The translations under genes were made by a program, and so were the position numbers. 64,000 nucleotides of DNA from contig CBDFIW010000003.1 in the NCBI GenBank assembly GCA_965248255.1, positions 545,239 to 609,238 of the forward strand, written 5' to 3'. Of the stretch, positions 1 through 64,000 are shown one piece after another. The stretch's first letter is position 1. Each line of letters begins with the position of its first letter. The notes below the pieces were generated by a model that saw only the letters and a list, made by a program, of their open reading frames with translations, searched no databases and was not told where the DNA came from. This DNA comes from Bryobacterales bacterium (GTDB lineage: Bacteria > Acidobacteriota > Terriglobia > Bryobacterales > UBA6623).

Positions 1-600
1 CTCGCCGTCAAGGCGGGCGCGGATGTTGTCGTCGTCGACGGAATGGAAGGCGGAACCGGCGCGTCACCCGCCATCATGCAGGATCACACCGGGATCCCCA
101 CGCTGGCCGCGGTTTGTGAGGCGCGGCGCGCTCTCGAAGCGAGCGGCGTCTATGGAGAGGTGCAACTGATCATTGCCGGTGGCATTCGTGACGGCGTCGA
201 CGCCGCCAAAGCCATGGCGCTGGGCGCTGATGCCATCTACATCGGTACGGCGGCGCTCATTGCGCTGAACTGCAACAAGCCGCTGTGGGTCGAGGACTAT
301 CACAAGCTCGGCACGGAGCCGCATTTCTGTCACCATTGCCATACTGGCCGATGTCCTGTTGGAGTGACAACCCAAGATCCGGAACTCATGGAGCGGTTGC
401 CCATCGAGGAAGCAGCCGAGCGAGTGACGAACTTACTGCGCGCCATGACCTTCGAGATCCAGATGCTGGCTCGATCCTGCGGGAAGTCGGACGTCCACAA
501 CCTGGAGCCCGAAGACATGGCCGCTTTGACGGCCGAGGCTTCCGCGATTTGCGAAGTTCCCTTGGCAGGCACGAGAAGGGTTTGGGGTGCGCGGGACTGA
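1..600 (+). CDS. glxD: FMN-binding glutamate-synthase-family protein (GlxD / N-methylglutamate synthase gamma subunit, MgsC-like), 5'-partial
   Basis: Frame is open from base 1 (LAVKAGADVVVVDGMEGGTG). It has the FMN-domain motifs IIAGGIRDGVDAAKAMALGADAIYIG and a 3Fe-4S-type CHHCHTGRCPVGVTTQDPEL. It ends soon after that motif, unlike GltB, and lies beside sox-like genes and gmaS. Confidence 0.85.
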   Translation, partial: LAVKAGADVVVVDGMEGGTGASPAIMQDHTGIPTLAAVCEARRALEASGVYGEVQLIIAGGIRDGVDAAKAMALGADAIYIGTAALIALNCNKPLWVEDYHKLGTEPHFCHHCHTGRCPVGVTTQDPELMERLPIEEAAERVTNLLRAMTFEIQMLARSCGKSDVHNLEPEDMAALTAEASAICEVPLAGTRRVWGARD

Positions 601-680
601 ATATGCTTCTTGTCGTTTGATGCAAGCAATGTCTGAAGAAACGTGGCGACTTTTCAGGGCGGAGCGTGACGCGGAAACAG

Positions 681-764
681 CCGAGCCCCGAACGCCAGTG
701 AGGGGTCAAGACGCCCCCCGTTGGCGCAGGAGCAGCGAACCCGTCACTGGCGTTCCGGGCTCGG
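681..764. repeat. Long imperfect inverted repeat (REP-like hairpin) between glxD and soxD
   Basis: CCGAGCCCCGAACGCCAGTGA (681-701) pairs with TCACTGGCGTTCCGGGCTCGG (744-764) at 20/21 positions. Confidence 0.8.
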
Positions 765-857
765 TTTCTCCATTGCCAACTCGTCAGTTTGAGGTTGGGG
801 ACCGCGCTAGCTAGCTGGCCGTGCTCGATCTGCCTGTGTAGCCTTGAGAGATAGCCG

Positions 858-1136
858 ATGTCGTTTCTGATTCCCTGTCCCGAGTGCGGTGGCCGCAGCG
901 TCTACGAGTTTCGGTTCGGCGGTGAGGTATTGCAGCGTCCCCAAGTGGATGCTCCCGAAGAGGAGTGGCACCGCTACCGTTACGTTCGGGAAAACAAGGC
1001 GGGCAACCAAACCGAGTGGTGGTACCACCGGTCAGGATGCCGGCAGTGGCTCCAGGCGGTTCGTAACACCAAGACCAATGAAGTGATCGAGGCCTTCTTG
1101 CCGGAACAGAAGCCGAGGGGGTTGCTTGGCGGCTGA
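858..1136 (+). CDS. soxD: Sarcosine oxidase delta-subunit family (N-methylglutamate dehydrogenase MgdB-like)
   Basis: 92 aa with MSFLIPCPECGGRSVYEFRFGGE and EWWYHRSGCRQW, the Zn-binding SoxD pattern. Confidence 0.9.
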   Translation: MSFLIPCPECGGRSVYEFRFGGEVLQRPQVDAPEEEWHRYRYVRENKAGNQTEWWYHRSGCRQWLQAVRNTKTNEVIEAFLPEQKPRGLLGG

Positions 1137-3804
1137 CAGGGAGGGTCACGACTTTACGTTCTCGTTCAACGGCAAAACGATCCACGCCAACCCGGGCGAC
1201 ACCGTCGGTTCGGCGCTGTTTCGGGCCGGCAGGCGGATCTTCAGCCGGGGGTTTAAGACGCACCGCCCGCGCGGACTGCTGTGCGTGGCGGGGCGGTGTC
1301 CGAACTGCCTGATGAACGTGGACGGCGTGCCCAACGTGCGCGCTTGTACCAGCCCGGTCCGCGCCGGCATCGTCGTCAAGCCTCAAAACGTCTTTCCCTC
1401 GCTCGAATTCGACTGCTTGGCGCCCGCGCAGAAGTTGCTTTCCCCGCTCATGCCGGTGGGCTGGTATTACAAGACCTTCACCAGCCGCCGCGCTTGGAAA
1501 GTCGTCGAGCCCGCGATTCGGCGCGTCGCCGGCTTGGGAGACGCGCCCCCCACGATCGATCAGATCAAGGGAGAGTTCCCTCATTACGAACATATTCACC
1601 TCAACACCGATGTGGCCGTAGTCGGGGGCGGACCAGCCGGGCTGACCGCCGCCCTTGACGAGGCCGGCCGAGGCAGGCGCGTGATCTTGATCGACGATCA
1701 GTCCGAGCTTGGGGGCCATCTGCGATACGCCCGCGACGGGCAAACGGAGGCGGAGGCGCTGCTGGGGCAGGTCCGCGAGTCGGAAGCCATCGAGATCTAC
1801 TCGGGCTCGCAGTGCTTCGGGCTCTACGAGGGCAACTTACTGGGGGTCGTACAGCCACGTTCACTCGGGGCCGCACAAGATCGGTTGATCCACGTCCGCA
1901 CGAAACAGGTGACCGTCGCCACCGGATGCTACGAGGCGCCCTTGCTATTCGAGAACAACGACTTGGTCGGCGTCATGCTCAGCTCCGCCGTCGAGCGGCT
2001 GATTGGGCTCTATGGGATTCAGCCGGGTGAGCGCGCCGTCGTCGTGGGGGAGGGCACGAGGGCCAAGACGATTGCCGCCAGGCTCCGCGAGGCGGGGACT
2101 GATGTCACCGCGATTCTGCCCGTCGGCCAGGTCATCTCGGCAACCGGGCGAGGCAAGGTTCGAGGTGTCCGTACCACCGGTGGTGACGTGCCCTGCGACC
2201 TGCTCGTGATGTGCGGTTATCAGATACCCGATGCCGGACTGTTGCACCAAGCCGGCGGCAAGCTCGAGTGGGACGAAGCGAAAGGCGCTTTTCTTCCGAC
2301 GAAGCTCCCGCCCAACATCACTGCCGCGGGCGAGGTCACGGGCGAAAAGCTGACGCCGGTCCATCCGCTACCACCCGAGACGTTCCCCGACTCGAAAGGC
2401 TGCTACGTCTGCCTATGCGAGGACGTCACCACGCGGGACCTCCGCAAAGCCGTGCACGAGGGCTTTGACCGGATCGAAACGATCAAGCGCTACACGACTG
2501 TGTCGATGGGCCCGTGCCAAGGGCGCATGTGCCAGCTTTCCTCGATCGCCGTGTGCGCGGGGGAGACGGGCCGCTCGATGGCCGAGACTGGTGTGACCAC
2601 GAGCCGGCCGTCGAATCCGCCGGTTTCGCTGGGAGCGCTCGCCGGCCCGCGGCACCCGCCAGTCAAGCGGAGCCCGCTGCATCACGAACACGAGGCCCTC
2701 GGCGCCGTCTGGATGAACATGGGGCAGTGGAAGCGCGCCCGCTATTACCACGGCGACCCGGCTCTCACCGAACGCGAATGTCTTGAAAACGAATACCGGG
2801 CGGTGCGGGAGCGAGTCGGGGTCGTCGACGTCGGACCGCTTGGAAAGATCGAAGTCAGGGGCCGTGACGCAGGCAAGTTGTTGGACAAGATCTATACCCA
2901 TCGCTTCGCCAACCTGAAGGTGGGACGTGTCCGCTACGCTGTCATCTGTGATGACACCGGCATTATTCTTGACGACGGCACCATCTCGCGGCTGGCCCCC
3001 GATCACTACTATCTGACGACGACCACCGGCAATCTCGAGTTCGTGGTGCAGTGGCTCGAGTGGTGGCTGATCGACACGGGCTGGGACGCGCATGTCACCA
3101 ACGTAACCGGCGGCCGCTCGTCGGTGAACGTCGCGGGACCGCGGGCGCGCGAAGTGCTCTCGCTCCTCACAGACATTGATCTCAGCACCGAGGCCTTCCG
3201 CTATATGGCCTGCCGCCAGGGGGGAGTGGCCGGCGCTCCCGCGATCTTGATGCGGATCGGGTTCGTCGGCGAGGCGGGTTGGGAGGTCCACATACCCGCC
3301 GAGTACGGCACGCATGTGTGGCGGTCACTGCTGTCGGCTGGAGAGCCATTCGGTATACGTCCCTTCGGCGTCGAGGCACAACGCATGTTGCGTCTTGACA
3401 AGAAGCACGTAATCGCGGGAGTCGACACCGATGCGTTGAGCAATCCGTTCGAAGCGGACATGGCCTGGGTGGCGAAGCTCGACAAGGACGACTTTATTGG
3501 AAAGCCGGCGCTGCAGAGCTTGCAGTCAGCCGAGATGCGCGAGCGCCTGATCGGTTTTGTCATGACGGACGACAGCCTGCCCGAGGACGGAGCCGCAGTG
3601 GTCGTCGCGGGACGTCCGGCGGGCCGGGTGACGAGCGCGCGCTACTCGCCCGTCAACGGCAGGGCTGTCGGCATGGCTTGGGTGGACGCCGCGCTCGGAG
3701 ATGACGGAAACGAGATCGAGGTACGCGTAGCAGGGAAGCTGGCCAAGGCGCGAGTGCAACAGGCGGCCTTCTACGATCCGGAGGGTAAACGCTTGCGGAT
3801 GTAG
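1126..3804 (+). CDS. soxA: Sarcosine oxidase alpha-subunit family (MgdC-like): 2Fe-2S domain, NAD/FAD domain, BFD-like Fe-S domain and GcvT-like folate-binding domain
   Basis: Motifs FSRGFKTHRPRG, VAVVGGGPAGLTAA, KRYTTVSMGPCQG and GFVGEAGWEVH, plus C-terminal FYDPEGKRLRM. The TTG start overlaps the soxD stop; the exact start is uncertain. Confidence 0.9.
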   Translation: MAADREGHDFTFSFNGKTIHANPGDTVGSALFRAGRRIFSRGFKTHRPRGLLCVAGRCPNCLMNVDGVPNVRACTSPVRAGIVVKPQNVFPSLEFDCLAPAQKLLSPLMPVGWYYKTFTSRRAWKVVEPAIRRVAGLGDAPPTIDQIKGEFPHYEHIHLNTDVAVVGGGPAGLTAALDEAGRGRRVILIDDQSELGGHLRYARDGQTEAEALLGQVRESEAIEIYSGSQCFGLYEGNLLGVVQPRSLGAAQDRLIHVRTKQVTVATGCYEAPLLFENNDLVGVMLSSAVERLIGLYGIQPGERAVVVGEGTRAKTIAARLREAGTDVTAILPVGQVISATGRGKVRGVRTTGGDVPCDLLVMCGYQIPDAGLLHQAGGKLEWDEAKGAFLPTKLPPNITAAGEVTGEKLTPVHPLPPETFPDSKGCYVCLCEDVTTRDLRKAVHEGFDRIETIKRYTTVSMGPCQGRMCQLSSIAVCAGETGRSMAETGVTTSRPSNPPVSLGALAGPRHPPVKRSPLHHEHEALGAVWMNMGQWKRARYYHGDPALTERECLENEYRAVRERVGVVDVGPLGKIEVRGRDAGKLLDKIYTHRFANLKVGRVRYAVICDDTGIILDDGTISRLAPDHYYLTTTTGNLEFVVQWLEWWLIDTGWDAHVTNVTGGRSSVNVAGPRAREVLSLLTDIDLSTEAFRYMACRQGGVAGAPAILMRIGFVGEAGWEVHIPAEYGTHVWRSLLSAGEPFGIRPFGVEAQRMLRLDKKHVIAGVDTDALSNPFEADMAWVAKLDKDDFIGKPALQSLQSAEMRERLIGFVMTDDSLPEDGAAVVVAGRPAGRVTSARYSPVNGRAVGMAWVDAALGDDGNEIEVRVAGKLAKARVQQAAFYDPEGKRLRM

Positions 3805-3831
3805 CCCGGTATCCCGACACCGAGACACCGA

Positions 3832-4506
3832 ATGATGGTTGAAAAAGCTGGCGCCGCTTTGAAACGCACCGCTCTCAGTGACCTCCACGCACGTATGGGG
3901 GTGAGGCGGATAGAGACGTCCGGGTGGGAAGCGACCGATCATTTCGGCGCGCCCGAGCAGGAAGCTCAAAGAACCCGAACGGGCGTCGGGCTCGCCGACT
4001 GCGGTTGGTTACCCAAGTTTCAATTGAAAGGTAACCGATTGGACCGCCCACCCGAGACAGGAGGTGACGGCCGCGCTTGGAAGCTCGGCACAGGCCACTA
4101 CCTTGTCACTTGCGGGTTCGACGAGAAAGATGCTTTGGAAGCGCGCTTGGACTCGCTAAGCCAGGCTCAAACGGAGTCGGACACGCCGCCCTTCTACACA
4201 ACGGATGTGGCCTCCGTGTACGCCTCTCTGCTGCTCGCGGGGCCGCGTAGCAGCGAGGTTCTGCGCAAGTTGACGGACCTAGACATTTCGGGTTCGGCTC
4301 TTCCCGATCTAAGCAGTGCACAGACTGAGATGGAACACGTCCACACCATCGTCATGCGCGAAGACATGGGCGTGCTGCGCGCCTACCTCCTTCTCACGGG
4401 ACGCGAGTTCGGTGAGTGGTTCTGGCAGGCGGTCATGCAGGCCGGCAAGGAGTTCGACATTACGCCGTTCGGCCTCGCCGCGCATCAATTACTGAGGGAG
4501 GCTTAA
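3832..4506 (+). CDS. soxG: Sarcosine oxidase gamma-subunit / aminomethyltransferase-like protein (MgdD-like)
   Basis: GcvT-like motifs GVGLADCG, LLLAGPRSSEVLRKLTDLD and FGEWFWQAVMQAGKEF. It lies inside the sox cluster. Confidence 0.75.
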   Translation: MMVEKAGAALKRTALSDLHARMGVRRIETSGWEATDHFGAPEQEAQRTRTGVGLADCGWLPKFQLKGNRLDRPPETGGDGRAWKLGTGHYLVTCGFDEKDALEARLDSLSQAQTESDTPPFYTTDVASVYASLLLAGPRSSEVLRKLTDLDISGSALPDLSSAQTEMEHVHTIVMREDMGVLRAYLLLTGREFGEWFWQAVMQAGKEFDITPFGLAAHQLLREA

Positions 4507-4525
4507 CGAACCGCCGGAACGCGCC

Positions 4526-5737
4526 ATGCAGCTATTTCGCAACGATCGGATGTGGCGGACGCACGAGTTGAAGCCGAGCTACGACGTCGTGATCATCGGC
4601 GCTGGGGTTCACGGGCTGGCGACGGCCTACTATCTCGGCAAGATGTTCGGCATCCGCAACGTTGCCCTGCTCGAGAAGTCTTATTTGGGCGCGGGCGCCA
4701 GCGGACGCAACACCGCCATTCTGCGCGCGAACTACCGTACGACGCAGGGGGTGGCGTTCTACGATGCGTCCCTCAAGCTTTACAAGAACTTATCGAGTGA
4801 ACTGGGTTGGAACGTGTTGTTTAGCCAGTGCGGCCACATGACCCTAGGACACTCGGACACGGCTGTCTCGGGCCTGCGGGTACGGGCGGAGACGAATCAA
4901 CTCATGGGCGTCAATAGCCGCATCATCGGCCCGGACGAAATCCAGAAACTCGTGCCCGGCATTGACTGTAGTGACCGGCCCCGTTACCCTATCATGGCCG
5001 CGCTTTACCACCCGCCGGGAGGGATCATTCGCCATGATGCGGTCGTTTGGGGCTACGCTCGCGCCTGCGATCGATTGGGAATCGAAATCCACCCCTACAC
5101 GGAAGCGACGGACATCCGGCTGGAGGGCGGCCGGGTGGACAAAGTCGTGACGACGCGCGGCGAGATCGCGGCGGGCGCGGTCGTCAACGCGACGGCGGGG
5201 TGGGCGAGCACGATCTGCGACATGGCCGGCGTACCAATGCCGATCGTGACGCACCCCTTGCAGGCCTGCGTGACCGAGCCCCTCAAACCGTTTCTCGATA
5301 CCGTTATCGTCTCCGCCAGTCTGCATGTCTACGTCAACCAGACGTCGCGGGGCGAGCTGGTCATCGGCGCCGAGATCGACCCCTATCAGTCCTACAGCAT
5401 GAGCAGCACGCTGCCGACGCTCGAACACATGGCCGCCTCGGCGCTGGAGCTGTTTCCTCAGTTGCACTACATCAAAGTCTTGCGCCAATGGGCGGGCATC
5501 TGCGACATGACGCCCGACTTCGCTCCGATCATCGGCGGTTTTGAGGACGTCGGCAACTTCTACGTCGATGTCGGCTGGGGGACCTACGGCTTCAAGGCGG
5601 CGCCCGCGGCCGGCCGCTATCTGGCCGAATTGATCGCCACAAAGAAAGTGCCCGCGGTGATCGCGCCCTTCACTCCAGACCGTTTTCGTAAGGGAGACTT
5701 GGTGGGTGAAAAAGCGGCGGCGGCGGTTTCTCACTGA
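4526..5737 (+). CDS. soxB: Sarcosine oxidase beta-subunit family FAD oxidoreductase (MgdA-like)
   Basis: YDVVIIGAGVHGLATAYYL, GASGRNTAILRANY, HHPPGGIIRHDAVVWGYAR-like segment (YHPPGGIIRHDAVVWGYAR) and GWGTYGFKAAP. Confidence 0.92.
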   Translation: MQLFRNDRMWRTHELKPSYDVVIIGAGVHGLATAYYLGKMFGIRNVALLEKSYLGAGASGRNTAILRANYRTTQGVAFYDASLKLYKNLSSELGWNVLFSQCGHMTLGHSDTAVSGLRVRAETNQLMGVNSRIIGPDEIQKLVPGIDCSDRPRYPIMAALYHPPGGIIRHDAVVWGYARACDRLGIEIHPYTEATDIRLEGGRVDKVVTTRGEIAAGAVVNATAGWASTICDMAGVPMPIVTHPLQACVTEPLKPFLDTVIVSASLHVYVNQTSRGELVIGAEIDPYQSYSMSSTLPTLEHMAASALELFPQLHYIKVLRQWAGICDMTPDFAPIIGGFEDVGNFYVDVGWGTYGFKAAPAAGRYLAELIATKKVPAVIAPFTPDRFRKGDLVGEKAAAAVSH

Positions 5738-5771
5738 CCGGGTCATTCACTAACGAACTGGGGAGGCGAAC

Positions 5772-7106
5772 GTGATAGCGGAAGAGGTGAAGAAGCGGAT
5801 CGAGAAAGAAGGCATCGAGTACTTTCTTTGTTCCTTCGTCGAGATGGGCGGCGCGCCCAAGGCGAAACTCGTACCTGCCACCAACTTCGACGAAATGGCC
5901 AGCGACGGGGCTGGCTTTGCCGGCTTCGCGGCGGGCCATCTCGGGCAGGGCCCGCACGATACCGACATCATGAGCATCCCCGATTTGAAGTCGATGACCG
6001 TTCTACCGTGGCGAAAGAACATCGCCTGGTTGGCCGGGAACCTGCATGTCGACGGCGAGCCGTGGCCCTACTGTCCGCGCACGATCCTCATGCGCCAACT
6101 CGAAAAGGCAAACGCGAAGGGCTACGTTCTCAACGTCGGGGTCGAGCCGGAGTTCATGCTGCTCAAGCAAAACGACGGCGGGCAATTCACCCCCTGGGAC
6201 CCGCACGACCGGCTCGAGAAGCCTTGCTACGACCTGCGCGCCCTGCATCGCAATCTCGATCTGATGACAACGCTGATTGGCTACATGCAGGAAATGGGCT
6301 GGACGCCCTACGCCAACGACCACGAAGACGCCAATTGCCAGTTCGAGATCAACTGGACCTATAGCGACGCGCTGACGACCGCCGACCGCAACACGTTCTT
6401 CAAATGGATGGTGCGCACCGTGGCCGAAGAGCATGGTCTCTGGGCTACCTTCATGCCGAAGCCCTTCGCTCACCTCACCGGCAACGGAACGCATTACCAC
6501 ATGAGTCTGGCCGACGCGAAATCGGGCGAGAACCTGTTCCTCGACGACGGCGCCGACCTCGGGCTCTCGCAACTGGCGCGCTGGTTCATGGGAGGCATTC
6601 TCCGCCACGCCAAGGCCTTGGCCGCCGTGACCGCTCCGACCGTGAACAGCTACAAGCGTTTGACCCGCGGGGCGCCGAGTTCGGGCGCAAGCTGGGCGCC
6701 GGTGTATGTCACCTACGGGCCGTCGAACCGCACGCAGATGATTCGCGTACCCGGTCCGGGGCGCATCGAGAATCGCACGGCTGACGGCGCGTCCAACCCC
6801 TACCTGGCGTGCGCGGCGTCGCTGGCTGCGGGGCTCGATGGGATCGAAAACCAGCTCGACCCCGGCGTGAAGAACAACGACAACCTGTACGAGTTGTCTG
6901 AGACCGAGCTGAGTGAGCGAGGCATCAGCTACTTGCCCACGACCCTGTCGGAAGCGCTCGATTGTCTCGAGCAGGACGATGTCGTAAAGGGCGCCCTCGG
7001 GGAGGCGTACGCACCCTATTACATTCAGGTCAAGAGGGAGGAATGGGGCCGCTACCACCAGAGCGTGAGCCAGTGGGAAACCGATAACTACTTATTAGTT
7101 CATTAG
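5772..7106 (+). CDS. gmaS: GlnT-type glutamine-synthetase-like protein; probable gamma-glutamylmethylamide synthetase
   Basis: KAKLVPA...DGAGFAGFAAG N-terminus typical of GlnT/GmaS, with NDHEDANCQFEINW, TFMPKPF and NRTQMIRVP. It lies in a glxD/sox context. Confidence 0.8.
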   Translation: MIAEEVKKRIEKEGIEYFLCSFVEMGGAPKAKLVPATNFDEMASDGAGFAGFAAGHLGQGPHDTDIMSIPDLKSMTVLPWRKNIAWLAGNLHVDGEPWPYCPRTILMRQLEKANAKGYVLNVGVEPEFMLLKQNDGGQFTPWDPHDRLEKPCYDLRALHRNLDLMTTLIGYMQEMGWTPYANDHEDANCQFEINWTYSDALTTADRNTFFKWMVRTVAEEHGLWATFMPKPFAHLTGNGTHYHMSLADAKSGENLFLDDGADLGLSQLARWFMGGILRHAKALAAVTAPTVNSYKRLTRGAPSSGASWAPVYVTYGPSNRTQMIRVPGPGRIENRTADGASNPYLACAASLAAGLDGIENQLDPGVKNNDNLYELSETELSERGISYLPTTLSEALDCLEQDDVVKGALGEAYAPYYIQVKREEWGRYHQSVSQWETDNYLLVH

Positions 7107-8482
7107 CACCCAAGGCCGTTATCCCTGCATGTTGATCCTATTGACTCCCGCATAATATAGAGTCAGTCAAAACAAAGAGAAGACTGTTTCCAGAAGGCCG
7201 TGATCAAACGCGGTTTGCGGTACATGCGGCGGAGTGCCTTGCGGGCCCGCTCGTTCAGCTCGCCGTAGTCTTTCGGACAGACGTTCGGCAACTCGTGCTG
7301 CTTCCAGTAAGCCCAGATGTATTCCACCGGATTCAACTCCGGCGCATAGGGTGGCAAGTACTCGGTTGCGATGTGGCCTTCGGAGAGTTCGATGAACTCT
7401 TGCACCAGGCGGCTACGGTGCGCCGGCAGCCGATCCCAGACGATCAGCAGCGGGCGATCGATATGACGTACCAACGCCTTGAGAAAGTCGATCACTTGCT
7501 CTTTGCCGATCGCACCGGGATAGAGCCGGAAGTAGAAGTTACGCAGCGTCAGCCCCGCCGAGACGGAAAGCTTCTCCCAGTTGAAGTTAAACTGCAGCAC
7601 CGGTGTTTGGCCACGTGGCGCCCAGGTGCGGCAGCGATGCGGCTTCTGACTCAATCCGCTTTCGTCGATGAAGACGAGCGTACGGCCTTCGTTTTGGGCT
7701 TTTTTTTAATGCGCTTCCAGGTCTTGCGCTTCCAGGTGCGGATCCGCTCTTCGTTGCGCTCGCGCGCCTTTCCGGCCGGGCGTTGCGGGCTCCAGTCGAG
7801 CGCTCGCAGGATCTTCCAGGCGTGGCCTGCGTGGTATGCGACCCCGACTCGTCTCCGATCAGCCGAGCCACCCGCGGACAGCTCCACAGGGGCGTTGGGA
7901 AGCCGTGGGCTTCCGGGCCTTCCAGCAGCAGCGACGTCAGGCGTTCGCGTTGTGCGGCATCGAGGAGCGGCTTGCGTCCGGCGCGCCCGGCCTGGCGGAG
8001 TCCGGCCGCACCCTGCTCGCGGTATTGCCGCCGCCACTCACTGACGGTTTGGCGAGCGACGTTCAGCCGTCTCGCCGTCTCGGACTGATTGTGGCCTTGG
8101 TGGAGCAGCCGCATCGCTTCGAAACGGCGCTTCTCCAGCGCCTTGAAATCCCGCTTCACACCTTTGGGGTTGCCCATACATATATAGATGCTCCACACTG
8201 TCAAAAAGTGTCATAATAATTTGCGGGATTCAATAGGAGGCCTTCCCTCATTAACTGATACAAGGCGTCATGCACAAGAGAACCACGCATGAAATTCAAT
8301 GTGTCAAGAGTTGGTCCTGATGGCCCGTCCCAGGCATAGCCTTCCTTGATTGTGAGCTTGCCCTCCACCGACAAGGCTAGAAACCTTCCGACGATCGGCT
8401 GATCGGGCGTGACCCCAATGTCAACAACATAGCCTGCTTTGAGCTGGTATTTGTAGCCAGTGCGGTACGAAATGCATTCCAT
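7103..8482 (-). pseudogene. DUF1353-like (phage-associated family) gene interrupted by IS copy 1
   Basis: The 5' part (8482-8234) reads MECISYRTGYKYQL...YAWDGPSG...MRGSLVHDALYQLMREGLL. Rejoining across the TA adds only GSTCRDNGLGC* (94 aa), with a stop overlapping the gmaS stop. Confidence 0.6.
7141..8233 (-). mobile_element. IS630-family element, copy 1 (1093 bp; extra 1-bp deletion near 7847 disrupts orfA)
   Basis: TA at 7139-40 and 8234-35. Imperfect terminal IRs TTGACTCCCGCATAAT / ATTTGCGGGATTCAA. HTH orfA and DDE orfB (FIDESG, LIVWDRLPAH, YLPPYAPELNPVEYIW). A8 tract at 7700-7707. Confidence 0.95.
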
Positions 8483-8535
8483 CGTCACAGCCTCCTTTGG
8501 GCGAACAAGAGCGGGATGCGGACCGGTTCCAGGGC

Positions 8536-9498
8536 CTAGTAAAAGAAAATCACATGCGGCAGGATGTGGCGGTCTTCACCCTCGCTCGGCCGGCACGGGC
8601 CGCAGGAGATCTGGTAACCAGCTTGGGCATCTTGAATCACTGCCGGCAGGGATTCCCACCGGTTGCTCCCCTGATGCACGTCGACCATTAGACGGGGTTT
8701 TTGCGTCTGAAGGATTTGCACGGCTCCTTGGAGGACTTCGACCTCGGCGTTTTCCACATCGATCTTGATGAAATCGACGGACGGGAGCCCCAGGTCAGCC
8801 ACAATGTCGTCGATCCGCCGAACCGGCACGTCCAGCTCGCCGGCGCCCAGTTGATGGACAAAACTATTCCACGACGAGTAGTCTCCTATGTAAAGAGTGA
8901 GCGTAGTGTTCTCGTTCCACGCTCCGTTGGCAACGACGACCACCCGGCCGCTTTCGATCTCCTTTGCAAAGTTCCGGCGCAGGCATTCCACGTTCTGTGG
9001 ATAAGGCTCGATCGCAACGACCTGCTCGGCGCCGAGTTGGAGAGCTTTGCGCGTAAACACGCCTACGTGGGCGCCAACATCGATGACGATGTCACCCTCA
9101 CGAACGCTTTGGTCGGCACTGGTCGCAGCCACCCAATCATGCTCGGCGATCAAGTAGCCGATTCCCCTTTGCGGACCCTCTTCATGCGGAACCCAAAAAG
9201 GGCCCACCGACGACGAGAACTTCTCGAGGTTGCTACTCACATCCCGCTCAAGCACCCTGACTCTCGATTGCGCCGCCTTGAGCATACGGCTAAAACGCGA
9301 TAGGTCGGCGTAGAACTTGAAGACCCTAGACCAGGTGCACAGAGTTGCCCGGTCCGTCAGCTTCAGACTGATGGCCCAGCCGGCCTGCAGTCCAACCGGA
9401 AGCACGTAGAAATAACCCACAAGGCTAAGGACGGCCACGTAGGCCACTATGAACAACGGTCGGCCACGGGGTTTCTTTGGGGTTGCCTGATGGCTCAT
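8536..9498 (-). CDS. FkbM-family SAM-dependent methyltransferase with N-terminal membrane anchor
   Basis: VIDVGAHVGVF, VAIEPYPQN and DFIKIDVENAEVEVLQGA, preceded by an N-terminal hydrophobic segment. Confidence 0.85.
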   Translation of the reverse strand: MSHQATPKKPRGRPLFIVAYVAVLSLVGYFYVLPVGLQAGWAISLKLTDRATLCTWSRVFKFYADLSRFSRMLKAAQSRVRVLERDVSSNLEKFSSSVGPFWVPHEEGPQRGIGYLIAEHDWVAATSADQSVREGDIVIDVGAHVGVFTRKALQLGAEQVVAIEPYPQNVECLRRNFAKEIESGRVVVVANGAWNENTTLTLYIGDYSSWNSFVHQLGAGELDVPVRRIDDIVADLGLPSVDFIKIDVENAEVEVLQGAVQILQTQKPRLMVDVHQGSNRWESLPAVIQDAQAGYQISCGPCRPSEGEDRHILPHVIFFY

Positions 9499-10495
9499 CT
9501 CTGGATCGGAGGGGGTGATGTCCTCACGAGGTCGAGGGCCTCGTTGCAGGTTAGTATTCGACCCGATCGTGTATACCCCTCGTCAAGCATTGGGCAGTAG
9601 GTGACCTAGTACTTGGTTGCAAAAGTAAGCGTAATTATGACCACTTGGACGAACCTATCTATTTCTCAGGGGTTGCAGAACTTCGCACTTCGTTCGACCA
9701 ACGCCTATCTGTGCGCGAATCCACTGAAAACAAAGACGAGGACAGAATTCCGGAAGGTCATGTGTTATGACGCGCACTTTTGCGATTAAGTACTAGCGGG
9801 AAGGCGAGCGATAGAGATAGCAGTTTAGCTCATCAATGAGTATAACGTCGGCGATCCGGGTTGCCTTTGCTCTGTGACAACGCTCTTGCGAGAAGCAGTA
9901 GGGTGCCTGGATCGCACTCGTCGAACACCGCGTGTCGGATGATACCGACTGTCGCGTTATTCAGTTGCTGCGTGCCGGCTCGCACCGACCCGATGACGAC
10001 GCTGCTCCCTGATTGGCTCCGACAACCGGGAGTGGTCGAAGTAGCGGATTAGGCGGTGACACTCTGGGACGATTTGGACGAGAAAGGAGTTTGCTTTACG
10101 GTGAGCGTCTCCTTATCTGGCCTGCCAGCTGCGCTACTGATGCCGCGCCGCGCTCTCGCACATCGTCCCGCCCGTGGCCGCGAGATTTCGCGTTTGGCGC
10201 TACACCGCAATCCCTGCACCAAGACGTTAGCCCTGTCGTGAGTCACAGGTTCTTGGGGCGGTCAAGGCCCTTGTTTTCAGTTACTTCAATTTGTAGATCG
10301 CCATCAGGCGGGAAACCTCGCGCTACACTGGAACTGGAACGGCTCTCGACGGCCGCGACCCGGGATGCATTCGTTCCTATGGACCGGTACCCCCTTGCCG
10401 AGTGGCAAGCGTAAGGGAGCGCTTCTACTCACGACCGGCCCAATCACAGCCGGCGAGCTCCATTCCAAGACGTCGCATCCACTCAAGGGAAGCAC

Positions 10496-11446
10496 GTGGT
10501 CTTCAAGACTCAGCCAGACGACACCGGCAAGCGGCTGGACCTCTTCCTCGCCGAACACATGCCCGAAGCAAGCCGCGCCCGAATCCAGGCATGGATTCGC
10601 GCCGGGCGCGTCGACGTGAACGGTACGGCAGGCAAGGCGTCGGTTCGGTTACGGGGCGGCGAGACCATCAGAGTTGACCCCGCGCCCGCACCGCCGCTCA
10701 AGGCCTTCCCCGAGGAGATCGACCTCGACATCCTCCATGAAGACGGCGACCTGGCCGCCATCAACAAGCCCGCCGGCATGACCGTCCACGCCGGGGCCGG
10801 CAAAGCCGGAGGGACTCTCGTCAATGCCCTGCTCCACCATTTTGGGTCGCTGTCGACAGTGGGCGGTGACGTGCGTCCGGGGATCGTCCATCGCCTCGAC
10901 CGTATGACCAGCGGTGTGTTGCTGGTCGCCAAGAACGACAGGGCCCATCGCACACTCGCCCAGCAGTTTCAATCACGAAAGGTGAGGAAAGTTTATTGGG
11001 CGCTGGTGGAAGGCGATTCCACGAAGCCGGCGGCCCAGGGCTGCTCTGTCGAAGTAGACGGCGTGCGCTGGACGAGGCTCGAAATGCCCATCTCGCGCGA
11101 CCCACGCCGGCGCATCAAGATGGCTGCCCGCCGTCAGGGAAGGACGGCGCTCTCCGACTTTCGGGTGCTGCGCCGGCTGGGGAATTGCTCGCTCGCCGAG
11201 GTACGCATCGGCACAGGCCGTACGCACCAGATCCGCGTTCACCTGTCGGCCATCGGCCATCCGGTGGTAGGCGACACGCTGTACGGGGCGGCGCGACGCC
11301 CCACCGGAAGACCAGGGTCGGCGCGGTTCTATCTGCACGCCAAAGAGATCGGCTTCGAGCACCCCACCCGCGGCGAGGCCATGACGATCGAGGCGCCGCT
11401 GCCTCGAGACTTCTCCGAGATGATCGACAGCCTAGCTGCCGGGTGA
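10496..11446 (+). CDS. rluD: RluA-family 23S rRNA pseudouridine synthase with S4 domain
   Basis: RLDLFLA S4 domain, INKPAGMTVH, RPGIVHRLDRMTSG and GTGRTHQIRVHLSAIGHPVVGD. Confidence 0.92.
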   Translation: MVFKTQPDDTGKRLDLFLAEHMPEASRARIQAWIRAGRVDVNGTAGKASVRLRGGETIRVDPAPAPPLKAFPEEIDLDILHEDGDLAAINKPAGMTVHAGAGKAGGTLVNALLHHFGSLSTVGGDVRPGIVHRLDRMTSGVLLVAKNDRAHRTLAQQFQSRKVRKVYWALVEGDSTKPAAQGCSVEVDGVRWTRLEMPISRDPRRRIKMAARRQGRTALSDFRVLRRLGNCSLAEVRIGTGRTHQIRVHLSAIGHPVVGDTLYGAARRPTGRPGSARFYLHAKEIGFEHPTRGEAMTIEAPLPRDFSEMIDSLAAG

Positions 11447-11603
11447 TGCCGACCAAGGCCACGGACCGATGCGAGATCCGTACGAGCGAAGCACTAGCAA
11501 ACGGGTGCGCGACACAAACGTGCTGCTTCGAGAATGTAGCTGTATTGATGGGCCCAGCCCGATTCCTCCGAACTCAGGTTCGCGCAGTGGCTCCCCCAAC
11601 GCC

Positions 11604-11633
11604 GTAGGGGCGGGCCCCGTGCCCGCCCCCTAC
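11604..11633. repeat. GTAG-type REP-like palindrome
   Basis: GTAGGGGCGGGCCCCGTGCCCGCCCCCTAC; near-identical copy at 17703. Confidence 0.75.
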
Positions 11634-11721
11634 CAGGACTTCACAGATCCCGAGTAGTATATCTCGCGCACCCCTGGAAAACCAGCAAACCGGGACCGCT
11701 TTGGACGCGTGGACGAGACGC

Positions 11722-11727
11722 TATAAT
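11722..11727 (+). promoter_or_regulatory. Candidate sigma70 -10 box for the VWA gene
   Basis: Perfect TATAAT 22 nt before the ATG at 11750. Only a weak -35 (TTGGAC) is visible. Confidence 0.45.
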
Positions 11728-11749
11728 GAGGTCGCCGGTTGGCGTGAAT

Positions 11750-12703
11750 ATGAAGCGGTGGTTTGCAGTCTTGCTCCTTGGCGGGGCGCTTTGGGCCCAA
11801 AGTACCCAGCCCATCGGCAGTGAGACCAGCGAGGCGCCGCCGTTGCTCGACCTCAACACCACCATCCGCGTGGACGTCTCGCGCGTCCCGCTGCTGTTCA
11901 CTGTTACCGACAAGAAGAACCGCTTCATCACCAACCTCGGCCGCGAAGACTTTCGTGTGTTCGACAACAAGGTCGAGCAGGACATTCGCGAGTTTGTGCG
12001 CGAAAGCGAGCTGCCGCTACGCATCGGCATCCTGGTCGACACGAGCAACAGCATCCGCGGGCGCTTCAAGTTCGAGCAAGAAGCCGCGATCGAATTCATC
12101 CGCAGTGTCTTGCGCGAGGAGCGGGACAGGGCCTTCCTCGTGAGCTTCGACACCCGCGCCGAGTTAATCGTCGATTTCACAACTGATCCTGAGGAGTTGG
12201 CGCTGGGCGTACGCCGCCTGCGCGCCGGCGGCGGAACAGCCCTCTACGACGCCATCTATTTCTCCTGCCGCGACAAGCTGCCCGAAGACTGGCCGCCCGA
12301 GCAATTCCGCCGGGCACTGGTCATCCTCGGCGACGGCGAAGACAACCAAAGCACCGTCACACGTGACATGGCGCTCGAGATGGCACACAAGGCCGAAACC
12401 GTGATCTACACGATCTCGACCAACCGCAGCGGCAAGCAGATTGCGGGCGACAAAGTTCTGCGCAAGTACGCGCGTGAAACCGGCGGCTTGTCGTTCCACC
12501 CGTTTCAAGCCCGTGACCTCGAACAGTCATTCGCCAACATCGCCAACGAGTTGCGGCATCAATACTTCATCCTGTACTCGCCGAAGGATTTCGCCGCTGA
12601 CGGAACCTTCCATCGTGTCCAGATCAAGACCCGCGTCAAGAACACGCAGGTGCGCGTACGGCGCGGCTACTATGCACCCCTGCCCGGCGAAGAAATACGC
12701 TAG
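11750..12703 (+). CDS. Secreted VWA-domain protein (acidobacterial VWFA-related family)
   Basis: Signal peptide MKRWFAVLLLGGALWAQ, TIRVDVSRVPLLFTVTDK, MIDAS-like DTSNS and TALYDAI...LGDGEDN. Confidence 0.88.
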   Translation: MKRWFAVLLLGGALWAQSTQPIGSETSEAPPLLDLNTTIRVDVSRVPLLFTVTDKKNRFITNLGREDFRVFDNKVEQDIREFVRESELPLRIGILVDTSNSIRGRFKFEQEAAIEFIRSVLREERDRAFLVSFDTRAELIVDFTTDPEELALGVRRLRAGGGTALYDAIYFSCRDKLPEDWPPEQFRRALVILGDGEDNQSTVTRDMALEMAHKAETVIYTISTNRSGKQIAGDKVLRKYARETGGLSFHPFQARDLEQSFANIANELRHQYFILYSPKDFAADGTFHRVQIKTRVKNTQVRVRRGYYAPLPGEEIR

Positions 12704-12761
12704 CGGTTGCGGCCTGCCATTCGCTGCCTTCCGTCACGGTCGAAGAAACGTCTTGACCCAC

Positions 12762-12790
12762 TTTCGCTTTTTATTCGCCTTTGGTACAAT
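12762..12790 (+). promoter_or_regulatory. recA promoter: extended -10 (TGGTACAAT) and candidate LexA box TTTC-N7-ATTC
   Basis: TG-n-TACAAT at 12782-12790. A direct repeat with 11-bp period at 12762-12776 resembles the GTTC-N7-GTTC LexA box and overlaps the -35 region. SD GGAGG at 12821. Confidence 0.55.
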
Positions 12791-12835
12791 CTCGTATCAG
12801 GGGTGGATTTGAGACCACAAGGAGGAGTGAACGAT

Positions 12836-13927
12836 ATGGACGAACGTGAACGCACGCGCAGCCTCGAGCACGCGCTAGGTGAGATTGAGCGGGCCCATGG
12901 GAAGGGCTCGATTGTACGGCTGGGCTCGCGGGAGGCATTGGTTCCCGTGAGTGTGATCCCTACCGGGTCGCTGGCGATCGACAGCGCCCTCGGCGTCGGC
13001 GGGCTGCCGCGCGGACGGCTGGTGGAGATATTCGGTCCCGAGGCATCCGGGAAAACAACTTTGGCCTTGTCAACGGTCGCACAAGCACAGAAGTTGGGCG
13101 GCATGGCGGCGTTCATCGACGCCGAACACGCCATGGACCCCATCTACGCCCAGCGCCTCGGCGTCGACGTGGACAACCTTCTCGTGTCACAGCCCGACAG
13201 CGGCGAGCAGGCGCTGCAGATCGCCGACGTATTGGTGCGGTCGGGCGCGATCGACATCTTAGTCGTCGATTCGGTGGCGGCGCTGGTGCCGCGCGCCGAG
13301 TTGGAGGGCGAGATGGGCGACATGCACCTCGGCTTGCAGGCTCGGCTGATGTCACAGGCACTGCGGAAGCTGGCCGGGGTGGTCTTCAAGTCGAACACCT
13401 GCTTGATCTTCATCAACCAGATCCGCGAGAAGATCGGCGTCATGTTCGGCAGTCCGGAAACGACGACCGGCGGGCGCGCGCTGAAGTTCTACACGTCGGT
13501 GCGCATCGACATCCGGCGCATCGCGGCCATCAAGGACGGCGATAGGATCGTCGGCAATCGCACTAAGGTGAAAGTAGTGAAGAACAAGGTCGCCGCGCCC
13601 TTCCAGCAAGCTGAGTTCGACATCATGTACGGCGAGGGGCTGTCGCTCGAAGGCGATCTGCTCGACCTGGGTGTCGTCAATAAGCTGGTGGCGAAGAGCG
13701 GCGCGTGGTATTCCTACGGCGGCGACCGCATCGGACAGGGCCGCGAGAACGCCAAGCAGTTCTTGGGCGATCACCCGGACTTGCGGGACCGGCTGGAACT
13801 CGAGCTACGCCAGGCGTTAGGTCTGCACATTCCGGCTGAAGCCGAAGCCCAGCCGGGGCCGGAAGCCGTGGAAGAAACACCCCAGGCGGAGCCGGAGCGA
13901 GGTTCGCAACGGGCAGCACAGGCGTGA
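12836..13927 (+). CDS. recA: Recombinase A
   Basis: [48 protein letters not shown]. The ATG at 12836 follows a GGAGG SD. Confidence 0.99.
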
Positions 13928-14069
13928 CCCGCCGGTTGTAGGGCAGCGTGCTAGGCCCAGCAAGTGAGGCAACGGTCCGGCCTGGCCGTCGCGCGATTTT
14001 TCGCAAGACAGGATCGTTATCTGGCTAAGGGCTGCGCCCTTGATATCCCAATGGAACCGCGACGAAAAA

Positions 14070-14147
14070 GTAGGGGCACAGCATGCTGTGCCCGTGTTAG
14101 GGTCAAGCCGTCCGTTCGAAACCGGGCACGGCATGCCGTGCCCCTAC
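14070..14147. repeat. Inverted doublet of GTAG-type REP-like palindromes (REPIN-like)
   Basis: GTAGGGGCACAGCATGCTGTGCCC (14070-14093) and GGGCACGGCATGCCGTGCCCCTAC (14124-14147). Confidence 0.8.
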
Positions 14148-14175
14148 ATTGTCCTTGACCAAGCCACAACCGATC

Positions 14176-15774
14176 ATGGCTCGCGAGACATTTGACGTTT
14201 GCGTGATCGGTTCCGGCGCGGCAGGTGGAACGCTTGCCGGCCAACTCGCTGAGTGCGGGGCCCGCGTCGCTTTGATCGAGGCAGGCGGCTACCGCGACCC
14301 GGCCAAGCTCCGCACGCACGCCTGGCCGTACGATCAGGTGCGGCCGCCGGTGATCCCGGAGGTCACCACCGATCCGGAGCGCGAGCCGGTCGAATACGCC
14401 GGCGATACCATCTCGGTAGGCCGCGGTCGCGTGCTGGGCGGCCGTACGACTCACTGGAACGCGGTCGCGCTGCGCTTCTCAGAAGATGACTTCCGCGAGT
14501 GGTCCGTCAACGGCAGCGAGGAGGATTGGCCGCTCAGCTACCAAGAGTTGGCGCCGTACTACGACCAAGCCGAAGAGCTGATGGTCGTTTGCGGTACTCG
14601 CGAAAACCTCGAGGTTCTGCCCGACGGACACTTCATCCCGCCGCTCCCATTGCGGTGCTCGGAGAAGATCCTCAGCCGCGCCGGCAAGAAGCTGGGCATG
14701 CGCGTGATCCCGGTGCGCAAGGCTCTGGCGACCGGCGACGGTCACGGACGCGCGCCGTGCCACTGCTGCGGCCACTGCATGGAGGGATGCGGCGTGTCGG
14801 CGATCTTCAACACAGCCGAGCACGTGTTGCCGAAGGCGCGGGGCACGGGCCGCCTCACGGTTCGCTCAGGCTGGATGGCGCGTGAGCTGCGGACAGACCA
14901 AGAAGGCCGTGTGCGCGCGGCGATGATCTTCGACCGTGAGAGCAGGCGGGAAGACGAGGTCCGCGCCCGAGTCTTCGCCGTGTGCGGCGGCAACATCGAG
15001 TCGGCGCGACTACTGTTGAATTCACGCTCGCAGCGCTTCCCGAACGGCCTGGCCAACAACAACGACATCGTAGGACGGTACCTCCACGGGCATGTGACTG
15101 CCGAGGTCTTCGGCTACTTGAAAGAGTTGATCCGAACGAAGTCGACGAACCGGGATGGTGCGCTCGACCACGCCTACATCCCGCGCTTCCCTCCCCTCGG
15201 GCGAACCGATTACGTCGGAGGATTCGGCATTCAGCTCAACGTGCGCTCGTATATGAGACCGCACCAGGCGTGGCATGTGCCGGGGTTCGGGCTGGACTTC
15301 AAGCAGCGAGTCCGCGACCTGCAACCGGCGCAGACGTCGGCCCTCACGTTCGGGAAGGTTGTCGCACACCCGGACAATCGTGTCACGCTGCACCCCACGC
15401 GCCGGGACGACTACGGGCTGCCGGTCCCGCGGGTGCGCTTCCGGTGGCAACCGAACGACATGGCCATCTACGAAGCTATGCTCGACGCCTGCCATAAGAT
15501 GTACGACGCAGCCGGCGTAGCGTTCCGCATGGAGCGACGCGGCGGCCCGCAAGGGTTCGCCTCCCACGAGGTCGGTTGCGTGCGCATGGGGAGGGATCCC
15601 AAGACATCAGTGCTCAACCGGTTCAACCAGGCACACGAGGTGAAGAACCTGTTCGTCGTCGATGGGAGCAGTTTTACGTCCTTCCCAGAGAAGAACCCCA
15701 CGCTGACGATTGTGGCGTTGGCCATTCGAGCGGCGGAAAACATTCAGCGGCTGCGAGGCCGCGGCGAGTTGTAA
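14176..15774 (+). CDS. GMC-family FAD oxidoreductase
   Basis: FDVCVIGSGAAGG, GRVLGGRTTHW, HEVGCVRMG and NLFVVDGSSF...NPTLTIVALA. Confidence 0.9.
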   Translation: MARETFDVCVIGSGAAGGTLAGQLAECGARVALIEAGGYRDPAKLRTHAWPYDQVRPPVIPEVTTDPEREPVEYAGDTISVGRGRVLGGRTTHWNAVALRFSEDDFREWSVNGSEEDWPLSYQELAPYYDQAEELMVVCGTRENLEVLPDGHFIPPLPLRCSEKILSRAGKKLGMRVIPVRKALATGDGHGRAPCHCCGHCMEGCGVSAIFNTAEHVLPKARGTGRLTVRSGWMARELRTDQEGRVRAAMIFDRESRREDEVRARVFAVCGGNIESARLLLNSRSQRFPNGLANNNDIVGRYLHGHVTAEVFGYLKELIRTKSTNRDGALDHAYIPRFPPLGRTDYVGGFGIQLNVRSYMRPHQAWHVPGFGLDFKQRVRDLQPAQTSALTFGKVVAHPDNRVTLHPTRRDDYGLPVPRVRFRWQPNDMAIYEAMLDACHKMYDAAGVAFRMERRGGPQGFASHEVGCVRMGRDPKTSVLNRFNQAHEVKNLFVVDGSSFTSFPEKNPTLTIVALAIRAAENIQRLRGRGEL

Positions 15775-15862
15775 CAGGAGGTGGCAGCTCACCGCTAGCA
15801 GTTCGTCGTGGAAGCGAAGTTTTTGTCAAGTCCGTCAGATGCGGTTGCGGATTGCAGCACGC

Positions 15863-15881
15863 GGGTACGGCATGCCCCTAC
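15863..15881. repeat. Partial GTAG-type REP-like copy
   Basis: GGGTACGGCATGCCCCTAC, related to 14124-14147. Confidence 0.55.
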
Positions 15882-15914
15882 ATTGTGAATAGCGCGGCTT
15901 CCGACTTTCCATGG

Positions 15915-16139
15915 CTATTTGGCTAGTTTCTTGAGAACGTAACGATGCTCCTGCATCACCTGCTCGGCTATGTCCATCTGCCGGTCAGACTCCGGGTCGT
16001 AGGGCCGGAGTTCAACACCGTTGGGAGTCTCGATCGCGAGCACGGTGTCGCCCTCGCGTGCCCGGAGCCGCTTGAGAATCTCCTCCGGCAACACAATGCC
16101 GGCCGAGTTGCCGACGCTGGTGATCTTCAGGAGTTTCAT
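15915..16139 (-). CDS. AbrB/MazE/SpoVT-family antitoxin (type usually paired with Doc)
   Basis: 74 aa: LKITSVGNSAGIVLPEEIL...LRPYDP...AEQVMQEHRYVLKKLAK. Confidence 0.85.
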   Translation of the reverse strand: MKLLKITSVGNSAGIVLPEEILKRLRAREGDTVLAIETPNGVELRPYDPESDRQMDIAEQVMQEHRYVLKKLAK

Positions 16140-16145
16140 AGACTC

Positions 16146-16153
16146 GTTATAAC
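16146..16153. promoter_or_regulatory. GTTATAAC palindrome, probable autoregulatory operator/-10 of the antitoxin gene
   Basis: Perfect 8-bp palindrome 6 nt upstream of the antitoxin ATG; on the minus strand it reads TG-T-TATAAC. Confidence 0.5.
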
Positions 16154-16225
16154 AACGGTTGCTACGGCGTCAGTAGATTCAATCGAGAGTAGACCGCTAC
16201 AATCGCGGTCGGAGAAACGACAGTC

Positions 16226-17530
16226 ATGTTGCAACGCAGAGATTTGCTGAAGGGCCTTGCCCTCACACCGTTCTGGGCAAGCGACCTGTACGCCCAGGCG
16301 ACGCGTGGGTTGCCGCCGCTGAAGATCGAGAAGGTGGACGTGATCGGTACCAGTCCGCGGGGGTATCGGTGGGTGTTCATCAAAGTCCACACGAGTGAGC
16401 CCGGACTTTACGGACTTGGCTCGGCCAATTATGCCTACTTGTCCTGGGCCGCCAAGGCGGGGCTGGAGAAACATATGGCGCCGTTCTGGGTCGGCAAAGA
16501 TCCTGATCGGATCGAGGACCTTTGGCAGTGGAACCACGTGCGTTCGTACTGGCGCAATGGACCGGTCACCAACGTGATCCAAGCCGCGCTCGACTCCGCC
16601 CTGTGGGACATCAAGGGGAAACGCGCCAACATGCCGGTCTATCAGCTCCTCGGCGGCAAGGTACGCGATGCCGTTCCGCTGTACGCGCACGCGGGCGGTC
16701 CCACGATGGACGCCTGTGTCGAAAGCGCCCAAAGCTGGATGGAGAAAGGCTTCCGGCACGTGCGCGTGCAAATGGGAGGCTACGGCGGGGGCGGCTTCAT
16801 CCCTCCTGGTGAAGGCAGCCGTCCGGAAACAGGGTACAGCGGCAAGGCGTTCGACGAGGAGACGTACGTCGACACGATCCCGAAGCTGTTCGAGCACCTG
16901 CGCGACAAGCTGGGATGGGACGTCAAGCTCCTGCACGATGTTCACGAGCACCTCACCCCAACGATGGCGCTCGAGTTGGCCAAGCGCATGGAGGCGGTGC
17001 GGATGTTCTTTGTTGAAGACATTCTGCCGCCCGAGCAGATCGACTACTTCAAGAAGATCCGTGCGCTAACGTCGACGCCGATGGCGATGGGCGAGCTGTT
17101 CGTGCATCCGCACGAGTGGCGTCCGCTGATCGCCGGGCGAGTGATCGACTTCTTCCGCGGACGAGTCGGGATGATCGGCGGCATTACGCAAGCCAAGAAG
17201 ATCGCGGCGCTTTGCGAGCAGTTCGGCGTGCGCACTGCTTTCCAGGAGGGCGGCGAGAACGACCCCATCAATCAGTTGATCGCCTACCATGTCGACTTGA
17301 CGATCCCGAGCTTCGGCATCCAGGAGGAGAACGACTATCCTGACGAGATTCACGAGATGATGCCCGGCGCGGCGCGGATCCGCGGCGGCTATCTCTACGG
17401 CAGCGATAAGCCCGGTCTCGGCATCGACCTCAATGTTGAGATGGCCGCCAAATACCCGCTCAAGGACGACCATCATGTCTCCGATTGGACGACGGTACGA
17501 GGCATGGACGGGTCGCTGGTGAAGCCGTGA
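16226..17530 (+). CDS. Enolase-superfamily acid-sugar dehydratase (ManD/RspA-like) with twin-arginine-type N-terminus
   Basis: MLQRRDLLKGLA leader, ALWDIKGKRANMPVYQLLGGK, LLHDVHEHL, FFVED and MGELF. Confidence 0.85.
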   Translation: MLQRRDLLKGLALTPFWASDLYAQATRGLPPLKIEKVDVIGTSPRGYRWVFIKVHTSEPGLYGLGSANYAYLSWAAKAGLEKHMAPFWVGKDPDRIEDLWQWNHVRSYWRNGPVTNVIQAALDSALWDIKGKRANMPVYQLLGGKVRDAVPLYAHAGGPTMDACVESAQSWMEKGFRHVRVQMGGYGGGGFIPPGEGSRPETGYSGKAFDEETYVDTIPKLFEHLRDKLGWDVKLLHDVHEHLTPTMALELAKRMEAVRMFFVEDILPPEQIDYFKKIRALTSTPMAMGELFVHPHEWRPLIAGRVIDFFRGRVGMIGGITQAKKIAALCEQFGVRTAFQEGGENDPINQLIAYHVDLTIPSFGIQEENDYPDEIHEMMPGAARIRGGYLYGSDKPGLGIDLNVEMAAKYPLKDDHHVSDWTTVRGMDGSLVKP

Positions 17531-17702
17531 GAACTCAGTCTTAGCGACGATGCGCCGGCTTGGGGGACAATGGAGGCATGACGCCCGGTGAACTTCGCGA
17601 GGGCAGTGAACGCGTTGGTTCGGTCCGGTTCGCCGTGACTTGCGCGGCGCGGTGAACCTTAGTAGTGTGTTTCGCAAACCCGGTTACGTTTCTGTTTGCC
17701 CG

Positions 17703-17728
17703 GTAGGGGCGGGCCCCCGTGCCCGCCC
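17703..17728. repeat. GTAG-type REP-like palindrome
   Basis: GTAGGGGCGGGCCCCCGTGCCCGCCC, matching 11604. Confidence 0.7.
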
Positions 17729-17818
17729 GCCCAGGACGGCGGCAGAATGCCCCTCCGAGATACGTGACCGAGCTTGTGAAACGGTGTACCTAGACTAGCG
17801 GGCACACGGTCGAGATCA

Positions 17819-18649
17819 ATGCTGTCGAAAACACTCGCACGCCGCCTGACGGGAAAGGCACGCCCGGGGCCCTCATCTGTCGGGTTGGGTGCCATGGGCG
17901 TGTGCGCTCTAGGCGTCCTGCTGTCTATAGTCGGATGGCAAGTGCTCCGAGGCGCATCCACCCCCGACAGCGCCGATCAGGATAGGGCAGCGTATAGAGC
18001 CGTCCAGACCCGGCGCTCCTACGGGCTCGCCCAAGGCAAGTTCCTGATTGCCCGCCGAACCCTGATGGATCCGAACTTTGCCCAGACCGTGGTTCTCCTC
18101 TTCCAGTATGACGAGGAGGGGAGTGTGGGCTTGATCATCAATCGCCCGACCACCATCAAGCTTTCCAAAGCCGTCGATCACTTCCAACAGTGGGAGGGCG
18201 AAGACGACCGGATCTATGAGGGAGGGCCGGTTGCGCGACGCCGGGTGACCGTGCTCGTTCGCACCGATGACGAGATCGAGGGCGCTCATCCGGTGTTTGA
18301 TGATGTCCACCTCGGTGCCAGCAACGGTCTGCTGCAAAGCCTGGCCAACGGATGGGACAAACCAAAGGCGTTCCGCACGTATACGGGCTACGCGGGATGG
18401 GGCGCCGGCCAGCTCGAAGGCGAGATGAAGCGGGGAAGCTGGCATGTCTTGCCGGCGAAAGGTGATATTGTGTTTGACCCCGACCCTGACCGCGTGTGGA
18501 CGAAGTTGATTGAACAAACCAATCTTCGCTGGGCCGAGGCCCAGGGCGTGCCCCGGCGCCACACGGAACGGCCTGTCTTCCAGTGGCATTGGGAAGTCGC
18601 CGCCTTGGGCTACTCGCGGGCGTCCGCTTGGGAACCTCGCACCGGCTGA
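17819..18649 (+). CDS. YqgE/AlgH-family protein with N-terminal hydrophobic extension (start uncertain)
   Basis: DPNFAQTVVLL, GLIINRP, EGGPV and GYAGWGAGQLEGEMKRGSW. Confidence 0.85.
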   Translation: MLSKTLARRLTGKARPGPSSVGLGAMGVCALGVLLSIVGWQVLRGASTPDSADQDRAAYRAVQTRRSYGLAQGKFLIARRTLMDPNFAQTVVLLFQYDEEGSVGLIINRPTTIKLSKAVDHFQQWEGEDDRIYEGGPVARRRVTVLVRTDDEIEGAHPVFDDVHLGASNGLLQSLANGWDKPKAFRTYTGYAGWGAGQLEGEMKRGSWHVLPAKGDIVFDPDPDRVWTKLIEQTNLRWAEAQGVPRRHTERPVFQWHWEVAALGYSRASAWEPRTG

Positions 18650-18951
18650 AGAGACCGAGCGAACTCCAAGCCTTCTTCCAGACCTGAGCCGGTGCGTGGA
18701 CGAAGCATCCGACGCCGGAACGCGATTTCGGGGGAATTCGTCGGTGCATTTCTCCGCGAAGGGTGTTATCCGTCCAAGTGGCTCGCCGGGGTTCGTGCGA
18801 TGGCTCCTAGACACCCGGAGACTACTCGCGACCATCTACCTCAGAATCCATGAACCCGACTCGACGTCATCGGGTTGGTCTAGGACGTCCCGGCCGGTCC
18901 GGTCTTTCGCGGCTTGCGCCGCAACTCCATTTATACTACAATGCAGGAATT

Positions 18952-19287
18952 ATGTCGCGCACGCACAATTTGGGGGGGTTCGAGCAGATCGTTCTCCTGT
19001 CGATCCTCCGTCTTGGCGAGACCGCCTACGGCGTTCGCGTCCGAGCCGAGATAGCCGAGCACACTGGGCGTGACGTCACTCCAGGCGCCCTGTACACGAC
19101 GCTCGAACGTTTGGAGGACAAGGGGTTTGTGACCTCCCGTCTCGGAGACCCGACTCCCGAGCGCGGGGGACGCGCCAAGCGGTACTACAAGGTGAGCGCC
19201 TCGGGTTTCAAGGCTGTCAAGAGGGTGCAGAATGCGTATCAGAGTCTGCTCACAGGTCTGGAACTTATCGGAGGGGCCAATGCCTAA
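18952..19287 (+). CDS. PadR-family transcriptional regulator
   Basis: LGGFEQIVLLSILRL...AYGV, GALYTTLERLEDKGFV and RGGRAKRYYKV. Confidence 0.9.
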   Translation: MSRTHNLGGFEQIVLLSILRLGETAYGVRVRAEIAEHTGRDVTPGALYTTLERLEDKGFVTSRLGDPTPERGGRAKRYYKVSASGFKAVKRVQNAYQSLLTGLELIGGANA

Positions 19288-19846
19288 GCCGAAGTCGTCT
19301 TTGTCCTTCACGCTGCTGACCCTGTTCACGTCCCCTGAACGCGCTGAATCGATTCAGGGCGATCTGATGGAAGAAGCCCAAATCCGTGGACGGGGCTGGT
19401 TCTGGTCCCAGGTGATTCGGACCACAGGCGCGCTGTGCTGGAAGGAGTTTGCGCGGTCTCCGTTTGCCGTTCTTGGATTGACCCTGTTTGGTGGGGTGGC
19501 GTGGTTCTTGATGACGCTTATCATGCTGGCCGCGGAAGACGCAGTCGAGTTCGCGCTCGACTCTCTGGGAGTCCCCGCCAATATACCAGTGCTGCCGGTC
19601 TTCCTTCTTGGAGCCTTGCTGGGCGGAATCATCTTGGGACGGGCAGCCCCGGTCCGGGGCATGTACGCCTCGGTCGGCCTCGCATTCGCGTCAGTCCCCG
19701 TTCTGGTACTTCTTCTCTTCAGCCCCCAACCCTGGGCGGGAATCGCCGACCTTCGATGGATAGCTTTGGTTTTTTCTGGACCGCTCCTGCTTCTCGGTAG
19801 CGCTCTCTCGAGGCGATGGGCGGTACACTCTCGATCAACGCCGTAG
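19280..19846 (+). CDS. Multi-pass membrane protein coupled to the PadR gene
   Basis: Overlaps the PadR stop. AESIQGDLMEE..RGRGWFWSQV N-terminus followed by about four hydrophobic helices. Confidence 0.7.
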   Translation: MPKPKSSLSFTLLTLFTSPERAESIQGDLMEEAQIRGRGWFWSQVIRTTGALCWKEFARSPFAVLGLTLFGGVAWFLMTLIMLAAEDAVEFALDSLGVPANIPVLPVFLLGALLGGIILGRAAPVRGMYASVGLAFASVPVLVLLLFSPQPWAGIADLRWIALVFSGPLLLLGSALSRRWAVHSRSTP

Positions 19847-20030
19847 CGTTTACGAATCCACAGTTGACGGTAAGTCGGCAAACCGGACGTGTGCCACGCG
19901 GGTACACTGCCTCCAAACGGCGTGCGAAGAGGCCCGCATTAACAAGCTACGAAAGGGGTTCACCGCTTGCTGGCGCGCGGCCCTGAAGCGAGCCGGTACT
20001 CCGCGCCGGCGCGACAGGCAGGAGTTACTT

Positions 20031-21344
20031 TCAAACTTTCTCCGGCGCCTGGAAGTCTTTGTGATAGTTGCGGCTCAACAAGTGGTTCGCTACGTTGTCG
20101 CCGGCGAAGGTCTCGGTCTTGGGATCGAAGCGCAGCTCGCGGCGCAGACGATAGGAGATGTTGCCGAGCAGACAGAACGCGTTTGAGAGGAAGATGTCTT
20201 CGATCTCGGCGTTCAGCATCTCGGGCTTGCCGGCGCGGATGGCGTCAAAGAAGTTCGTGAACTGAATGCGGTCCACGAGATCGAAGCCGCCCTCCAGCTC
20301 GGGCACGTCGCCGACGCCCGGCTCGGGCTTCTTGTTGCGGCCCAGGAAGACTTTGAAGCGGCCGCTCGAGAAGAGGCGCATGTACCCCTTCGTTCCGTAG
20401 AAATGCCAGCCTCGGGGCTCGCCGGTGTAGTAGCCGCGGATCTCGCCGATCAGGAGCGTGCCGTCGCCGAATTCGAAGGTGGTGGTCAGGGTGTTGGGCG
20501 TCTCGGCCTGGTCGTTGTAGCCGAAGCGTCCACCGACAGCGTGGATGCGCAAGGGAAGGCCCTTCTCCTTGCCCAGGCCCCAATGGCAGATGTCGGTCGC
20601 GTGGCTGCCGTTGTTACCCATCTCCCCGTTGCCGAAGTCCCAGAACCAGTGCCAGTTGTAGTGGACGAGGTTACGGTGGAAGGGCTGCTCGGGAGCGGGC
20701 CCGCGCCAGAGGTCCCAGTGCAATGAGCTTGGTACGGCCTCTGGCTGTTTGAAGCCGATCGACTCACGGGCGCCGGTGAGAAGCCAGCGCGTCATGTAGA
20801 TGTCGCCGATGACACCTTCGTGGATCTGTTTGATCGCAGCTTGGAAGTGCGGGTGTGAGCGCCGCTGCGTTCCACCCATGACGATACGTTTGTGCTTGCG
20901 GGCCGCGTCAACAAGCATGCGTCCTTCGCGGATGTTGTGCGCGACGGGTTTCTCGATGTAGGCGTGCTTGCCCGCCTGGCAGGCCCAGATGCCGGCGAGC
21001 GCGTGCCAATGATTGCAGCAGGTGACGAACACGGCGTCGATGCTCAGATCGTCCATGATGCGGCGCAAGTCGGGTTCGAGTTTGGGCTTCTTGCCGGTGC
21101 GAGCTTCGAGTTCCCCGCCGCGCTCGCGCATGCGATCTTCGTCGGGATCGCAGAGCGTGGCGACCTCGACGCCATCCATCCCGGCAAGGGTCTTCATGAC
21201 GCTGCCGCCGCGTCCGCCCATGCCGATGATGGCGAGCCGCAATCGGTCGTTGGCGCCGGCCCGACTCAGGCCGGGGCCGAGCAACGAAGCCGCGCCGACT
21301 GCCGTTGAAGCTCGCAAAAAGCTGCGCCGTTTGATGGATGCCAT
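20031..21344 (-). CDS. Gfo/Idh/MocA-family oxidoreductase with Tat signal
   Basis: KRRSFLRAS leader, LAIIGMGGRG, HAYIEKP and GEMGNNGSHATD. Confidence 0.9.
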   Translation of the reverse strand: MASIKRRSFLRASTAVGAASLLGPGLSRAGANDRLRLAIIGMGGRGGSVMKTLAGMDGVEVATLCDPDEDRMRERGGELEARTGKKPKLEPDLRRIMDDLSIDAVFVTCCNHWHALAGIWACQAGKHAYIEKPVAHNIREGRMLVDAARKHKRIVMGGTQRRSHPHFQAAIKQIHEGVIGDIYMTRWLLTGARESIGFKQPEAVPSSLHWDLWRGPAPEQPFHRNLVHYNWHWFWDFGNGEMGNNGSHATDICHWGLGKEKGLPLRIHAVGGRFGYNDQAETPNTLTTTFEFGDGTLLIGEIRGYYTGEPRGWHFYGTKGYMRLFSSGRFKVFLGRNKKPEPGVGDVPELEGGFDLVDRIQFTNFFDAIRAGKPEMLNAEIEDIFLSNAFCLLGNISYRLRRELRFDPKTETFAGDNVANHLLSRNYHKDFQAPEKV

Positions 21345-21477
21345 GATGATGCTCCCGAAATCTTTGTTGTCAGAGTTCCGGAGCCGCAAGCTGGGCCCCG
21401 TCACCGCGCTATCGTTCCTGCGCTACTACTATAGCTCGTTCGCGGATCGGGTCCGCGGCTATGATGAGTAGCTCACG

Positions 21478-22557
21478 GTGCCGCGACGGTGGCGGTCACG
21501 ACTCAGCCGAGTGCATTCAGACATCGAACACAGGGTCCCGACGCAGTTCGCAGCGACGCGGCCTTTTCGTCCGCTGCTGCGGAACGGCCACGCCCAGACC
21601 GTTGTGGCCCACTACTGGCCGGCGCCGCTCGACGAGTCCCGTTGGCCCACACGGCCGCGATTGTTTCGCACGGAGCCCGGCGTCCAGGTCTTGGCGCACG
21701 AAAATCGACAGCCGTGGAACCGACAGCCGCCCCACAGACAGCCAACGGGCTCGGCGAGAGCGACCATTCTAGCCCTGCACGGGCTTGCGGCGTCGAGTGA
21801 AGCTCCCTATCTGCGGCGGCTGGCGCAGTCTGCTCTGCTCGCCGGCTTCGATGTTGTCCGGCTGAACGTACGCAACTGCGGCGGTACCGAGCACTTGGCG
21901 CCGACCCTGTACCACTCCGGGTTGACTGTCGACCTCCGGGCGGTCGTCGAGCAGTTGGCGCCCGAGCCGCTGTTTGTGATCGGGTTCTCGATGGGGGGCA
22001 ACCTGGCGCTGAAGCTGGCCGGGGAGTGGGGGGAGGATGCACCCGCGCACGTTCGAGGAGTGTGCGGAATCTCGGTGCCGATTCAGTTGGGCGCCTGTGC
22101 CCGCCGCTTGGGAGAGCCGCGCAACCGTGTGTACCAGATCCGTTTCTTGCGGGTGTTGCGGCGGACGCTACGGCTCAAACAAACCCTGATGCCGTCAAGG
22201 TTCGGGGACGTCAGTGCGGACGGGCTGCGCTCGATCTACGAGTTCGACGACCGCGTTACGGCTCCGGCCTTCGGCTTTCGCGACGCCGAGGACTATTACG
22301 AACAAGCTTCGGCGGCCGGGTTTCTGACGGAGATTCGCCGTCCGTCGCTCTTGATTCAGGCTGATGACGATCCTTTTATTCCGGTTGAAGTATTTGATGA
22401 CCCGGTGTTTGAGCGAAGCCCGCACTTGTCACTCTTGCGGGTGGCACACGGCGGGCATGTGGCGTTCCTGGGGAAGGGTCAGCCGCGGTTCTGGGCGAGC
22501 GAGCAGGCATTGGAGTTTTGCCTGGGGGTTGGGAGTCTGGGAGCCAGCCCCGCGTGA
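21478..22557 (+). CDS. YheT-like alpha/beta hydrolase (start uncertain)
   Basis: NGHAQTV, LHGLAASS, IGFSMGGN nucleophile elbow, IYEFDDRVTAP and GGHVAF. Confidence 0.85.
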   Translation: MPRRWRSRLSRVHSDIEHRVPTQFAATRPFRPLLRNGHAQTVVAHYWPAPLDESRWPTRPRLFRTEPGVQVLAHENRQPWNRQPPHRQPTGSARATILALHGLAASSEAPYLRRLAQSALLAGFDVVRLNVRNCGGTEHLAPTLYHSGLTVDLRAVVEQLAPEPLFVIGFSMGGNLALKLAGEWGEDAPAHVRGVCGISVPIQLGACARRLGEPRNRVYQIRFLRVLRRTLRLKQTLMPSRFGDVSADGLRSIYEFDDRVTAPAFGFRDAEDYYEQASAAGFLTEIRRPSLLIQADDDPFIPVEVFDDPVFERSPHLSLLRVAHGGHVAFLGKGQPRFWASEQALEFCLGVGSLGASPA

Positions 22558-22595
22558 GCCTGCGCCTACGGTATATTCGTGGGTTTGGAGGAACT

Positions 22596-24035
22596 ATGCG
22601 ACTTCGCGCTTTGGCGGCACGTTCGTTTCTGACGATCAGCCTGTCTGCGGCTTTTCTGACGGCCGGGGATTGGTCCCGTTTTCGAGGACCGAACGGCGCC
22701 GGGGTTGCCGATGATACAGGGCTGCCGGTCAAGTTCGGTCCCGATAAGAACGTCGTCTGGAAGACCGAGTTGCCGCCTGGGCACTCCTCGCCCGTGTTCG
22801 GCGAGGAAGCGATCTTTCTGACCGGGTGGGAGGGGGAGAGTCTCTTCACCTTCGCGCTCGATCGGCAAACGGGCCGCATCCTGTGGCGTCGCGAGATCGC
22901 TCAGCGGCGCAAGGGGGAGTTGCATGAGACGAATAGTGCGGCGTCACCCAGTGCGGCCACCGACGGCAAGAACGTGTATGTGTTCTTTCAGGACGTCGGA
23001 ATGATCTCCTACGGCCCGGACGGCAACGAGCGCTGGCGGCTGCCGCTGGGGCCGTTCAACAACCCGATGGGTATGGCCACGTCGCCAATTGTCGCCGAAG
23101 GGTTGGTGATCCAGATCTGTGACTCGGAGACCGACTCGTTCATGCTGGCGGTGGAAAAGGACAGCGGCCGGGTGGCGTGGCGCAACGAGCGGTCGTTCGT
23201 AACACGTGGTTTTTCGACGCCAGTGCTTTACGATCCCAAGGACGGCAGCGGGCTCCAAGTGCTTGTGGCGGGCTCGTATGAGTTGATCGCGTATTCGGTC
23301 GCTACCGGTGACAGGGTCTGGTGGGTGCGCGGGCTGACGTGGCAGCTTAAGCCGACACCCGTGATGGACGAGGACACGATCTATATTCTGTGTTGGGCCG
23401 GGCAGGCGGACCTGGGCCAGCAGCAAGACGTCCCGCCGTTTGAAGAGGCCCTCAAGCTCCACGACAAAAACGGTGACGGCAAGATCGCCCAAGAAGAAGC
23501 GCCCGAGCCGGCAATGCAGAAAGGCTGGAACTCCTACGACCTGGATCTTGACGGGCACATGAACGAGCGTGACTGGCACCACTATCGGGCGAAACGCTCC
23601 TCCGTAAATGCGGTCAACGCGATCCGGCTGGGTGGCAAAGGTGACATGACCGAAGGGGCGTTCCGCTGGCGCTACTACAAGACGCTGCCGAATGTGCCGT
23701 CGCCCTTGCTCTACCGGAATGTCCTCTACCTGGTGAAAGATGGCGGCATCGTTACAGCGCTGGATGCCCAAAGCGGTGAGGTTCTCAAGCAGGGACGGTT
23801 GAGGAACGCGTTGGAGAAGTATTTCTCCGCGCCGGTGGCGGCCGACGGCAAGGTCTACATGATGAGTCAGGCCGGCAAGGTGTCGGTGCTCAAACCCGGC
23901 GCGGAGTGGGAAGTCATGCGGACGAACGAGCTGGGGCATGATGCGTACGCCACGCCGGCGATCGTCGACGGGAAGCTGTACATCCGCACGGATTGGGGCC
24001 TGTACTGCTTCGCGGAAGGCGCGCAGGGTGGCTGA
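22596..24035 (+). CDS. Secreted PQQ-like beta-propeller repeat protein with two inserted EF-hand-like motifs
   Basis: Signal peptide, WSRFRGPNG, repeated SSPV/SPSAATDG/TSPIV blades, and DKNGDGKIAQEE plus DLDLDGHMNERD. Confidence 0.85.
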   Translation: MRLRALAARSFLTISLSAAFLTAGDWSRFRGPNGAGVADDTGLPVKFGPDKNVVWKTELPPGHSSPVFGEEAIFLTGWEGESLFTFALDRQTGRILWRREIAQRRKGELHETNSAASPSAATDGKNVYVFFQDVGMISYGPDGNERWRLPLGPFNNPMGMATSPIVAEGLVIQICDSETDSFMLAVEKDSGRVAWRNERSFVTRGFSTPVLYDPKDGSGLQVLVAGSYELIAYSVATGDRVWWVRGLTWQLKPTPVMDEDTIYILCWAGQADLGQQQDVPPFEEALKLHDKNGDGKIAQEEAPEPAMQKGWNSYDLDLDGHMNERDWHHYRAKRSSVNAVNAIRLGGKGDMTEGAFRWRYYKTLPNVPSPLLYRNVLYLVKDGGIVTALDAQSGEVLKQGRLRNALEKYFSAPVAADGKVYMMSQAGKVSVLKPGAEWEVMRTNELGHDAYATPAIVDGKLYIRTDWGLYCFAEGAQGG

Positions 24036-24239
24036 GATCTGGGCCGCAACGTCACGGTCGCGGCTTCGGATCAAGCGGCTGCTCGGCTAGTCCGAGCACG
24101 CGCCGTGATTCGGGATCTTGCAGGAAAACCAAGGACCGTAGGTGAATCCCGCTTCCACCCTGGTTGTAGGCATACTCCCGCTGTAGTTCCGATGGTTCGA
24201 GCGGCACTCGTATTAATCCTGTTGAGGACCTTCACCCGG
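23665..24239 (+). repeat. Copy A of a diverged direct duplication (3' end of the PQQ gene plus decayed 3' end of the DUF1223 gene)
   Basis: Aligns by eye along its whole length to 25009-25552. Confidence 0.9.
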
Positions 24240-24658
24240 AGATTCGGTCGAGGCTGAAGTGGCCGATATTTACCACCGCTGATGTCGCCCTCGATGTGGT
24301 CACAGGCGCCGTTGATCTCGCCCACCAACGCGTTGGACGAGCCGGGCTGTCCGGAGAGCGTGGTGAAGATGATGATAGTCGCGTTCGACCCCATCTGCCA
24401 CGCCTGCACGTCGCCCGAGCCGAGCGCGATGTCGTCGGCGCCCGTGAAACTCCAGTCGCCCGAATCGCCGAGGCCGAGGCCCGAGATTGTTACGTCGAGT
24501 TGTACGTTCGCAGCCTCAGTCACATAGCTTCCGCGCCACTGGCCTAAGAGGCAGCCGTCGGGAGGGTTGGCGTTGCCGCACCCGGTCAGCGCCATGAGGC
24601 CGAAGGCGACCGCGAGGGTGACGCACCGCCCAAGCGTCATAAAGGGTTTCTGAAGCAT
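24071..24658 (-). CDS. Hypothetical lipoprotein whose frame runs into the decayed DUF1223 remnant (chimeric C-terminus)
   Basis: Lipobox LMALTG-C. The C-terminal RVKVLNRINTSAARTIGTTAGVCLQPGWKRD matches DUF1223 RRLKILETIDTSATQTFATATTVRLQPEWNRD. Confidence 0.55.
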   Translation of the reverse strand: MLQKPFMTLGRCVTLAVAFGLMALTGCGNANPPDGCLLGQWRGSYVTEAANVQLDVTISGLGLGDSGDWSFTGADDIALGSGDVQAWQMGSNATIIIFTTLSGQPGSSNALVGEINGACDHIEGDISGGKYRPLQPRPNLRVKVLNRINTSAARTIGTTAGVCLQPGWKRDSPTVLGFPARSRITARARTSRAAA

Positions 24659-24905
24659 TTTCCTATTCTCCGTTGGCTGAGTTCCAGCCCTGCCGCCTTC
24701 CACCGCGGTCACACAGCCTTGGTTTGGCCGCCCCGGAAGAATAATCCCAATGGCGACTACGATCTGCGCTGGCGCTGTTCTGGACGCCGAGCCTCCAAAG
24801 GCCCTCGCGCTCACGACAGGAGTTCGTCAGATCATACCAGATTGATCAGTCTAATCACGATCGGGCTGCCTTCTTGTTTGGGAGCGCCCTAGGGCCGTTG
24901 GATCA

Positions 24906-24933
24906 CCCCCCCCCCCCCCCCCCCCCCCCCCCC
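24906..24933 (+). repeat. C28 homopolymer, intergenic
   Basis: Counted directly in the sequence. Confidence 0.9.
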
Positions 24934-25008
24934 GAACGGCCGAACCAAGATTGCTCAGCCCGGTGGAGAACAGCTCCCTGTCACAAACTGAATGGATCGG
25001 TCATAGAA

Positions 25009-25349
25009 GCTGGCGTTACTATGAAACCCTGCCGAATGTGCCGTCACCGTTGCTCTACCGGAACGTCCTCTATCTGGTAGAAGATGGCGTCATCATTACA
25101 GCGTTGGATGCCCAAAGCGGTGAGGTTCTCAAGCAAGGACGGCTGCGGAACGCGTTGGAGAAGTATTTCTCGGCGCCGGTGGCGGCCGACGGCAAGGTCT
25201 ATATGATGAGCCAGGCCGGATTGGGAAGTGACTCAGGTGAATGAACTGGGGCATATGCCTACGCGACGCCGGCGATCCTGGACGGGAAGCTGTACATCCG
25301 CACGGATCGGGGCCTATACTGCTTCGCGGAAGGCCCGAAGGGTAGCTGA
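25009..25349 (+). pseudogene. 3' remnant of a PQQ-repeat gene (within duplication copy B, 25009-25552)
   Basis: Reads WRYYETLPNVPSPLLYRNVLYLV...MMSQAG, then has a ~29-bp deletion and a further 1-bp deletion relative to 22596-24035. Confidence 0.85.
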
Positions 25350-25365
25350 GCTACGGGCGGGAACG

Positions 25366-26211
25366 TCACGGTCGCGGAGTTGGATCGAGCGGCTGCTCGG
25401 TTACTCCGAGCACGCGCCGCGATTCGCGATCTTGCAGGAAAACCACAGCCCGTAGGCGATCCCGATTCCACTCTGGCTGCAGGCGCACTGTCGTTGCGGT
25501 TGCAAAGGTTTGAGTGGCACTCGTATCAATCGTTTCCAGGATCTTCAGCCGGCGCACCACACGCTGGTGCTCGAGCGACTTGCCGGCGTTCTCCCCACGT
25601 GGCACCTGGACTTTAAGTTCATCCTCGGTGATGGCCAGCAGAACGTCGACCCGGCGCAACCGCATCTCCTTGGGAATATCGGAAACCGAAACGTTCAACC
25701 GCACGGCATCACTGTCGCCAAGGCCGCCTGGCGGCACGGAGACCTTGACCTCGGCCTTCCGATTGCGCGCTGCCTTCTTGAGGGCTCGGCACAGTTTGCG
25801 AGCCTCACTTCCGACGAACTCCTCGGTTCCATCGACGATCATCTGAGGAGTGTAGATCTGCGTGTTGCCAAAAGCCTCGCTGTAATCGGCTTGTCGTGCG
25901 CTGAATTGCGAGGACGAAAACGGGTCCTTCCAGCCCAGTCGATCCCAGTAGTCAACGTGTTCACTGAGACCAATCACCTTCATGCCGGCAATGGGCTGCT
26001 TGGACACGACGTCAGCCAGAATCCGATCGGCGGGGGGACAGATCGAGCAGCCTTCGGAAGTGAATAGTTCCACCAGCACGACGGCGGGCTGTTGAATACT
26101 GTTTGGGCCCGTAGCGTCATCGGGATTGGACTGAGACCTTTCTTCCGAAAGGCCGAGGACAACGCCGAAACCGAACACGGCGACAATCAAGATTGCGTGC
26201 CAGGATTTCAT
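25366..26211 (-). CDS. Secreted DUF1223 thioredoxin-like protein
   Basis: Signal peptide MKSWHAILIVAVFG, VELFTSEGCSICPPAD, HVDYWDRLGWKDPF, IYTPQMIVDG and GENAG. Confidence 0.9.
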   Translation of the reverse strand: MKSWHAILIVAVFGFGVVLGLSEERSQSNPDDATGPNSIQQPAVVLVELFTSEGCSICPPADRILADVVSKQPIAGMKVIGLSEHVDYWDRLGWKDPFSSSQFSARQADYSEAFGNTQIYTPQMIVDGTEEFVGSEARKLCRALKKAARNRKAEVKVSVPPGGLGDSDAVRLNVSVSDIPKEMRLRRVDVLLAITEDELKVQVPRGENAGKSLEHQRVVRRLKILETIDTSATQTFATATTVRLQPEWNRDRLRAVVFLQDRESRRVLGVTEQPLDPTPRP

Positions 26212-26219
26212 AGTTCTTA

Positions 26220-27313
26220 TTGACTCCCGCATAATATAGAGTCAGTCAAAACAAAGAGAAGACTGTTTCCAGAAGGCCGTGATCAAACGCGGTTTGCGGT
26301 ACATGCGGCGGAGTGCCTTGCGGGCCCGCTCGTTCAGCTCGCCGTAGTCTTTCGGACAGACGTTCGGCAACTCGTGCTGCTTCCAGTAAGCCCAGATGTA
26401 TTCCACCGGATTCAACTCCGGCGCATAGGGTGGCAAGTACTCGGTTGCGATGTGGCCTTCGGAGAGTTCGATGAACTCTTGCACCAGGCGGCTACGGTGC
26501 GCCGGCAGCCGATCCCAGACGATCAGCAGCGGGCGATCGATATGACGTGCCAACGCCTTGAGAAAGTCGGTCACTTGCTCTTTGCCGATCGCACCGGGAT
26601 AGAGCCGGAAGTAGAAGTTACGCAGCGTCAGCCCCGCCGAGACGGAAAGCTTCTCCCAGTTGAAGTTAAACTGCAGCACCGGTGTTTGGCCACGTGGCGC
26701 CCAGGTGCGGCAGCGATGCGGCTTCTGACTCAATCCGCTTTCGTCGATGAAGACGAGCGTACGGCCTTCGTTTTGGGCTTTTTTTTAATGCGCTTCCAGG
26801 TCTTGCGCTTCCAGGTGCGGATCCGCTCTTCGTTGCGCTCGCGCGCCTTTCCGGCCGGGCGTTGCGGGCTCCAGTCGAGCGCTCGCAGGATCTTCCAGGC
26901 GTGGCCTGCGTGGTATGCGACCCCGAACTCGTCTCCGGTCAGCCGAGCCACCCGCGGACAGCTCCACAGGGGCGTTGGGAAGCCGTGGGCTTCCGGGCCT
27001 TCCAGCAGCAGCGACGTCAGGCGTTCGCGTTGTGCGGCATCGAGGAGCGGCTTGCGTCCGGCGCGCCCGGCCTGGCGGAGTCCGGCCGCACCCTGCTCGC
27101 GGTATTGCCGCCGCCACTCACTGACGGTTTGGCGAGCGACGTTCAGCCGTCTCGCCGTCTCGGACTGATTGTGGCCTTGGTGGAGCAGCCGCATCGCTTC
27201 GAAACGGCGCTTCTCCAGCGCCTTGAAATCCCGCTTCACACCTTTGGGGTTGCCCATACATATATAGATGCTCCACACTGTCAAAAAGTGTCATAATAAT
27301 TTGCGGGATTCAA
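26220..27313 (-). mobile_element. IS630-family element, copy 2 (1094 bp; orfA/orfB split at A8)
   Basis: TA at 26218-19 and 27314-15; same IRs and ORFs as copy 1; T8 at 26779-26786. Confidence 0.95.
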
Positions 27314-27440
27314 TAGTAGACGCAGGTAGAAAGGTCCGGGATTCAGCAAACCCGCTGCGGTGACAACCAACGACCTAATGTCCGGGGCCGGTCGGTGAGT
27401 CTCGATCGCCGCCACGCGTCGGAGCGCGTGCATCTCGGAC

Positions 27441-27464
27441 CGCTCCCTGACGGTCACGGCTCAG
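27441..27464. repeat. REP-like element, second family
   Basis: CGCTCCCTGACGGTCACGGCTCAG; 20/24 match to 36854-36877; both lie just downstream of minus-strand stop codons. Confidence 0.55.
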
Positions 27465-27491
27465 ATTAGAGGTGGCTGCCCAGAGCTGAAT

Positions 27492-28475
27492 TCACTTGCG
27501 TTGTGGGCCTGTCACGTCCCACCAGCGGCCGCCGTTGGTGGTCTTGAGTACGCCGCCCTCGCCGCCGTAGTAGAGGGTGGGTGGGTCGGTTTTCGTGTCG
27601 AACACCAGCATCCAAGCGCGGTTGGACCAGCGGAGGCCTGCCGGCTCGAAGGTGCGGGCGCTGTCGATGCTGCGAAAGACTCCGGCGCGTGTTCCGGCGT
27701 AGACGTGCTTTGGGTTGGCGGGGTCGACTGTGATCGTCAAGATGTCCTCCGCCAAAACCTTCTCTCCCGCGGTCCAGGAGACCCCGCTGTCGGCAGATCG
27801 GTAGACACCGCGGGGGTTTGTTGCCTCGTAGAGAACCTCAGGGTCGCTCGGATCGAGAGCCAGAGCGCGGACATCCACGTCGTAGAGGCAGTTAGGGTTG
27901 GTTGTCCATGACTGGCCGCCGTCGGTCGTCTTGTACACGCCGTGCCACGTCCCGGCGTAGAGCGTGGCGGGGTTCGTCGGGTCGATCACGAGAGCACGCA
28001 CTGTCTTGTCGATGAGTCCGCGATTGATCTCGTGCCAGTGGGCGCCACCGTCGCTTGAGTTGAACACGCCGCCTCCATCGGTGCCGGCGTAAAGGGTCGT
28101 ACCGTCGGCCGGATCGATCACAAGGCCGCGGACACGCGAGTTCGAGAGCCCGTGGTTCACCGGTTGCCACGAGCCGGCGGCGTTGGTGCTTTTGTAGACC
28201 CCCATTTCATACGTAGCGGTGTAGATGACGTCCGGGTTCAAGGGGTCGAGGACGATCGCGCGTGGCGAGAGGTTCTCGAGTCCGGTGGAGGGCCAGTTGT
28301 CTTTGCCGCCGCTGATGGTCTTGCACAACCCCTTCGCGGCCCCGGCGTAGATGATCTGGGTATTGGTCGGATGCAGAGCGATAGCTTGGGTCTCACCGCC
28401 TCCCGGAGAACCCATCTGCGCTTGCAGGGGCGCGAGGGCGATCAGAATTGTGGCCGCGCGGACACCTGCCTTCAT
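27492..28475 (-). CDS. Secreted BNR/Asp-box (VPS10-like) beta-propeller protein
   Basis: Signal peptide and repeated units such as ALVIDPTNPATLYAGTWHGVYKTTDGGQSW. ATGA overlap with the upstream gene. Confidence 0.8.
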   Translation of the reverse strand: MKAGVRAATILIALAPLQAQMGSPGGGETQAIALHPTNTQIIYAGAAKGLCKTISGGKDNWPSTGLENLSPRAIVLDPLNPDVIYTATYEMGVYKSTNAAGSWQPVNHGLSNSRVRGLVIDPADGTTLYAGTDGGGVFNSSDGGAHWHEINRGLIDKTVRALVIDPTNPATLYAGTWHGVYKTTDGGQSWTTNPNCLYDVDVRALALDPSDPEVLYEATNPRGVYRSADSGVSWTAGEKVLAEDILTITVDPANPKHVYAGTRAGVFRSIDSARTFEPAGLRWSNRAWMLVFDTKTDPPTLYYGGEGGVLKTTNGGRWWDVTGPQRK

Positions 28476-30445
28476 CGGGTACGCTCCAAGGACCGCCAGG
28501 GAAGGAAGTATGACGGCTTGTTCTTGTAGCGGCGCATTGTGATGCGCAGCGTGGTACCCGCGCCGGGTTCTAGATCGACGCGGAAGAGGGTTCCGTTGAC
28601 TTCAGCTGTCCGCGTCTCCGCCTCCAACGCGTCGCGCGGGCGGACGCCGATTGGCTGGCTCGGCTTGGCGGCGCGGTAGTCTACCGAAGCGATCGTGTGC
28701 TCTCCGTACGCCCCTCCTTGAACGAGCATCCGCTTTGTTTCAAATAGGTTGGTATTGATTAGCTGTAGTTCAACATGATCGTCCGATATCGCTGCAACGA
28801 GGGCCGCGACACCCTGCGGCAGGCCCGGTTCCCGACGGTCTAGGTCGAAGTAGCGCAGCCGCGAATGCAGCATCTCACCGCGCTTGTGGACCGGCAGGCC
28901 GCCGATCGTCAGCCGTACCAGGTTGTCAGTGGGCATGGGTTCGAGAGCCAGCCACTGGGCGTCGAACCAGGTCTCGGGATCGCCGTGCTCGTTGAGAATG
29001 CGTTTGAGCTTCTGGGCGACGAATCGCAGGTCGGACCGCAAGGCTTCTTCGGGGAACGTTGGGTTCGAACCCTTGACGAATTGGGCCCAGCCGAGATCGG
29101 CATCACGCAGCGAGCGGCGAGTCTTGCGCTCGGCGGCGGCTAAGCGGTCGATGTGACGCCGGTCCTCGTCCGACTGCGACATGAACCACAGGTGAACGTA
29201 GGGGGAGGCGGGCTCTGGCAGGTAGTGGTGCCAGCCGTTCTTGTCGTCGTAGCGAATCGGCATCACGGGGACACCGTCTTTGACTTTGCCGCGACCGCGC
29301 ATCACGGCCAACTGGCTGCGCGGGAGTTCGAGCCAATAGTCCTCGCCGGTCAGCAGCGTTGCCACCTTGGCGGCGGTCAGCGTGGCTAAGACGATGTCGG
29401 TGCCGCCTCGCACCCACTTCCAGCCGTAATAGCCACCCCACCAGTTGCCGCTGTTGTACTCGCCGATCCGGCCGTTCAGGCCGACGTTGTCGGGCGTAAT
29501 GCCGTTGTTCTGCTTGGTCAGCTCGACCCACTTGCCGAGATAGTCCTCGATCCACTGGCGGTATTTCTCATCACCGGTGTAGAGGAAGGCGTTCGCCACC
29601 AGGGGCGCGGCGGTGAGGTTGATGGGCACGTCGCCACGCGCCATGCGGTCGCTCATCACCTGGACGATGCGGGCAAACTGGTCGTCTTTGGGATTGTCGT
29701 TGATCCAGCCGGTGGACGACGTGACGCCGGGGATGTCGTCGAACGGCAGATGATAGTAGACGAGGTTGGCGTTGGTGGGAATCCAGTCGCGCTTGGTCCA
29801 ACGCATTTTGGGGCCGCGGCTGCCGTTCATCGACGCCCGCATGAGCCTGAGATCAGGATTGTAATTGGGCGCGTCGGGGTCCTCGCCGGTGTACATGGCG
29901 GCGAATCGAATAGCGCGCTCACGAAACTTGGCGTCGTAGGGATCGGCCATGCCCAGCGGATAGAACGAGACGTAGCCCTCGCCGTGGTGCATCCAGTCCC
30001 AGTTGCTGTCGAACTCGCGATAGATCTGGCCGTAGCGGGAGAACTGCCGGGTGATGCCTTCCCAGACGTGGCGGTGGAGCGTGTCGAGTTGCTTCGAGCC
30101 GCCCAGGATGTGATGCAGCGAGAACCCGCGGAAGCCTTCGTAGGCGTCGTCAGAGGAGTTCATGCCTCCTTCGTAACGCTCCTTCCATCGCAGCGTGCCG
30201 TCGGGCCGCGCGTAGGTCTTGACGAACTCCTTGCCGGCGCGGTCCATCGTTTCGATCAGATGGCGCTCGAGCAATGCCCATTCGGGCGGGGCTTGAGGGA
30301 GGTCGGCACGGATGGTGGGCCAGGGAGGATCGGTTTCCTTCGTCTGCGAGGCCCCGATGGGGGCGGAACAAACCAGCATTGCCAGTACGAGCACCGGCAA
30401 CAACGTTCCCGGCAGGAAGCACGGTACTGTGCGATAACTCTTCAT
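28472..30445 (-). CDS. Large secreted hypothetical protein (~657 aa), possible (alpha/alpha)6-barrel carbohydrate-active enzyme
   Basis: Long ORF with signal peptide MKSYRTVPCFLPGTLLPVLVLAMLVCSAPIGA; aromatic/acidic motifs SDDAYEGF, DWMHHGEG and WWGGYYGW. The fold is an inference. Confidence 0.7.
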   Translation of the reverse strand: MKSYRTVPCFLPGTLLPVLVLAMLVCSAPIGASQTKETDPPWPTIRADLPQAPPEWALLERHLIETMDRAGKEFVKTYARPDGTLRWKERYEGGMNSSDDAYEGFRGFSLHHILGGSKQLDTLHRHVWEGITRQFSRYGQIYREFDSNWDWMHHGEGYVSFYPLGMADPYDAKFRERAIRFAAMYTGEDPDAPNYNPDLRLMRASMNGSRGPKMRWTKRDWIPTNANLVYYHLPFDDIPGVTSSTGWINDNPKDDQFARIVQVMSDRMARGDVPINLTAAPLVANAFLYTGDEKYRQWIEDYLGKWVELTKQNNGITPDNVGLNGRIGEYNSGNWWGGYYGWKWVRGGTDIVLATLTAAKVATLLTGEDYWLELPRSQLAVMRGRGKVKDGVPVMPIRYDDKNGWHHYLPEPASPYVHLWFMSQSDEDRRHIDRLAAAERKTRRSLRDADLGWAQFVKGSNPTFPEEALRSDLRFVAQKLKRILNEHGDPETWFDAQWLALEPMPTDNLVRLTIGGLPVHKRGEMLHSRLRYFDLDRREPGLPQGVAALVAAISDDHVELQLINTNLFETKRMLVQGGAYGEHTIASVDYRAAKPSQPIGVRPRDALEAETRTAEVNGTLFRVDLEPGAGTTLRITMRRYKNKPSYFLPWRSLERTR

Positions 30446-31194
30446 CAGGGACCTGGCCGTCTGATTCAATCGATATCTGAACAAGTCGTGTCCGGGTGGC
30501 ATGTGGCACCAGACTCCCGCCTTACCGTCTCGCGGTTCGTTGCGAGGCAGGTTCGCTCTTCACCACAGCTGTCCCATATCCTGGACCCGGGCCCCCAAGG
30601 ATCAGGACCCGGCAAGCCGGCAGCTCGTGCCAGACAGGGCTTGTTGCCTTCCTGCTTCGAACTGGAAGCAAGTAATCAACGTTCCGTCGCGCCGCCGCCT
30701 GCGAGACAAGGTGGTAAAGTCTATTGTTACAACGGATCGAGTTTAGAGGGCTCGATGGTTAAGGGCGCTTGATGATCCACCGTTGCGTGCTGTTGTCCTG
30801 TTTGGTCCGGGTTACGACAGCAAAATCTTTCTGAGGGTGCTCATGTGCATCCAAATAGCGGCCGTTGCTTTTTTGCCGGATGGTGTACAAGTTGTTGCCT
30901 ACGCCGGTCAGAATCCATCTCTGCGTATTGTTGCTCTGGGCAGTGCGCGTCACCACTGCATAGTCGCGCGCCTTAGTGGCATGTGCATCTAAGTAGCGAC
31001 CCCTGGTCCTTTGCTGAATGGTGTATGTATTCTGGCCCAAGGATTTCAAGATCCAACTCTGCGTATCGTTGTCTTGGGCGGTTCGCGTCACGACCGCATG
31101 GTCTTTCCCCGAGTGCTCATGGGCATCCAGGTAGCGGCTGTTGCTCCTCTGCTGGATCGTGTACACGCCGCGCAATCTATGCGGAGGTGCCTTA

Positions 31195-32288
31195 TTGAAT
31201 CCCGCAAATTATTATGACACTTTTTGACAGTGTGGAGCATCTATATATGTATGGGCAACCCCAAAGGTGTGAAGCGGGATTTCAAGGCGCTGGAGAAGCG
31301 CCGTTTCGAAGCGATGCGGCTGCTCCACCAAGGCCACAATCAGTCCGAGACGGCGAGACGGCTGAACGTCGCTCGCCAAACCGTCAGTGAGTGGCGGCGG
31401 CAATACCGCGAGCAGGGTGCGGCCGGACTCCGCCAGGCCGGGCGCGCCGGACGCAAGCCGCTCCTCGATGCCGCACAACGCGAACGCCTGACGTCGCTGC
31501 TGCTGGAAGGCCCGGAAGCCCACGGCTTCCCAACGCCCCTGTGGAGCTGTCCGCGGGTGGCTCGGCTGATCGGAGACGAGTTCGGGGTCGCATACCACGC
31601 AGGCCACGCCTGGAAGATCCTGCGAGCGCTCGACTGGAGCCCGCAACGCCCGGCCGGAAAGGCGCGCGAGCGCAACGAAGAGCGGATCCGCACCTGGAAG
31701 CGCAAGACCTGGAAGCGCATTAAAAAAAAGCCCAAAACGAAGGCCGTACGCTCGTCTTCATCGACGAAAGCGGATTGAGTCAGAAGCCGCATCGCTGCCG
31801 CACCTGGGCGCCACGTGGCCAAACACCGGTGCTGCAGTTTAACTTCAACTGGGAGAAGCTTTCCGTCTCGGCGGGGCTGACGCTGCGTAACTTCTACTTC
31901 CGGCTCTATCCCGGTGCGATCGGCAAAGAGCAAGTGACCGACTTTCTCAAGGCGTTGGTACGTCATATCGATCGCCCGCTGCTGATCGTCTGGGATCGGC
32001 TGCCGGCGCACCGTAGCCGCCTGGTGCAAGAGTTCATCGAACTCTCCGAAGGCCACATCGCAACCGAGTACTTGCCACCCTATGCGCCGGAGTTGAATCC
32101 GGTGGAATACATCTGGGCTTACTGGAAGCAGCACGAGTTGCCGAACGTCTGTCCGAAAGACTACGGCGAGCTGAACGAGCGGGCCCGCAAGGCACTCCGC
32201 CGCATGTACCGCAAACCGCGTTTGATCACGGCCTTCTGGAAACAGTCTTCTCTTTGTTTTGACTGACTCTATATTATGCGGGAGTCAA
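31195..32288 (+). mobile_element. IS630-family element, copy 3 (1094 bp; orfA/orfB split at A8)
   Basis: TA at 31193-94 and 32289-90; A8 at 31722-31729. Confidence 0.95.
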
Positions 32289-32582
32289 TAGTTCCCGTCC
32301 GGGGAAAGGGTGCCGAGGCACTTGAGGGTACAGAGAGTTTCGGAGGTTTCGGGACTGGAATGTCCGCTTTGGCATTGCTGCTCACCGTCACAGTCCTTGC
32401 CCAATTCACAATCGCTTGTGCATCGTCTCTGAACTGGTTATTCAGCCTCGGGAGTGGCGATCGCCCTCGCAAAGCTGCTGCTGTGTAGTTCGATGCCCTG
32501 TCGGAATCTCCAATCTGCGCGTATGTGCAGCCAAGCATGAAAGCCGTAACTGGTAACGGTACTTGCCCGTAGCTAGCGGTTA

Positions 32583-33674
32583 TTGACTCCCGCATAATAT
32601 AGAGTCAGTCAAAACAAAGAGAAGACTGTTTCCAGAAGGCCGTGATCAAACGCGGTTTGCGGTACATGCGGCGGAGTGCCTTGCGGGCCCGCTCGTTCAG
32701 CTCGCCGTAGTCTTTCGGACAGACGTTCGGCAACTCGTGCTGCTTCCAGTAAGCCCAGATGTATTCCACCGGATTCAACTCCGGCGCATAGGGTGGCAAG
32801 TACTCGGTTGCGATGTGGCCTTCGGAGAGTTCGATGAACTCTTGCACCAGGCGGCTACGGTGCGCCGGCAGCCGATCCCAGACGATCAGCAGCGGGCGAT
32901 CGATATGACGTACCAACGCCTTGAGAAAGTCGGTCACTTGCTCTTTGCCGATCGCACCGGGATAGAGCCGGAAGTAGAAGTTACGCAGCGTCAGCCCCGC
33001 CGAGACGGAAAGCTTCTCCCAGTTGAAGTTAAACTGCAGCACCGGTGTTTGGCCACGTGGCGCCCAGGTGCGGCAGCGATGCGGCTTCTGACTCAATCCG
33101 CTTTCGTCGATGAAGACGAGCGTACGGCCTTCGTTTTGGGCTTTTTTAATGCGCTTCCAGGTCTTGCGCTTCCAGGTGCGGATCCGCTCTTCGTTGCGCT
33201 CGCGCGCCTTTCCGGCCGGGCGTTGCGGGCTCCAGTCGAGCGCTCGCAGGATCTTCCAGGCGTGGCCTGCGTGGTATGCGACCCCGAACTCGTCTCCGGT
33301 CAGCCGAGCCACCCGCGGACAGCTCCACAGGGGCGTTGGGAAGCCGTGGGCTTCCGGGCCTTCCAGCAGCAGCGACGTCAGGCGTTCGCGTTGTGCGGCA
33401 TCGAGGAGCGGCTTGCGTCCGGCGCGCCCGGCCTGGCGGAGTCCGGCCGCACCCTGCTCGCGGTATTGCCGCCGCCACTCACTGACGGTTTGGCGAGCGA
33501 CGTTCAGCCGTCTCGCCGTCTCGGACTGATTGTGGCCTTGGTGGAGCAGCCGCATCGCTTCGAAACGGCGCTTCTCCAGCGCCTTGAAATCCCGCTTCAC
33601 ACCTTTGGGGTTGCCCATACATATATAGATGCTCCACACTGTCAAAAAGTGTCATAATAATTTGCGGGATTCAA
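32583..33674 (-). mobile_element. IS630-family element, copy 4 (1092 bp; A6 tract, fused ORF)
   Basis: TA at 32581-82 and 33675-76; T6 at 33142-33147. Confidence 0.95.
32605..33618 (-). CDS. IS630 transposase, single uninterrupted ORF (337 aa from MGNPKG)
   Basis: HTH region reads through WKRIKKAQNEGRTLVFIDESG into the DDE domain. Confidence 0.85.
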   Translation of the reverse strand: MGNPKGVKRDFKALEKRRFEAMRLLHQGHNQSETARRLNVARQTVSEWRRQYREQGAAGLRQAGRAGRKPLLDAAQRERLTSLLLEGPEAHGFPTPLWSCPRVARLTGDEFGVAYHAGHAWKILRALDWSPQRPAGKARERNEERIRTWKRKTWKRIKKAQNEGRTLVFIDESGLSQKPHRCRTWAPRGQTPVLQFNFNWEKLSVSAGLTLRNFYFRLYPGAIGKEQVTDFLKALVRHIDRPLLIVWDRLPAHRSRLVQEFIELSEGHIATEYLPPYAPELNPVEYIWAYWKQHELPNVCPKDYGELNERARKALRRMYRKPRLITAFWKQSSLCFD

Positions 33675-33837
33675 TAGATGTTTCCCTGCATCGTCGAACC
33701 GCTGCTGATCGTAAGCTCGCTTGCCATTCTTGTAACTCGCTTCGGCGCTCCCGATCGTTGCGTCCGAATACTGTGGTGTCGCAACCGCCGGAAGCAAAAC
33801 AGCAAACGAAATCACAGTCTTCAACAGCAACTGAAAT

Positions 33838-34263
33838 CTATTCAGGGTCATTCTTGAAATCCTCCTCTGTTGAGGAAAGACGACCGCCATCCGTTCCGGC
33901 TCCTGGTTCGAGCCCACCGTTTTTCCTCAGAGCGTCAAACGGCGAATCCCCTTCAGGCACGTCCACGACAGGCGATGGGCCTGGGTTGATCTCGGTTGTA
34001 ACCTCCTTTTCGACGTAAATTGCATAGCCGATCAGAAGGACTCCGAGTAAAACAAACAGCAGCCCTGGCGATACACTTGCGAGGTCCGCCTGAACGCCAG
34101 CCAGCTTCGCCGAAAACTTAAACTGTCCCTTCACCCCGGAACTTATAAGCAGGTATCCCAGCCGAATAGTGAGATAGCCCAAGATGAAGCAAACAATCTT
34201 CATCAAGATGATGAGCCCGAAAGGAATCACGTGATTCCAGAAGCCCATTTCCGTGGCCGTCAT
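33838..34263 (-). CDS. Small two-TM membrane protein, overlapping the start of the TPR/ricin gene
   Basis: Two hydrophobic helices (FGLIILMKIVCFILGYL, SPGLLFVLLGVLLIGYAIYV) and an acidic Pro/Gly tail; 14-nt overlap with the next ATG at 33851. Confidence 0.7.
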   Translation of the reverse strand: MTATEMGFWNHVIPFGLIILMKIVCFILGYLTIRLGYLLISSGVKGQFKFSAKLAGVQADLASVSPGLLFVLLGVLLIGYAIYVEKEVTTEINPGPSPVVDVPEGDSPFDALRKNGGLEPGAGTDGGRLSSTEEDFKNDPE

Positions 34264-34543
34264 GACCGGTTCGAGCCGGGCCATCCGACGGGGATCTCCG
34301 GCTGGCGCATGCTGCGGTCAACCTCTTTCGGTCTCCCTCACCGCGTTTCACTTGTATAAGCGCGAAAACAATCAATGTGGGGTCAGAGTGTACCGTACAA
34401 ACGAGAGTTTTTCCGATTTGGGTTCTCCGCCCTCGGCAGTATACACCTCCACCCGCCGAAACGCAACGAGTTTTTCACGTGTGCGGCCCTTGAATCGCAC
34501 CTGGAGATGGCCTTACCATTGGCAAGTACTTTCTGGTGCACGC

Positions 34544-35524
34544 ATGCCGATCAAGAGCAAGCCCGATGTCGTTGTCTATCGCGGCAACTATCCCGGATGG
34601 CCGTGGGTGGCGTCCGCTTCCGGCAATCGGCTGCTTTGTGTCTTTCGGGACGACGGCATACACGGGTTCTCGCCCAGCAGCAAAGTCGTGCTTACCGAGA
34701 GTCAGGACGGCGGTCGGACGTGGAGCGGTGCCCGGACTGTGGTGGATGACCAAGGGGTCGACGACCGCAACGCGGCCATTGTCGAGCTGCCCGATGGAAC
34801 TTGACTGGTCTGCTACAACAGCTACACGCGAGAGCTGGTCTCGAAGTGCTGGGTGACGCTGTCGCACGACCAAGGTGGAAGCTGGAGTCCGCCAAGCCCC
34901 GTCGCGGACATCGACGCCCGTACCCGCGGCGCCGCGATTGCTCTTTCGAACGGTGACATTCTACTGCCGATCTACAAGGCTCCGGGCAGCGGTTCGGTTG
35001 CCGCGCGGTCGGGCGACGGAGGCAAAACCTGGACGCTTGCTGCTGTGCCTGACACAGACGGTTTCATCGGCGACGAGTGGATCGTGCGGCAGCTCGCTGA
35101 CGGCCGCATCATCGGGCTGATCCGCAACAACAAGTCTCGCGACGGCTACTTTTGGAAGACCGAGAGCCGCAACGGAGGCCTCACTTGGGACGTGCCGTCA
35201 AAGACCAACGTGCAGAGCGACCGGGCACCCTCGCCGCCGCACCTTGACTTTCACGGCGGGACGCCAGTGCTTACCTACGCGGACCGCCGCATGGTGTCGG
35301 TATCGATGGTGATCACCGGCGATCCGGCGTTCCTTCAGTGGGACTTGGGCCACCGGCTGCCGTGTTATCAGTACCGTCCGGATGGCCGGGCGATTGATGA
35401 CGCCAGTTACCCGGTGTCGGTCGCGGTTGGTGAACACCGGCGCTTTGTCGTTGACTATGAGATTCGCGACGGGGGCAAGTGGATTAGCGGGTACTTCGTT
35501 GATCTACCGGAAGGCTGGCGGTGA
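34544..35524 (+). pseudogene. BNR/Asp-box sialidase-family protein with an in-frame TGA at 34802-34804
   Basis: Asp-boxes SQDGGRTW, SHDQGGSW, SGDGGKTW and SRNGGLTW. Reads ELPDGT*LVCYNSY with both halves in the same frame. Confidence 0.8.
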
Positions 35525-35707
35525 GTTCGGGTATGATGTCGGCTCAGCGGCGAGGGTCGAGGCAGGGCCGAATCTGATGAACGGCTGCGAACGATTCCGG
35601 TGTGAACAGGCGGGGAGCGATCGAGACGACAAGCCACGGGTCTCTGCGAGTCCCGCGCTACGCTTGCGACTGAGCGCCGGACGCATCACGGCCCGCATCC
35701 AGCACTC

Positions 35708-36724
35708 GTGAAACTGCCCGCCGGCAAACTGCCCCCGGACTTGCTGCGGGGATTGTTGGCTTCTCTGCCCTCGGACGATTCGTCGGTCGTTGTCGGCGGC
35801 GCCGTGGGGGAAGACGCAGCGGTCCTCGACACCGGCGCACCCGATCTGCTCGTCGTCAAGACCGATCCGATCACCTTTGTGGCCGAGGATGCGGGGCGGT
35901 ATCTGCTCGCCGTCAACGGCAATGACCTGGCGACGATGGGCGCCGAGCCTCGCTGGCTGCTCGTGACGGCGCTCTTACCGGAAGGCATCGATAGCGGCCG
36001 GGCCGTGCAGGTGTTCGAAGACGTCGCCACCGCCTGCCGGGAAACGGGCGTGTCGCTCGTCGGCGGGCACACGGAGATCACCGTTGGGCTCGACCGGCCG
36101 ATGCTGGTCGGCTGCCTGCTGGGTACGGTTGCGCGGGACCGGCTCGTGCGAACGTCGGACGCCAAACCCGGTGACGCTGTGTTGCTGGCCGGCGGGATTG
36201 CTATCGAGGGCGCAGCGATCCTGGCCACCGAGCACGCCGCCGCGCTACAGGAGGCGGGCGTCGATCCGGCGATCATCGAGAGCGCGGCAGGGTGGCTCCA
36301 CTCACCCGGGATCTCGGTCCTGCCGGCGGCGAAGGCACTGCAATCGGCGGTCAAAGTTCACTCCATGCACGACCCGACCGAAGGGGGGCTTGCCACAGCT
36401 CTGCACGAGTTGGCTGAGGCGGCCGGCGTCGGGCTGCGGATCGATCGCTCGGCGATTGCTGCGCTGCCGGAGTGTGAAGTCATCTGCCAGGCCCTCGGAC
36501 TTGACCCCCTCGGGCTGCTTGCCTCAGGGGCGCTGCTGGCCACGGTGGACGAGCGGGATGCAGGTGCCGCCCTCGAGAGCTTGCAGGTCGCGGAGACTCC
36601 AGGAGTGGGAATCGGCAAAGTGCTTTCCCCTGATGCAGGCCTGACACTCGTGTCGGACGGGAGAGAAGGTTCGATTCCGAAGTTCTCCCGGGACGAGCTA
36701 GCTCGGTTTCTCGCGGTGAACTAA
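35708..36724 (+). CDS. AIR synthase-related (HypE/PurM-like) protein
   Basis: MKLPAGKLPP, VGEDAAV, KTDPITF, VNGNDLATMGA, VGGHTE and MHDPTEGGL. Confidence 0.85.
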   Translation: MKLPAGKLPPDLLRGLLASLPSDDSSVVVGGAVGEDAAVLDTGAPDLLVVKTDPITFVAEDAGRYLLAVNGNDLATMGAEPRWLLVTALLPEGIDSGRAVQVFEDVATACRETGVSLVGGHTEITVGLDRPMLVGCLLGTVARDRLVRTSDAKPGDAVLLAGGIAIEGAAILATEHAAALQEAGVDPAIIESAAGWLHSPGISVLPAAKALQSAVKVHSMHDPTEGGLATALHELAEAAGVGLRIDRSAIAALPECEVICQALGLDPLGLLASGALLATVDERDAGAALESLQVAETPGVGIGKVLSPDAGLTLVSDGREGSIPKFSRDELARFLAVN

Positions 36725-36853
36725 GCGATCCCTCCGACGCGTTCCAACAGTACTGTGCTCTTCAACCGCACACGGCCGCAAGACACACAGGGCTGACCTG
36801 CAGACGTACCTCGTCTTGTGTTGGTCGCTGAACTTGGCGTTGCGGCGGCGGTG

Positions 36854-36877
36854 CGCTCCTTGACCGTCGCGGCTCGG
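36854..36877. repeat. REP-like element, second family
   Basis: CGCTCCTTGACCGTCGCGGCTCGG; see 27441. Confidence 0.55.
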
Positions 36878-36888
36878 CTGGAACAGCG

Positions 36889-38022
36889 CTAGCTGGTGGG
36901 GGCGCAGATCGTTTGCTCGACGCGGATCTCTCCTGCTTGCTCGTCGTAGCGGAAGAGCATCAGGTCGGCCAGGTCACCCGGCTCGAGGAAGCCTTGGCGG
37001 CCTTCGAGGCGGATGCCCTTGGCGGCGTTGACCGTGCCCATGCGCAGCGCCTGGTACAGCGTAATCCCCGCAAACTGGATCAGTCGGCCGAGGCCGTAGT
37101 CCATCTTGAGGGCGGAACCGGCGAGACGTCGTGTCGTCGTCAGCTCAACGCGGTTCTCGGGCGTTAGCTCGACTTCGATGTGGCCGACGCGATAGATGCC
37201 CGGCGGACACCCGGCCGGCGCCACCGCGTCGGTCACGAGAATCGACTGGTCCAAGCCCTTGGCGCGCACGGCAATCTTGACGAAGCTCGGTGTCAGGTGG
37301 ATGCCGTCGACAATCAGGCCGGCAGACAGCTCGTCGGCGGCCATCTGCTCTTGGATGTAGTTGGGGAAGCGCGGCAGCACGTGATGCGCGCCGTTGCCCA
37401 GGTGGGTGCTCATGGTCGCGCCGGCCTGGATGGCGTCTTGAATCTGCTCGCCGGTAGCGTTGGTGTGGCCGATCGAAACCGTCACGCCCTGCCTGGCGAC
37501 GTGCTCGGCCACGGCGAGAGCGTCCTCCTGCTCGGGTGCCAAAGTGAGCAGGCTGATGCTCCCCTCGGCCGCGTCCTGGAACTGCTCCCATTCCTCCACC
37601 GTCGCGGCGCGTGTATGCTCAACCGGATGCGCCCCGCGCGGACCGTCCACCCCGGAAATCCACGGGCCCTCGACATGAAAGCCTGCCATCGAGCCGCCGT
37701 TCGGTAGCTCCCGTTTCGCCTGGGCCAAATTCTTGAGCGAGCCGCGGATGTTCTCGTTCGAGCCGGTGATCACGGTCGGTAGAAAGCGCGTGACGCCGGT
37801 GGCGCGGATGACATCGATCGAGCGGGCAATTTCGTCCTGGGGCGTGTCGGGCGAGTTGTAGTCGACGCCGGCGAAGCCGTTGACCTGGATGTCGATCATG
37901 CCGGGCGCGATCCACGGTTCCCCGTTCGGGCTGCCGGCATCTTCTACACCAGTGATGCACCCGCCCTCGTGGTGTATGTGGACGAGACACCCTGTTTCGG
38001 GGTGACGGCCGGTGTGTATCAT
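36889..38022 (-). CDS. nagA: N-acetylglucosamine-6-phosphate deacetylase
   Basis: PGMIDIQVNGFAG, FHVEGPWIS..RGAH, TLAPE, GHTNA, THLGN, DGIHL and VTDA. Confidence 0.88.
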   Translation of the reverse strand: MIHTGRHPETGCLVHIHHEGGCITGVEDAGSPNGEPWIAPGMIDIQVNGFAGVDYNSPDTPQDEIARSIDVIRATGVTRFLPTVITGSNENIRGSLKNLAQAKRELPNGGSMAGFHVEGPWISGVDGPRGAHPVEHTRAATVEEWEQFQDAAEGSISLLTLAPEQEDALAVAEHVARQGVTVSIGHTNATGEQIQDAIQAGATMSTHLGNGAHHVLPRFPNYIQEQMAADELSAGLIVDGIHLTPSFVKIAVRAKGLDQSILVTDAVAPAGCPPGIYRVGHIEVELTPENRVELTTTRRLAGSALKMDYGLGRLIQFAGITLYQALRMGTVNAAKGIRLEGRQGFLEPGDLADLMLFRYDEQAGEIRVEQTICAPTS

Positions 38023-38110
38023 TGGAACAATCCGCCCCGCGGCTCACCCAGTGTGGCACAGTGTGGCACAAAGGAAATCGTGGGACAAGAAAGCGGCCCA
38101 GCCGGCTTCC

Positions 38111-39877
38111 TTGAAGAACCTTCGTGATTCGAACCTGCTTGCGGTGCTGACGCTGCTGGCCGCCTATGGCGTCAGTGCTTACCTGTCCTTTGGCGTCACG
38201 CAGATCGACGTCGACATCGGGCGCGACTTCGTCGTCGCCGACCTGATGCTGCAAGGCAGGGTGCTGTACCGGGACATTGAATACTGGTTTGGACCGTTTG
38301 CGCCGGCGCTTCACTATCAACTGTTTCGAATCTTCGGACCGTCCGTCGAGGTCATCTTCAGCGCCGGGATCGTGGCCGGCTTGGCGATCGTGCTTCTGAG
38401 CTATGCTCTCGGCCGGCGCGTTCTCGGCACTTGGCCGGCCTGCATCGGCGGGCTGATCGTTCTGACCCACGCGGTGTTCGGCGGATCGATCTTCAACTAC
38501 GCTACGCCCTACACCTACTCGGCGACGTATGGACTTTTGTTCGCCCTTCTCGCCCTGTACACATCCTTGCGTGCGGTGGACGACGCATCGCCGCGGTGGC
38601 TTGCTCTCGCCGGGAGCGCCGCCGCCGTCGCCTTCACATGTAAGCAGGAGTATGCCTTGATCGCCGCCGGCACGGTGTCAGTCGCACTGGCGCTTCTTTG
38701 GGTCGAAGACCGCCGCAAAGCGCCGCGTGCTCTCGCCGAAGCCATGCTGGGCTTCGGGGCGGTGGCGGCGGCCGCCGGCGCCACCCTGTTGCGAACTGTG
38801 ACCTGGCGCGAGTTCGTTGCCAACTACTATCCCCGCGACTCCATCGCGGCGCTGGCGCACTTCTACCGAAACATGCAGGGCTGGGGCGATACGGCTCCAT
38901 CGTTTTTGCTCGACGCGCACATTGTGCTGCTGCTGAACCTAGGGTTCATCCTGGCCGCTGCGTCGCTGCTGGGCCTGGGGACGAACTACCTGCGCGGCGT
39001 ACGGCCCCGTGGTGGGAGAGTGCTGATGGTTCTGGCGGTCGGGGCTCCGCTGCTATGGATGCGGGGGTATTTGTGGAGCTATCCGGCTACCATCGCCCTG
39101 GTTGTGTTGGTGGTCGCCTGCAAGCAGCAGCACTTGGCCAACCGAACGCAAGTCCTGTTACTGGCCGTCGCCGCAGTACTCTTCGGATGGAGGGTACTGC
39201 CCAACCCCGACATACGCTTCTACGCGCTGCTCTATTTCATTCCTACTTTGCTGGTGTATCTATACCTGCTTTTCGAGATCATTGTGCCGCGACTTGAGCG
39301 CTGGGCCGGCGGACGAGGCTGGAACAAAGCACTGGCTGTCGTGCTCACCGCGTGCTTCGTCGCCTATCACTTCTTCCAAACGAACATCCGCATACTCCGA
39401 TCATCCGTGCCGCTCGTCACCGAACGGGGGACGGTCCACATCCCCGCCGATCGCCTCGAGGTGACACGGATCGTTCTCGATGAGATCCGCCGCCGCACGC
39501 AGGAGGGCGACCCCATCCTGCTCATCCCCGGCAATACCATGTATTATTTCCTGACCAAGCGCCAACCCGCCTCGCGCTACCTCGACCACATCTACGCCAC
39601 GGTGATCGATGGTCAGCCGGAGGCGGCGGAGGTCCGTGCGCTGACGGCTCGGCCGCCAAGCCTGATCCCGATCTTCCCCCTGGGCAGTTCCATCTACATC
39701 CCCGGTGAAGAAGAAGCGCTGTTTGGTGAAGCCTACAACCGGCGCGTTTACAGCTGGATCAAAGAGCACTACGAAGAGGCGGCCGGCGTGCCGGAGCGAA
39801 TACGGCACATCAGGGTGCTCGTGCCGCAGGGCCGTGATTCCGTGGGAGCACCGGCAGCCGAGCTTGAACGCCGGTGA
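38111..39877 (+). CDS. GT-C fold (ArnT/PMT-like) integral-membrane glycosyltransferase (start uncertain)
   Basis: DIGRDF..ADLMLQGRVLYRDIEYWFGP loop, more than ten TM helices, CKQE motif and a C-terminal soluble domain. Confidence 0.75.
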   Translation: MKNLRDSNLLAVLTLLAAYGVSAYLSFGVTQIDVDIGRDFVVADLMLQGRVLYRDIEYWFGPFAPALHYQLFRIFGPSVEVIFSAGIVAGLAIVLLSYALGRRVLGTWPACIGGLIVLTHAVFGGSIFNYATPYTYSATYGLLFALLALYTSLRAVDDASPRWLALAGSAAAVAFTCKQEYALIAAGTVSVALALLWVEDRRKAPRALAEAMLGFGAVAAAAGATLLRTVTWREFVANYYPRDSIAALAHFYRNMQGWGDTAPSFLLDAHIVLLLNLGFILAAASLLGLGTNYLRGVRPRGGRVLMVLAVGAPLLWMRGYLWSYPATIALVVLVVACKQQHLANRTQVLLLAVAAVLFGWRVLPNPDIRFYALLYFIPTLLVYLYLLFEIIVPRLERWAGGRGWNKALAVVLTACFVAYHFFQTNIRILRSSVPLVTERGTVHIPADRLEVTRIVLDEIRRRTQEGDPILLIPGNTMYYFLTKRQPASRYLDHIYATVIDGQPEAAEVRALTARPPSLIPIFPLGSSIYIPGEEEALFGEAYNRRVYSWIKEHYEEAAGVPERIRHIRVLVPQGRDSVGAPAAELERR

Positions 39878-39985
39878 CGGGTCCCGACGTCCAATGACTC
39901 TGGATGGCTGAACCTGTTACTCTCGTGCCGGCTCGGCTCGTTCACTGCCACTGCTCAACAAGAAATGGTATACAGAATGCACACC

Positions 39986-40855
39986 ATGCGTCACGAACGA
40001 AACCAGCGACTGTTTTGGTTGGCTATCACAACGTTGTTGATAGCGGCGACGCCTGCCGATGTGAAAGCCGCCGGCACCCACCCCGCCCAAGTCGTCAAGG
40101 TGGAGGACCTGACCCACGATGTGAAACGCATTCGCTTCAAGGCGCAGGAGCCGGGGCGCTTCCGCTTCAACGCCGGTCAGTTCGTCCCCCTCCATCTGCC
40201 TGAGAGCTACCTGGCTGAGTTCAACCGGCGTCACGGTACGTCACACAAAGACGTTGCACGGCCTTATTCATTCGCCTCGAGCCCGAGCGAACTGCCCTAC
40301 TTCGATTTGATCATCAAACACTACCGTGCCCCGCGCGGCAAAGACGTCCCACCGGGGCTCGCGTCAACCTACGTCCACACGAAATTGACACCCGGCACAG
40401 CAGTCACGTTCAGTGACCCCATCGGGAGCCTCTACCTTGGCGGCGACTCGACGGACCCGATCATCTGTGTGGCGGGCGGCGTGGGGGTCAGCCCGTTTGT
40501 CGGCCTACTCAAGTACTGGTTTGATCAAGGGCTCAACGAGAAGCGGAAGGTCTACCTCTATTTCGGTGTCCGGTCGAAGCGCGACCTTCTGCTCGACAGC
40601 GAGTTCAAGCAGTGGGCCCGGACGAAGAAACAGTTTGCATACGTTGCCGCGCTGTCGCGCCCGGAAGAGTCGGACCAGTGGACCGGCGAGACCGGCTACA
40701 TCAACCTCGTGCTGGACAAGCATTTCGAAGCCCCGCTCGCGGCGGACGTCTACATCGCCGGCTCACCCATCATGCTGCGCGAGACCGTGAAGGTACTCAC
40801 AGCCAAGGGACTCACTGACAGTCGCATCCACCACGACCCCATCGAAGTGAAGTAA
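39986..40855 (+). CDS. Ferredoxin-NADP-reductase-fold FAD oxidoreductase (NqrF-C-terminal-like) with predicted signal peptide
   Basis: RPYSFAS, VPPGLASTY, AGGVGVSPF, YFGVRS and WTGETGYI. No 2Fe-2S domain. N-terminus LFWLAITTLLIAATPADVKA. Confidence 0.8.
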   Translation: MRHERNQRLFWLAITTLLIAATPADVKAAGTHPAQVVKVEDLTHDVKRIRFKAQEPGRFRFNAGQFVPLHLPESYLAEFNRRHGTSHKDVARPYSFASSPSELPYFDLIIKHYRAPRGKDVPPGLASTYVHTKLTPGTAVTFSDPIGSLYLGGDSTDPIICVAGGVGVSPFVGLLKYWFDQGLNEKRKVYLYFGVRSKRDLLLDSEFKQWARTKKQFAYVAALSRPEESDQWTGETGYINLVLDKHFEAPLAADVYIAGSPIMLRETVKVLTAKGLTDSRIHHDPIEVK

Positions 40856-40969
40856 GCCGCGCCGCGCCGCGCCGGCATTGCAACGGCCGCGTTGATACTA
40901 CACTGTGTGAGGCGTGACGGCCGGCTGTGAAGTCGAGCCGCCGGCCCTCGCCGACGAGGAAGGGTTCCC

Positions 40970-42646
40970 ATGATCCGACGTGACTTTGTGAAGACCAGCT
41001 TGGCCGCGGGCGTGCTCGGTTCGGCCGCCGGGTCGAGCGCGACGCCCGCGACCACCGGCGGCGGCGGCAAACCGCGCATGATGTTCTACCACGACGGCCG
41101 CCACCCGTTGATCTACATGTACGAGCCGCCCATGCAGAAGGAGGAGTACGAAGCCGCTGTGGACGAACTCGTCGGCACGCCGGTCGATGCCCTGATGTTC
41201 TGCCTCGGCGACGGCCGCACCGTGCTGCACGACACCCAGGTCGGCGAACTGTGGGGGCACAACGTAAAGAAATGGCCCCATCTCATCTTCCGCCGGGCCC
41301 ACCAGAACGCCAAACATCTGATCGAGCAGGGTCACGACCCGCTGCGCATCGTCTGCGACCGCGCTCACGCCAAGGGGATGTTGCTCTATCCGACTCTGCT
41401 CGTCCAGCAGGGCCTGCGCGACCGCTCCGCTGATGTGCGCGCGTCCGAGTTCCGGTTTAACAACCGGCACCTCGAGATCGGCGCCCGAGGGGACATCGAC
41501 ACGAACCATCCCTGCGCCACTTGCCTTGACTTCAAACACGACGAGGTCCGCGACGAGCGCTTCGTCCTGATCGAAGAGACGCTGCGAAACTACCCGCTTG
41601 ACGGATTCGAGCTGCAGCTCAACTATCAGCCGTATTACTTTCATCCTAAAGAGGTTGAGGCCGGTCGTGACATCATGACCTCCTGGATCCGGCGCGTCCA
41701 CCGGGCCGTGAAAGCGAGTCGTGCCGAGTGCGAGCTAGTGCTTCGCATTCCAGCGGATATTGAGGGCTGCTACAGCGTCGGGCTCGACGTGCGCGAGTGG
41801 ATACAACAAGGGCTGGTGGACGTCGTGGTCGGCCAGAACTTCGGCGGCCCCGAGCTGCACGACCAGACATCGGACCTGCGGCCGCTACTGGAAGCCGCCG
41901 AGGGTTCAGGGTGCCGTGTCCACGCAACCCTGCAAGCCCTGGTCGATTCCGATCGGCTGAACCAAGCGACCATCGAGATGATGCGCGCGGCGGCGGGCAA
42001 CTATTGGACACAGGGGGTGGACGGTTTTTATCTAGCTCACTGGTTCGGCTATTGGCCTTACCAAGCCCCGTTTTACGAAACCTTGCGGGAGCTGCCGCAC
42101 CTCGAGGTTATGGCGCCGAGGGACAAATCCTACTACCTGCCCACCGTGACCGGTCGCTACAGGAATCCGCGCCTCGAGCCGGGCTGCGAGATGCAGTTGC
42201 CCGCCGACCTTCACGCTGGGAGTCCGGTCCAGCTCAACCTGACGATCAACGACGACCTGCCGCGATGGCACAAAGTCGGGCGGGTGCACGAAGTCCTGCT
42301 GCGCCTGCGTGTGATGAATACCACTGAGCTGGACGACCTGACGTTCCGGCTCAATGGCAGAGAGCTTCCCGATTCCTCCCTCCGCACACTTAACGAGATG
42401 TACCGCATGAGCCAGCCGCGCTATCGCCCGGGCTCTGGGTACTGGTTCATCTACAAGCTCGGCCCCGGCGACTGGCCGGTCGAAGGAAAGAATGCTCTCG
42501 AGGTCACATTGAATAAGCGGGACCCGGACGCGCTTCCTCAAGTCTTCCTGCGCGACGTCGAGTTGGAAATCAAATACCTGCTGGGTCACAACTTCCACCG
42601 AGGCCAAGATGCGGACTTGGGACCGACCGGTCCCCGATCGTTCTAG
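40970..42646 (+). CDS. Tat-exported hypothetical protein, glycoside-hydrolase-like TIM barrel (GHL10/DUF187-like)
   Basis: MIRRDFVKTS leader, CDRAHAKGM, LDFKHDEVR and YPLDGFELQL. Confidence 0.65.
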   Translation: MIRRDFVKTSLAAGVLGSAAGSSATPATTGGGGKPRMMFYHDGRHPLIYMYEPPMQKEEYEAAVDELVGTPVDALMFCLGDGRTVLHDTQVGELWGHNVKKWPHLIFRRAHQNAKHLIEQGHDPLRIVCDRAHAKGMLLYPTLLVQQGLRDRSADVRASEFRFNNRHLEIGARGDIDTNHPCATCLDFKHDEVRDERFVLIEETLRNYPLDGFELQLNYQPYYFHPKEVEAGRDIMTSWIRRVHRAVKASRAECELVLRIPADIEGCYSVGLDVREWIQQGLVDVVVGQNFGGPELHDQTSDLRPLLEAAEGSGCRVHATLQALVDSDRLNQATIEMMRAAAGNYWTQGVDGFYLAHWFGYWPYQAPFYETLRELPHLEVMAPRDKSYYLPTVTGRYRNPRLEPGCEMQLPADLHAGSPVQLNLTINDDLPRWHKVGRVHEVLLRLRVMNTTELDDLTFRLNGRELPDSSLRTLNEMYRMSQPRYRPGSGYWFIYKLGPGDWPVEGKNALEVTLNKRDPDALPQVFLRDVELEIKYLLGHNFHRGQDADLGPTGPRSF

Positions 42647-42817
42647 CGGTCTGGGCGAGACACCCCGCGACGGCCGACGCGCGATCCAGAGCCGCACGCG
42701 TCGTTCCCGTTGGGCCCCTACCAGCCCACCTCGCGGCTGCTCCGTATTGGTGAAACCGGGACACTCTACAATGGAGTAACTCTCGAAGCTGGTTGGTGGT
42801 CGAGCATCCCGGAACCC

Positions 42818-44023
42818 ATGCAATACGACTTCCTCATCGTCGGCGGTGGAGTGGCCGGGAGTGTCCTCGGCGGCTTGCTCGGGCGACAGGGGAAGAAGGT
42901 CCTTGTCCTCGAGAAGGCGCTCGAAGCTCCCAGATTGGTCCGCCCTGAGATCGTTTGGCCGGCGACGACCAGGGTCCTCGGCCTGTTGATTCCTCGAGCG
43001 CGGCTTGCAGCGGACGTACTCCTTCGCCTGGGAAGCGTGGAGGTACGGGGTGGGAACCGTGAGTCGCTTCTGCTTTCACACGATCTGCTCCTGAGAGCCG
43101 ACATCGAACGCTGGTCTCTCGAACCCAACGAGTTGCGGGAACAACTGCTCAACGCCGACACCTTTGAGCTTCGGCGTGGATTCGAAGTCACCGGCATCCT
43201 CAAGGAGAACGAGAGAGTGGTCGGAGTACGCGGCCGTGAGGCAAACACGTCGGAGGAACACGAGTTCCTAGCGCTGCACACGGTAGGCAACGACGGAGCC
43301 CGTTCGTTTGTTCGACGGGAATGCGGCTTGGCCATGCGAACACGGATGTTCCCCTTGGATTTCCTTTGCTTCGGCTTCTCGTGGCCGTCGAATTTTGCAG
43401 GGCCGACAACCAAGGTATGGCTCAACACGGCGGCCCTCGACTCGGGCATTCTCGCGATGTTTGCGGTGCCGCTTCCCCACGGCAAGGGTGCCGGCCTGAT
43501 TGCCGTGCGCCCATGGATCTTTGACAGTCCCAGTGAAACTCAACAAGGATGGAATCGCTTCTGCGCCATCGACGACGGGATGATGGACGTCATGGGCCAC
43601 CGCCGGCTCCCTGACGATCTCACACGGATTCGCCGCCCCTGGGGACACGCCACCCGCTATGGCCGCGACGGAGTAGTCCTCATGGGTGACGCCGCTCACC
43701 CCGTCAGTCCTGTCGGTGGGCAGGGCACCAACATGGCGGTCGCGGACGCCGCCACGTTTGCGGACCTGGCCGCAGGAAACGTGTCTAATCTGCTGGGAGA
43801 GTACGAGCAACGCAGAAGGCCCGCGAACAGGCGTTCGCTTCGCTTCACGCGAAACGCTGCGCATCTGCTGCAGCTACCCGGCTACTGCCTGCCCGGCTTT
43901 GCGCTACATGGCGCCTTCCGATGGATGTGCCGGCATCCATCGACTCTCATTAACATGATCCAGTATGCCTCGACCGCGTTCGAGGCGAACACCGAAAGGC
44001 TGTCGCCCGATTCCGTGGCGTGA
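42818..44023 (+). CDS. FAD-dependent monooxygenase (UbiH/PHBH-like)
   Basis: YDFLIVGGGVAG, VGNDGARSFVR and GDAAHPVSPVGGQGTNMAVADA. Confidence 0.88.
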   Translation: MQYDFLIVGGGVAGSVLGGLLGRQGKKVLVLEKALEAPRLVRPEIVWPATTRVLGLLIPRARLAADVLLRLGSVEVRGGNRESLLLSHDLLLRADIERWSLEPNELREQLLNADTFELRRGFEVTGILKENERVVGVRGREANTSEEHEFLALHTVGNDGARSFVRRECGLAMRTRMFPLDFLCFGFSWPSNFAGPTTKVWLNTAALDSGILAMFAVPLPHGKGAGLIAVRPWIFDSPSETQQGWNRFCAIDDGMMDVMGHRRLPDDLTRIRRPWGHATRYGRDGVVLMGDAAHPVSPVGGQGTNMAVADAATFADLAAGNVSNLLGEYEQRRRPANRRSLRFTRNAAHLLQLPGYCLPGFALHGAFRWMCRHPSTLINMIQYASTAFEANTERLSPDSVA

Positions 44024-44871
44024 TGGGATCGTTCCCGAGCGGTTTAGGTCCTCACTTGCCCGAAGAGCATGCCATTAGCGCCCCACCGGCGCTTGTCGCC
44101 CTACTTGGCTCCAGCAATCTCACGATCGCGTTGCCCCATGCCGTGAATCATCTGCTGTCACGGCTGGGCGGTAGGGCGATCACAGTGTTTGTCGCCCACG
44201 GTCCCGGCCGATCTTACGGAGTTGACACCGGTAGCCTTGGCATCAAGTTCCGAGCTCTATCGCAATGCGATTTGCCCGCTGCATTCGAACAAGCAAAGAG
44301 AGGCAGCCCGTCCGCCGATGCCAGGGTCCTCCTCACAGATATCGGAAATGACATCATGCACGGGGCCGGCGCAAAGCATCTCACGTCTCTAATCCGGGGA
44401 ATCATCCAACGACTGGGCAGCCCGGGCACCGCCGTCGCTGTCACCTCGCTTCCGGCGGAGGGTCTGGCCTCGATTCCACCATGGAAGTACCGCCTGGCGC
44501 GGAGCCTCATCTATCCCACCAGCCGCGCGCCGCAACAACTTGTGCTGTCGCACGTCCACGCGATCCAGAGGGACCTGCAAGAGATGGAATCGCAGGGCAA
44601 GCTTCAGTTGCTCGGGGCACGCCGCGAATGGTACGCGGCCGACGGATGCCACCTGCGCTTGAGCAAGAGCCGCGAAGCCATGGCGGAGTGGCTTGATCTG
44701 CTCCTCGGAATCGACCCGTCCGCTCCCAATCCGGAAGCAGGCTTCCAAGCCCCAGCGAAGGAATCGCTCTACTTTCACTGTCCTCCCGAGTATCAACTCT
44801 TTGGCAACCCACGCAAACATCAGTGCAGGCCCTTTGCCATCGCACCCCGGGCCACGGTGCGCAGTTTTTAG
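44023..44871 (+). CDS. SGNH-hydrolase-like hypothetical protein
   Basis: LLGSSNLT, GPGRSYG, LTDIGND and DGCH motifs; TGATG overlap with the monooxygenase. Confidence 0.55.
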   Translation: MGSFPSGLGPHLPEEHAISAPPALVALLGSSNLTIALPHAVNHLLSRLGGRAITVFVAHGPGRSYGVDTGSLGIKFRALSQCDLPAAFEQAKRGSPSADARVLLTDIGNDIMHGAGAKHLTSLIRGIIQRLGSPGTAVAVTSLPAEGLASIPPWKYRLARSLIYPTSRAPQQLVLSHVHAIQRDLQEMESQGKLQLLGARREWYAADGCHLRLSKSREAMAEWLDLLLGIDPSAPNPEAGFQAPAKESLYFHCPPEYQLFGNPRKHQCRPFAIAPRATVRSF

Positions 44872-44978
44872 AGGACCAATCGCAGCCGGCTCGCCACCGA
44901 GCAGACGTCGAATAAACACACCTCGACCGACGACAAACGGGCCTAGCTCACCAGACAACCTCCCTGGAGTGATTCTTG

Positions 44979-46442
44979 TCAGGACAACGGTAGATCACTG
45001 TCGCCCATGAGGTAGAGGTCGATAGCGCGAGCGGCTTTACGGCCTTCAGCGAGGGCCCAGACGACCAGTGACTGGCCGCGGCGCGCATCGCCGGCCGCGA
45101 AGACGCCAGGGATTGACGTGGCCTGCTCGCCGTACTCGGCCTTCACATTGCCGCTGCGATTTTTGTCGACGGCGAGCTGATCGAGCAGGCCCTCTTGCAC
45201 CGGGTGCAGGAAGCCCATCGCCAGCAGGACCAGGTCAGCCGGGAACTCGAACTCCGATCCGGAGCTCTCCTCAAACTGGGACGGGCGCTTGCCGGTTTCG
45301 GGATCAGGGTCCGGCCACTCGAGACGAACGCCACGCAGGGCTCGAACGCGACCCTTCTCACCGATGAACTCCTTGGTGTTGACCGCCCAGTCGCGCACGT
45401 CGCCCTCTTGATGAGAGCTCTCGGCCTGGAAAGTAAACGGCCACAGCGGCCAGGGCTGCCCGCCGGGCTCGTCGCGCGTGATGGGTGGCTTGGGCAGCAG
45501 CTCGAACTGGCGGATCGACTTGGCCCCCTGGCGGCGTGACGTGCCCAGACAGTCGGCGCCCGTGTCGCCGCCGCCGATGATGATGACGTGCCTATCCTTG
45601 GCGGTGATGTCAAAGTTGGGGTCGACGGGTCGTCCACCGAGGCGGCGATTCTGCTGCGGCAAGAAGTCCATGGCGAAGTCGATGCCTTCGAGGTCGCGTC
45701 CGGGGATGGGCAGGTCGCGGGGCTGCTCGGCACCGGTGGCGATCAACAGAGCATCGTATTCGTCCTTGAGGTCGTTGGCGTCGATGTCGACGCCGATGTG
45801 GACGCCGGTCTTGAAGGTGACGCCCTCTTCCTGCATTTGCTGTACGCGTCGTTCGACCAGATGCTTCTCCATCTTGAAGTCGGGGATACCCAGGACCATC
45901 AAGCCGCCAATGACTTCGTTCTTCTCGTAGACCGTGACGTGGTGCCCGGCGCGGTTGAGCTGCTGTGCGGCGGCCATGCCCGCCGGACCGGAACCAATCA
46001 CCGCCACTTTCTTGCCGGTGCGCGTCGAGGGCGGTTCGGGGACGGTCCAGCCTTCGGCCCAACCGCGGTCGGCGATGGCTTTTTCGATGCTCTTGATGGT
46101 GACAGGGTCGTCGTTGATGCCGAGCACACAGGCGGCCTCGCACGGGGCGGGACAGATGCGGCCGGTGAATTCGGGGAAGTTGTTGGTGGAGTGGAGTTGG
46201 CGCAGCGCGTCCTGCCAGCGCCCGTGATAGACCAGGTCGTTCCAGTCGGGAATGATGTTGTTGAGCGGGCAGCCGGTATGGCAGAAGGGGATGCCGCAAT
46301 CCATGCAGCGCGCGCCTTGGACTTTGAGGGTTTCCTCTTGGGTCGGAGGGTAGACCTCGCGAAAGTCTTTGACGCGCTCTTCGACGGGACGGCCCTTGGG
46401 CGCCTCCCGGGTGTATTCCTTGAATCCGGTTACTTTGCCCAT
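44979..46442 (-). CDS. gltD: Glutamate synthase small subunit
   Basis: [39 protein letters not shown] and [10 protein letters not shown]. Confidence 0.97.
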
Positions 46443-46539
46443 GGACGCTACAACCACGCCGCCTCAGGTAGGCGGCATAGCCCCGGAAGGGGCGATACAT
46501 ACAGAGCCCGGGATCTGCTCTCGAAACCGCAGGCCACGC

Positions 46540-49500
46540 CTACGCCGATACTAACGACCTCTCCGCCTCGTAACGATCGGCCAAGGCCCGTTTCAACTCC
46601 TTCGGGAAGACCTTGATGAACTTCGGCAGCATCGACTCCCAATTCTCGAGCACCCACTGACCTTTCGGACTCTTGGTGTAGTCCACATGCCGCTCGATCA
46701 GATCCTTGACGAACGCTATGTCCTCCGGATCATCCAGCGGGTCCAGATCCACCATCGAATGGTTGCAAGCCTTCTCCGAGAAATCGCCCACCTCGTCAAG
46801 TACGTAGGCGAAACCACCGCTCATGCCGGCTCCGAAATTACGTCCCGCGGAGCCGAGAATCACCACCCGACCGTTCGTCATGTACTCGCAGCCGTGATCC
46901 CCCACGCCCTCGACGACCACGGTGGCTCCGCTGTTACGGATGCAGCAACGTTCACCCGCCATACCGTTGATGAACGCCTCACCGTCGGTAGCGCCGTAGA
47001 ACGTCACGTTGCCGATGATGATGTTCTCTTCAAAGACGAAGTTTGATCCCTTCTGCGGGAAGGCGATCAACCGCCCCCCGGAGAGCCCCTTGCCGAAGTA
47101 GTCGTTGGCGTCGCCCTCGATCGTCAGCGTCATCCCCGTCGACGCCCAGGCAGCGAAGCTCTGTCCCGCCGAGCCGGTGAAGTGGATCTTGATCGTGTCT
47201 TCGGGCAGGCCGTGCTTGCCGTACTTCCGCGCGATCTCGGCACTCAGCATCGTGCCGACCGTGCGGTTGATGTTGCGAATCGGCATCTTGAACTCGACGG
47301 GCTTCTTGTGTTCGAGCGCGTCCTGGCTCCACTCGATCAGGTTGTTGTCAAGTTGCTGCTCAATACCGTGCTCCTGCTTGCGTGTACAGTGGCGCGGGAC
47401 GCTCTTGTCCACGGGTGGATCAAAGAAAACACGGCTGAAGTCGAGCCCCTTCGCCTTCCAGTGGTCGACCGCCTTCTTCACGTCGAGCTTGTCGACCCGT
47501 CCAATCATCTCTTCGAGCTTGCGAAAACCCAGGTCCGCCATGATTTGCCGCACTTCTTCAGCGATGAAGAAGAAGAAACTGATCACGTTCTCGGGTTTGC
47601 CCTCGAACTTCCTGCGCAGCTCAGGGTCCTGCGTCGCGATGCCGACCGGACACGTATTCAAGTGGCATTTGCGCATCATAATGCAGCCCATCGACACCAA
47701 CGGCATGGTCGAGAAGCCAAACTCCTCAGCACCTAACAGCGCCCCGATCACCACGTCGCGGCCGGTCATCAACTTGCCGTCCACCTGCACTCTGATGCGG
47801 CTGCGCAGGTCGTTCATCACGAGCACTTGCTGGGTTTCCGAAAGTCCCAACTCCCACGGCGTGCCCGCGTGGCGTATCGAGCTCATCGGCGACGCGCCAG
47901 TGCCGCCGTCGTGCCCACTGATCAGTACCAGGTCAGCGTGGGCTTTCGACACGCCGGCGGCGACCGTGCCGACACCAACTTCCGAGACGAGCTTCACTGA
48001 TACGTTGGCACGGGTGTTCGAGTTCTTCAGATCGAAGATCAACTGCGCCAGATCCTCGATCGAATAGATGTCATGGTGCGGCGGCGGCGAGATTAGACCC
48101 ACGCCGGGTGTCGAGTGACGGAGCCGGGCGATGGTCTCATCGACCTTGTGGCCGGGGAGCTGGCCGCCCTCGCCGGGTTTCGCGCCCTGGGCGATCTTGA
48201 TCTGCAGCTCGTCGGCGTTGACGAGGTACTCCGCGGTCACACCGAAGCGCGCCGAGGCCACCTGTTTGATGGCGCTGCGGCGCCAGTCGCCGTTGGGGTC
48301 CTTCTTGAAGCGCGCCGGATCTTCGCCCCCTTCGCCGGTGTTCGAGCGCCCGCCGATGCGGTTCATTGCAATGGCCAGCGTCTCGTGCGCCTCGCGGCTG
48401 ATCGAACCGAACGACATGGCGCCCGTGCAAAAGCGTTTGACGATCTCCTTAGCCGGCTCGACCTCGTCGAGGGGTACGGGCTTCTCGGCCTTCTTGAACT
48501 CGAACAGGCCCCGGAGCGTGCACAGGGTCTTGCTCATGTCGTTGATAGTCGAGGTGAACTCCCCGAAAGTCTTGAAGCTCTGCCGCCGGACGGCGTGCTG
48601 TAGTTTCGAAACCGTTTCGGGATTTAGCAGGTGCTGTTCGCCCCGCAACCGGAACTGATACTCGCCGCCCACGTCCAACCGTGTCACCGCTCCGGTCACG
48701 TCTTGATACGCGAAGTCGTGACGCCGAAGCGACTCTTGCGCCAGCACGTCCAGCCCGACGCCCTCGATCTGCGACGCGGTACCGGCAAAGTAACGGTCGA
48801 CAATTGACCTGCTCAGACCGACGGCTTCGAAGATCTGGGCTCCGTGATAGCTCTTCACCGTCGAGATGCCCATCTTCGACATCACCTTGAGCACACCCTT
48901 GCGGATCGCCGCGACGTAGTTCTCGCTTGCTTCCGCGCGCGACAGGCTCGATGAGAGCAAACTCCGGCTCTCCATATCGCCGATCGTCTCGAACGCCAGG
49001 TAGGGATTGACCGCTGTCGCCCCGTAGCCGATCAGCAAGCAGAAATGCATCACCTCGCGGGGCTCACCGGACTCGACGATGATGCCGACCCGGCCACGCG
49101 TCGTGGCGCGAATCAAGTGATGGTGGACCGCCGCCAACGCCAGTAGGCTGGGAATCGGCGCCATCTCGCGATCTACTCCCCTGTCCGACAGGATCAGCAC
49201 GCTATAGCCCAACCGGGATGCCTCCTCCGCCTGCTCGCAAAGGCGGTCGAGGGCATTCTGAAGACCTTCGGCCCCGTCTCTGGCCGGAAACAGCGTGTCG
49301 AGGGTTTTCGCGCCGAAGCGTATGCGGCCGCCGTGCCCGTCGAGAGCACCCTCGCCATTGCCATACTCCGCCGAGCCCGGCTCGCCGACCCCGCGAAGCT
49401 TTTCGAGTTCGTGGTCCGTGAGGATAGGCAGGGGCAGCTTCAAGGCGTGTGCGTGCTCGGGAGACTCATCAAGAAGGTTTCCCTCTGCACCGACATGGAC

Positions 49501-51132
49501 GTTGGTCGACATGACAAGCTCTTCGCGGATGGGATCGATGGCCGGATTAGTGACCTGCGCGAATAGCTGCTTGAAGTAGCTGAAAAGAAGCTGCGGCCGG
49601 TCTGAGAGGCAGGCCAGCGGAATGTCCACGCCCATCGAGCCTAGGGGCTCCTGGCCCTTCTCACACATCGGCCCGATTAGCAAGCGCTCGTCTTCGAGCG
49701 TGTAGCCGAAGGTGCGTTGCCGCTGTAGCAAAGTGTTGGAGTCGGCGCCTTGAACCGCCCTGGGCTCGGGCAAGCAGTCGATGTGAATCAGATTCTCGTC
49801 GAGCCACTTTCGATAGGGGCGGCGTGTCGAGATCGTCTCCTTGATTTCCTCGTCCTCGACGATGCGCCCTTGCTCGGTATCCACCAGGAACATGCGCCCC
49901 GGCTGCAGACGGCCCTTGTAGCGCACCCGCTCCGGCTCGATCGGCAGTACGCCGGACTCTGACGCCATCACGACCAAGTCGTCGTGCGTCACCCAGTAGC
50001 GGTTGGGACGCAGGCCGTTGCGGTCGAGCACGCCGCCAACGTAGCGTCCGTCGGTGAAGACCACCGAGGCCGGGCCGTCCCACGGCTCCATCAGGGTCTC
50101 GTGGAACTCATAGAAGGCCTTTTTGTAGTCCTCCATGTGAGGATGCGAGCTCCACGCCTCGGGGATGAGCATCATCATCGAGTGCGGGGTCACGCGTCCA
50201 GCTTGGATCAGCATCTCTAGGGCGTTGTCAATCATCGTCGAGTCGCTGCCGTTCTCATCGATGACGGGCAGGATCTTCTTGATGTCGTCGCCGAACAGCG
50301 GCGACGTCAATGTCGACTCGCGCGAGCGCATCCAGTTGATGTTGCCGCGCAGCGTGTTGATCTCACCGTTGTGTGCCAGGTAGCGAAACGGCTGCGCGCG
50401 CTCCCAAGTGGGGAACGTGTTGGTCGAGAAGCGTTGGTGGATAAGCGCGATTGCTGATTGGAACTGCGGGTTGCTGAAGTCCTGGTAGAAGTTGGGAATT
50501 TGGGGCGCGATCAGCAGGCCCTTGTAGCAGATCGTCTTCGCCGACAGGCTACATGGGTAGTAGCGTTGCAGGTCGTGTTTTTGTGCCTCGGACTCGGTGC
50601 GCTTGCGAATCGTGTAGAGCTTGCGGTCGAACGCGTCGAGGTTGAGGCTTTCAAAACCCGCGCCCTTGCCGATGAAGACCTGCTCGATCTGAGGCTCGGA
50701 CTCGCGAGCCAGCCAGCCGATGGCGTCTCCGTCCGCGGGGACTTCTCGCCAGCCCAGGACCCGTTGGCCCTCCTCCTGGACCACTCGCTCAATCATGCGG
50801 CGCACGGCGCCCCGGTCTTCGGGCTTCTTCGAGAGGAAGAGCATCCCGACGCCGTACTCGCCTCGCCGGGGCAGATCGAAGCCTAGCGACTCGGCCTCGG
50901 CCGCGAAGAACTCGTGCGGCATCTGGATCAACAATCCGGCACCGTCGCCGGTTTCCGGGTCGCAGCCACAGGCACCGCGGTGGGTCAGGTTGACGAGCAC
51001 TTCGAGACCCTGTTCGATGATCTGGTGCGACGCCCGGCCCTTGATGTCGGCAACAAAGCCGATCCCACAGGCGTCATGCTCGTGCCGAGGGTCGTACAGC
51101 CCTTGTCGCGCAGGTAGTCCGCAAGAATTCAT
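46540..51132 (-). CDS. gltB: Glutamate synthase large subunit
   Basis: [42 protein letters not shown] and GXGXXG repeats. Confidence 0.98.
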
Positions 51133-51644
51133 CAGATGTCGATCGTACTCCCGCCGCAGCCGAGATTCCTGGTGTAACTACACTTGCATGCTCGGCAGAT
51201 TTCCGAACACGCCCGTCGTGTAGCCGAGACAGGCCTTCCCCAAGAGGAGCCCACACAGAATAACACCTATGACACTATGAATGCAACAGAAGATGTATCG
51301 GCTATATTATAAGAACTACTAATTTTAATCTGACCTCCTAACCTACCCTAAGTCATTGTAAATCAATAATGTACATCGCCAGGACGTTGTATCCACTTGA
51401 ATTCTATTCTGTATCGACCTCTGGAGGACAATCTCCAAGCTTGCTGGGAACTCAAGCCTGCAGGCGACCTAAGGAGCGACCCGCGATCCTTTTTGGCCCT
51501 CACCGGCCTGCAGGGCAGTCGATACCAAACGGGTCTCTGCCCCTTCTGCCATGCCCGCCCGCTGCGCGATCTGTGCATAATGTGTAGTCTCGACATCACG
51601 TGCTTGATGGCGATCCCGGAGCCAGAGACAGGAGCAGTAGCGTC

Positions 51645-52646
51645 ATGAAGCTGGTCATTCATCCCCCCGTGGAAGCCGAGCGCTTGGGCAAGATCACTCA
51701 GGCGGCCGGCGAAATGGCGATCGCCAACGCCCACAGCCCGGAGGAGGCCCTAACGGAGATCACCGACGCCGATGGGTTCTTCGGCAAGATGACGCCCGAG
51801 CTGTTGGCCGCGTCGACGAAGCTTCGTTGGGTGCAGTCACCGACCGCCAGCCTGGAGCACTACGTCTTCCCGGAACTGATCGAGCACCCCTGCCAGATCA
51901 CCAACATGCGGGGCCTGTTCTCCGACAACATCGCCGACCAGGTCTTCGGCTACATCATTTGTTTCGCACGGAATCTGCACCGCTACATACGCTTCCAGAT
52001 GGAGCCGCGGTGGGAACCGATCGGCGGCGAAACCGAGCGGGCGGGTTTCACGACCGGACCGGGCGTGATCAACGCGATCGACCGCGCTCACATGAACCTG
52101 GGCGATGCGACCTTGGGTGTGGTGGGCTTGGGGGCGATTGGCGCCGAGATTGCCCGCCGAGGGCTGGCCTTCCACATGCGAGTGCTGGCTGTCGATCCGA
52201 TCCAGACGCAAGCGCCCGAGGGGGTCGAGGCGCTATGGAAGCCCGACCGCTTGTCCGACTTGCTCGCCGAGAGCGACTTCGTGGTGATCGCAGCGCCACA
52301 CACACCCGAAACCGAGAAACTGTTCCGGCGGGCACAGTTCCAACAGATGAAACCCACGGGCTATCTGGTCAACATCGGCCGTGGTGCGATTGTGGTCTTG
52401 GATGATCTCGTCGCGGCGCTCGAAGCCGACGAGATCGCCGGCGCAGCGTTGGATGTATTCGAGGTCGAGCCTCTGCCGGCGGACCATCCGCTATGGAAGA
52501 TGGAGAATGTCATCCTCACGCCCCATATCGCCGGCTATTCACCGCGCATCTCGGAGCGTCACTTGGCCGTGTTGATCGAGAATGTGGGCCGTTTCGCGCG
52601 AGGCGAGTCGCTGCGGAACGTCACTGACAAAGCCAGGTGGTTTTGA
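51645..52646 (+). CDS. D-2-hydroxyacid dehydrogenase family protein
   Basis: GVVGLGAIG, VNIGRG, GAALDVFEVEPLP and ILTPHIAG. Confidence 0.92.
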   Translation: MKLVIHPPVEAERLGKITQAAGEMAIANAHSPEEALTEITDADGFFGKMTPELLAASTKLRWVQSPTASLEHYVFPELIEHPCQITNMRGLFSDNIADQVFGYIICFARNLHRYIRFQMEPRWEPIGGETERAGFTTGPGVINAIDRAHMNLGDATLGVVGLGAIGAEIARRGLAFHMRVLAVDPIQTQAPEGVEALWKPDRLSDLLAESDFVVIAAPHTPETEKLFRRAQFQQMKPTGYLVNIGRGAIVVLDDLVAALEADEIAGAALDVFEVEPLPADHPLWKMENVILTPHIAGYSPRISERHLAVLIENVGRFARGESLRNVTDKARWF

Positions 52647-52734
52647 GCGAGGGTGGTGCGTTTGGCGAGGGTAGCCTAACCTCTTCTCGGCCCGTTGGCC
52701 GATTCGCCTGCGCGCAGCCCCGTGGGTTTCGTGG

Positions 52735-54057
52735 CTAGTTGAAGATCAGTTCGACGTCCACCGTCTTCTCGACCTCGCTGATTTGCACCTTCGAGTTGGT
52801 CTTGGCGAAATTGTCGAACATCTGCTCGGCGCGGATGCGTTCGATGAAGAACGTCGGGTAGGTGGCGTTGAATGGGTCGCCCACTTTGAGGCCCCAACGC
52901 TTCTTGACCGCCGCCTCCCCAATCAGGTTGAGGCCGCTGATCTTCAAACTCTTGAACGTATACTGCGACCCCGGGCTCACTCGCAGGGCGATGTCGATCG
53001 TCTTCGCTTCGGGGTCACGGTTTTCATCGAAGCTTGTCTGGACCTTGAGAAACCCCTTGCGCTTCAACCTGTCTTCGATACGATCCAACGTCTCCTGCAC
53101 TTGACCCATCTCAGCGCGCCGGCCGGAGGTGAACTGCATCAGCCGGCCTAGCTCGTCCGGGTCGATCCCGGTGGCCAAGGGCATCTCGACATCTCCGAAC
53201 TTGTACTCGGCGCCCTCCTCGACGGGAATGGTGACGATCAGGCCTTCGGTGTCAGGGTCGGGCTCCGCGCGGCAGGGGCAGAACTTCGCCTCCAGACGCC
53301 CGATGGCGGCGTACTTCGGGAAGAGATTGAACTTGAGAAGCTCCGACAACCGGCGCTCGGAGTAGGGCTCGCCGATGGCGACCTGGTTGAAGTCCCGCTG
53401 CAGGTCAAGAACCGAAATGGCATCGGCGTTCTCGAACTTGGCGAAAGCGATAGTTCGAATCGTTTCCAGCGGTTGGAACAACATTTCGAACTCATCTTCC
53501 GACCCGAGGTTGATGTCACCGACGATCTTGGTCTCGTTGCCTTGCTCGCGCCACAGGGCCTGCAGAGTATTCCCAATGCGCCGTACCATCGGCCCCGTCG
53601 GCGGGACTTTGGACCCGAATAGCGGAACCTTTTCCCGCAGGGTGTCGAGGAGCTCGTCCTCGGGAACGCCGAACCCTTCGAAGCGCACCGGGTACAGCTC
53701 GACGACTTCCGCGACGGTGTAGGTGACAACATACCCGTCGTCTTTGGGTCCCCAACGGAACTCCCATGAATCGAAAACGCCGGTCTGCTCGAGTCTGCGG
53801 CCACCGCGCTCGAAGTCGTACGGACGGGCGGGCTTGCCCATCTCCAGCCCCGTCACGGCAATAATCTCGTCGGTCGGGAAGTTCTCATTGCCGACGACAC
53901 GAATCTCGCGCAGGGGGAACGGCTCGTTGTTCTTGGTCTGATTAAGGGATGGTTTCTCGACCGTGGCGATCGGTTTCGTGCCGGCGCGTTTGCGCTTGGT
54001 CGTCTGAGCGTCTGCAACGCCGGCGATCAGAAGGAGGGTGAGGAAAACCGCTATCAT
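52735..54057 (-). CDS. Secreted POTRA-repeat protein without an Omp85 barrel
   Basis: Signal peptide MIAVFLTLLLIAGVADA; POTRA-like units (LREIRVVGN, VRFEGF, FAKFENA, FGDVEM, FKSLKISG); ends at VDVELIFN. Confidence 0.75.
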   Translation of the reverse strand: MIAVFLTLLLIAGVADAQTTKRKRAGTKPIATVEKPSLNQTKNNEPFPLREIRVVGNENFPTDEIIAVTGLEMGKPARPYDFERGGRRLEQTGVFDSWEFRWGPKDDGYVVTYTVAEVVELYPVRFEGFGVPEDELLDTLREKVPLFGSKVPPTGPMVRRIGNTLQALWREQGNETKIVGDINLGSEDEFEMLFQPLETIRTIAFAKFENADAISVLDLQRDFNQVAIGEPYSERRLSELLKFNLFPKYAAIGRLEAKFCPCRAEPDPDTEGLIVTIPVEEGAEYKFGDVEMPLATGIDPDELGRLMQFTSGRRAEMGQVQETLDRIEDRLKRKGFLKVQTSFDENRDPEAKTIDIALRVSPGSQYTFKSLKISGLNLIGEAAVKKRWGLKVGDPFNATYPTFFIERIRAEQMFDNFAKTNSKVQISEVEKTVDVELIFN

Positions 54058-55025
54058 TACCTTGCGCCCATCCAGTATGGCAAAACCAATGCCTTTCTTA
54101 GTGGACGCCGGGGTGCTAGACAGGGTTGCGTCGAGGCATTCGCGAGGTATAGGAAACACAGATGGATGCTGTCTTGAAGCAAATCGGCTCGCACATTGGC
54201 CGGGTCGTCTCGGATCTGGAGTTGACCGACGACCTACGCCAACAAGTGGCGAGATCGGTCCCCCCGAGTGACGAGGGCTGGAGGCTTTTCTACCAGTCTT
54301 TGTCGTGCCACCCGGCGGACCCGGGCACGTTCTATCTTGCAGCGGACCGGCTCGGCGATCCGGAGCCACATAAGCTATTGGTGTTCTCGGCACCTTCAGG
54401 GGAAGCTTCCGAAGAAGATGTCATTTGCGAGGTTCGTCCCTTTGCGGCAACCGATCGCAAAGCGGTGTGGGATTTCGCCTCGACGATCAACCCATCGTTC
54501 CTGCCTCGGCCGCAGAGAGAACAACCGGCGGTGGCCGTCGGGAATCGGCATCCCGAGGTTTCCCTGCCCGCCGCGTTCGACGCCTTTGGCCGCATCCTGA
54601 GTGACACCGGCGTCAACATGGCAAGCACCGTGCAGCTCTCCGCTACCCGCGAGATGACCGTCGACGAAGGCATCGCTCGACGCGATGGCGAGGATCCCAC
54701 CGCGATCGGACGCGCGCGCGTTTCGATCGAGCACCTTTACCACGTGGGTCTCTGGGCCGCGATTCGAGCGGGGTGGCGCCACGGTTATACAGCCGAGGCC
54801 GACCACTTCATCATTAGCGGCTCCACGCCGGACGAGATCGCGGCTTCGACCGAGGCCACCAAAGAAGCAATACGCCGTGCATCCGGCTATACGAAGTTCA
54901 CCACCGACACATCACGGCTCTTCCGGCTCGAAGCCGACACACGCCATCCCAATGCCTGGAGTGACCAGCAGGTTGAAGCCGAGTTCGCGCAAACCCTCTC
55001 GGAGGATGAGCGGAGCTGGGTGCTA

Positions 55026-56189
55026 GTGTAGTGCGTCAAGCAGATTGCACCTTATGCAGGGCGGCACGTCCGCGCTTGACTTTCTCGAGGATGTCGGAGG
55101 CGGTCGCGGTCCAGATGAAGGGCGTGGGATGCCCGTTGTGCTGGGCGATGTAGTCGTCAATGGCGGCGACGAGCTCGTCCACGCTGCGAAACACGCCGCG
55201 GCGCAGGCGCTTGACGGTGAGATCGCGAAAGAATCGCTCGACCATGTTCAGCCACGACGCCGAGGTCGGGGTGAAATGAATGTGGAAGCGCGGGTGACGA
55301 TCGAGCCAACGCTTCACAGCGGCATGCTTGTGGGTGGCATAGTTGTCCACGATGAGATGAAGCTGTTTGTCCTTGGGGGTGCGGCGGTCAATTAAGCGCA
55401 GGAAGCGCAGCCATTCCTGGTGGCTGTGTCGGGGCATGCACTCGGCGATCACGCTGCCGTCAAGGCTGTTGAGCGCCGCAAACAGGGTGGTCGTGCCGTT
55501 GCGCTTGTAATCGTGGGTCATCGTTTGGCCGCGTCCCTTTTTGAGCGGCAGGCCGGGCTGGGTGCGATCGAGGGCTTGGATTTGGGACTTCTCATCGAGC
55601 GAGAGAACCAGAGCATGCTCAGGCGGATTGAGATAGAGTCCGACGATGTCGTCGAGTTTCTCGGCGAAACGCGGGTCATTGCTGAGCTTGAGGGTCTTGA
55701 CGCGGTGGGGCTTGAGGCCATGGGCGCGCCAAATCCGTCCCACGGTGGAAGCGCTGACGCCGGCCGCGGCGGCCATGGTGCGGCGGCTCCAGTGGGTGGC
55801 GTTGGACGGTTTCTCGCGGGTGGTCTTGTGGATGATCTGCTGTACTTTCTGCTTCGAGACGGCAGGTTTACGACCGGGCCGTGGGGCGTCTTTTGCAATG
55901 CCGGCGATGCTGCTTTCGAGAAAGCGCGTGCGCCAGCGGGCCACCAACTGCCGCGAGACACCGAGCTGTGCGGCGATCTGCTTATTCTCGAGACCGTCGG
56001 CGGCCAGCAGGACAATCCTGGCTCGCAGGGCGAGACGAACGGCGACTTGGCGGCCGCGCGCGTAGCGGTCCAACTGCTTGCATTGCGCTGTGTTCAAAGT
56101 TACTGGTTGTGCTCTTCGCATCCCATGCCTCCTGTTAATAGAGACGATGGGAAGCCAATATAAGTTACATTATTTATGGTGCACTACAC
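55026..56189 (-). mobile_element. Second, different IS630-family element (1164 bp)
   Basis: TA at 55024-25 and 56190-91; terminal IR GTGTAGTGC / GCACTACAC; target GCTAGC. Confidence 0.92.
55036..56121 (-). CDS. IS630 transposase (intact, 361 aa)
   Basis: [39 protein letters not shown] and [16 protein letters not shown]. Confidence 0.97.
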
Positions 56190-57130
56190 TAGCAGAGTTC
56201 GAGAGCCCAGCCGCCCTGGACGGCTACGACTACCTATTCTCGCCCGCGGAAGTGCGCCGGCTCGCCGTCAAGTTCGCCGAGAGCCTGAAGCTCAACGAAG
56301 AACTCTATGACTTCATTCGCGAACAGAGGCAAGGCGGCGACTTCGACTTCGAACCTTCGATCGACGAAGCCGAGACGCTGACCACCCCCAAGGAGCTGCT
56401 CTTCTACATGCACTGGCTGGCGGCCCGTGGGCGGCCGGCGAGCTTGTGCCACCGAACCTGGGCTTCAAGAAGCGGCAGGCGTACCCTGAGGCGCAGAGTG
56501 CACTGGAAGAGTATGCCGCCCGCAAGATGTGGCCCGAGTTGGCGCCCCGGACGGCGCAAGAGTTCAACGGCGAACCAGTGGATGAGTTGGAGAACCGTGT
56601 CGCGGAGTTGGCGGCGGTGGCACGTCACTTCAACGGTACGCTCAGCATCCACTCCGGCAGCGGCAAGCAGGCGCGGGTGCTGTCGATGATCGGACGGGCT
56701 ACGCGCGGGCGGGTCAACTACAAGATCTCCGGTGAGCTGCAACTGCAATTGCTGGACGTGTTGTCGCAACAGCCCGCGGGCAGTCCGTGGCGGTCGCTTT
56801 TTGAGCGGATGGTGGATCGCTGCTACCAGTTCGCCGCGCAAGGCGCCTTCGGCACGGAGAGCGCGTTGGCAGCTACCTACCGCGAGCGCGGACTCGGCTA
56901 TTACCTGGGTAACGCTTCCCGGGGGCGCGTGGACGGCAATCTGTTCCTCGTCTTCTGGATCGGGAACCTCGTCGGCACGCGTGACCGCAACTCTCCCGAC
57001 GGCGACCAGCGCTTCTTCAAAGAGAAGATCGACGAGCTTCCGACCGACCTGCTCGACGAAGTGCGACGCCGCAACAGCGACTACATCGTTTGGCTGGCCG
57101 GACACCTCAAGGCCTGAGCGGAACTCCTTC

Positions 57131-58474
57131 ATGAGCGCACCAACTCGTCGCAGCTTTCTCACCTCTACGGCGGCAACTGGCGTTGCTAGCGCCCAAACCT
57201 CACCATCTCCGCGCGCAGGCGGGACGACCTCCCCGGAGCTGAGCGGTCAGAACCTCAAGAAGCTCCGGGATCACTACCGCCACGAACTGTTCAACATCCA
57301 GCTACCTTTGTGGGACAAGCACGGTATCGACCACGAGCGCGGCGGGTTCATGACCGCGTTCGACTACGACGGCACGCAGCTCAACGACGACAAATACCAC
57401 TGGTATCAAGGCCGCGGCGTCTGGGTTTATAGCTACCTCTACAACCACCTGGGCCGTGACCCCCGCCACCTTGAGATCGCCCGCAAGACGAAAGAGTTTT
57501 GGCTACAAAATGCGCGCCAGGACGACGGTTGGTACGCGGTCAACCTCTCGCGCGAGGGCAACATCCTCACGCCGTTCAACGACGACGTCTACGGTATGTA
57601 CTTCCTGGCCGAGGGCCTGCAGGAGTACGCCGCCGCGGCCGGCGACGGCGAAGCGCGCGACCTGGCGATCAGCCTCGTCAAGAAGCTCTTCCCCTACATC
57701 AACCGCCCCGATTTTGAGGACAAGTACGCGCCTCACCCCGGTGCGCGCATCCAGGGCAACTGGATGCTCAACCTGCAGACGTGCACGCAGATCCTGAACC
57801 GCGGCCACGACACCGAGATCGCGCGCATCGCCGACTTCTCGGTCGATGCGATTCTCCACAAGCACCACAACCCCGATATCGGCCTGACCAACGAATACCG
57901 CAACCACGACTTCAGCCCCATCGAGTCCGAGAAGAACAAGTCTCTGCTCGGCCACTGCTGCCAATGCTTGTGGATGGTGATGGATGAGGCTCTTCGCAGG
58001 AAGGACCAGGCGACGTTCGACCTGGCAGCGCGGCAGCTACGGCAGCACCTCGACATCGGCTGGGATCACGTCTACGGCGGGTTGCCGGAGTGGATCAACG
58101 TCGATGCGGGCTGCTATGAGTGGCCCCCAATGCAACTGCCAGGCAACCGTCCCGAACTGCGGCTCAAGGGCGAGTACTTCTACTACAAGAGCATGTGGGC
58201 CCAGCAGGAGGTGCTGGTCTCGACCTTGAAAGTGTTCGAGCACACCGGCGCCGCTTGGGCCGCCCGCTACTTCAGGTTGGCGCAGGATGTCGCCGACAAC
58301 AAGTACTCGCTACGCCGCTTCAGCTACCCCACCTACAGCCTGGGCGAAGACCGCCGATTCAGTTTCAAGCGCGGATACCGCGGCGCGCGCCAGGACAATT
58401 ACCATCCCCTGCGGCGATTGATGATGAACCTGTTGGCCTTGGAGCGGATGCTGGCTCGCGAAGAAACCGCCTAG
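57131..58474 (+). CDS. AGE-family epimerase/isomerase with Tat signal
   Basis: MSAPTRRSFLTS leader, DHERGGF, WYQGRGVW, LGHCCQCLW and QDNYHPLR. Confidence 0.85.
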   Translation: MSAPTRRSFLTSTAATGVASAQTSPSPRAGGTTSPELSGQNLKKLRDHYRHELFNIQLPLWDKHGIDHERGGFMTAFDYDGTQLNDDKYHWYQGRGVWVYSYLYNHLGRDPRHLEIARKTKEFWLQNARQDDGWYAVNLSREGNILTPFNDDVYGMYFLAEGLQEYAAAAGDGEARDLAISLVKKLFPYINRPDFEDKYAPHPGARIQGNWMLNLQTCTQILNRGHDTEIARIADFSVDAILHKHHNPDIGLTNEYRNHDFSPIESEKNKSLLGHCCQCLWMVMDEALRRKDQATFDLAARQLRQHLDIGWDHVYGGLPEWINVDAGCYEWPPMQLPGNRPELRLKGEYFYYKSMWAQQEVLVSTLKVFEHTGAAWAARYFRLAQDVADNKYSLRRFSYPTYSLGEDRRFSFKRGYRGARQDNYHPLRRLMMNLLALERMLAREETA

Positions 58475-58522
58475 CGGCCACGCCGGACCTGATGTGGCGT
58501 AAGCCCACCGGCCTGCCCTTCC

Positions 58523-60019
58523 CTACTCCACCTCCACTGCCCGCGTGTACTTATACTCAACTTCGCCATCCACAGCGTGCAGCCGAAAGGCAATCGTACT
58601 CTCCCCACCTACCTTCTTCGCCTGCACCGACAGGAACCCACCCATCTCCCGGTGGAACTGATGGTAAACGGGATCATGTCCAGGCGAACCGCCTGCATGG
58701 ATGTCGCTTATTGGGCCGGACGAGAACTCATGCATGCCCGACTTCGGATGAATCGAGTGGTACTGCCAATGGCGATCGCCGCAGGTCCCGAAGTAGTTGT
58801 CCGCCAGGTTCTCTTTGATGAAGTTGCGGAACTCGTCGCCCTCGTGTGTGAAATCGACGTTCGAGTGATTGTCGTGCTTGTTGCTGCGGTCGGGCCCGAC
58901 GATCGGCGTCGGACTGATGAGCACCTTCCAATCGGCATCGCTGGCAAGCAACGTCGCCTTCAACCACTTCTTCTGCTCGGCTCCCCAGATCGTCTTCTCC
59001 GGGCCGTCTTCCATCGTGTTGGGAGAACGGAAGTCGCGCCCCTCGACAACCCAGACCTGCAAGCCTTTGCCCCAACGGAACGTGCGGTAGGGCTTCTCGC
59101 TCATGGGCACCTGCTCGTTGTAGACCTTCAGGCCCTCCTCGAAGGTGAACGGGCTCATGAAATCGCGCATTAATCCCGGCCAGCCATCGTTGAGGTGCGA
59201 GTCGTGATCATCCTTCTCGAAGTAGGTGGGCACCTTGAGATGGAACTCGATCAGCTTGGGGAAGCTGTACATGCGGTTCCAGTGGTATCGCGCAATGTCG
59301 ATCGTGGCGGCGGGCGGGTCGTCGCTGTCGTAGTAGACGGTGTCGCCGGTGGGCACGATGAACTTGGGGTTCAGTGCGGCCATCGAGTCGTAAGCCATGA
59401 AGCCGTCTGTGTGGTCTGAGTGCATGTACATCTGGCCCGTGATCACGGTAAAGGTCACATCGGCGTACTCGTCGGCCGGTGGCGCTGTTTCGAACCGTCC
59501 ACGGAGCGGCTGATGCAAGACAGAGCCGTCGAGGTTCGAAGTCTCGGCGGAGAAGTGGTACGTGGTGGCGGGTTGCAGGCCGCTGAGCACGAACTGATGC
59601 GTGAAGTCGTCCTCGGCCTTAACCTCGTGCCAAGGTGTCTCCTGGGTGCCGGCCGCGGCTTCGGGGAAGTTGTCGGACGCCCCCGCCTGCGTGCTGTAGC
59701 GCACACGAACACGCCCGGGCGCGCCCCGCGCTGAGCCTTCGAGGTCGGGGATGTTGGGGATCTCCGGAGGGACCTTTCTTTCGGAACGCTTGCGCCGCAA
59801 GATGCCGTCGTTGCGACGTTGAGCCTTCTCGGTAAGGCGCATGGCAACGATGGCTGACGCTTCGGTCACCTCGCCGACCTTCACGCCCGTCGCCTGTCGG
59901 CTTGCGTCAAGGACTTCGTAGGAGGGCCCGCACGACGCTACCAGAACCAGGCTGGTGAGCAGGGCAAGCAGGTAGTGAAGAACGCGAGGGGCCAGCCGCG
60001 TTCCGCTGTGCACTAGCAT
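58523..60019 (-). CDS. PhoD-like alkaline phosphatase/phosphodiesterase, lipoprotein
   Basis: Lipobox LVAS-C, TGDTVYYD, KDDHD, VEGRDFRS, WGAEQKKWL and GDRHW. Confidence 0.85.
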   Translation of the reverse strand: MLVHSGTRLAPRVLHYLLALLTSLVLVASCGPSYEVLDASRQATGVKVGEVTEASAIVAMRLTEKAQRRNDGILRRKRSERKVPPEIPNIPDLEGSARGAPGRVRVRYSTQAGASDNFPEAAAGTQETPWHEVKAEDDFTHQFVLSGLQPATTYHFSAETSNLDGSVLHQPLRGRFETAPPADEYADVTFTVITGQMYMHSDHTDGFMAYDSMAALNPKFIVPTGDTVYYDSDDPPAATIDIARYHWNRMYSFPKLIEFHLKVPTYFEKDDHDSHLNDGWPGLMRDFMSPFTFEEGLKVYNEQVPMSEKPYRTFRWGKGLQVWVVEGRDFRSPNTMEDGPEKTIWGAEQKKWLKATLLASDADWKVLISPTPIVGPDRSNKHDNHSNVDFTHEGDEFRNFIKENLADNYFGTCGDRHWQYHSIHPKSGMHEFSSGPISDIHAGGSPGHDPVYHQFHREMGGFLSVQAKKVGGESTIAFRLHAVDGEVEYKYTRAVEVE

Positions 60020-60245
60020 GGCGGGATTGTATCAGGAAGCTTCGCGGCCGAGCGCGCGAGGTGTGGCGCAGGCCTCCTGGCCGGCAGCGTCGACCTCCGG
60101 GTCGACGTCTCTACCAGCACAGCCGCTTCTCCAAGCAAGCAAGGAGACCCGCGCTGACGCCGGTCCTGCGCGCCATAGGTGCGCGTCACACCCATCACGC
60201 GCCCCAGCCGCGAAGCGGCGTTGGATGTTAGCACTGGCCGCAGGC

Positions 60246-60786
60246 CTAAGAACCCGTCCGATACGACAAGAGCACGACGCCGCTCTCGTAACGCTTCACG
60301 TCCAACAGCTCCAGGTCAACCGGGGAATCGATTCGAGCGAATAGGGGAATCCCTTCGCCGATGAGGAGCGGGTTTAGCTTTACGACCACTTCATCGATCA
60401 GGTGTGCCGCGAAAAGTGTGGCGGCCAAGTCCCCCCCCCCCCCCCCCCCCCCCCCCGCACAGATAGATGTTTCCACCGGGCCTGTTCTTGAGGTTGGCAA
60501 TGACACCCGAGGCATTTTCCGAAATCACGTGAACCCGGGGGTCGGGACTCTCTGCCATCGAGCGAGAGAACACATAACTTTCCATCGACGGATACGGATC
60601 CGTTTTTCCTTCGCGCAGGCCCACTTCGTACGTCTTCCGGCCCATCAAGACAGCGTCGAAATTCTTCAGCATTCCGAAGTAGTCTTCGACGTGATCGCCT
60701 TCCGTCGGAAAGCAGTCAAAGGACCCGTCGGGTCTACAAATGCGGCCGTCCAAGCTGGCAGCTACCAGGTATTGAACCTTTCTCAT
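60246..60786 (-). pseudogene. Dihydrofolate-reductase/RibD-C-terminal family gene, out of frame at a G26 tract
   Basis: YLVAASLDGRI, LMGRKTY and IYLC in one frame; DLAATLF..LIDEVVVKLNPLLIGEGIPLF in another. Confidence 0.85.
60431..60456 (+). repeat. C26 homopolymer (G26 on the coding strand)
   Basis: Counted directly; sits at the CGG motif of the DHFR-like gene. Confidence 0.9.
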
Positions 60787-60850
60787 TCGCAATCTCGTTG
60801 GCGCTGTCCTCAGCTCGATACAGGTCCAACTGTTGCGGCTGGACCGGGGA

Positions 60851-62080
60851 CTACAACTCCAGTCCGTCGCGCATGCGCGCTGTCGGCATGTCGGCCAACT
60901 CACCCAACCAGTTGGCAGCCATGGAAGCCGCCTCGTCGCCGACCTGCCGAATCGCCTCGACGTGCGACGCACCCTGGCGGGAGCGCTCGTAGTCTCGGAC
61001 AAAGACCTCGGGCGGCGGTGGGCTCTCGGGTCTCGAAGTCACGATCTCCTCGATCTGCTCCCGGTTCTTCAACAGCAGCCGATGCCCACCGTGAAAATGC
61101 GCCGCCGCTTCCCCGCCCGATGCCGACGACTTCTCGATTGACCGCTCCAACCTGTCGACGATCCTGCCGAGCCGCTTGGCCCGCTCGGCGATGTGCCGCC
61201 GGATCTGCTCCCGCGCCGCCCCGTAGAGCGCTTTGTCGTGATCGTCGGCGAACGGCATCCGCACATGCTCGTACCACGCATCCAGCGCGTGCAGGTTCCC
61301 GGCCAGTTTCGCCGTGGCGAGGAACTTCCGCTTCACCCCGCCGTAGATCTCGCGATCGAAATCATCGGTGCGCTGCGTCTCCGCCGACTCGAACTGCACG
61401 CAATCCGCACCGACGTCCTTGCGAACAATCGACCCCGCCGCCACGACCGCGCCAAACTCGACGTGCCGCGGCCCCACCAACCCGCAGTGCCCCCCGATGA
61501 AAACCGGCGCCGACCGCAACAGCACACCCCGCACGTCACCGATCAGGCTGCTCCACTTATCCCCGCGCGGATCGAAGTTGAAGTGGATCACGCCCGAACC
61601 CACCTCGCTGTGGTCGTCGCGCGAGGTCCCGCCGCTCATGAAGATGTCGCAGAAGTTGATCAGCGAGCCCGTGACGACCGTTGCGGTCAAGATGGTGTTC
61701 TTGAAAGCGACGCTGTGAGCAGCTTCGGTCTGCTCTTCAAGCAAGGTGCCTTCGCGCAGCTCGGCGAAGCCGCGTACGCGGGCCCCATCGAGGAGCGTGG
61801 CGTGTTCGTAGGAGCCCGCCCCCAGCTCGACATCGCGGCCGATCTGGCAATCCGCCACGCGCGCGTGACCGGAGACGCCGATCCGCGATCCACGGCCGAT
61901 GTGCAGTTGCGATCCTCTGAGCGCGGTATTCATCAGCACGGCGCCCGGCTCGATGTTCTCGAGCGGCACGTCGGCGGCGACGTAGACCCGCTCGGGCCCC
62001 CACGCGTCCACGCCACGCTCGATCAATCGCTCGACACGTTCGCGATTCCCGGCGTCGTCGTAGGGGGCAGGTCGGGACAC
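60851..62080 (-). CDS. GlmU-like hexapeptide-repeat (left-handed beta-helix) protein lacking the uridyltransferase domain
   Basis: GTLLEEQ..AAHSV..KNTIL, GSLINFCD..MSGGTSRDDHSEVGS and HFNFDPRGDK. Confidence 0.7.
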   Translation of the reverse strand: MSRPAPYDDAGNRERVERLIERGVDAWGPERVYVAADVPLENIEPGAVLMNTALRGSQLHIGRGSRIGVSGHARVADCQIGRDVELGAGSYEHATLLDGARVRGFAELREGTLLEEQTEAAHSVAFKNTILTATVVTGSLINFCDIFMSGGTSRDDHSEVGSGVIHFNFDPRGDKWSSLIGDVRGVLLRSAPVFIGGHCGLVGPRHVEFGAVVAAGSIVRKDVGADCVQFESAETQRTDDFDREIYGGVKRKFLATAKLAGNLHALDAWYEHVRMPFADDHDKALYGAAREQIRRHIAERAKRLGRIVDRLERSIEKSSASGGEAAAHFHGGHRLLLKNREQIEEIVTSRPESPPPPEVFVRDYERSRQGASHVEAIRQVGDEAASMAANWLGELADMPTARMRDGLEL

Positions 62081-62119
62081 TGGATCTTCCGTCTGTATCT
62101 GAGAACTGTGAAGAGTGGA

Positions 62120-62179
62120 TCACGCAAAGACGCAAAGCCCGCCAAGAAAACCTTTGCGTTTCTTTGCGCCTTTGCGTGA
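62120..62179. repeat. Inverted repeat downstream of alaS (terminator-like or REP-like)
   Basis: TCACGCAAAGACGCAAAG pairs with CTTTGCGCCTTTGCGTGA at 17/18 positions. Confidence 0.7.
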
Positions 62180-62201
62180 AATGCTTACGGCGCCGACTCG
62201 G

Positions 62202-64000
62202 CTACGCACCCGCCATCTCGCCGACCAACTCGTAAACCTTCTCCAACGCCGCGGGAACAGCCCCGGTGTTCTTACCGCCGGCCTCGGCCAGGTCGGGACG
62301 CCCACCGCCACGGCCATCGACCGATTGAGCCACGGCTCCTACCAGCTTCCCCGCATGGATCTTCTTCCCGGCAAGGTCTTTCGTCACCGCCGAGATCAGC
62401 GCCACGTTGCCGTTCAACGTACTCGCTAACACCACCACGCCCGAGCCCATCTTGCTGCGTAGCGAATCAGCCAACGACCGCATCTGGTTCCGGTCGAGTC
62501 CCTCGACGCTGGCGGCGACGACCTTGATGCCTTTCACATCGCGCGCGGTCGCTGTCAAATCGGCGGCGCTCGAACCCGCCAGCTTGCTCTTCAGCCGATC
62601 GACTTCTTTCTCCAAAGCTTTGCGCTCGGTGACAAGGCGCTCCACCGAATCCAGCATGTCCGGCTCCGACACGCGCAGCACGGCCGACAGGCGCTCGATC
62701 TTATCGGTAGCCTGCCGGTACTCTTCGTAGGCCCTCAACCCCGTGATCGCCTCCAACCGCCGCACCCCGGACGAGATGCCGCTCTCGGACGTGATCTTGA
62801 ACACTCCGATGTCGCCGGTCCGCGCCACGTGGGTGCCGCCACAGAGCTCTTTGCTGAAGTCGCCGATCCCGACGACCCGCACGTCTTCGCCGTACTTCTC
62901 GCCAAACAGGGCCATGGCGCCGGTCTGGAGTGCCTCGTCCAAGCCGAGAACGTCGGTCGTGACGGGGGTGTTGTTGAGAATCTCTTCGTTTACTAGCCGC
63001 TCGACCTCTTGTTGTTCAGTGTCGTCGACGGCTGCGTAGTGCGTAATGTCGAACCGCAACCTGCCTGGGTCGACGACACTCCCGGCCTGCTTGACGTGGA
63101 TCCCAAGCACCCCGCGCAACGCCGCGTGCATCAAGTGCGTCGCCGTGTGGTTTCGCATCGTCGCACGCCGCAGTCGATCATCGACTCGTCCGGCCACCGT
63201 CTGGCCGACCTGGAGCGGAGCCGTTGCCTTGATTTGGTGCACCGAGAGTCCCCGAACGGGCGCGTACACGTCCAAGACCCGCGCCGCCGTCTCAGACCCG
63301 GAAAGGATCAAGCCGTGGTCGCCCACCTGTCCCCCCGCTTCGGCGTAGAAGGGCGCGCGGTCAAGGATCAGCTCCGCATCAGCTCCGGCGGGAACCTTGT
63401 CGACCGGCTGCCGATCGACAAGCAGGCCGACGATCGTGGCCCCCTCTGTCTCCAGGCTGTCGTAGCCATCGAACGCTGTCGCGTGTTCTTTTCGCAGAGC
63501 CTGATACACCTCGGCGACAGCGGCAGTGTCGCCTCCCTTCCAACTCGCCCGAGCACGTGTGCGCTGCCGGCCCATCTCCGTGTCGAAACCCGGGTGGTCT
63601 ATCGTGAGGCCTCGCTCACCTGCAAGCTCTGTCTGTTCATAGAGTGAGAGGCCAAAGGTGTCGTAAAGCTTGAAGGAAATCTCACCCGGCAGGACACCAT
63701 CGCTGAGCTTGTCGACCGATGACTCGAACATCCTCTCGGCCAAGGCGAAGCTGTGTCGGTAGCGGATTTCCTCTTCCTTGACGACCCGCGCCACGCGCTG
63801 AACCGACTCCATCAGTTCCGGGAAACCCGGCTTCATCAGCTCGGCGGCAAAGCCTGTCATCTCATAGAGAAAGGGCTCGCCTCGGCCCGCGAGGCGTGCG
63901 TGACGCAGGGCACGGCGAATGATCTTCCGCAGCACATAGCCGCGTCCTTCGTTCGAGGGCAGGACACCGTCATGAGCAAGAAACGCGGCCGCGCGGCTGT
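62202..64000 (-). CDS. alaS: Alanine--tRNA ligase, 5'-partial
   Basis: HDGVLPSNEGRGYVLRKIIRRA, NHTATHL, QAGS, ELCGGTH and GRGGGRPDLAEAGG. Confidence 0.98.
   Translation of the reverse strand, partial: SRAAAFLAHDGVLPSNEGRGYVLRKIIRRALRHARLAGRGEPFLYEMTGFAAELMKPGFPELMESVQRVARVVKEEEIRYRHSFALAERMFESSVDKLSDGVLPGEISFKLYDTFGLSLYEQTELAGERGLTIDHPGFDTEMGRQRTRARASWKGGDTAAVAEVYQALRKEHATAFDGYDSLETEGATIVGLLVDRQPVDKVPAGADAELILDRAPFYAEAGGQVGDHGLILSGSETAARVLDVYAPVRGLSVHQIKATAPLQVGQTVAGRVDDRLRRATMRNHTATHLMHAALRGVLGIHVKQAGSVVDPGRLRFDITHYAAVDDTEQQEVERLVNEEILNNTPVTTDVLGLDEALQTGAMALFGEKYGEDVRVVGIGDFSKELCGGTHVARTGDIGVFKITSESGISSGVRRLEAITGLRAYEEYRQATDKIERLSAVLRVSEPDMLDSVERLVTERKALEKEVDRLKSKLAGSSAADLTATARDVKGIKVVAASVEGLDRNQMRSLADSLRSKMGSGVVVLASTLNGNVALISAVTKDLAGKKIHAGKLVGAVAQSVDGRGGGRPDLAEAGGKNTGAVPAALEKVYELVGEMAGA

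Follow-up and report, generated by a model that had tools for sequence, protein, structure and literature searches.

The proteobacterial N-methylglutamate (NMG) cluster, consisting of gmaS, mgsABC and mgdABCD, has been reported from Methyloversatilis universalis and Methylocella silvestris; the clusters from Aminobacter aminovorans pAA01 and Thioclava sp. FTW29 served as references for the comparison presented here. Its dehydrogenase Mgd is a four-subunit enzyme with a folate domain, and the same four subunit families make up the sarcosine oxidase TSOX (soxBDAG; PDB 2GAG, 1X31/1VRQ). The sarcosine-oxidase family also has metal-containing relatives, i.e. HcnABC, the opine and D-hydroxyproline dehydrogenases and the L-proline dehydrogenase PH1363/PH1364 from Pyrococcus, but we know of no earlier description of an iron–sulfur-binding branch of the family for the NMG pathway. 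The locus studied here comprises the same eight gene families as the proteobacterial NMG cluster and is read, with a probability of about 0.78, as an operon for the NMG route of methylamine utilization in a Bryobacterales-like soil acidobacterium, equipped with a cysteine-bearing branch of the dehydrogenase. The pathway itself is already known; the variant of it found here is new and of moderate weight.

The window, i.e. the whole analysed stretch of 64,000 nucleotides, begins inside glxD, so that its positions 1–7106 cover the 3' part of this gene followed by soxD, soxA, soxG, soxB and a GS-like gene, all on the plus strand and separated by short gaps (Table 1). All six reading frames were found where the earlier note had placed them, this layout and the D-A-G-B order of the sox genes being confirmed by both the frames and the domain matches; the five complete genes have the same length as their orthologs, and the domain and family scores exceed by far what chance would give. 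The genuine gltBD pair reported elsewhere in the window proved to be real, too, while folD, purU, fhs and an ammonium/methylamine transporter were absent from the window genes scanned. Concerning the host, the best named relatives of the RecA encoded in the window are from Acidobacteria and Bryobacterales and the window also encodes an acidobacterial VWFA domain, both of which point to a Bryobacterales-like acidobacterium, as the earlier note had supposed, rather than to Proteobacteria.

Table 1 Features of the window discussed in the text
Feature	Position	Strand	Description
glxD/mgsC, 3' part, 199 codons	1..600	+	FMN-binding subunit of N-methylglutamate synthase; Pfam Glu_synthase E 9e-45
glxD–soxD spacer, 257 bp	601..857	+	Long imperfect hairpin at ~679–766
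soxD-like, delta subunit, 92 aa	858..1136	+	PF04267 E 1e-25; TIGR01374 84 bits
soxA-like, alpha subunit, 892 aa	1126..3804	+	Fer2_4, Pyr_redox_2, SO_alpha_A3/Fer2_BFD, GCV_T, GCV_T_C; TIGR01372 715 bits
SoxA codons Cys53, Cys58, Cys61, Cys74	1282..1347	+	C-x4-C-x2-C-x12-C, Fer2_4 type; putative [2Fe-2S] site
SoxA codons Cys429, Cys431, Cys464, Cys469	2410..2532	+	C-x-C...C-x4-C, BFD-like; putative second [2Fe-2S] or Fe(Cys)4 site
SoxA GcvT-like folate-binding domain and C-terminal barrel	2677..3801	+	PF01571 E 8.5e-73; PF08669 E 3e-19
soxG-like, gamma subunit, 224 aa	3832..4506	+	Truncated GcvT fold; PF01571 (GCV_T) E 9e-21; TIGR01375 30.5 bits
soxB-like, beta subunit, 403 aa	4526..5737	+	Flavin-dependent catalytic subunit; PF01266 (DAO) E 6e-73; TIGR01373 453 bits
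gmaS (glnT-type), 444 aa	5772..7106	+	Gamma-glutamylmethylamide synthetase; TIGR03105 608.6 bits
GmaS codon Ala181	6312..6314	+	Aligns to Gln175 of Rhodovulum GmaS
gltD	44979..46457	-	Genuine gltD; 706 bits
gltB	46540..51132	-	Genuine gltB; 1770 bits

The genes glxB and glxC, expected to the left of the first base, were read in related loci. In one contig (L079), which is colinear with positions 1–7110 of the window at ~95% nucleotide identity and matches glxD at its own positions 8606–9419, glxB—starting with MCGIVG—and then glxC lie directly 5' of glxD. The complete set glxB-glxC-glxD-soxD-soxA-soxG-soxB-gmaS is colinear in 57 of the 76 related loci, almost all of them from Acidobacteriota and covering several orders, with a median spacing of ~23 bp between glxD and soxD and 35 bp between soxB and gmaS; a divergent GntR/FCD protein is the regulator of these clusters, whereas GlxA is found in the proteobacterial ones, and PurU, sometimes adjacent to the latter, adjoins the cluster in 17 loci. 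We infer that positions 1–7106 represent the distal three quarters of such an eight-gene operon, the members of which would be co-transcribed. GlxB, retaining the N-terminal cysteine nucleophile, GlxC and GlxD correspond to the three GltB domains as separate proteins, split likewise in Proteobacteria; the GlxD fragment of the window shares 96% identity with the C-terminal end of a 444-residue GlxD from a related locus (L002) and 55–57% with its proteobacterial counterparts.

The identification of the GlnT-like protein as a GmaS is borne out by the family model, the structural matches, the site table and the tree alike. The protein clearly exceeds the equivalog cut-off of TIGR03105 (469.6 bits) and its best PDB matches are both GmaS, 9QUR with 424 bits and RhGmaS from Rhodovulum sp. 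12E13 (7CQL; PMC7948447) with 450 bits over the full length, whereas any GS scores at most 294 bits, i.e. about 130–155 bits less. From among 18 RhGmaS residues checked, 17 are kept, including Lys30', Ala48', Tyr147, Asp177, Glu179, Glu186, Asn188, Trp300, Arg312 and Arg317; two of these are GmaS hallmarks, Ala48' replacing Asp50' of GS and Trp300 the glutamate of the Glu-flap. In the tree, all 100 bootstraps separate the GmaS-type proteins from the GS outgroups, with the proteobacterial GmaS in the same clade as that of the window, sharing 45–46% identity (~46% for the alphaproteobacterial ones from Thioclava and Aminobacter) and all the catalytic residues. The protein groups with the characterized GmaS, apart from GS and other gamma-glutamyl ligases.

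The Sox-like module is a different matter. Unlike TSOX, all its four subunits score below the NCBIfam cut-offs (116.5, 1164, 144 and 529 bits for TIGR01374, TIGR01372, TIGR01375 and TIGR01373, respectively), which the Aminobacter MgdA and MgdC pass, and in the SoxB tree TSOX and the proteobacterial MgdA are split off from the clade of the window in 100 of 100 bootstraps. From these scores and this split, the module is judged to form its own branch within the family of heterotetrameric sarcosine oxidases, neither an ortholog of MgdABCD nor a shuffled mgdABCD. The separate lineage proposed in the earlier note is therefore upheld even more strongly than it had been put. The subunits are only 32–44% identical to the proteobacterial Mgd; the Cys/His positions of SoxD agree with those of the Aminobacter SoxD; the alpha subunit, sharing with TSOX alpha the order of an N-terminal ferredoxin-like fold, Rossmann, A3 and GcvT domains, is ~90–130 residues shorter than the proteobacterial MgdC, and the gamma subunit, whose gene keeps its place in 67 loci, consists of a plain GcvT fragment, unlike in the proteobacterial cluster. 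The characterized NMG dehydrogenase is no closer to these subunits than the true sarcosine oxidase: the alpha subunit matches TSOX alpha with 408 bits and the Aminobacter MgdC with 426 bits, the corresponding values for the beta subunit, 45% identical to TSOX beta, being 349 and 330 bits (MgdA). Because of this equal distance, N-methylglutamate is assigned as the presumed substrate of SoxDAGB from the gene context.

With regard to the gene order, the arrangement B-D-A-G considered usual for Proteobacteria was seen in all four NMG clusters compared (Aminobacter, Thioclava, Acinetobacter and Dongiaceae) as well as in TSOX, the complete orders being glxBCD-gmaS-soxBDAG in Proteobacteria versus glxBCD-soxDAGB-gmaS here. 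Contrary to the earlier note, the order D-A-G-B is not unusual for this host group, since it is the rule in both Acidobacteriota and the cysteine-bearing subfamily. Deep lineages, including archaeal-looking contigs, have this subfamily joined to gmaS, glxBCD and genes of folate C1 metabolism; in one locus (L088) FTHFS, a cyclohydrolase domain and FolD come after the D-A-G-B module, in another (L086) PurU.

It is the alpha subunit that contains eight conserved cysteines in two motifs. The first motif is kept in 68 of 70 orthologs and can be aligned with the domain that carries cluster N1b in the 75-kDa subunit of complex I; its positions are occupied by T/A, E/D, A/T and T/D in Aminobacter, Thioclava, Acinetobacter, Dongiaceae and the TSOX structures. 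The second one is present in all 70 orthologs and in none of the proteobacterial and TSOX proteins compared; its stretch matches the bacterioferritin-associated ferredoxin and the same cysteine pattern is aligned in PH1363. The respective Pfam scores are 93.5 bits (Fer2_4) and 36.5 bits (Fer2_BFD), and all eight cysteines are also kept throughout the 24 closest clusters formed at 50% identity. HcnABC, the opine and D-hydroxyproline dehydrogenases and PH1363/PH1364 have the Fer2_4-type motif, the C-x-C...C-x4-C motif after the Rossmann fold and a partner flavoprotein of the DAO family, like SoxA and SoxB here; they act, however, on other substrates and contain neither a fused GcvT folate domain nor delta and gamma subunits. 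The most likely occupants of the two sites here are a pair of [2Fe-2S] clusters, or else a single cluster together with an Fe(Cys)4 site, and the last enzyme of the pathway is probably an iron–sulfur-binding member of a separate sarcosine-oxidase-family branch.

In the proposed route, GmaS would couple methylamine with the gamma-carboxyl group of glutamate at the expense of ATP, and GlxB, GlxC and GlxD would convert the resulting gamma-glutamylmethylamide to N-methylglutamate. The SoxDAGB complex would oxidize the latter to glutamate, electrons passing to the flavoprotein SoxB and, via the cysteine sites of SoxA, from the flavins to some acceptor. The GcvT-like domain, retained intact in SoxA, is the likely site at which the methyl carbon would be transferred to tetrahydrofolate as 5,10-methylene-THF, to be oxidized through FolD and PurU or FTHFS encoded outside the window. 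We infer the use of methylamine by the host from this gene content; other sources of N-methylglutamate, such as homarine, exist (PMC13236597).

The same chemistry might serve another small primary amine, e.g. ethylamine or a hydroxylated one, with a gamma-glutamyl-alkylamide and an N-alkylglutamate as the intermediates, but we consider this unlikely. RhGmaS accepts ethylamine, propylamine and hydroxylamine, and its Gln175 touches the phosphates of ATP and forms part of the wall of the amine pocket (PMC7948447). This glutamine, present in the four proteobacterial or characterized GmaS compared, is replaced by alanine in 59 of 59 orthologs of the acidobacterial clade, so that the amine site could be enlarged and the preferred amine could differ, and the dehydrogenase has no orthology to the characterized NMG dehydrogenase. 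The remaining residues of the pocket are, however, all unchanged, and both the complete folate domain of SoxA and the link of the relatives to PurU or FTHFS–cyclohydrolase–FolD fit the release of a one-carbon, i.e. N-methyl, unit rather than a C2/C3 aldehyde.

More doubtful still is that soxDAGB acts on sarcosine or another N-methyl amino acid in the breakdown of glycine betaine, creatine or sarcosine and is merely placed between glxBCD and glnT. The slightly higher score of SoxB to TSOX beta, the JGI label 'sarcosine oxidase subunit alpha' for the orthologs, a BCCT transporter upstream in four loci and a related D-A-G-B module located beside an amine oxidase with glx/gmaS not in view (L089) would agree with it; yet in 57 loci from several orders the module is flanked closely by glxD on one side and gmaS on the other (median gaps of 23 and 35 bp), and two far more distant lineages again have it joined to gmaS and glxBCD, in other arrangements. 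No genes for the catabolism of dimethylglycine or betaine were seen adjoining it, its context being gmaS and glxBCD versus betaine/sarcosine genes for TSOX. GlnT and GlxBCD were originally named, in rhizobia, as GS III and a split GOGAT, and the NCBIfam name 'type III glutamate--ammonia ligase' and the correspondence of GlxBCD to the three GltB domains still recall such an alternative pair for ammonia assimilation, unrelated to methylated amines. This is highly improbable here, as the ammonium-binding Asp50' and the catalytic Glu-flap glutamate are replaced exactly as in GmaS, the Km of which is much higher for ammonium than for methylamine (PMC7948447), a complete gltB-gltD pair occurs in the same window and the four Sox-like genes would be left without a role.

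Two metatranscriptomes contain contigs 90–95% identical to soxD, soxA, soxG, soxB and gmaS, a hint of expression that concerns related populations other than the window's own and allows for DNA carry-over. Finally, the glxD–soxD spacer is much longer than the median in the relatives (257 vs ~23 bp) and folds with z = -2.3 over its whole length, with a self-complementary match; its contig depth of 10–20 times that of the neighbouring bins in runs X1 and X2 suggests a repeat element.

The stretch 1–7106 contains six co-directional frames on the plus strand, as seen from the ORF listing and translation, and the gene content and positions described for it in the earlier note were reproduced exactly by the ORF listing and profile searches. 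The genes of a four-subunit dehydrogenase resembling sarcosine oxidase (SoxD, SoxA, SoxG-like and SoxB) are positioned between glxD and gmaS, and the gltB and gltD genes, also recognized previously, have been verified. The earlier finding is thus real and its interpretation as an N-methylglutamate (NMG) pathway cluster is supported. Concerning the host, the presumed acidobacterial origin is borne out by the RecA ORF (12707–13927), the best named relatives of which are found in Acidobacteria and Bryobacterales, as well as by the gene following recA, in which the acidobacterial VWFA domain TIGR03436 is encoded; the cluster itself is most closely related to that of Bryobacterales MAGs (SoxA identity, 85%). 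It may be added that the RecA ORF as listed has 406 residues and its relatives, ~340–365 residues long, span 81–89% of it, so that the true start is probably located ~45 codons downstream.

Features of the NMG-type cluster, the glutamate synthase pair and the IS630-family elements (window positions)
Feature	Position	Strand	Remarks
GlxD-type FMN domain, C-terminal part	1–600	+	open frame from base 1; Glu_synthase, E 9e-45
SoxD, 92 aa	858–1136	+	PF04267
SoxA-like, 892 aa	1126–3804	+	Fer2_4, Pyr_redox_2, SO_alpha_A3/Fer2_BFD, GCV_T, GCV_T_C
Gamma-like protein, 224 aa	3832–4506	+	GcvT fragment
SoxB-like flavoprotein, 403 aa	4526–5737	+	DAO
GS-like protein, 444 aa	5772–7106	+	TIGR03105, 608.6 bits, cut-off 469.6
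IS630-family element	about 7110–8210	minus (ORFs 7163–7654 and 7587–8204)	directly after gmaS; transposase split over two frames
Second IS630 transposase, 345 aa	32605–33645		apparently intact
gltD	44979–46457	minus	genuine
gltB	46540–51132	minus	genuine

An exact database look-up of the SoxD and SoxB from the window yielded no record. Via a SoxA 97% identical to that of the window (P0001), the metagenome contig L079 (525 kb) was reached, which is colinear with window 1–7110 at ~95% nucleotide identity and exhibits the order glxB (309 aa)–glxC (GXGXG)–glxD (444 aa)–soxD-A-G-B–GS-like gene. Since the GlxB of this contig starts with MCGIVG, its amidotransferase nucleophile is kept. The glxB and glxC genes that the earlier note had expected to the left of base 1, i.e. 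beyond the window edge, are present in the colinear L079 and in 57 of the 76 related loci from species-representative genomes used for the synteny counts, all eight genes being colinear in these 57. The split glutamate-synthase set—glxB (GATase), glxC (GXGXG) and glxD (FMN)—thus accompanies gmaS, the window itself showing glxD only. The order D-A-G-B was found in 67/76 loci and the order B-D-A in just one, an alphaproteobacterial Dongiaceae contig. The median spacing among the related loci (23 bp for glxD-soxD and 35 bp for soxB-gmaS) fits a single transcription unit. Next to the cluster, a divergent GntR/FCD regulator recurs in 37 loci, PurU in 17 and an outer-membrane barrel of the TonB-dependent type in 13. 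Promoter and terminator scans of 1–9000 revealed nothing exceeding the shuffled expectation, with no terminator 3' of gmaS. Contigs 90–95% identical to soxD, soxA, soxG, soxB and gmaS are present in two metatranscriptomes, which gives a faint indication that relatives of the operon may be expressed in the field. In four closely related Bryobacterales genomes, a gene for a BCCT-family (betaine/choline/carnitine) transporter is located directly upstream of glxB (L004, 3495–5051, and three related loci), hinting at a quaternary or methylated amine as a possible source for the pathway in these genomes.

The GlnT-type synthetase had been taken for a GmaS, and this assignment has stood. Its score with TIGR03105—the NCBIfam model 'type III glutamate--ammonia ligase' with a curated equivalog cut-off—lies above that cut-off, the scores for GlnA and gamma-glutamylputrescine synthetase being 355 and 302 bits, respectively. 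Among the PDB entries, the protein is matched best by two GmaS structures, 7CQL with 450 bits and 9QUR ('glutamate--methylamine ligase') with 424, while no true GS exceeds 294 bits. In a neighbour-joining tree, all GmaS-type proteins are separated from the GlnA of Bacillus and a haloarchaeal GS-family protein in 100/100 bootstraps, the acidobacterial ones forming their own clade among the proteobacterial GmaS lineages. As for the functional residues, taken from the structure paper on the GmaS from Rhodovulum sp. 12E13 (RhGmaS; PMC7948447), the window protein and 59/59 orthologs have Ala50 at the position of GS Asp50' and Trp308 at that of the Glu-flap Glu; they also keep the catalytic Asp183, Glu192 and Arg320 (RhGmaS Asp177, Glu186 and Arg312) and the residues binding ATP, glutamate and the amine, with the exception of Gln175. 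The latter corresponds to Ala181 of the window protein and to Ala throughout the 59 clade members, while the remaining six residues of the pocket are conserved; the replacement makes the preferred amine less certain, but not the fold or the reaction type. Judged by profile, structure matches, residues and tree, the window ligase can be classified as a GmaS.

The dehydrogenase belongs to a separate branch of its family. All four subunits from the window miss the cut-offs for heterotetrameric sarcosine oxidase (TSOX; TIGR01372–01375), i.e. 715 bits versus 1164 for alpha, 453 versus 529 for beta, 84 versus 116.5 for delta and 30.5 versus 144 for gamma, unlike the NMG dehydrogenase (NMGDH) subunits MgdA (705 bits) and MgdC (1467 bits) from Aminobacter, both of which exceed them. 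The bit scores of the window proteins to Mgd and TSOX are about equal: SoxB reaches 349 bits with TSOX beta and 330 with the MgdA from Aminobacter, and SoxA 408 with TSOX alpha versus 426 with MgdC. In the neighbour-joining tree of SoxB, TSOX beta and the MgdA from Aminobacter and Thioclava—reference sequences assigned by their proteobacterial gene cluster, not the biochemically studied proteins—are split from the acidobacterial clade in 100/100 bootstraps, in agreement with the separate cluster lineage suggested earlier. The window dehydrogenase was therefore rejected as an ortholog of MgdABCD, as MgdA joins TSOX beta; its assignment to TSOX was dismissed too, with all four cut-offs missed and the order D-A-G-B, not soxB-soxD-soxA-soxG. 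From the cut-offs, bit scores and SoxB tree, the proteobacterial NMGDH is closer to true sarcosine oxidase than to the window enzyme. The gene order of the proteobacterial clusters also differs, being glxB-C-D-glnT-soxB-D-A-G in both Aminobacter aminovorans pAA01 and Thioclava, and soxB-D-A-G ... glnT-glxBCD on an Acinetobacter plasmid. TSOX and NMGDH are often mixed up by annotation pipelines (PMC13236597); the window proteins represent the reverse case, being too distant from both to get named. The names given to the dehydrogenase by pipelines comprise '2Fe-2S iron-sulfur cluster-binding protein', 'aminomethyltransferase' and 'sarcosine oxidase', and with its scores below the sarcosine-oxidase cut-offs, surveys based on mgd/sox models will under-count or mislabel the pathway.

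The window SoxA contains two cysteine motifs, C53-x4-C58-x2-C61-x12-C74 and C429-x-C431-x32-C464-x4-C469, at the positions of which TSOX has no Cys in the alignments. The eight cysteines are kept in 68–70 of 70 orthologs and are missing from the SoxA of Aminobacter, Thioclava, Dongiaceae and Acinetobacter. Motif 1 is located inside the Fer2_4 domain (93.5 bits) and aligns to the N1b domain ([2Fe-2S]) of the 75-kDa subunit of complex I; motif 2, a Fer2_BFD match (36.5 bits), aligns to bacterioferritin-associated ferredoxin as well as to PH1363, the Cys pattern of which is the same. The Fer2_4 and BFD-like [2Fe-2S] domains, each with four cysteines in family spacing conserved among the orthologs, represent putative cluster sites. 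The Acinetobacter plasmid SoxA, annotated as '(2Fe-2S)-binding protein', was discarded as a motif bearer for lacking all eight cysteines, its annotation mirroring the fold, not the ligands. The plasmid, p8E072658 from Acinetobacter baumannii, carries a complete NMG-type gene set at 96–115 kb of its record (soxB-D-A-G, ammonium transporter, glnT-glxBCD), is mobilizable, and the set is flanked by several IS elements.

To see the spread of the Cys-bearing module, the SoxA subfamily was searched among 1.8 billion representatives, 134 full-length sequences among the best 150 matches being read. Within these best 150, the acidobacterial SoxA clade forms one 50%-identity cluster, and its nearest relatives are the next 24 full-length clusters, all with both Cys motifs and 33–52% identity; these are followed by the 'xDxD/DDSS' type (Acinetobacter, Dongiaceae) and, as the most remote, by the 'xEAT/DQDS' type (TSOX as well as Mgd of Rhizobiales and Rhodobacterales). 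Genomic contexts were taken from five Cys-bearing representatives: glxB-C-D-D'-GS-soxD-A-G-B-purU in the archaeal-looking L086, adjoining a tRNA-intron endonuclease and an IF-2B-family gene; GS-glxB-C-D-GntR-soxD-A-G-B-FTHFS-cyclohydrolase-FolD in L088; soxD-A-G in both L084 and L090; and amine oxidase-soxD-A-G-B in L089. The order D-A-G(-B) is thus a trait of the Cys-bearing module. Its linkage with gmaS and glxBCD, established in several deep lineages, and that with folate C1 genes support an N-methyl substrate. The order as a feature specific to NMG clusters was abandoned, with neither glx nor gmaS in view in L089. There, the module (1837–8018; SoxA 40% identical) is preceded by a 542-residue amine oxidase, with a gene encoding a dimethylformamidase C-terminal domain nearby, and may serve other methylated-amine routes. 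In two Thaumarchaeota-labelled MAGs (L070, 4130–14978, and L074) and the metagenome contig L086 (3160–14835), glxB-C-D and soxD-A-G-B with both Cys motifs occur along with a GS-like gene and another glxD-like one, L086 having also purU; the presence of these genes could be due to inter-domain transfer or mis-binning. A literature search for the NMG pathway in Thaumarchaeota found no paper.

The most far-reaching reading, to which we ascribe a probability of about 0.45, is that the NMG pathway may have been assembled at least twice: in Proteobacteria, gmaS and glxBCD would have joined a dehydrogenase devoid of clusters and closely related to sarcosine oxidase, whereas the older Fe-S D-A-G-B module would have been taken by Acidobacteriota, by some Thaumarchaeota-like archaea of soils and by further uncultured lineages. 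This module may be a true O2-independent dehydrogenase, its electrons possibly leaving via the putative clusters. Gene identities, synteny, residues and motifs are directly evident from the sequences, whereas the substrates, the electron path via the putative clusters and transcription as one unit are inferred. The change of Gln175 to Ala in the GmaS pocket leaves some room for a small primary amine other than methylamine, albeit the folate link points to a methyl group and renders such a substrate improbable. That the Sox module is just a bystander sarcosine oxidase appears somewhat less probable still, being hard to reconcile with a linkage that is tight, repeated and independently re-created. 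The ligase and GlxBCD acting together in ammonia assimilation is the least credible, and very improbable indeed, with the ammonium-binding residues missing from the ligase and a complete gltBD pair already in the window.

Methylamine is a common decay product serving as a source of nitrogen and carbon, and Acidobacteriota are among the most abundant soil phyla. The bacteria known to consume methylamine belong for the most part to the Proteobacteria, with some Actinobacteria among them, and we know of no natural electron acceptor of NMGDH. The pathway itself is already known; what is new is its regular occurrence in Acidobacteriota—at least 57 species-level genomes, nearly all from this phylum, have the complete NMG-type operon in conserved form—together with a non-orthologous dehydrogenase module that has its own gene order and putative iron-sulfur sites, and the amine-pocket replacement shared by the whole GmaS clade. 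These novelties are unsurprising in principle, yet concrete and testable; a search of the accessible literature for gmaS or N-methylglutamate in Acidobacteria, Bryobacter or Solibacter found no relevant paper. If the far-reaching reading given above is true, a large unrecognised methylamine sink would exist in the abundant Acidobacteriota of soils, and possibly in archaea, overlooked or mislabelled by the present marker-gene and annotation schemes. The putatively Fe-S-bearing relative of sarcosine oxidase offers a route to ask how electrons exit NMGDH and, from the evolutionary point of view, represents a clear case of one pathway built from non-orthologous members of a single enzyme family.

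Concerning the surroundings of the genes, the similarity to L079 ends at 7110, four bases past the gmaS stop codon, where the IS630-family element begins, indicating that the downstream neighbourhood of the operon has been rearranged in the window genome. The split of its transposase reflects either a frameshift or decay, and the contig depth over the element, 100–400x that of the flanks in metagenome runs X1 and X2, points to a very high-copy IS in that community. The glxD-soxD spacer (601–857), ~20 bp in most relatives, harbours an imperfect hairpin with a stem of ~27 bp at 679–766; it is probably a repeat element, since the contig depth at its bin is 10–20x that of the neighbouring bins. 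The Rfam scan of the whole window found no riboswitch or other RNA family at threshold, and the spacer thus has no known regulatory RNA. In L079, small insertions absent from the window are present at the glxD-soxD (9414–9688) and soxB-gmaS (14626–14903) junctions. The former looks MITE-like, given its terminal inverted repeats of 23 bp and its additional copies in L079 (4165–4333 and 20346–20513), and the latter is palindromic and occurs also in the related locus L002. Both junctions seem to be preferred targets of small mobile elements.

Follow-up and report, generated by a model that had tools for sequence, protein, structure and literature searches.

A ricin-type lectin gene split by two oppositely oriented copies of an abundant IS630-family element in a Bryobacterales genome

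IS630 and ISY100, members of the Tc1/mariner/IS630 superfamily, are elements of about 1.1 kb with an HTH and DDE_3 transposase, imperfect terminal repeats, and a TA duplication at the insertion site. For IS630, a preference for CTAG-like (YTAR) targets is also described. IS-rich bacterial genomes with insertional pseudogenisation carry near-identical copies, genes that are cut without other lesions, and several genes with more than one insertion. The best-known IS expansions were accompanied by genome reduction. Genome reduction apart, the locus described here shares these element and genome features, including the YTAR preference. In contrast to the best-known expansions, however, the genome is large and GC-rich, and there is no evident sign of genome reduction within the window, i.e., the whole stretch of 64,000 nucleotides that was analysed (contig CBDFIW010000003.1).

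In the window, one minus-strand gene for a lectin runs from 33851 to 30759 and is split into three pieces by two near-identical IS630-family copies, A and B, which lie in opposite orientation and 290 bp apart. Both insertions are at CTAA (YTAR) sites, and TA is duplicated at each. From upstream to downstream of the gene, the features are as follows:

33838..34284, minus strand: intact gene for a 148-aa two-TM-like membrane protein, upstream of the split gene; 205 homologs, no Pfam domain.

33675..33851, minus strand: N-terminal fragment, residues 1-59, with a signal-peptide-like leader and the first TPR-like helix; aligns to residues 1-65 of the ortholog P0003.

32583-33674, minus strand: IS copy B, 1092 bp, with TA at 32581-32582 and 33675-33676.

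32289..32582, minus strand: middle fragment, residues 60-156, with the second TPR-like motif, a capping helix and a Pro/Ser-rich linker; 75% identity to P0003 residues 67-162.

31195-32288, plus strand: IS copy A, 1094 bp, with TA at 31193-31194 and 32289-32290.

30759..31194, minus strand: C-terminal fragment, residues 157-300 and the stop, with three 46-aa ricin-type beta-trefoil sub-repeats; matched in Pfam and PDB.

When both copies were removed in silico and one TA was kept per site, the pieces rejoined exactly in frame to a 903-nt minus-strand ORF of 300 codons, with the ATG at 33851 and the stop at 30759-30761. The edges are TA throughout: the N-terminal fragment ends at 33675-33676, the middle fragment is bounded by 32581-32582 and 32289-32290, and the C-terminal fragment begins at 31193-31194. 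In the protein, the junctions fall after residue 59 (GKHL/TASYGQ) and after residue 156 (PRTGT/KAPPH). The rejoined gene carries no lesions other than the two insertions, as the initial annotation had stated along with the single gene cut twice. Gene callers would list this frame as three fragments.

An intact relative bears on whether the fragments belong to one gene or to separate genes. P0003, a metagenomic protein encoded at locus L044, is 66-78% identical and colinear over both IS junctions, and the same upstream membrane-protein partner precedes it; hence, the fragments are parts of one gene. At the DNA level, L044 915-1652 aligns with window positions 34385-33675 and L044 1651-1937 with 32582-32299, and the alignment breaks at exactly an uninterrupted CTAG in L044. 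The dN/dS of 0.29 between the split gene and P0003 indicates a real, constrained gene. Highly repeated 1.1-kb elements are a classic cause of mis-assembly, and the arrangement might in principle reflect repeat-rich contigs mis-joined around a 215-copy element. We give this next to no credence, as the order and orientation of the three gene pieces are correct, their breaks lie exactly at TA, they are colinear with an independent ortholog, and the genome is in 4 contigs only with all 215 copies resolved.

The elements satisfy the description of the IS630 family in their DDE_3/HTH transposase, TA duplication, terminal repeats and length (about 1-1.4 kb). The transposase of copy B matches NCBIfam NF033545 with 230.5 bits (cut-off 100) over model positions 1-298 of 299, and Pfam finds DDE_3 (E 2.3e-26) together with HTH_33, HTH_28 and HTH_32. 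The ends, read directly, are short imperfect terminal inverted repeats, TTGAATCCCGCAAATTAT... and ...ATATTATGCGGGAGTCAA. In copy A, an A8 run (31722-31729) separates OrfA (31224-31778) from OrfB (31775-32266). Copy B has a run of A6 (33142-33147), and its transposase is encoded by one fused ORF of 346 aa (32605-33645). Unlike ISY100, which has a single ORF, 184 of the 215 copies in this genome have the A8 run that splits OrfA and OrfB, with an in-frame A_AAA_AAG motif.

Against the consensus of the 215 copies, copy A differs by 1 nt and copy B by the A-run alone. This near-identity supports a recent disruption of the lectin gene, in agreement with the earlier proposal that it was intact until very recently. 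At alignment column 375 (window 31570 in copy A), 62 copies have T and 153 have C, and copy A is of the T sub-lineage. As copies A and B come from different sub-lineages, the two insertions were independent, which had also been claimed from the sequence. A composite transposon or another single-event origin was considered and rejected, because the middle piece still points the way it does in the intact gene and the lineage markers of the two copies differ.

The element is present in 215 full-length copies in the 8.0-Mb genome and makes up about 3% of the sequence, an unusually high copy number for a free-living organism with a genome of this size. TA flanks both ends in 210 of the 215 copies, the target is strictly YTAR, and the copies differ from the consensus by 0-5 nt, save two outliers (7 and 28). 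About 20,370 YTAR sites occur genome-wide, with a mean of 2.6 per kb; the lectin gene has 6 in 903 bp, about 2.5 times the mean density. With 215 copies in the genome, a double insertion in one gene is what chance predicts. When copies were placed at random on YTAR sites, 6.1 ± 2.4 adjacent pairs within 900 bp were expected and 9 were observed (P = 0.16). Counting neighbours up to 1.6 kb apart, there are 16 adjacent IS pairs, of which 5 rejoin to open frames; Pfam confirms one of these as a Trans_reg_C and TPR regulator. At least one other gene (L051) also carries two insertions. The double insertion is thus ordinary, and neither a hotspot nor selection, both of which the initial annotation had raised, is needed.

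Tc1/mariner-type elements are known for local hopping. A true insertion hotspot, or a local hop of the second copy, would imply a preference beyond simple YTAR density. The somewhat over-represented adjacent pairs fit such a preference (the 9 within 900 bp, and 15 against 9.6 simulated within 1.5 kb, P = 0.05), as do the four copies in the window, but the excess is small. In addition, copies A and B differ in sub-lineage and A-run length, which means that neither arose directly from the other, and both sites fit the ordinary YTAR motif seen genome-wide. We therefore regard a hotspot or local hop at this gene as improbable. As close pairs are slightly above the simulation, IS placement may nevertheless show a mild regional preference or local hopping.

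Selection for the loss of a surface or secreted lectin, e.g., for escape from phages or predators or for changed adhesion, could also have been recorded by two insertions. The gene is accessory and probably encodes a secreted glycan binder, and it was inactivated by IS alone with no other lesions. The first insertion, however, already inactivates the gene, so the second gives selection nothing to act on. A double insertion is expected by chance, and a second, unrelated gene is likewise doubly inserted. We consider selected loss a still weaker candidate than a hotspot. Double insertions need to be judged against copy number and target-site density before hotspots or selection are invoked.

Precise excision at TA had been proposed to restore the gene, and the locus would then be a reversible on/off switch. 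Deletion of each IS and one TA does restore the frame exactly, and the fused transposase of copy B might be made constitutively. In ISY100, however, the transposase makes a staggered cut, precise at the 3' ends and displaced 2 nt into the element at the 5' ends, and once the donor is rejoined, additional bases remain between its two TA copies (PMC2170065). If the element studied here follows the same cut-and-paste route with staggered end cleavage, as we assume by homology, excision would leave such bases as well; the reading frame would be lost even if nothing more than TATA stayed behind. Repeats of 2 bp do not suffice for efficient exact deletion by the host, both elements would have to leave exactly and independently, and if the inverted copies recombined, the outcome would be inversion of the 290-bp middle piece. 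Among the papers searched, none describes exact excision by a bacterial IS630 element. Restoration is unlikely, and a switch is barely conceivable.

We consider it very likely that an accessory operon lost its lectin gene through two independent insertions during a recent IS burst, with no dedicated hotspot, selected loss or switch. In this proposal, a small operon on an approx. 1.8-kb low-GC islet, probably acquired horizontally, would encode the 148-aa membrane protein and then the 300-aa secreted TPR-like/linker/ricin-type lectin protein. One IS630-family element would have expanded recently and genome-wide to the 215 full-length copies, and two of these, from different donor sub-lineages, would have inserted independently at the CTAA sites. 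Copy number, the raised target-site density of an AT-richer gene and a neutral second insertion would together account for the double hit; the second insertion costs nothing because the gene is already dead after the first. The order and timing of the two insertions are what we infer from the present sequences. As part of this reading, the lectin gene is in all likelihood now an IS-made pseudogene, with the upstream membrane-protein gene still intact. It is a clean textbook case of insertional pseudogenisation in an IS burst and as such of little significance. Modest by-products are the rejoined reading frame of the lectin and a well-resolved burst of an IS630-family element, with 215 copies, strictly YTAR targets and variants of the A-run.

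Several observations concern the accessory status of the pair. The GC content of the lectin gene is 0.54 compared to about 0.63 in the flanks, and tblastn found no paralog of it in the same genome. When the middle and C-terminal fragments were searched in six frames against 60 related genomes, including 3 congeners, no ortholog came up, so these relatives give no empty or singly inserted allele of the kind that the initial annotation had suggested looking for. A synteny-based search for an empty site in the 3 congeners failed, as the two flanking genes lie either 1.25 Mb from each other or on separate contigs there. The split gene and the membrane-protein gene are probably an acquired accessory two-gene module, and the approx. 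1.8-kb low-GC islet was probably acquired horizontally.

The product has the architecture originally proposed, i.e., a signal peptide, TPR-like helices, a Pro/Ser linker and a three-repeat ricin-type beta-trefoil, with a different strength of evidence for each part. The signal peptide was called by eye, and the protein would accordingly be a candidate for secretion. The trefoil is identified by Pfam in the C-terminal part: RicinB_lectin_2 (PF14200) matches with E 4.5e-25 (88.6 bits, cut-off 25.6) and Ricin_B_lectin (PF00652) with E 6.8e-11 (42.9 bits, cut-off 29). Sequence matches in the PDB are 3pg0 (1.7e-9), 3phz and 3vsf. The module is encoded by a three-copy direct-repeat family (D1) of 138 nt (46 aa), and it shares the three 46-aa sub-repeats with LD-x-H and QxW with ricin-type modules of the PF14200/PF00652 type (CBM13-like, e.g., 3vsf and 3phz, and the designed ThreeFoil, 3pg0). 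The QxW motifs are QSW, QRW and QRW, and each repeat has YLDAH. As the conserved Asp of YLDAH and N-x-T-Q-x-W are present in 3 of 3 repeats, the trefoil is predicted to bind carbohydrate.

The trefoil is 50-78% identical to C-terminal modules of many secreted metagenomic proteins (matrixin, astacin, trypsin-like, SH3). In contrast to ricin-type modules joined to an enzyme, the one in the split gene is joined to a short TPR-like domain, and unlike ricin, the product has no A-chain and no catalytic or toxin domain.

For the N-terminal domain, Pfam found no family in the N-terminal or middle fragment at E ≤ 0.1, and NCBIfam likewise found nothing; the split gene's own fragments thus match no TPR profile. 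Small homologs give sub-threshold matches to TPR_2 and TPR_16, and the weaker phmmer matches of the middle fragment include the true multi-TPR proteins P0121 and P0127. The AF2 model of P0003 has helices at 36-54, 58-71, 75-87, 91-103 and 113-130 (pLDDT 70-90). It is confident only for residues ~31-130. Because the five-repeat trefoil part has pLDDT < 50, fold matches of the whole model say nothing, and the local TPR matches alone were used. Nearly all of these Foldseek local matches (~90-105 columns) are TPR domains, with weak E-values of 0.02-0.2. The model superposes on CTPR2 (1na3) with an rmsd of 2.2 Å over 90 columns (TM 0.86 relative to the target) and also on LpoP. Two putative helix-turn-helix pairs and a capping helix resemble those of short periplasmic TPR proteins (CpoB/YbgF 'TolA-binding protein', the LpoP C-terminal domain 6w5q, and consensus TPR 1na3). 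In contrast to CpoB/LpoP-type proteins, however, the split-gene fragments match no Pfam TPR model, and the Foldseek matches are weak. Taken from sequence and model, a TPR-like N-domain is weakly to moderately supported.

The upstream gene runs 14 nt into the split gene, and its 148-aa product gave nothing in Pfam or NCBIfam. The pair of membrane protein and downstream partner recurs at loci L044-L049, which marks it as a conserved operon partner. Occasionally, the two module proteins are fused (P0226), which would point to a direct physical partnership. Tentatively, the pair could be a single representative of a widespread and so far undescribed envelope module of two genes, in which a highly conserved, Pfam-less two-TM protein of ~120-150 aa is translationally coupled to a secreted partner. 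The partners would have in common a TPR-like N-domain of ~100 aa and would carry exchangeable C-terminal targeting domains, in this case a ricin-type lectin. If so, the IS insertions would be a natural knock-out of the targeting subunit alone. That a small membrane protein is conserved alongside a TPR-like partner is a further lead of modest value. In its source, the family member P0226 bears the name TolA-binding protein.

Both the ORF list and the repeat finder pointed to two long inverted repeat arms that together make up two copies (A and B) of a single ~1.1-kb element, and these copies cut a minus-strand lectin gene, running from 33851 to 30759 of the window, into three fragments.

Features of the interrupted gene and its upstream neighbor
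31195–32288, plus strand: IS copy A, 1094 bp (from minus-strand reading and copy alignment)
32583–33674, minus strand: IS copy B, 1092 bp (from minus-strand reading and copy alignment)
33838–34284, minus strand: intact gene for a 148-aa membrane protein, upstream of the split gene

TA is present on either side of copy A (31193–31194 and 32289–32290) and of copy B (32581–32582 and 33675–33676). The flanks were joined by a script that kept one TA per insertion site. This gave an open minus-strand frame of 903 nt (300 aa) with its ATG at 33851 and its stop at 30759–30761, and the start overlaps the stop of the upstream ORF by 14 nt. The junctions fall after residues 59 and 156 of the rejoined frame, just where the initial annotation had placed them; the IS-split gene is real and had been precisely described.

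Homologs were checked for the possibility that the fragments belong to separate genes, and they argue for a single one. P0003, an intact ortholog of 414 aa, is encoded on locus L044, and its source is a 14-kb ENA metagenome contig. It aligns with residues 1–156 of the split-gene product at 69% identity, unbroken at residue 59/60, and differs at the second junction only by a longer linker. Identity is 66% over the full alignment and 76% across the last three repeats. At the DNA level, L044 915–1652 corresponds to window 34385–33675 and L044 1651–1937 to window 32582–32299. The homology therefore breaks off and resumes precisely at copy B's TA, and the corresponding site in L044 is an uninterrupted CTAG; the ortholog itself is colinear across both junctions. 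The dN/dS of 0.29 between the split gene and P0003 is as expected of a real, constrained gene. P0003 (L044:1458–2702) carries five 46-aa trefoil sub-repeats versus three in the split gene, and five does not fit the multiples of three of a beta-trefoil. The additional sub-repeats reflect a tandem-repeat expansion or else misassembly of this 2x-coverage contig; AF2 could not model the part that holds all five.

The three QxW beta-trefoil repeats were confirmed in the C-terminal 144 residues, which match RicinB_lectin_2 (E 4.5e-25) and Ricin_B_lectin (E 6.8e-11) in Pfam and consist of three 46-aa repeats with YLDAH and QxW in each. The nearest solved sequences are 3pg0 (the designed ThreeFoil), 3phz (a Polyporus lectin), and the CBM13-type module of 3vsf. 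The product is predicted from its sequence to have a signal peptide, to be secreted, and to bind sugar. A word-indexed search with the trefoil query, in which the reference extended into the IS so that candidates were about 300 aa and only residues 157–300 were scored, gave 225 proteins, P0003 among them. In metagenomes, trefoil modules with 50–78% identity occur on many different secreted N-terminal domains (P0001–P0120), including matrixin, astacin, trypsin-like, SH3, PASTA, and PF20463, which suggests a widely shuffled glycan-targeting cassette.

For the N-terminal domain, "TPR-like" is a fair description of what is predicted, short of formal TPR membership. Neither the N-terminal nor the middle fragment has a Pfam match. 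With the middle fragment as query, phmmer run exhaustively against 1.84 billion representatives returned 11 proteins, P0003 at the top. Several matches are small proteins of 146–283 aa aligned at the same position, and several are long, Pfam-confirmed multi-TPR proteins repeatedly aligned to query residues ~13–42. The AF2 model of P0003 confidently (pLDDT 70–90) places helices at 36–54, 58–71, 75–87, 91–103, and 113–130, i.e., two helix pairs and a capping helix. Foldseek aligns the model locally almost exclusively with TPR domains, at E-values of only 0.02–0.2; the best match, likewise with a weak E-value, is the consensus TPR 1na3 (rmsd 2.2 Å over 90 columns, TM 0.86 relative to the target).

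The split gene and the membrane-protein gene lie on a low-GC islet of about 1.8 kb. Searches of 60 related genomes, among them three congeners, yielded no ortholog of either the middle or the C-terminal fragment. The islet-flanking genes (window 28400–30740 and 34290–36600) lie 1.25 Mb apart in one congener (G003; 6.37 vs 7.62 Mb) and on different contigs in another (G001), which places the islet at a rearrangement break point. Homology to L044 is confined to window 30718–34385, i.e., the two genes. Taken together, these observations indicate an accessory module, which was probably acquired. The membrane protein has 205 homologs (51–85% identity, in alignments that cover from roughly half to most of it), nearly all lacking a Pfam domain. 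Its gene directly precedes a partner gene in all six contexts examined (L044–L049). The N-terminal domain of the partner is detectably homologous to that of the split-gene product in five of them, and the L049 partner has no significant match to it. A ricin trefoil makes up the partner's C-terminus in L044, L045, and L048; the C-termini in L046, L047, and L049 are of other kinds. In P0226, the membrane protein is naturally fused to a TPR domain. A membrane protein and a TPR-like partner with a variable C-terminus could constitute an undescribed two-gene envelope module.

The element ends in imperfect inverted repeats, TTGAATCCCGCAAATTAT... and ...ATATTATGCGGGAGTCAA. Its transposase scores 230.5 bits with the NCBIfam IS630 equivalog model (cut-off 100) and contains the Pfam domains DDE_3 and HTH. 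The genome (8.0 Mb, 4 contigs) holds 215 full-length copies and about 33 partial matches; the window has four IS copies. TA flanks both ends of 210 of the 215; the target is strictly Y-TA-R, and both split-gene insertions sit at CTAA. Divergence from the consensus of the copies is 0–5 nt (median 1; two outliers at 7 and 28), which points to a recent burst. At G000:C1:18515–20077, a full-length copy adjoins a 439-bp fragment (only 86% identical to it, query positions 95–533), left by a diverged relative that is older than the present element.

Copies A and B differ by one SNP (31570 in A, 33299 in B) and in the length of an A-run. Copy A has A8 (31722–31729), which breaks the transposase into two ORFs; copy B has A6 (33142–33147) and, like other A6 copies, encodes a fused transposase, here a single ORF of 346 aa. 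Among the full-length copies, 184 have A8, 21 A7, and 9 A6. The closest public relatives are mostly annotated as two proteins (OrfA ~196 aa, OrfB 190–240 aa). As A8 puts A_AAA_AAG in the OrfA frame, OrfB requires a −1 shift in A8 copies. The A-run variants could be homopolymer base-calling errors.

At alignment column 375, copy A has a T common to 62 copies (16 are identical to A), and copy B has the majority C and matches the consensus except for A6. Hence, A and B derive from different donors and inserted separately, and the proposed independence of the hits holds. The middle piece is in its native orientation, so the inverted copies have not recombined, and the lack of any further lesion in 903 nt supports a recent disruption, in line with the initial annotation. 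Restoration by precise TA excision, also proposed initially, is disfavored. The transposase of ISY100, a biochemically characterised IS630-family element, cleaves precisely at each 3′ end but 2 nt within the element at each 5′ end, and the religated donor retains extra bases between the two TA copies (PMC2170065). With cleavage of this type, excision would leave at least a duplicated TA and shift the frame. Only the 2-bp repeat could guide an exact loss, which would be needed twice; an on/off switch is improbable.

A hotspot or selection to lose the lectin had been suggested by the two hits. We simulated 215 random insertions among the 20,370 YTAR sites of the genome with its IS copies removed, and weighted the sites by how often each tetramer is used. 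The simulation predicts 6.1 ± 2.4 adjacent pairs no more than 900 bp apart, whereas the genome has 9 (P = 0.16); at up to 1.5 kb, it predicts 9.6 and the genome has 15 (P = 0.05). The split gene is an above-average target, with six YTAR sites per 903 bp versus 2.6 per kb genome-wide and a GC content of 0.54 versus ~0.63 in its surroundings, and once a gene is inactive, a further insertion carries no selective cost. The double hit requires no hotspot and no selection: an accessory lectin gene was disrupted twice by chance in a large IS630-family burst, and the biology is ordinary. The slight surplus of close pairs is compatible with a mild regional preference. Of 16 adjacent pairs within 1.6 kb, five, the split gene included, rejoin to frames across both sites. 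At one of these loci (L051, G000:C4:1205500–1212500; copies beginning at C4:1207395 and C4:1209412), a Trans_reg_C fragment on the N-terminal side and a TPR fragment in the middle piece flank an IS in a rejoined frame of at least 573 aa, so another gene of this genome was doubly inserted. Open frames likewise result from rejoining at three further close pairs (L050, L052, and L053), though these frames have no Pfam support.
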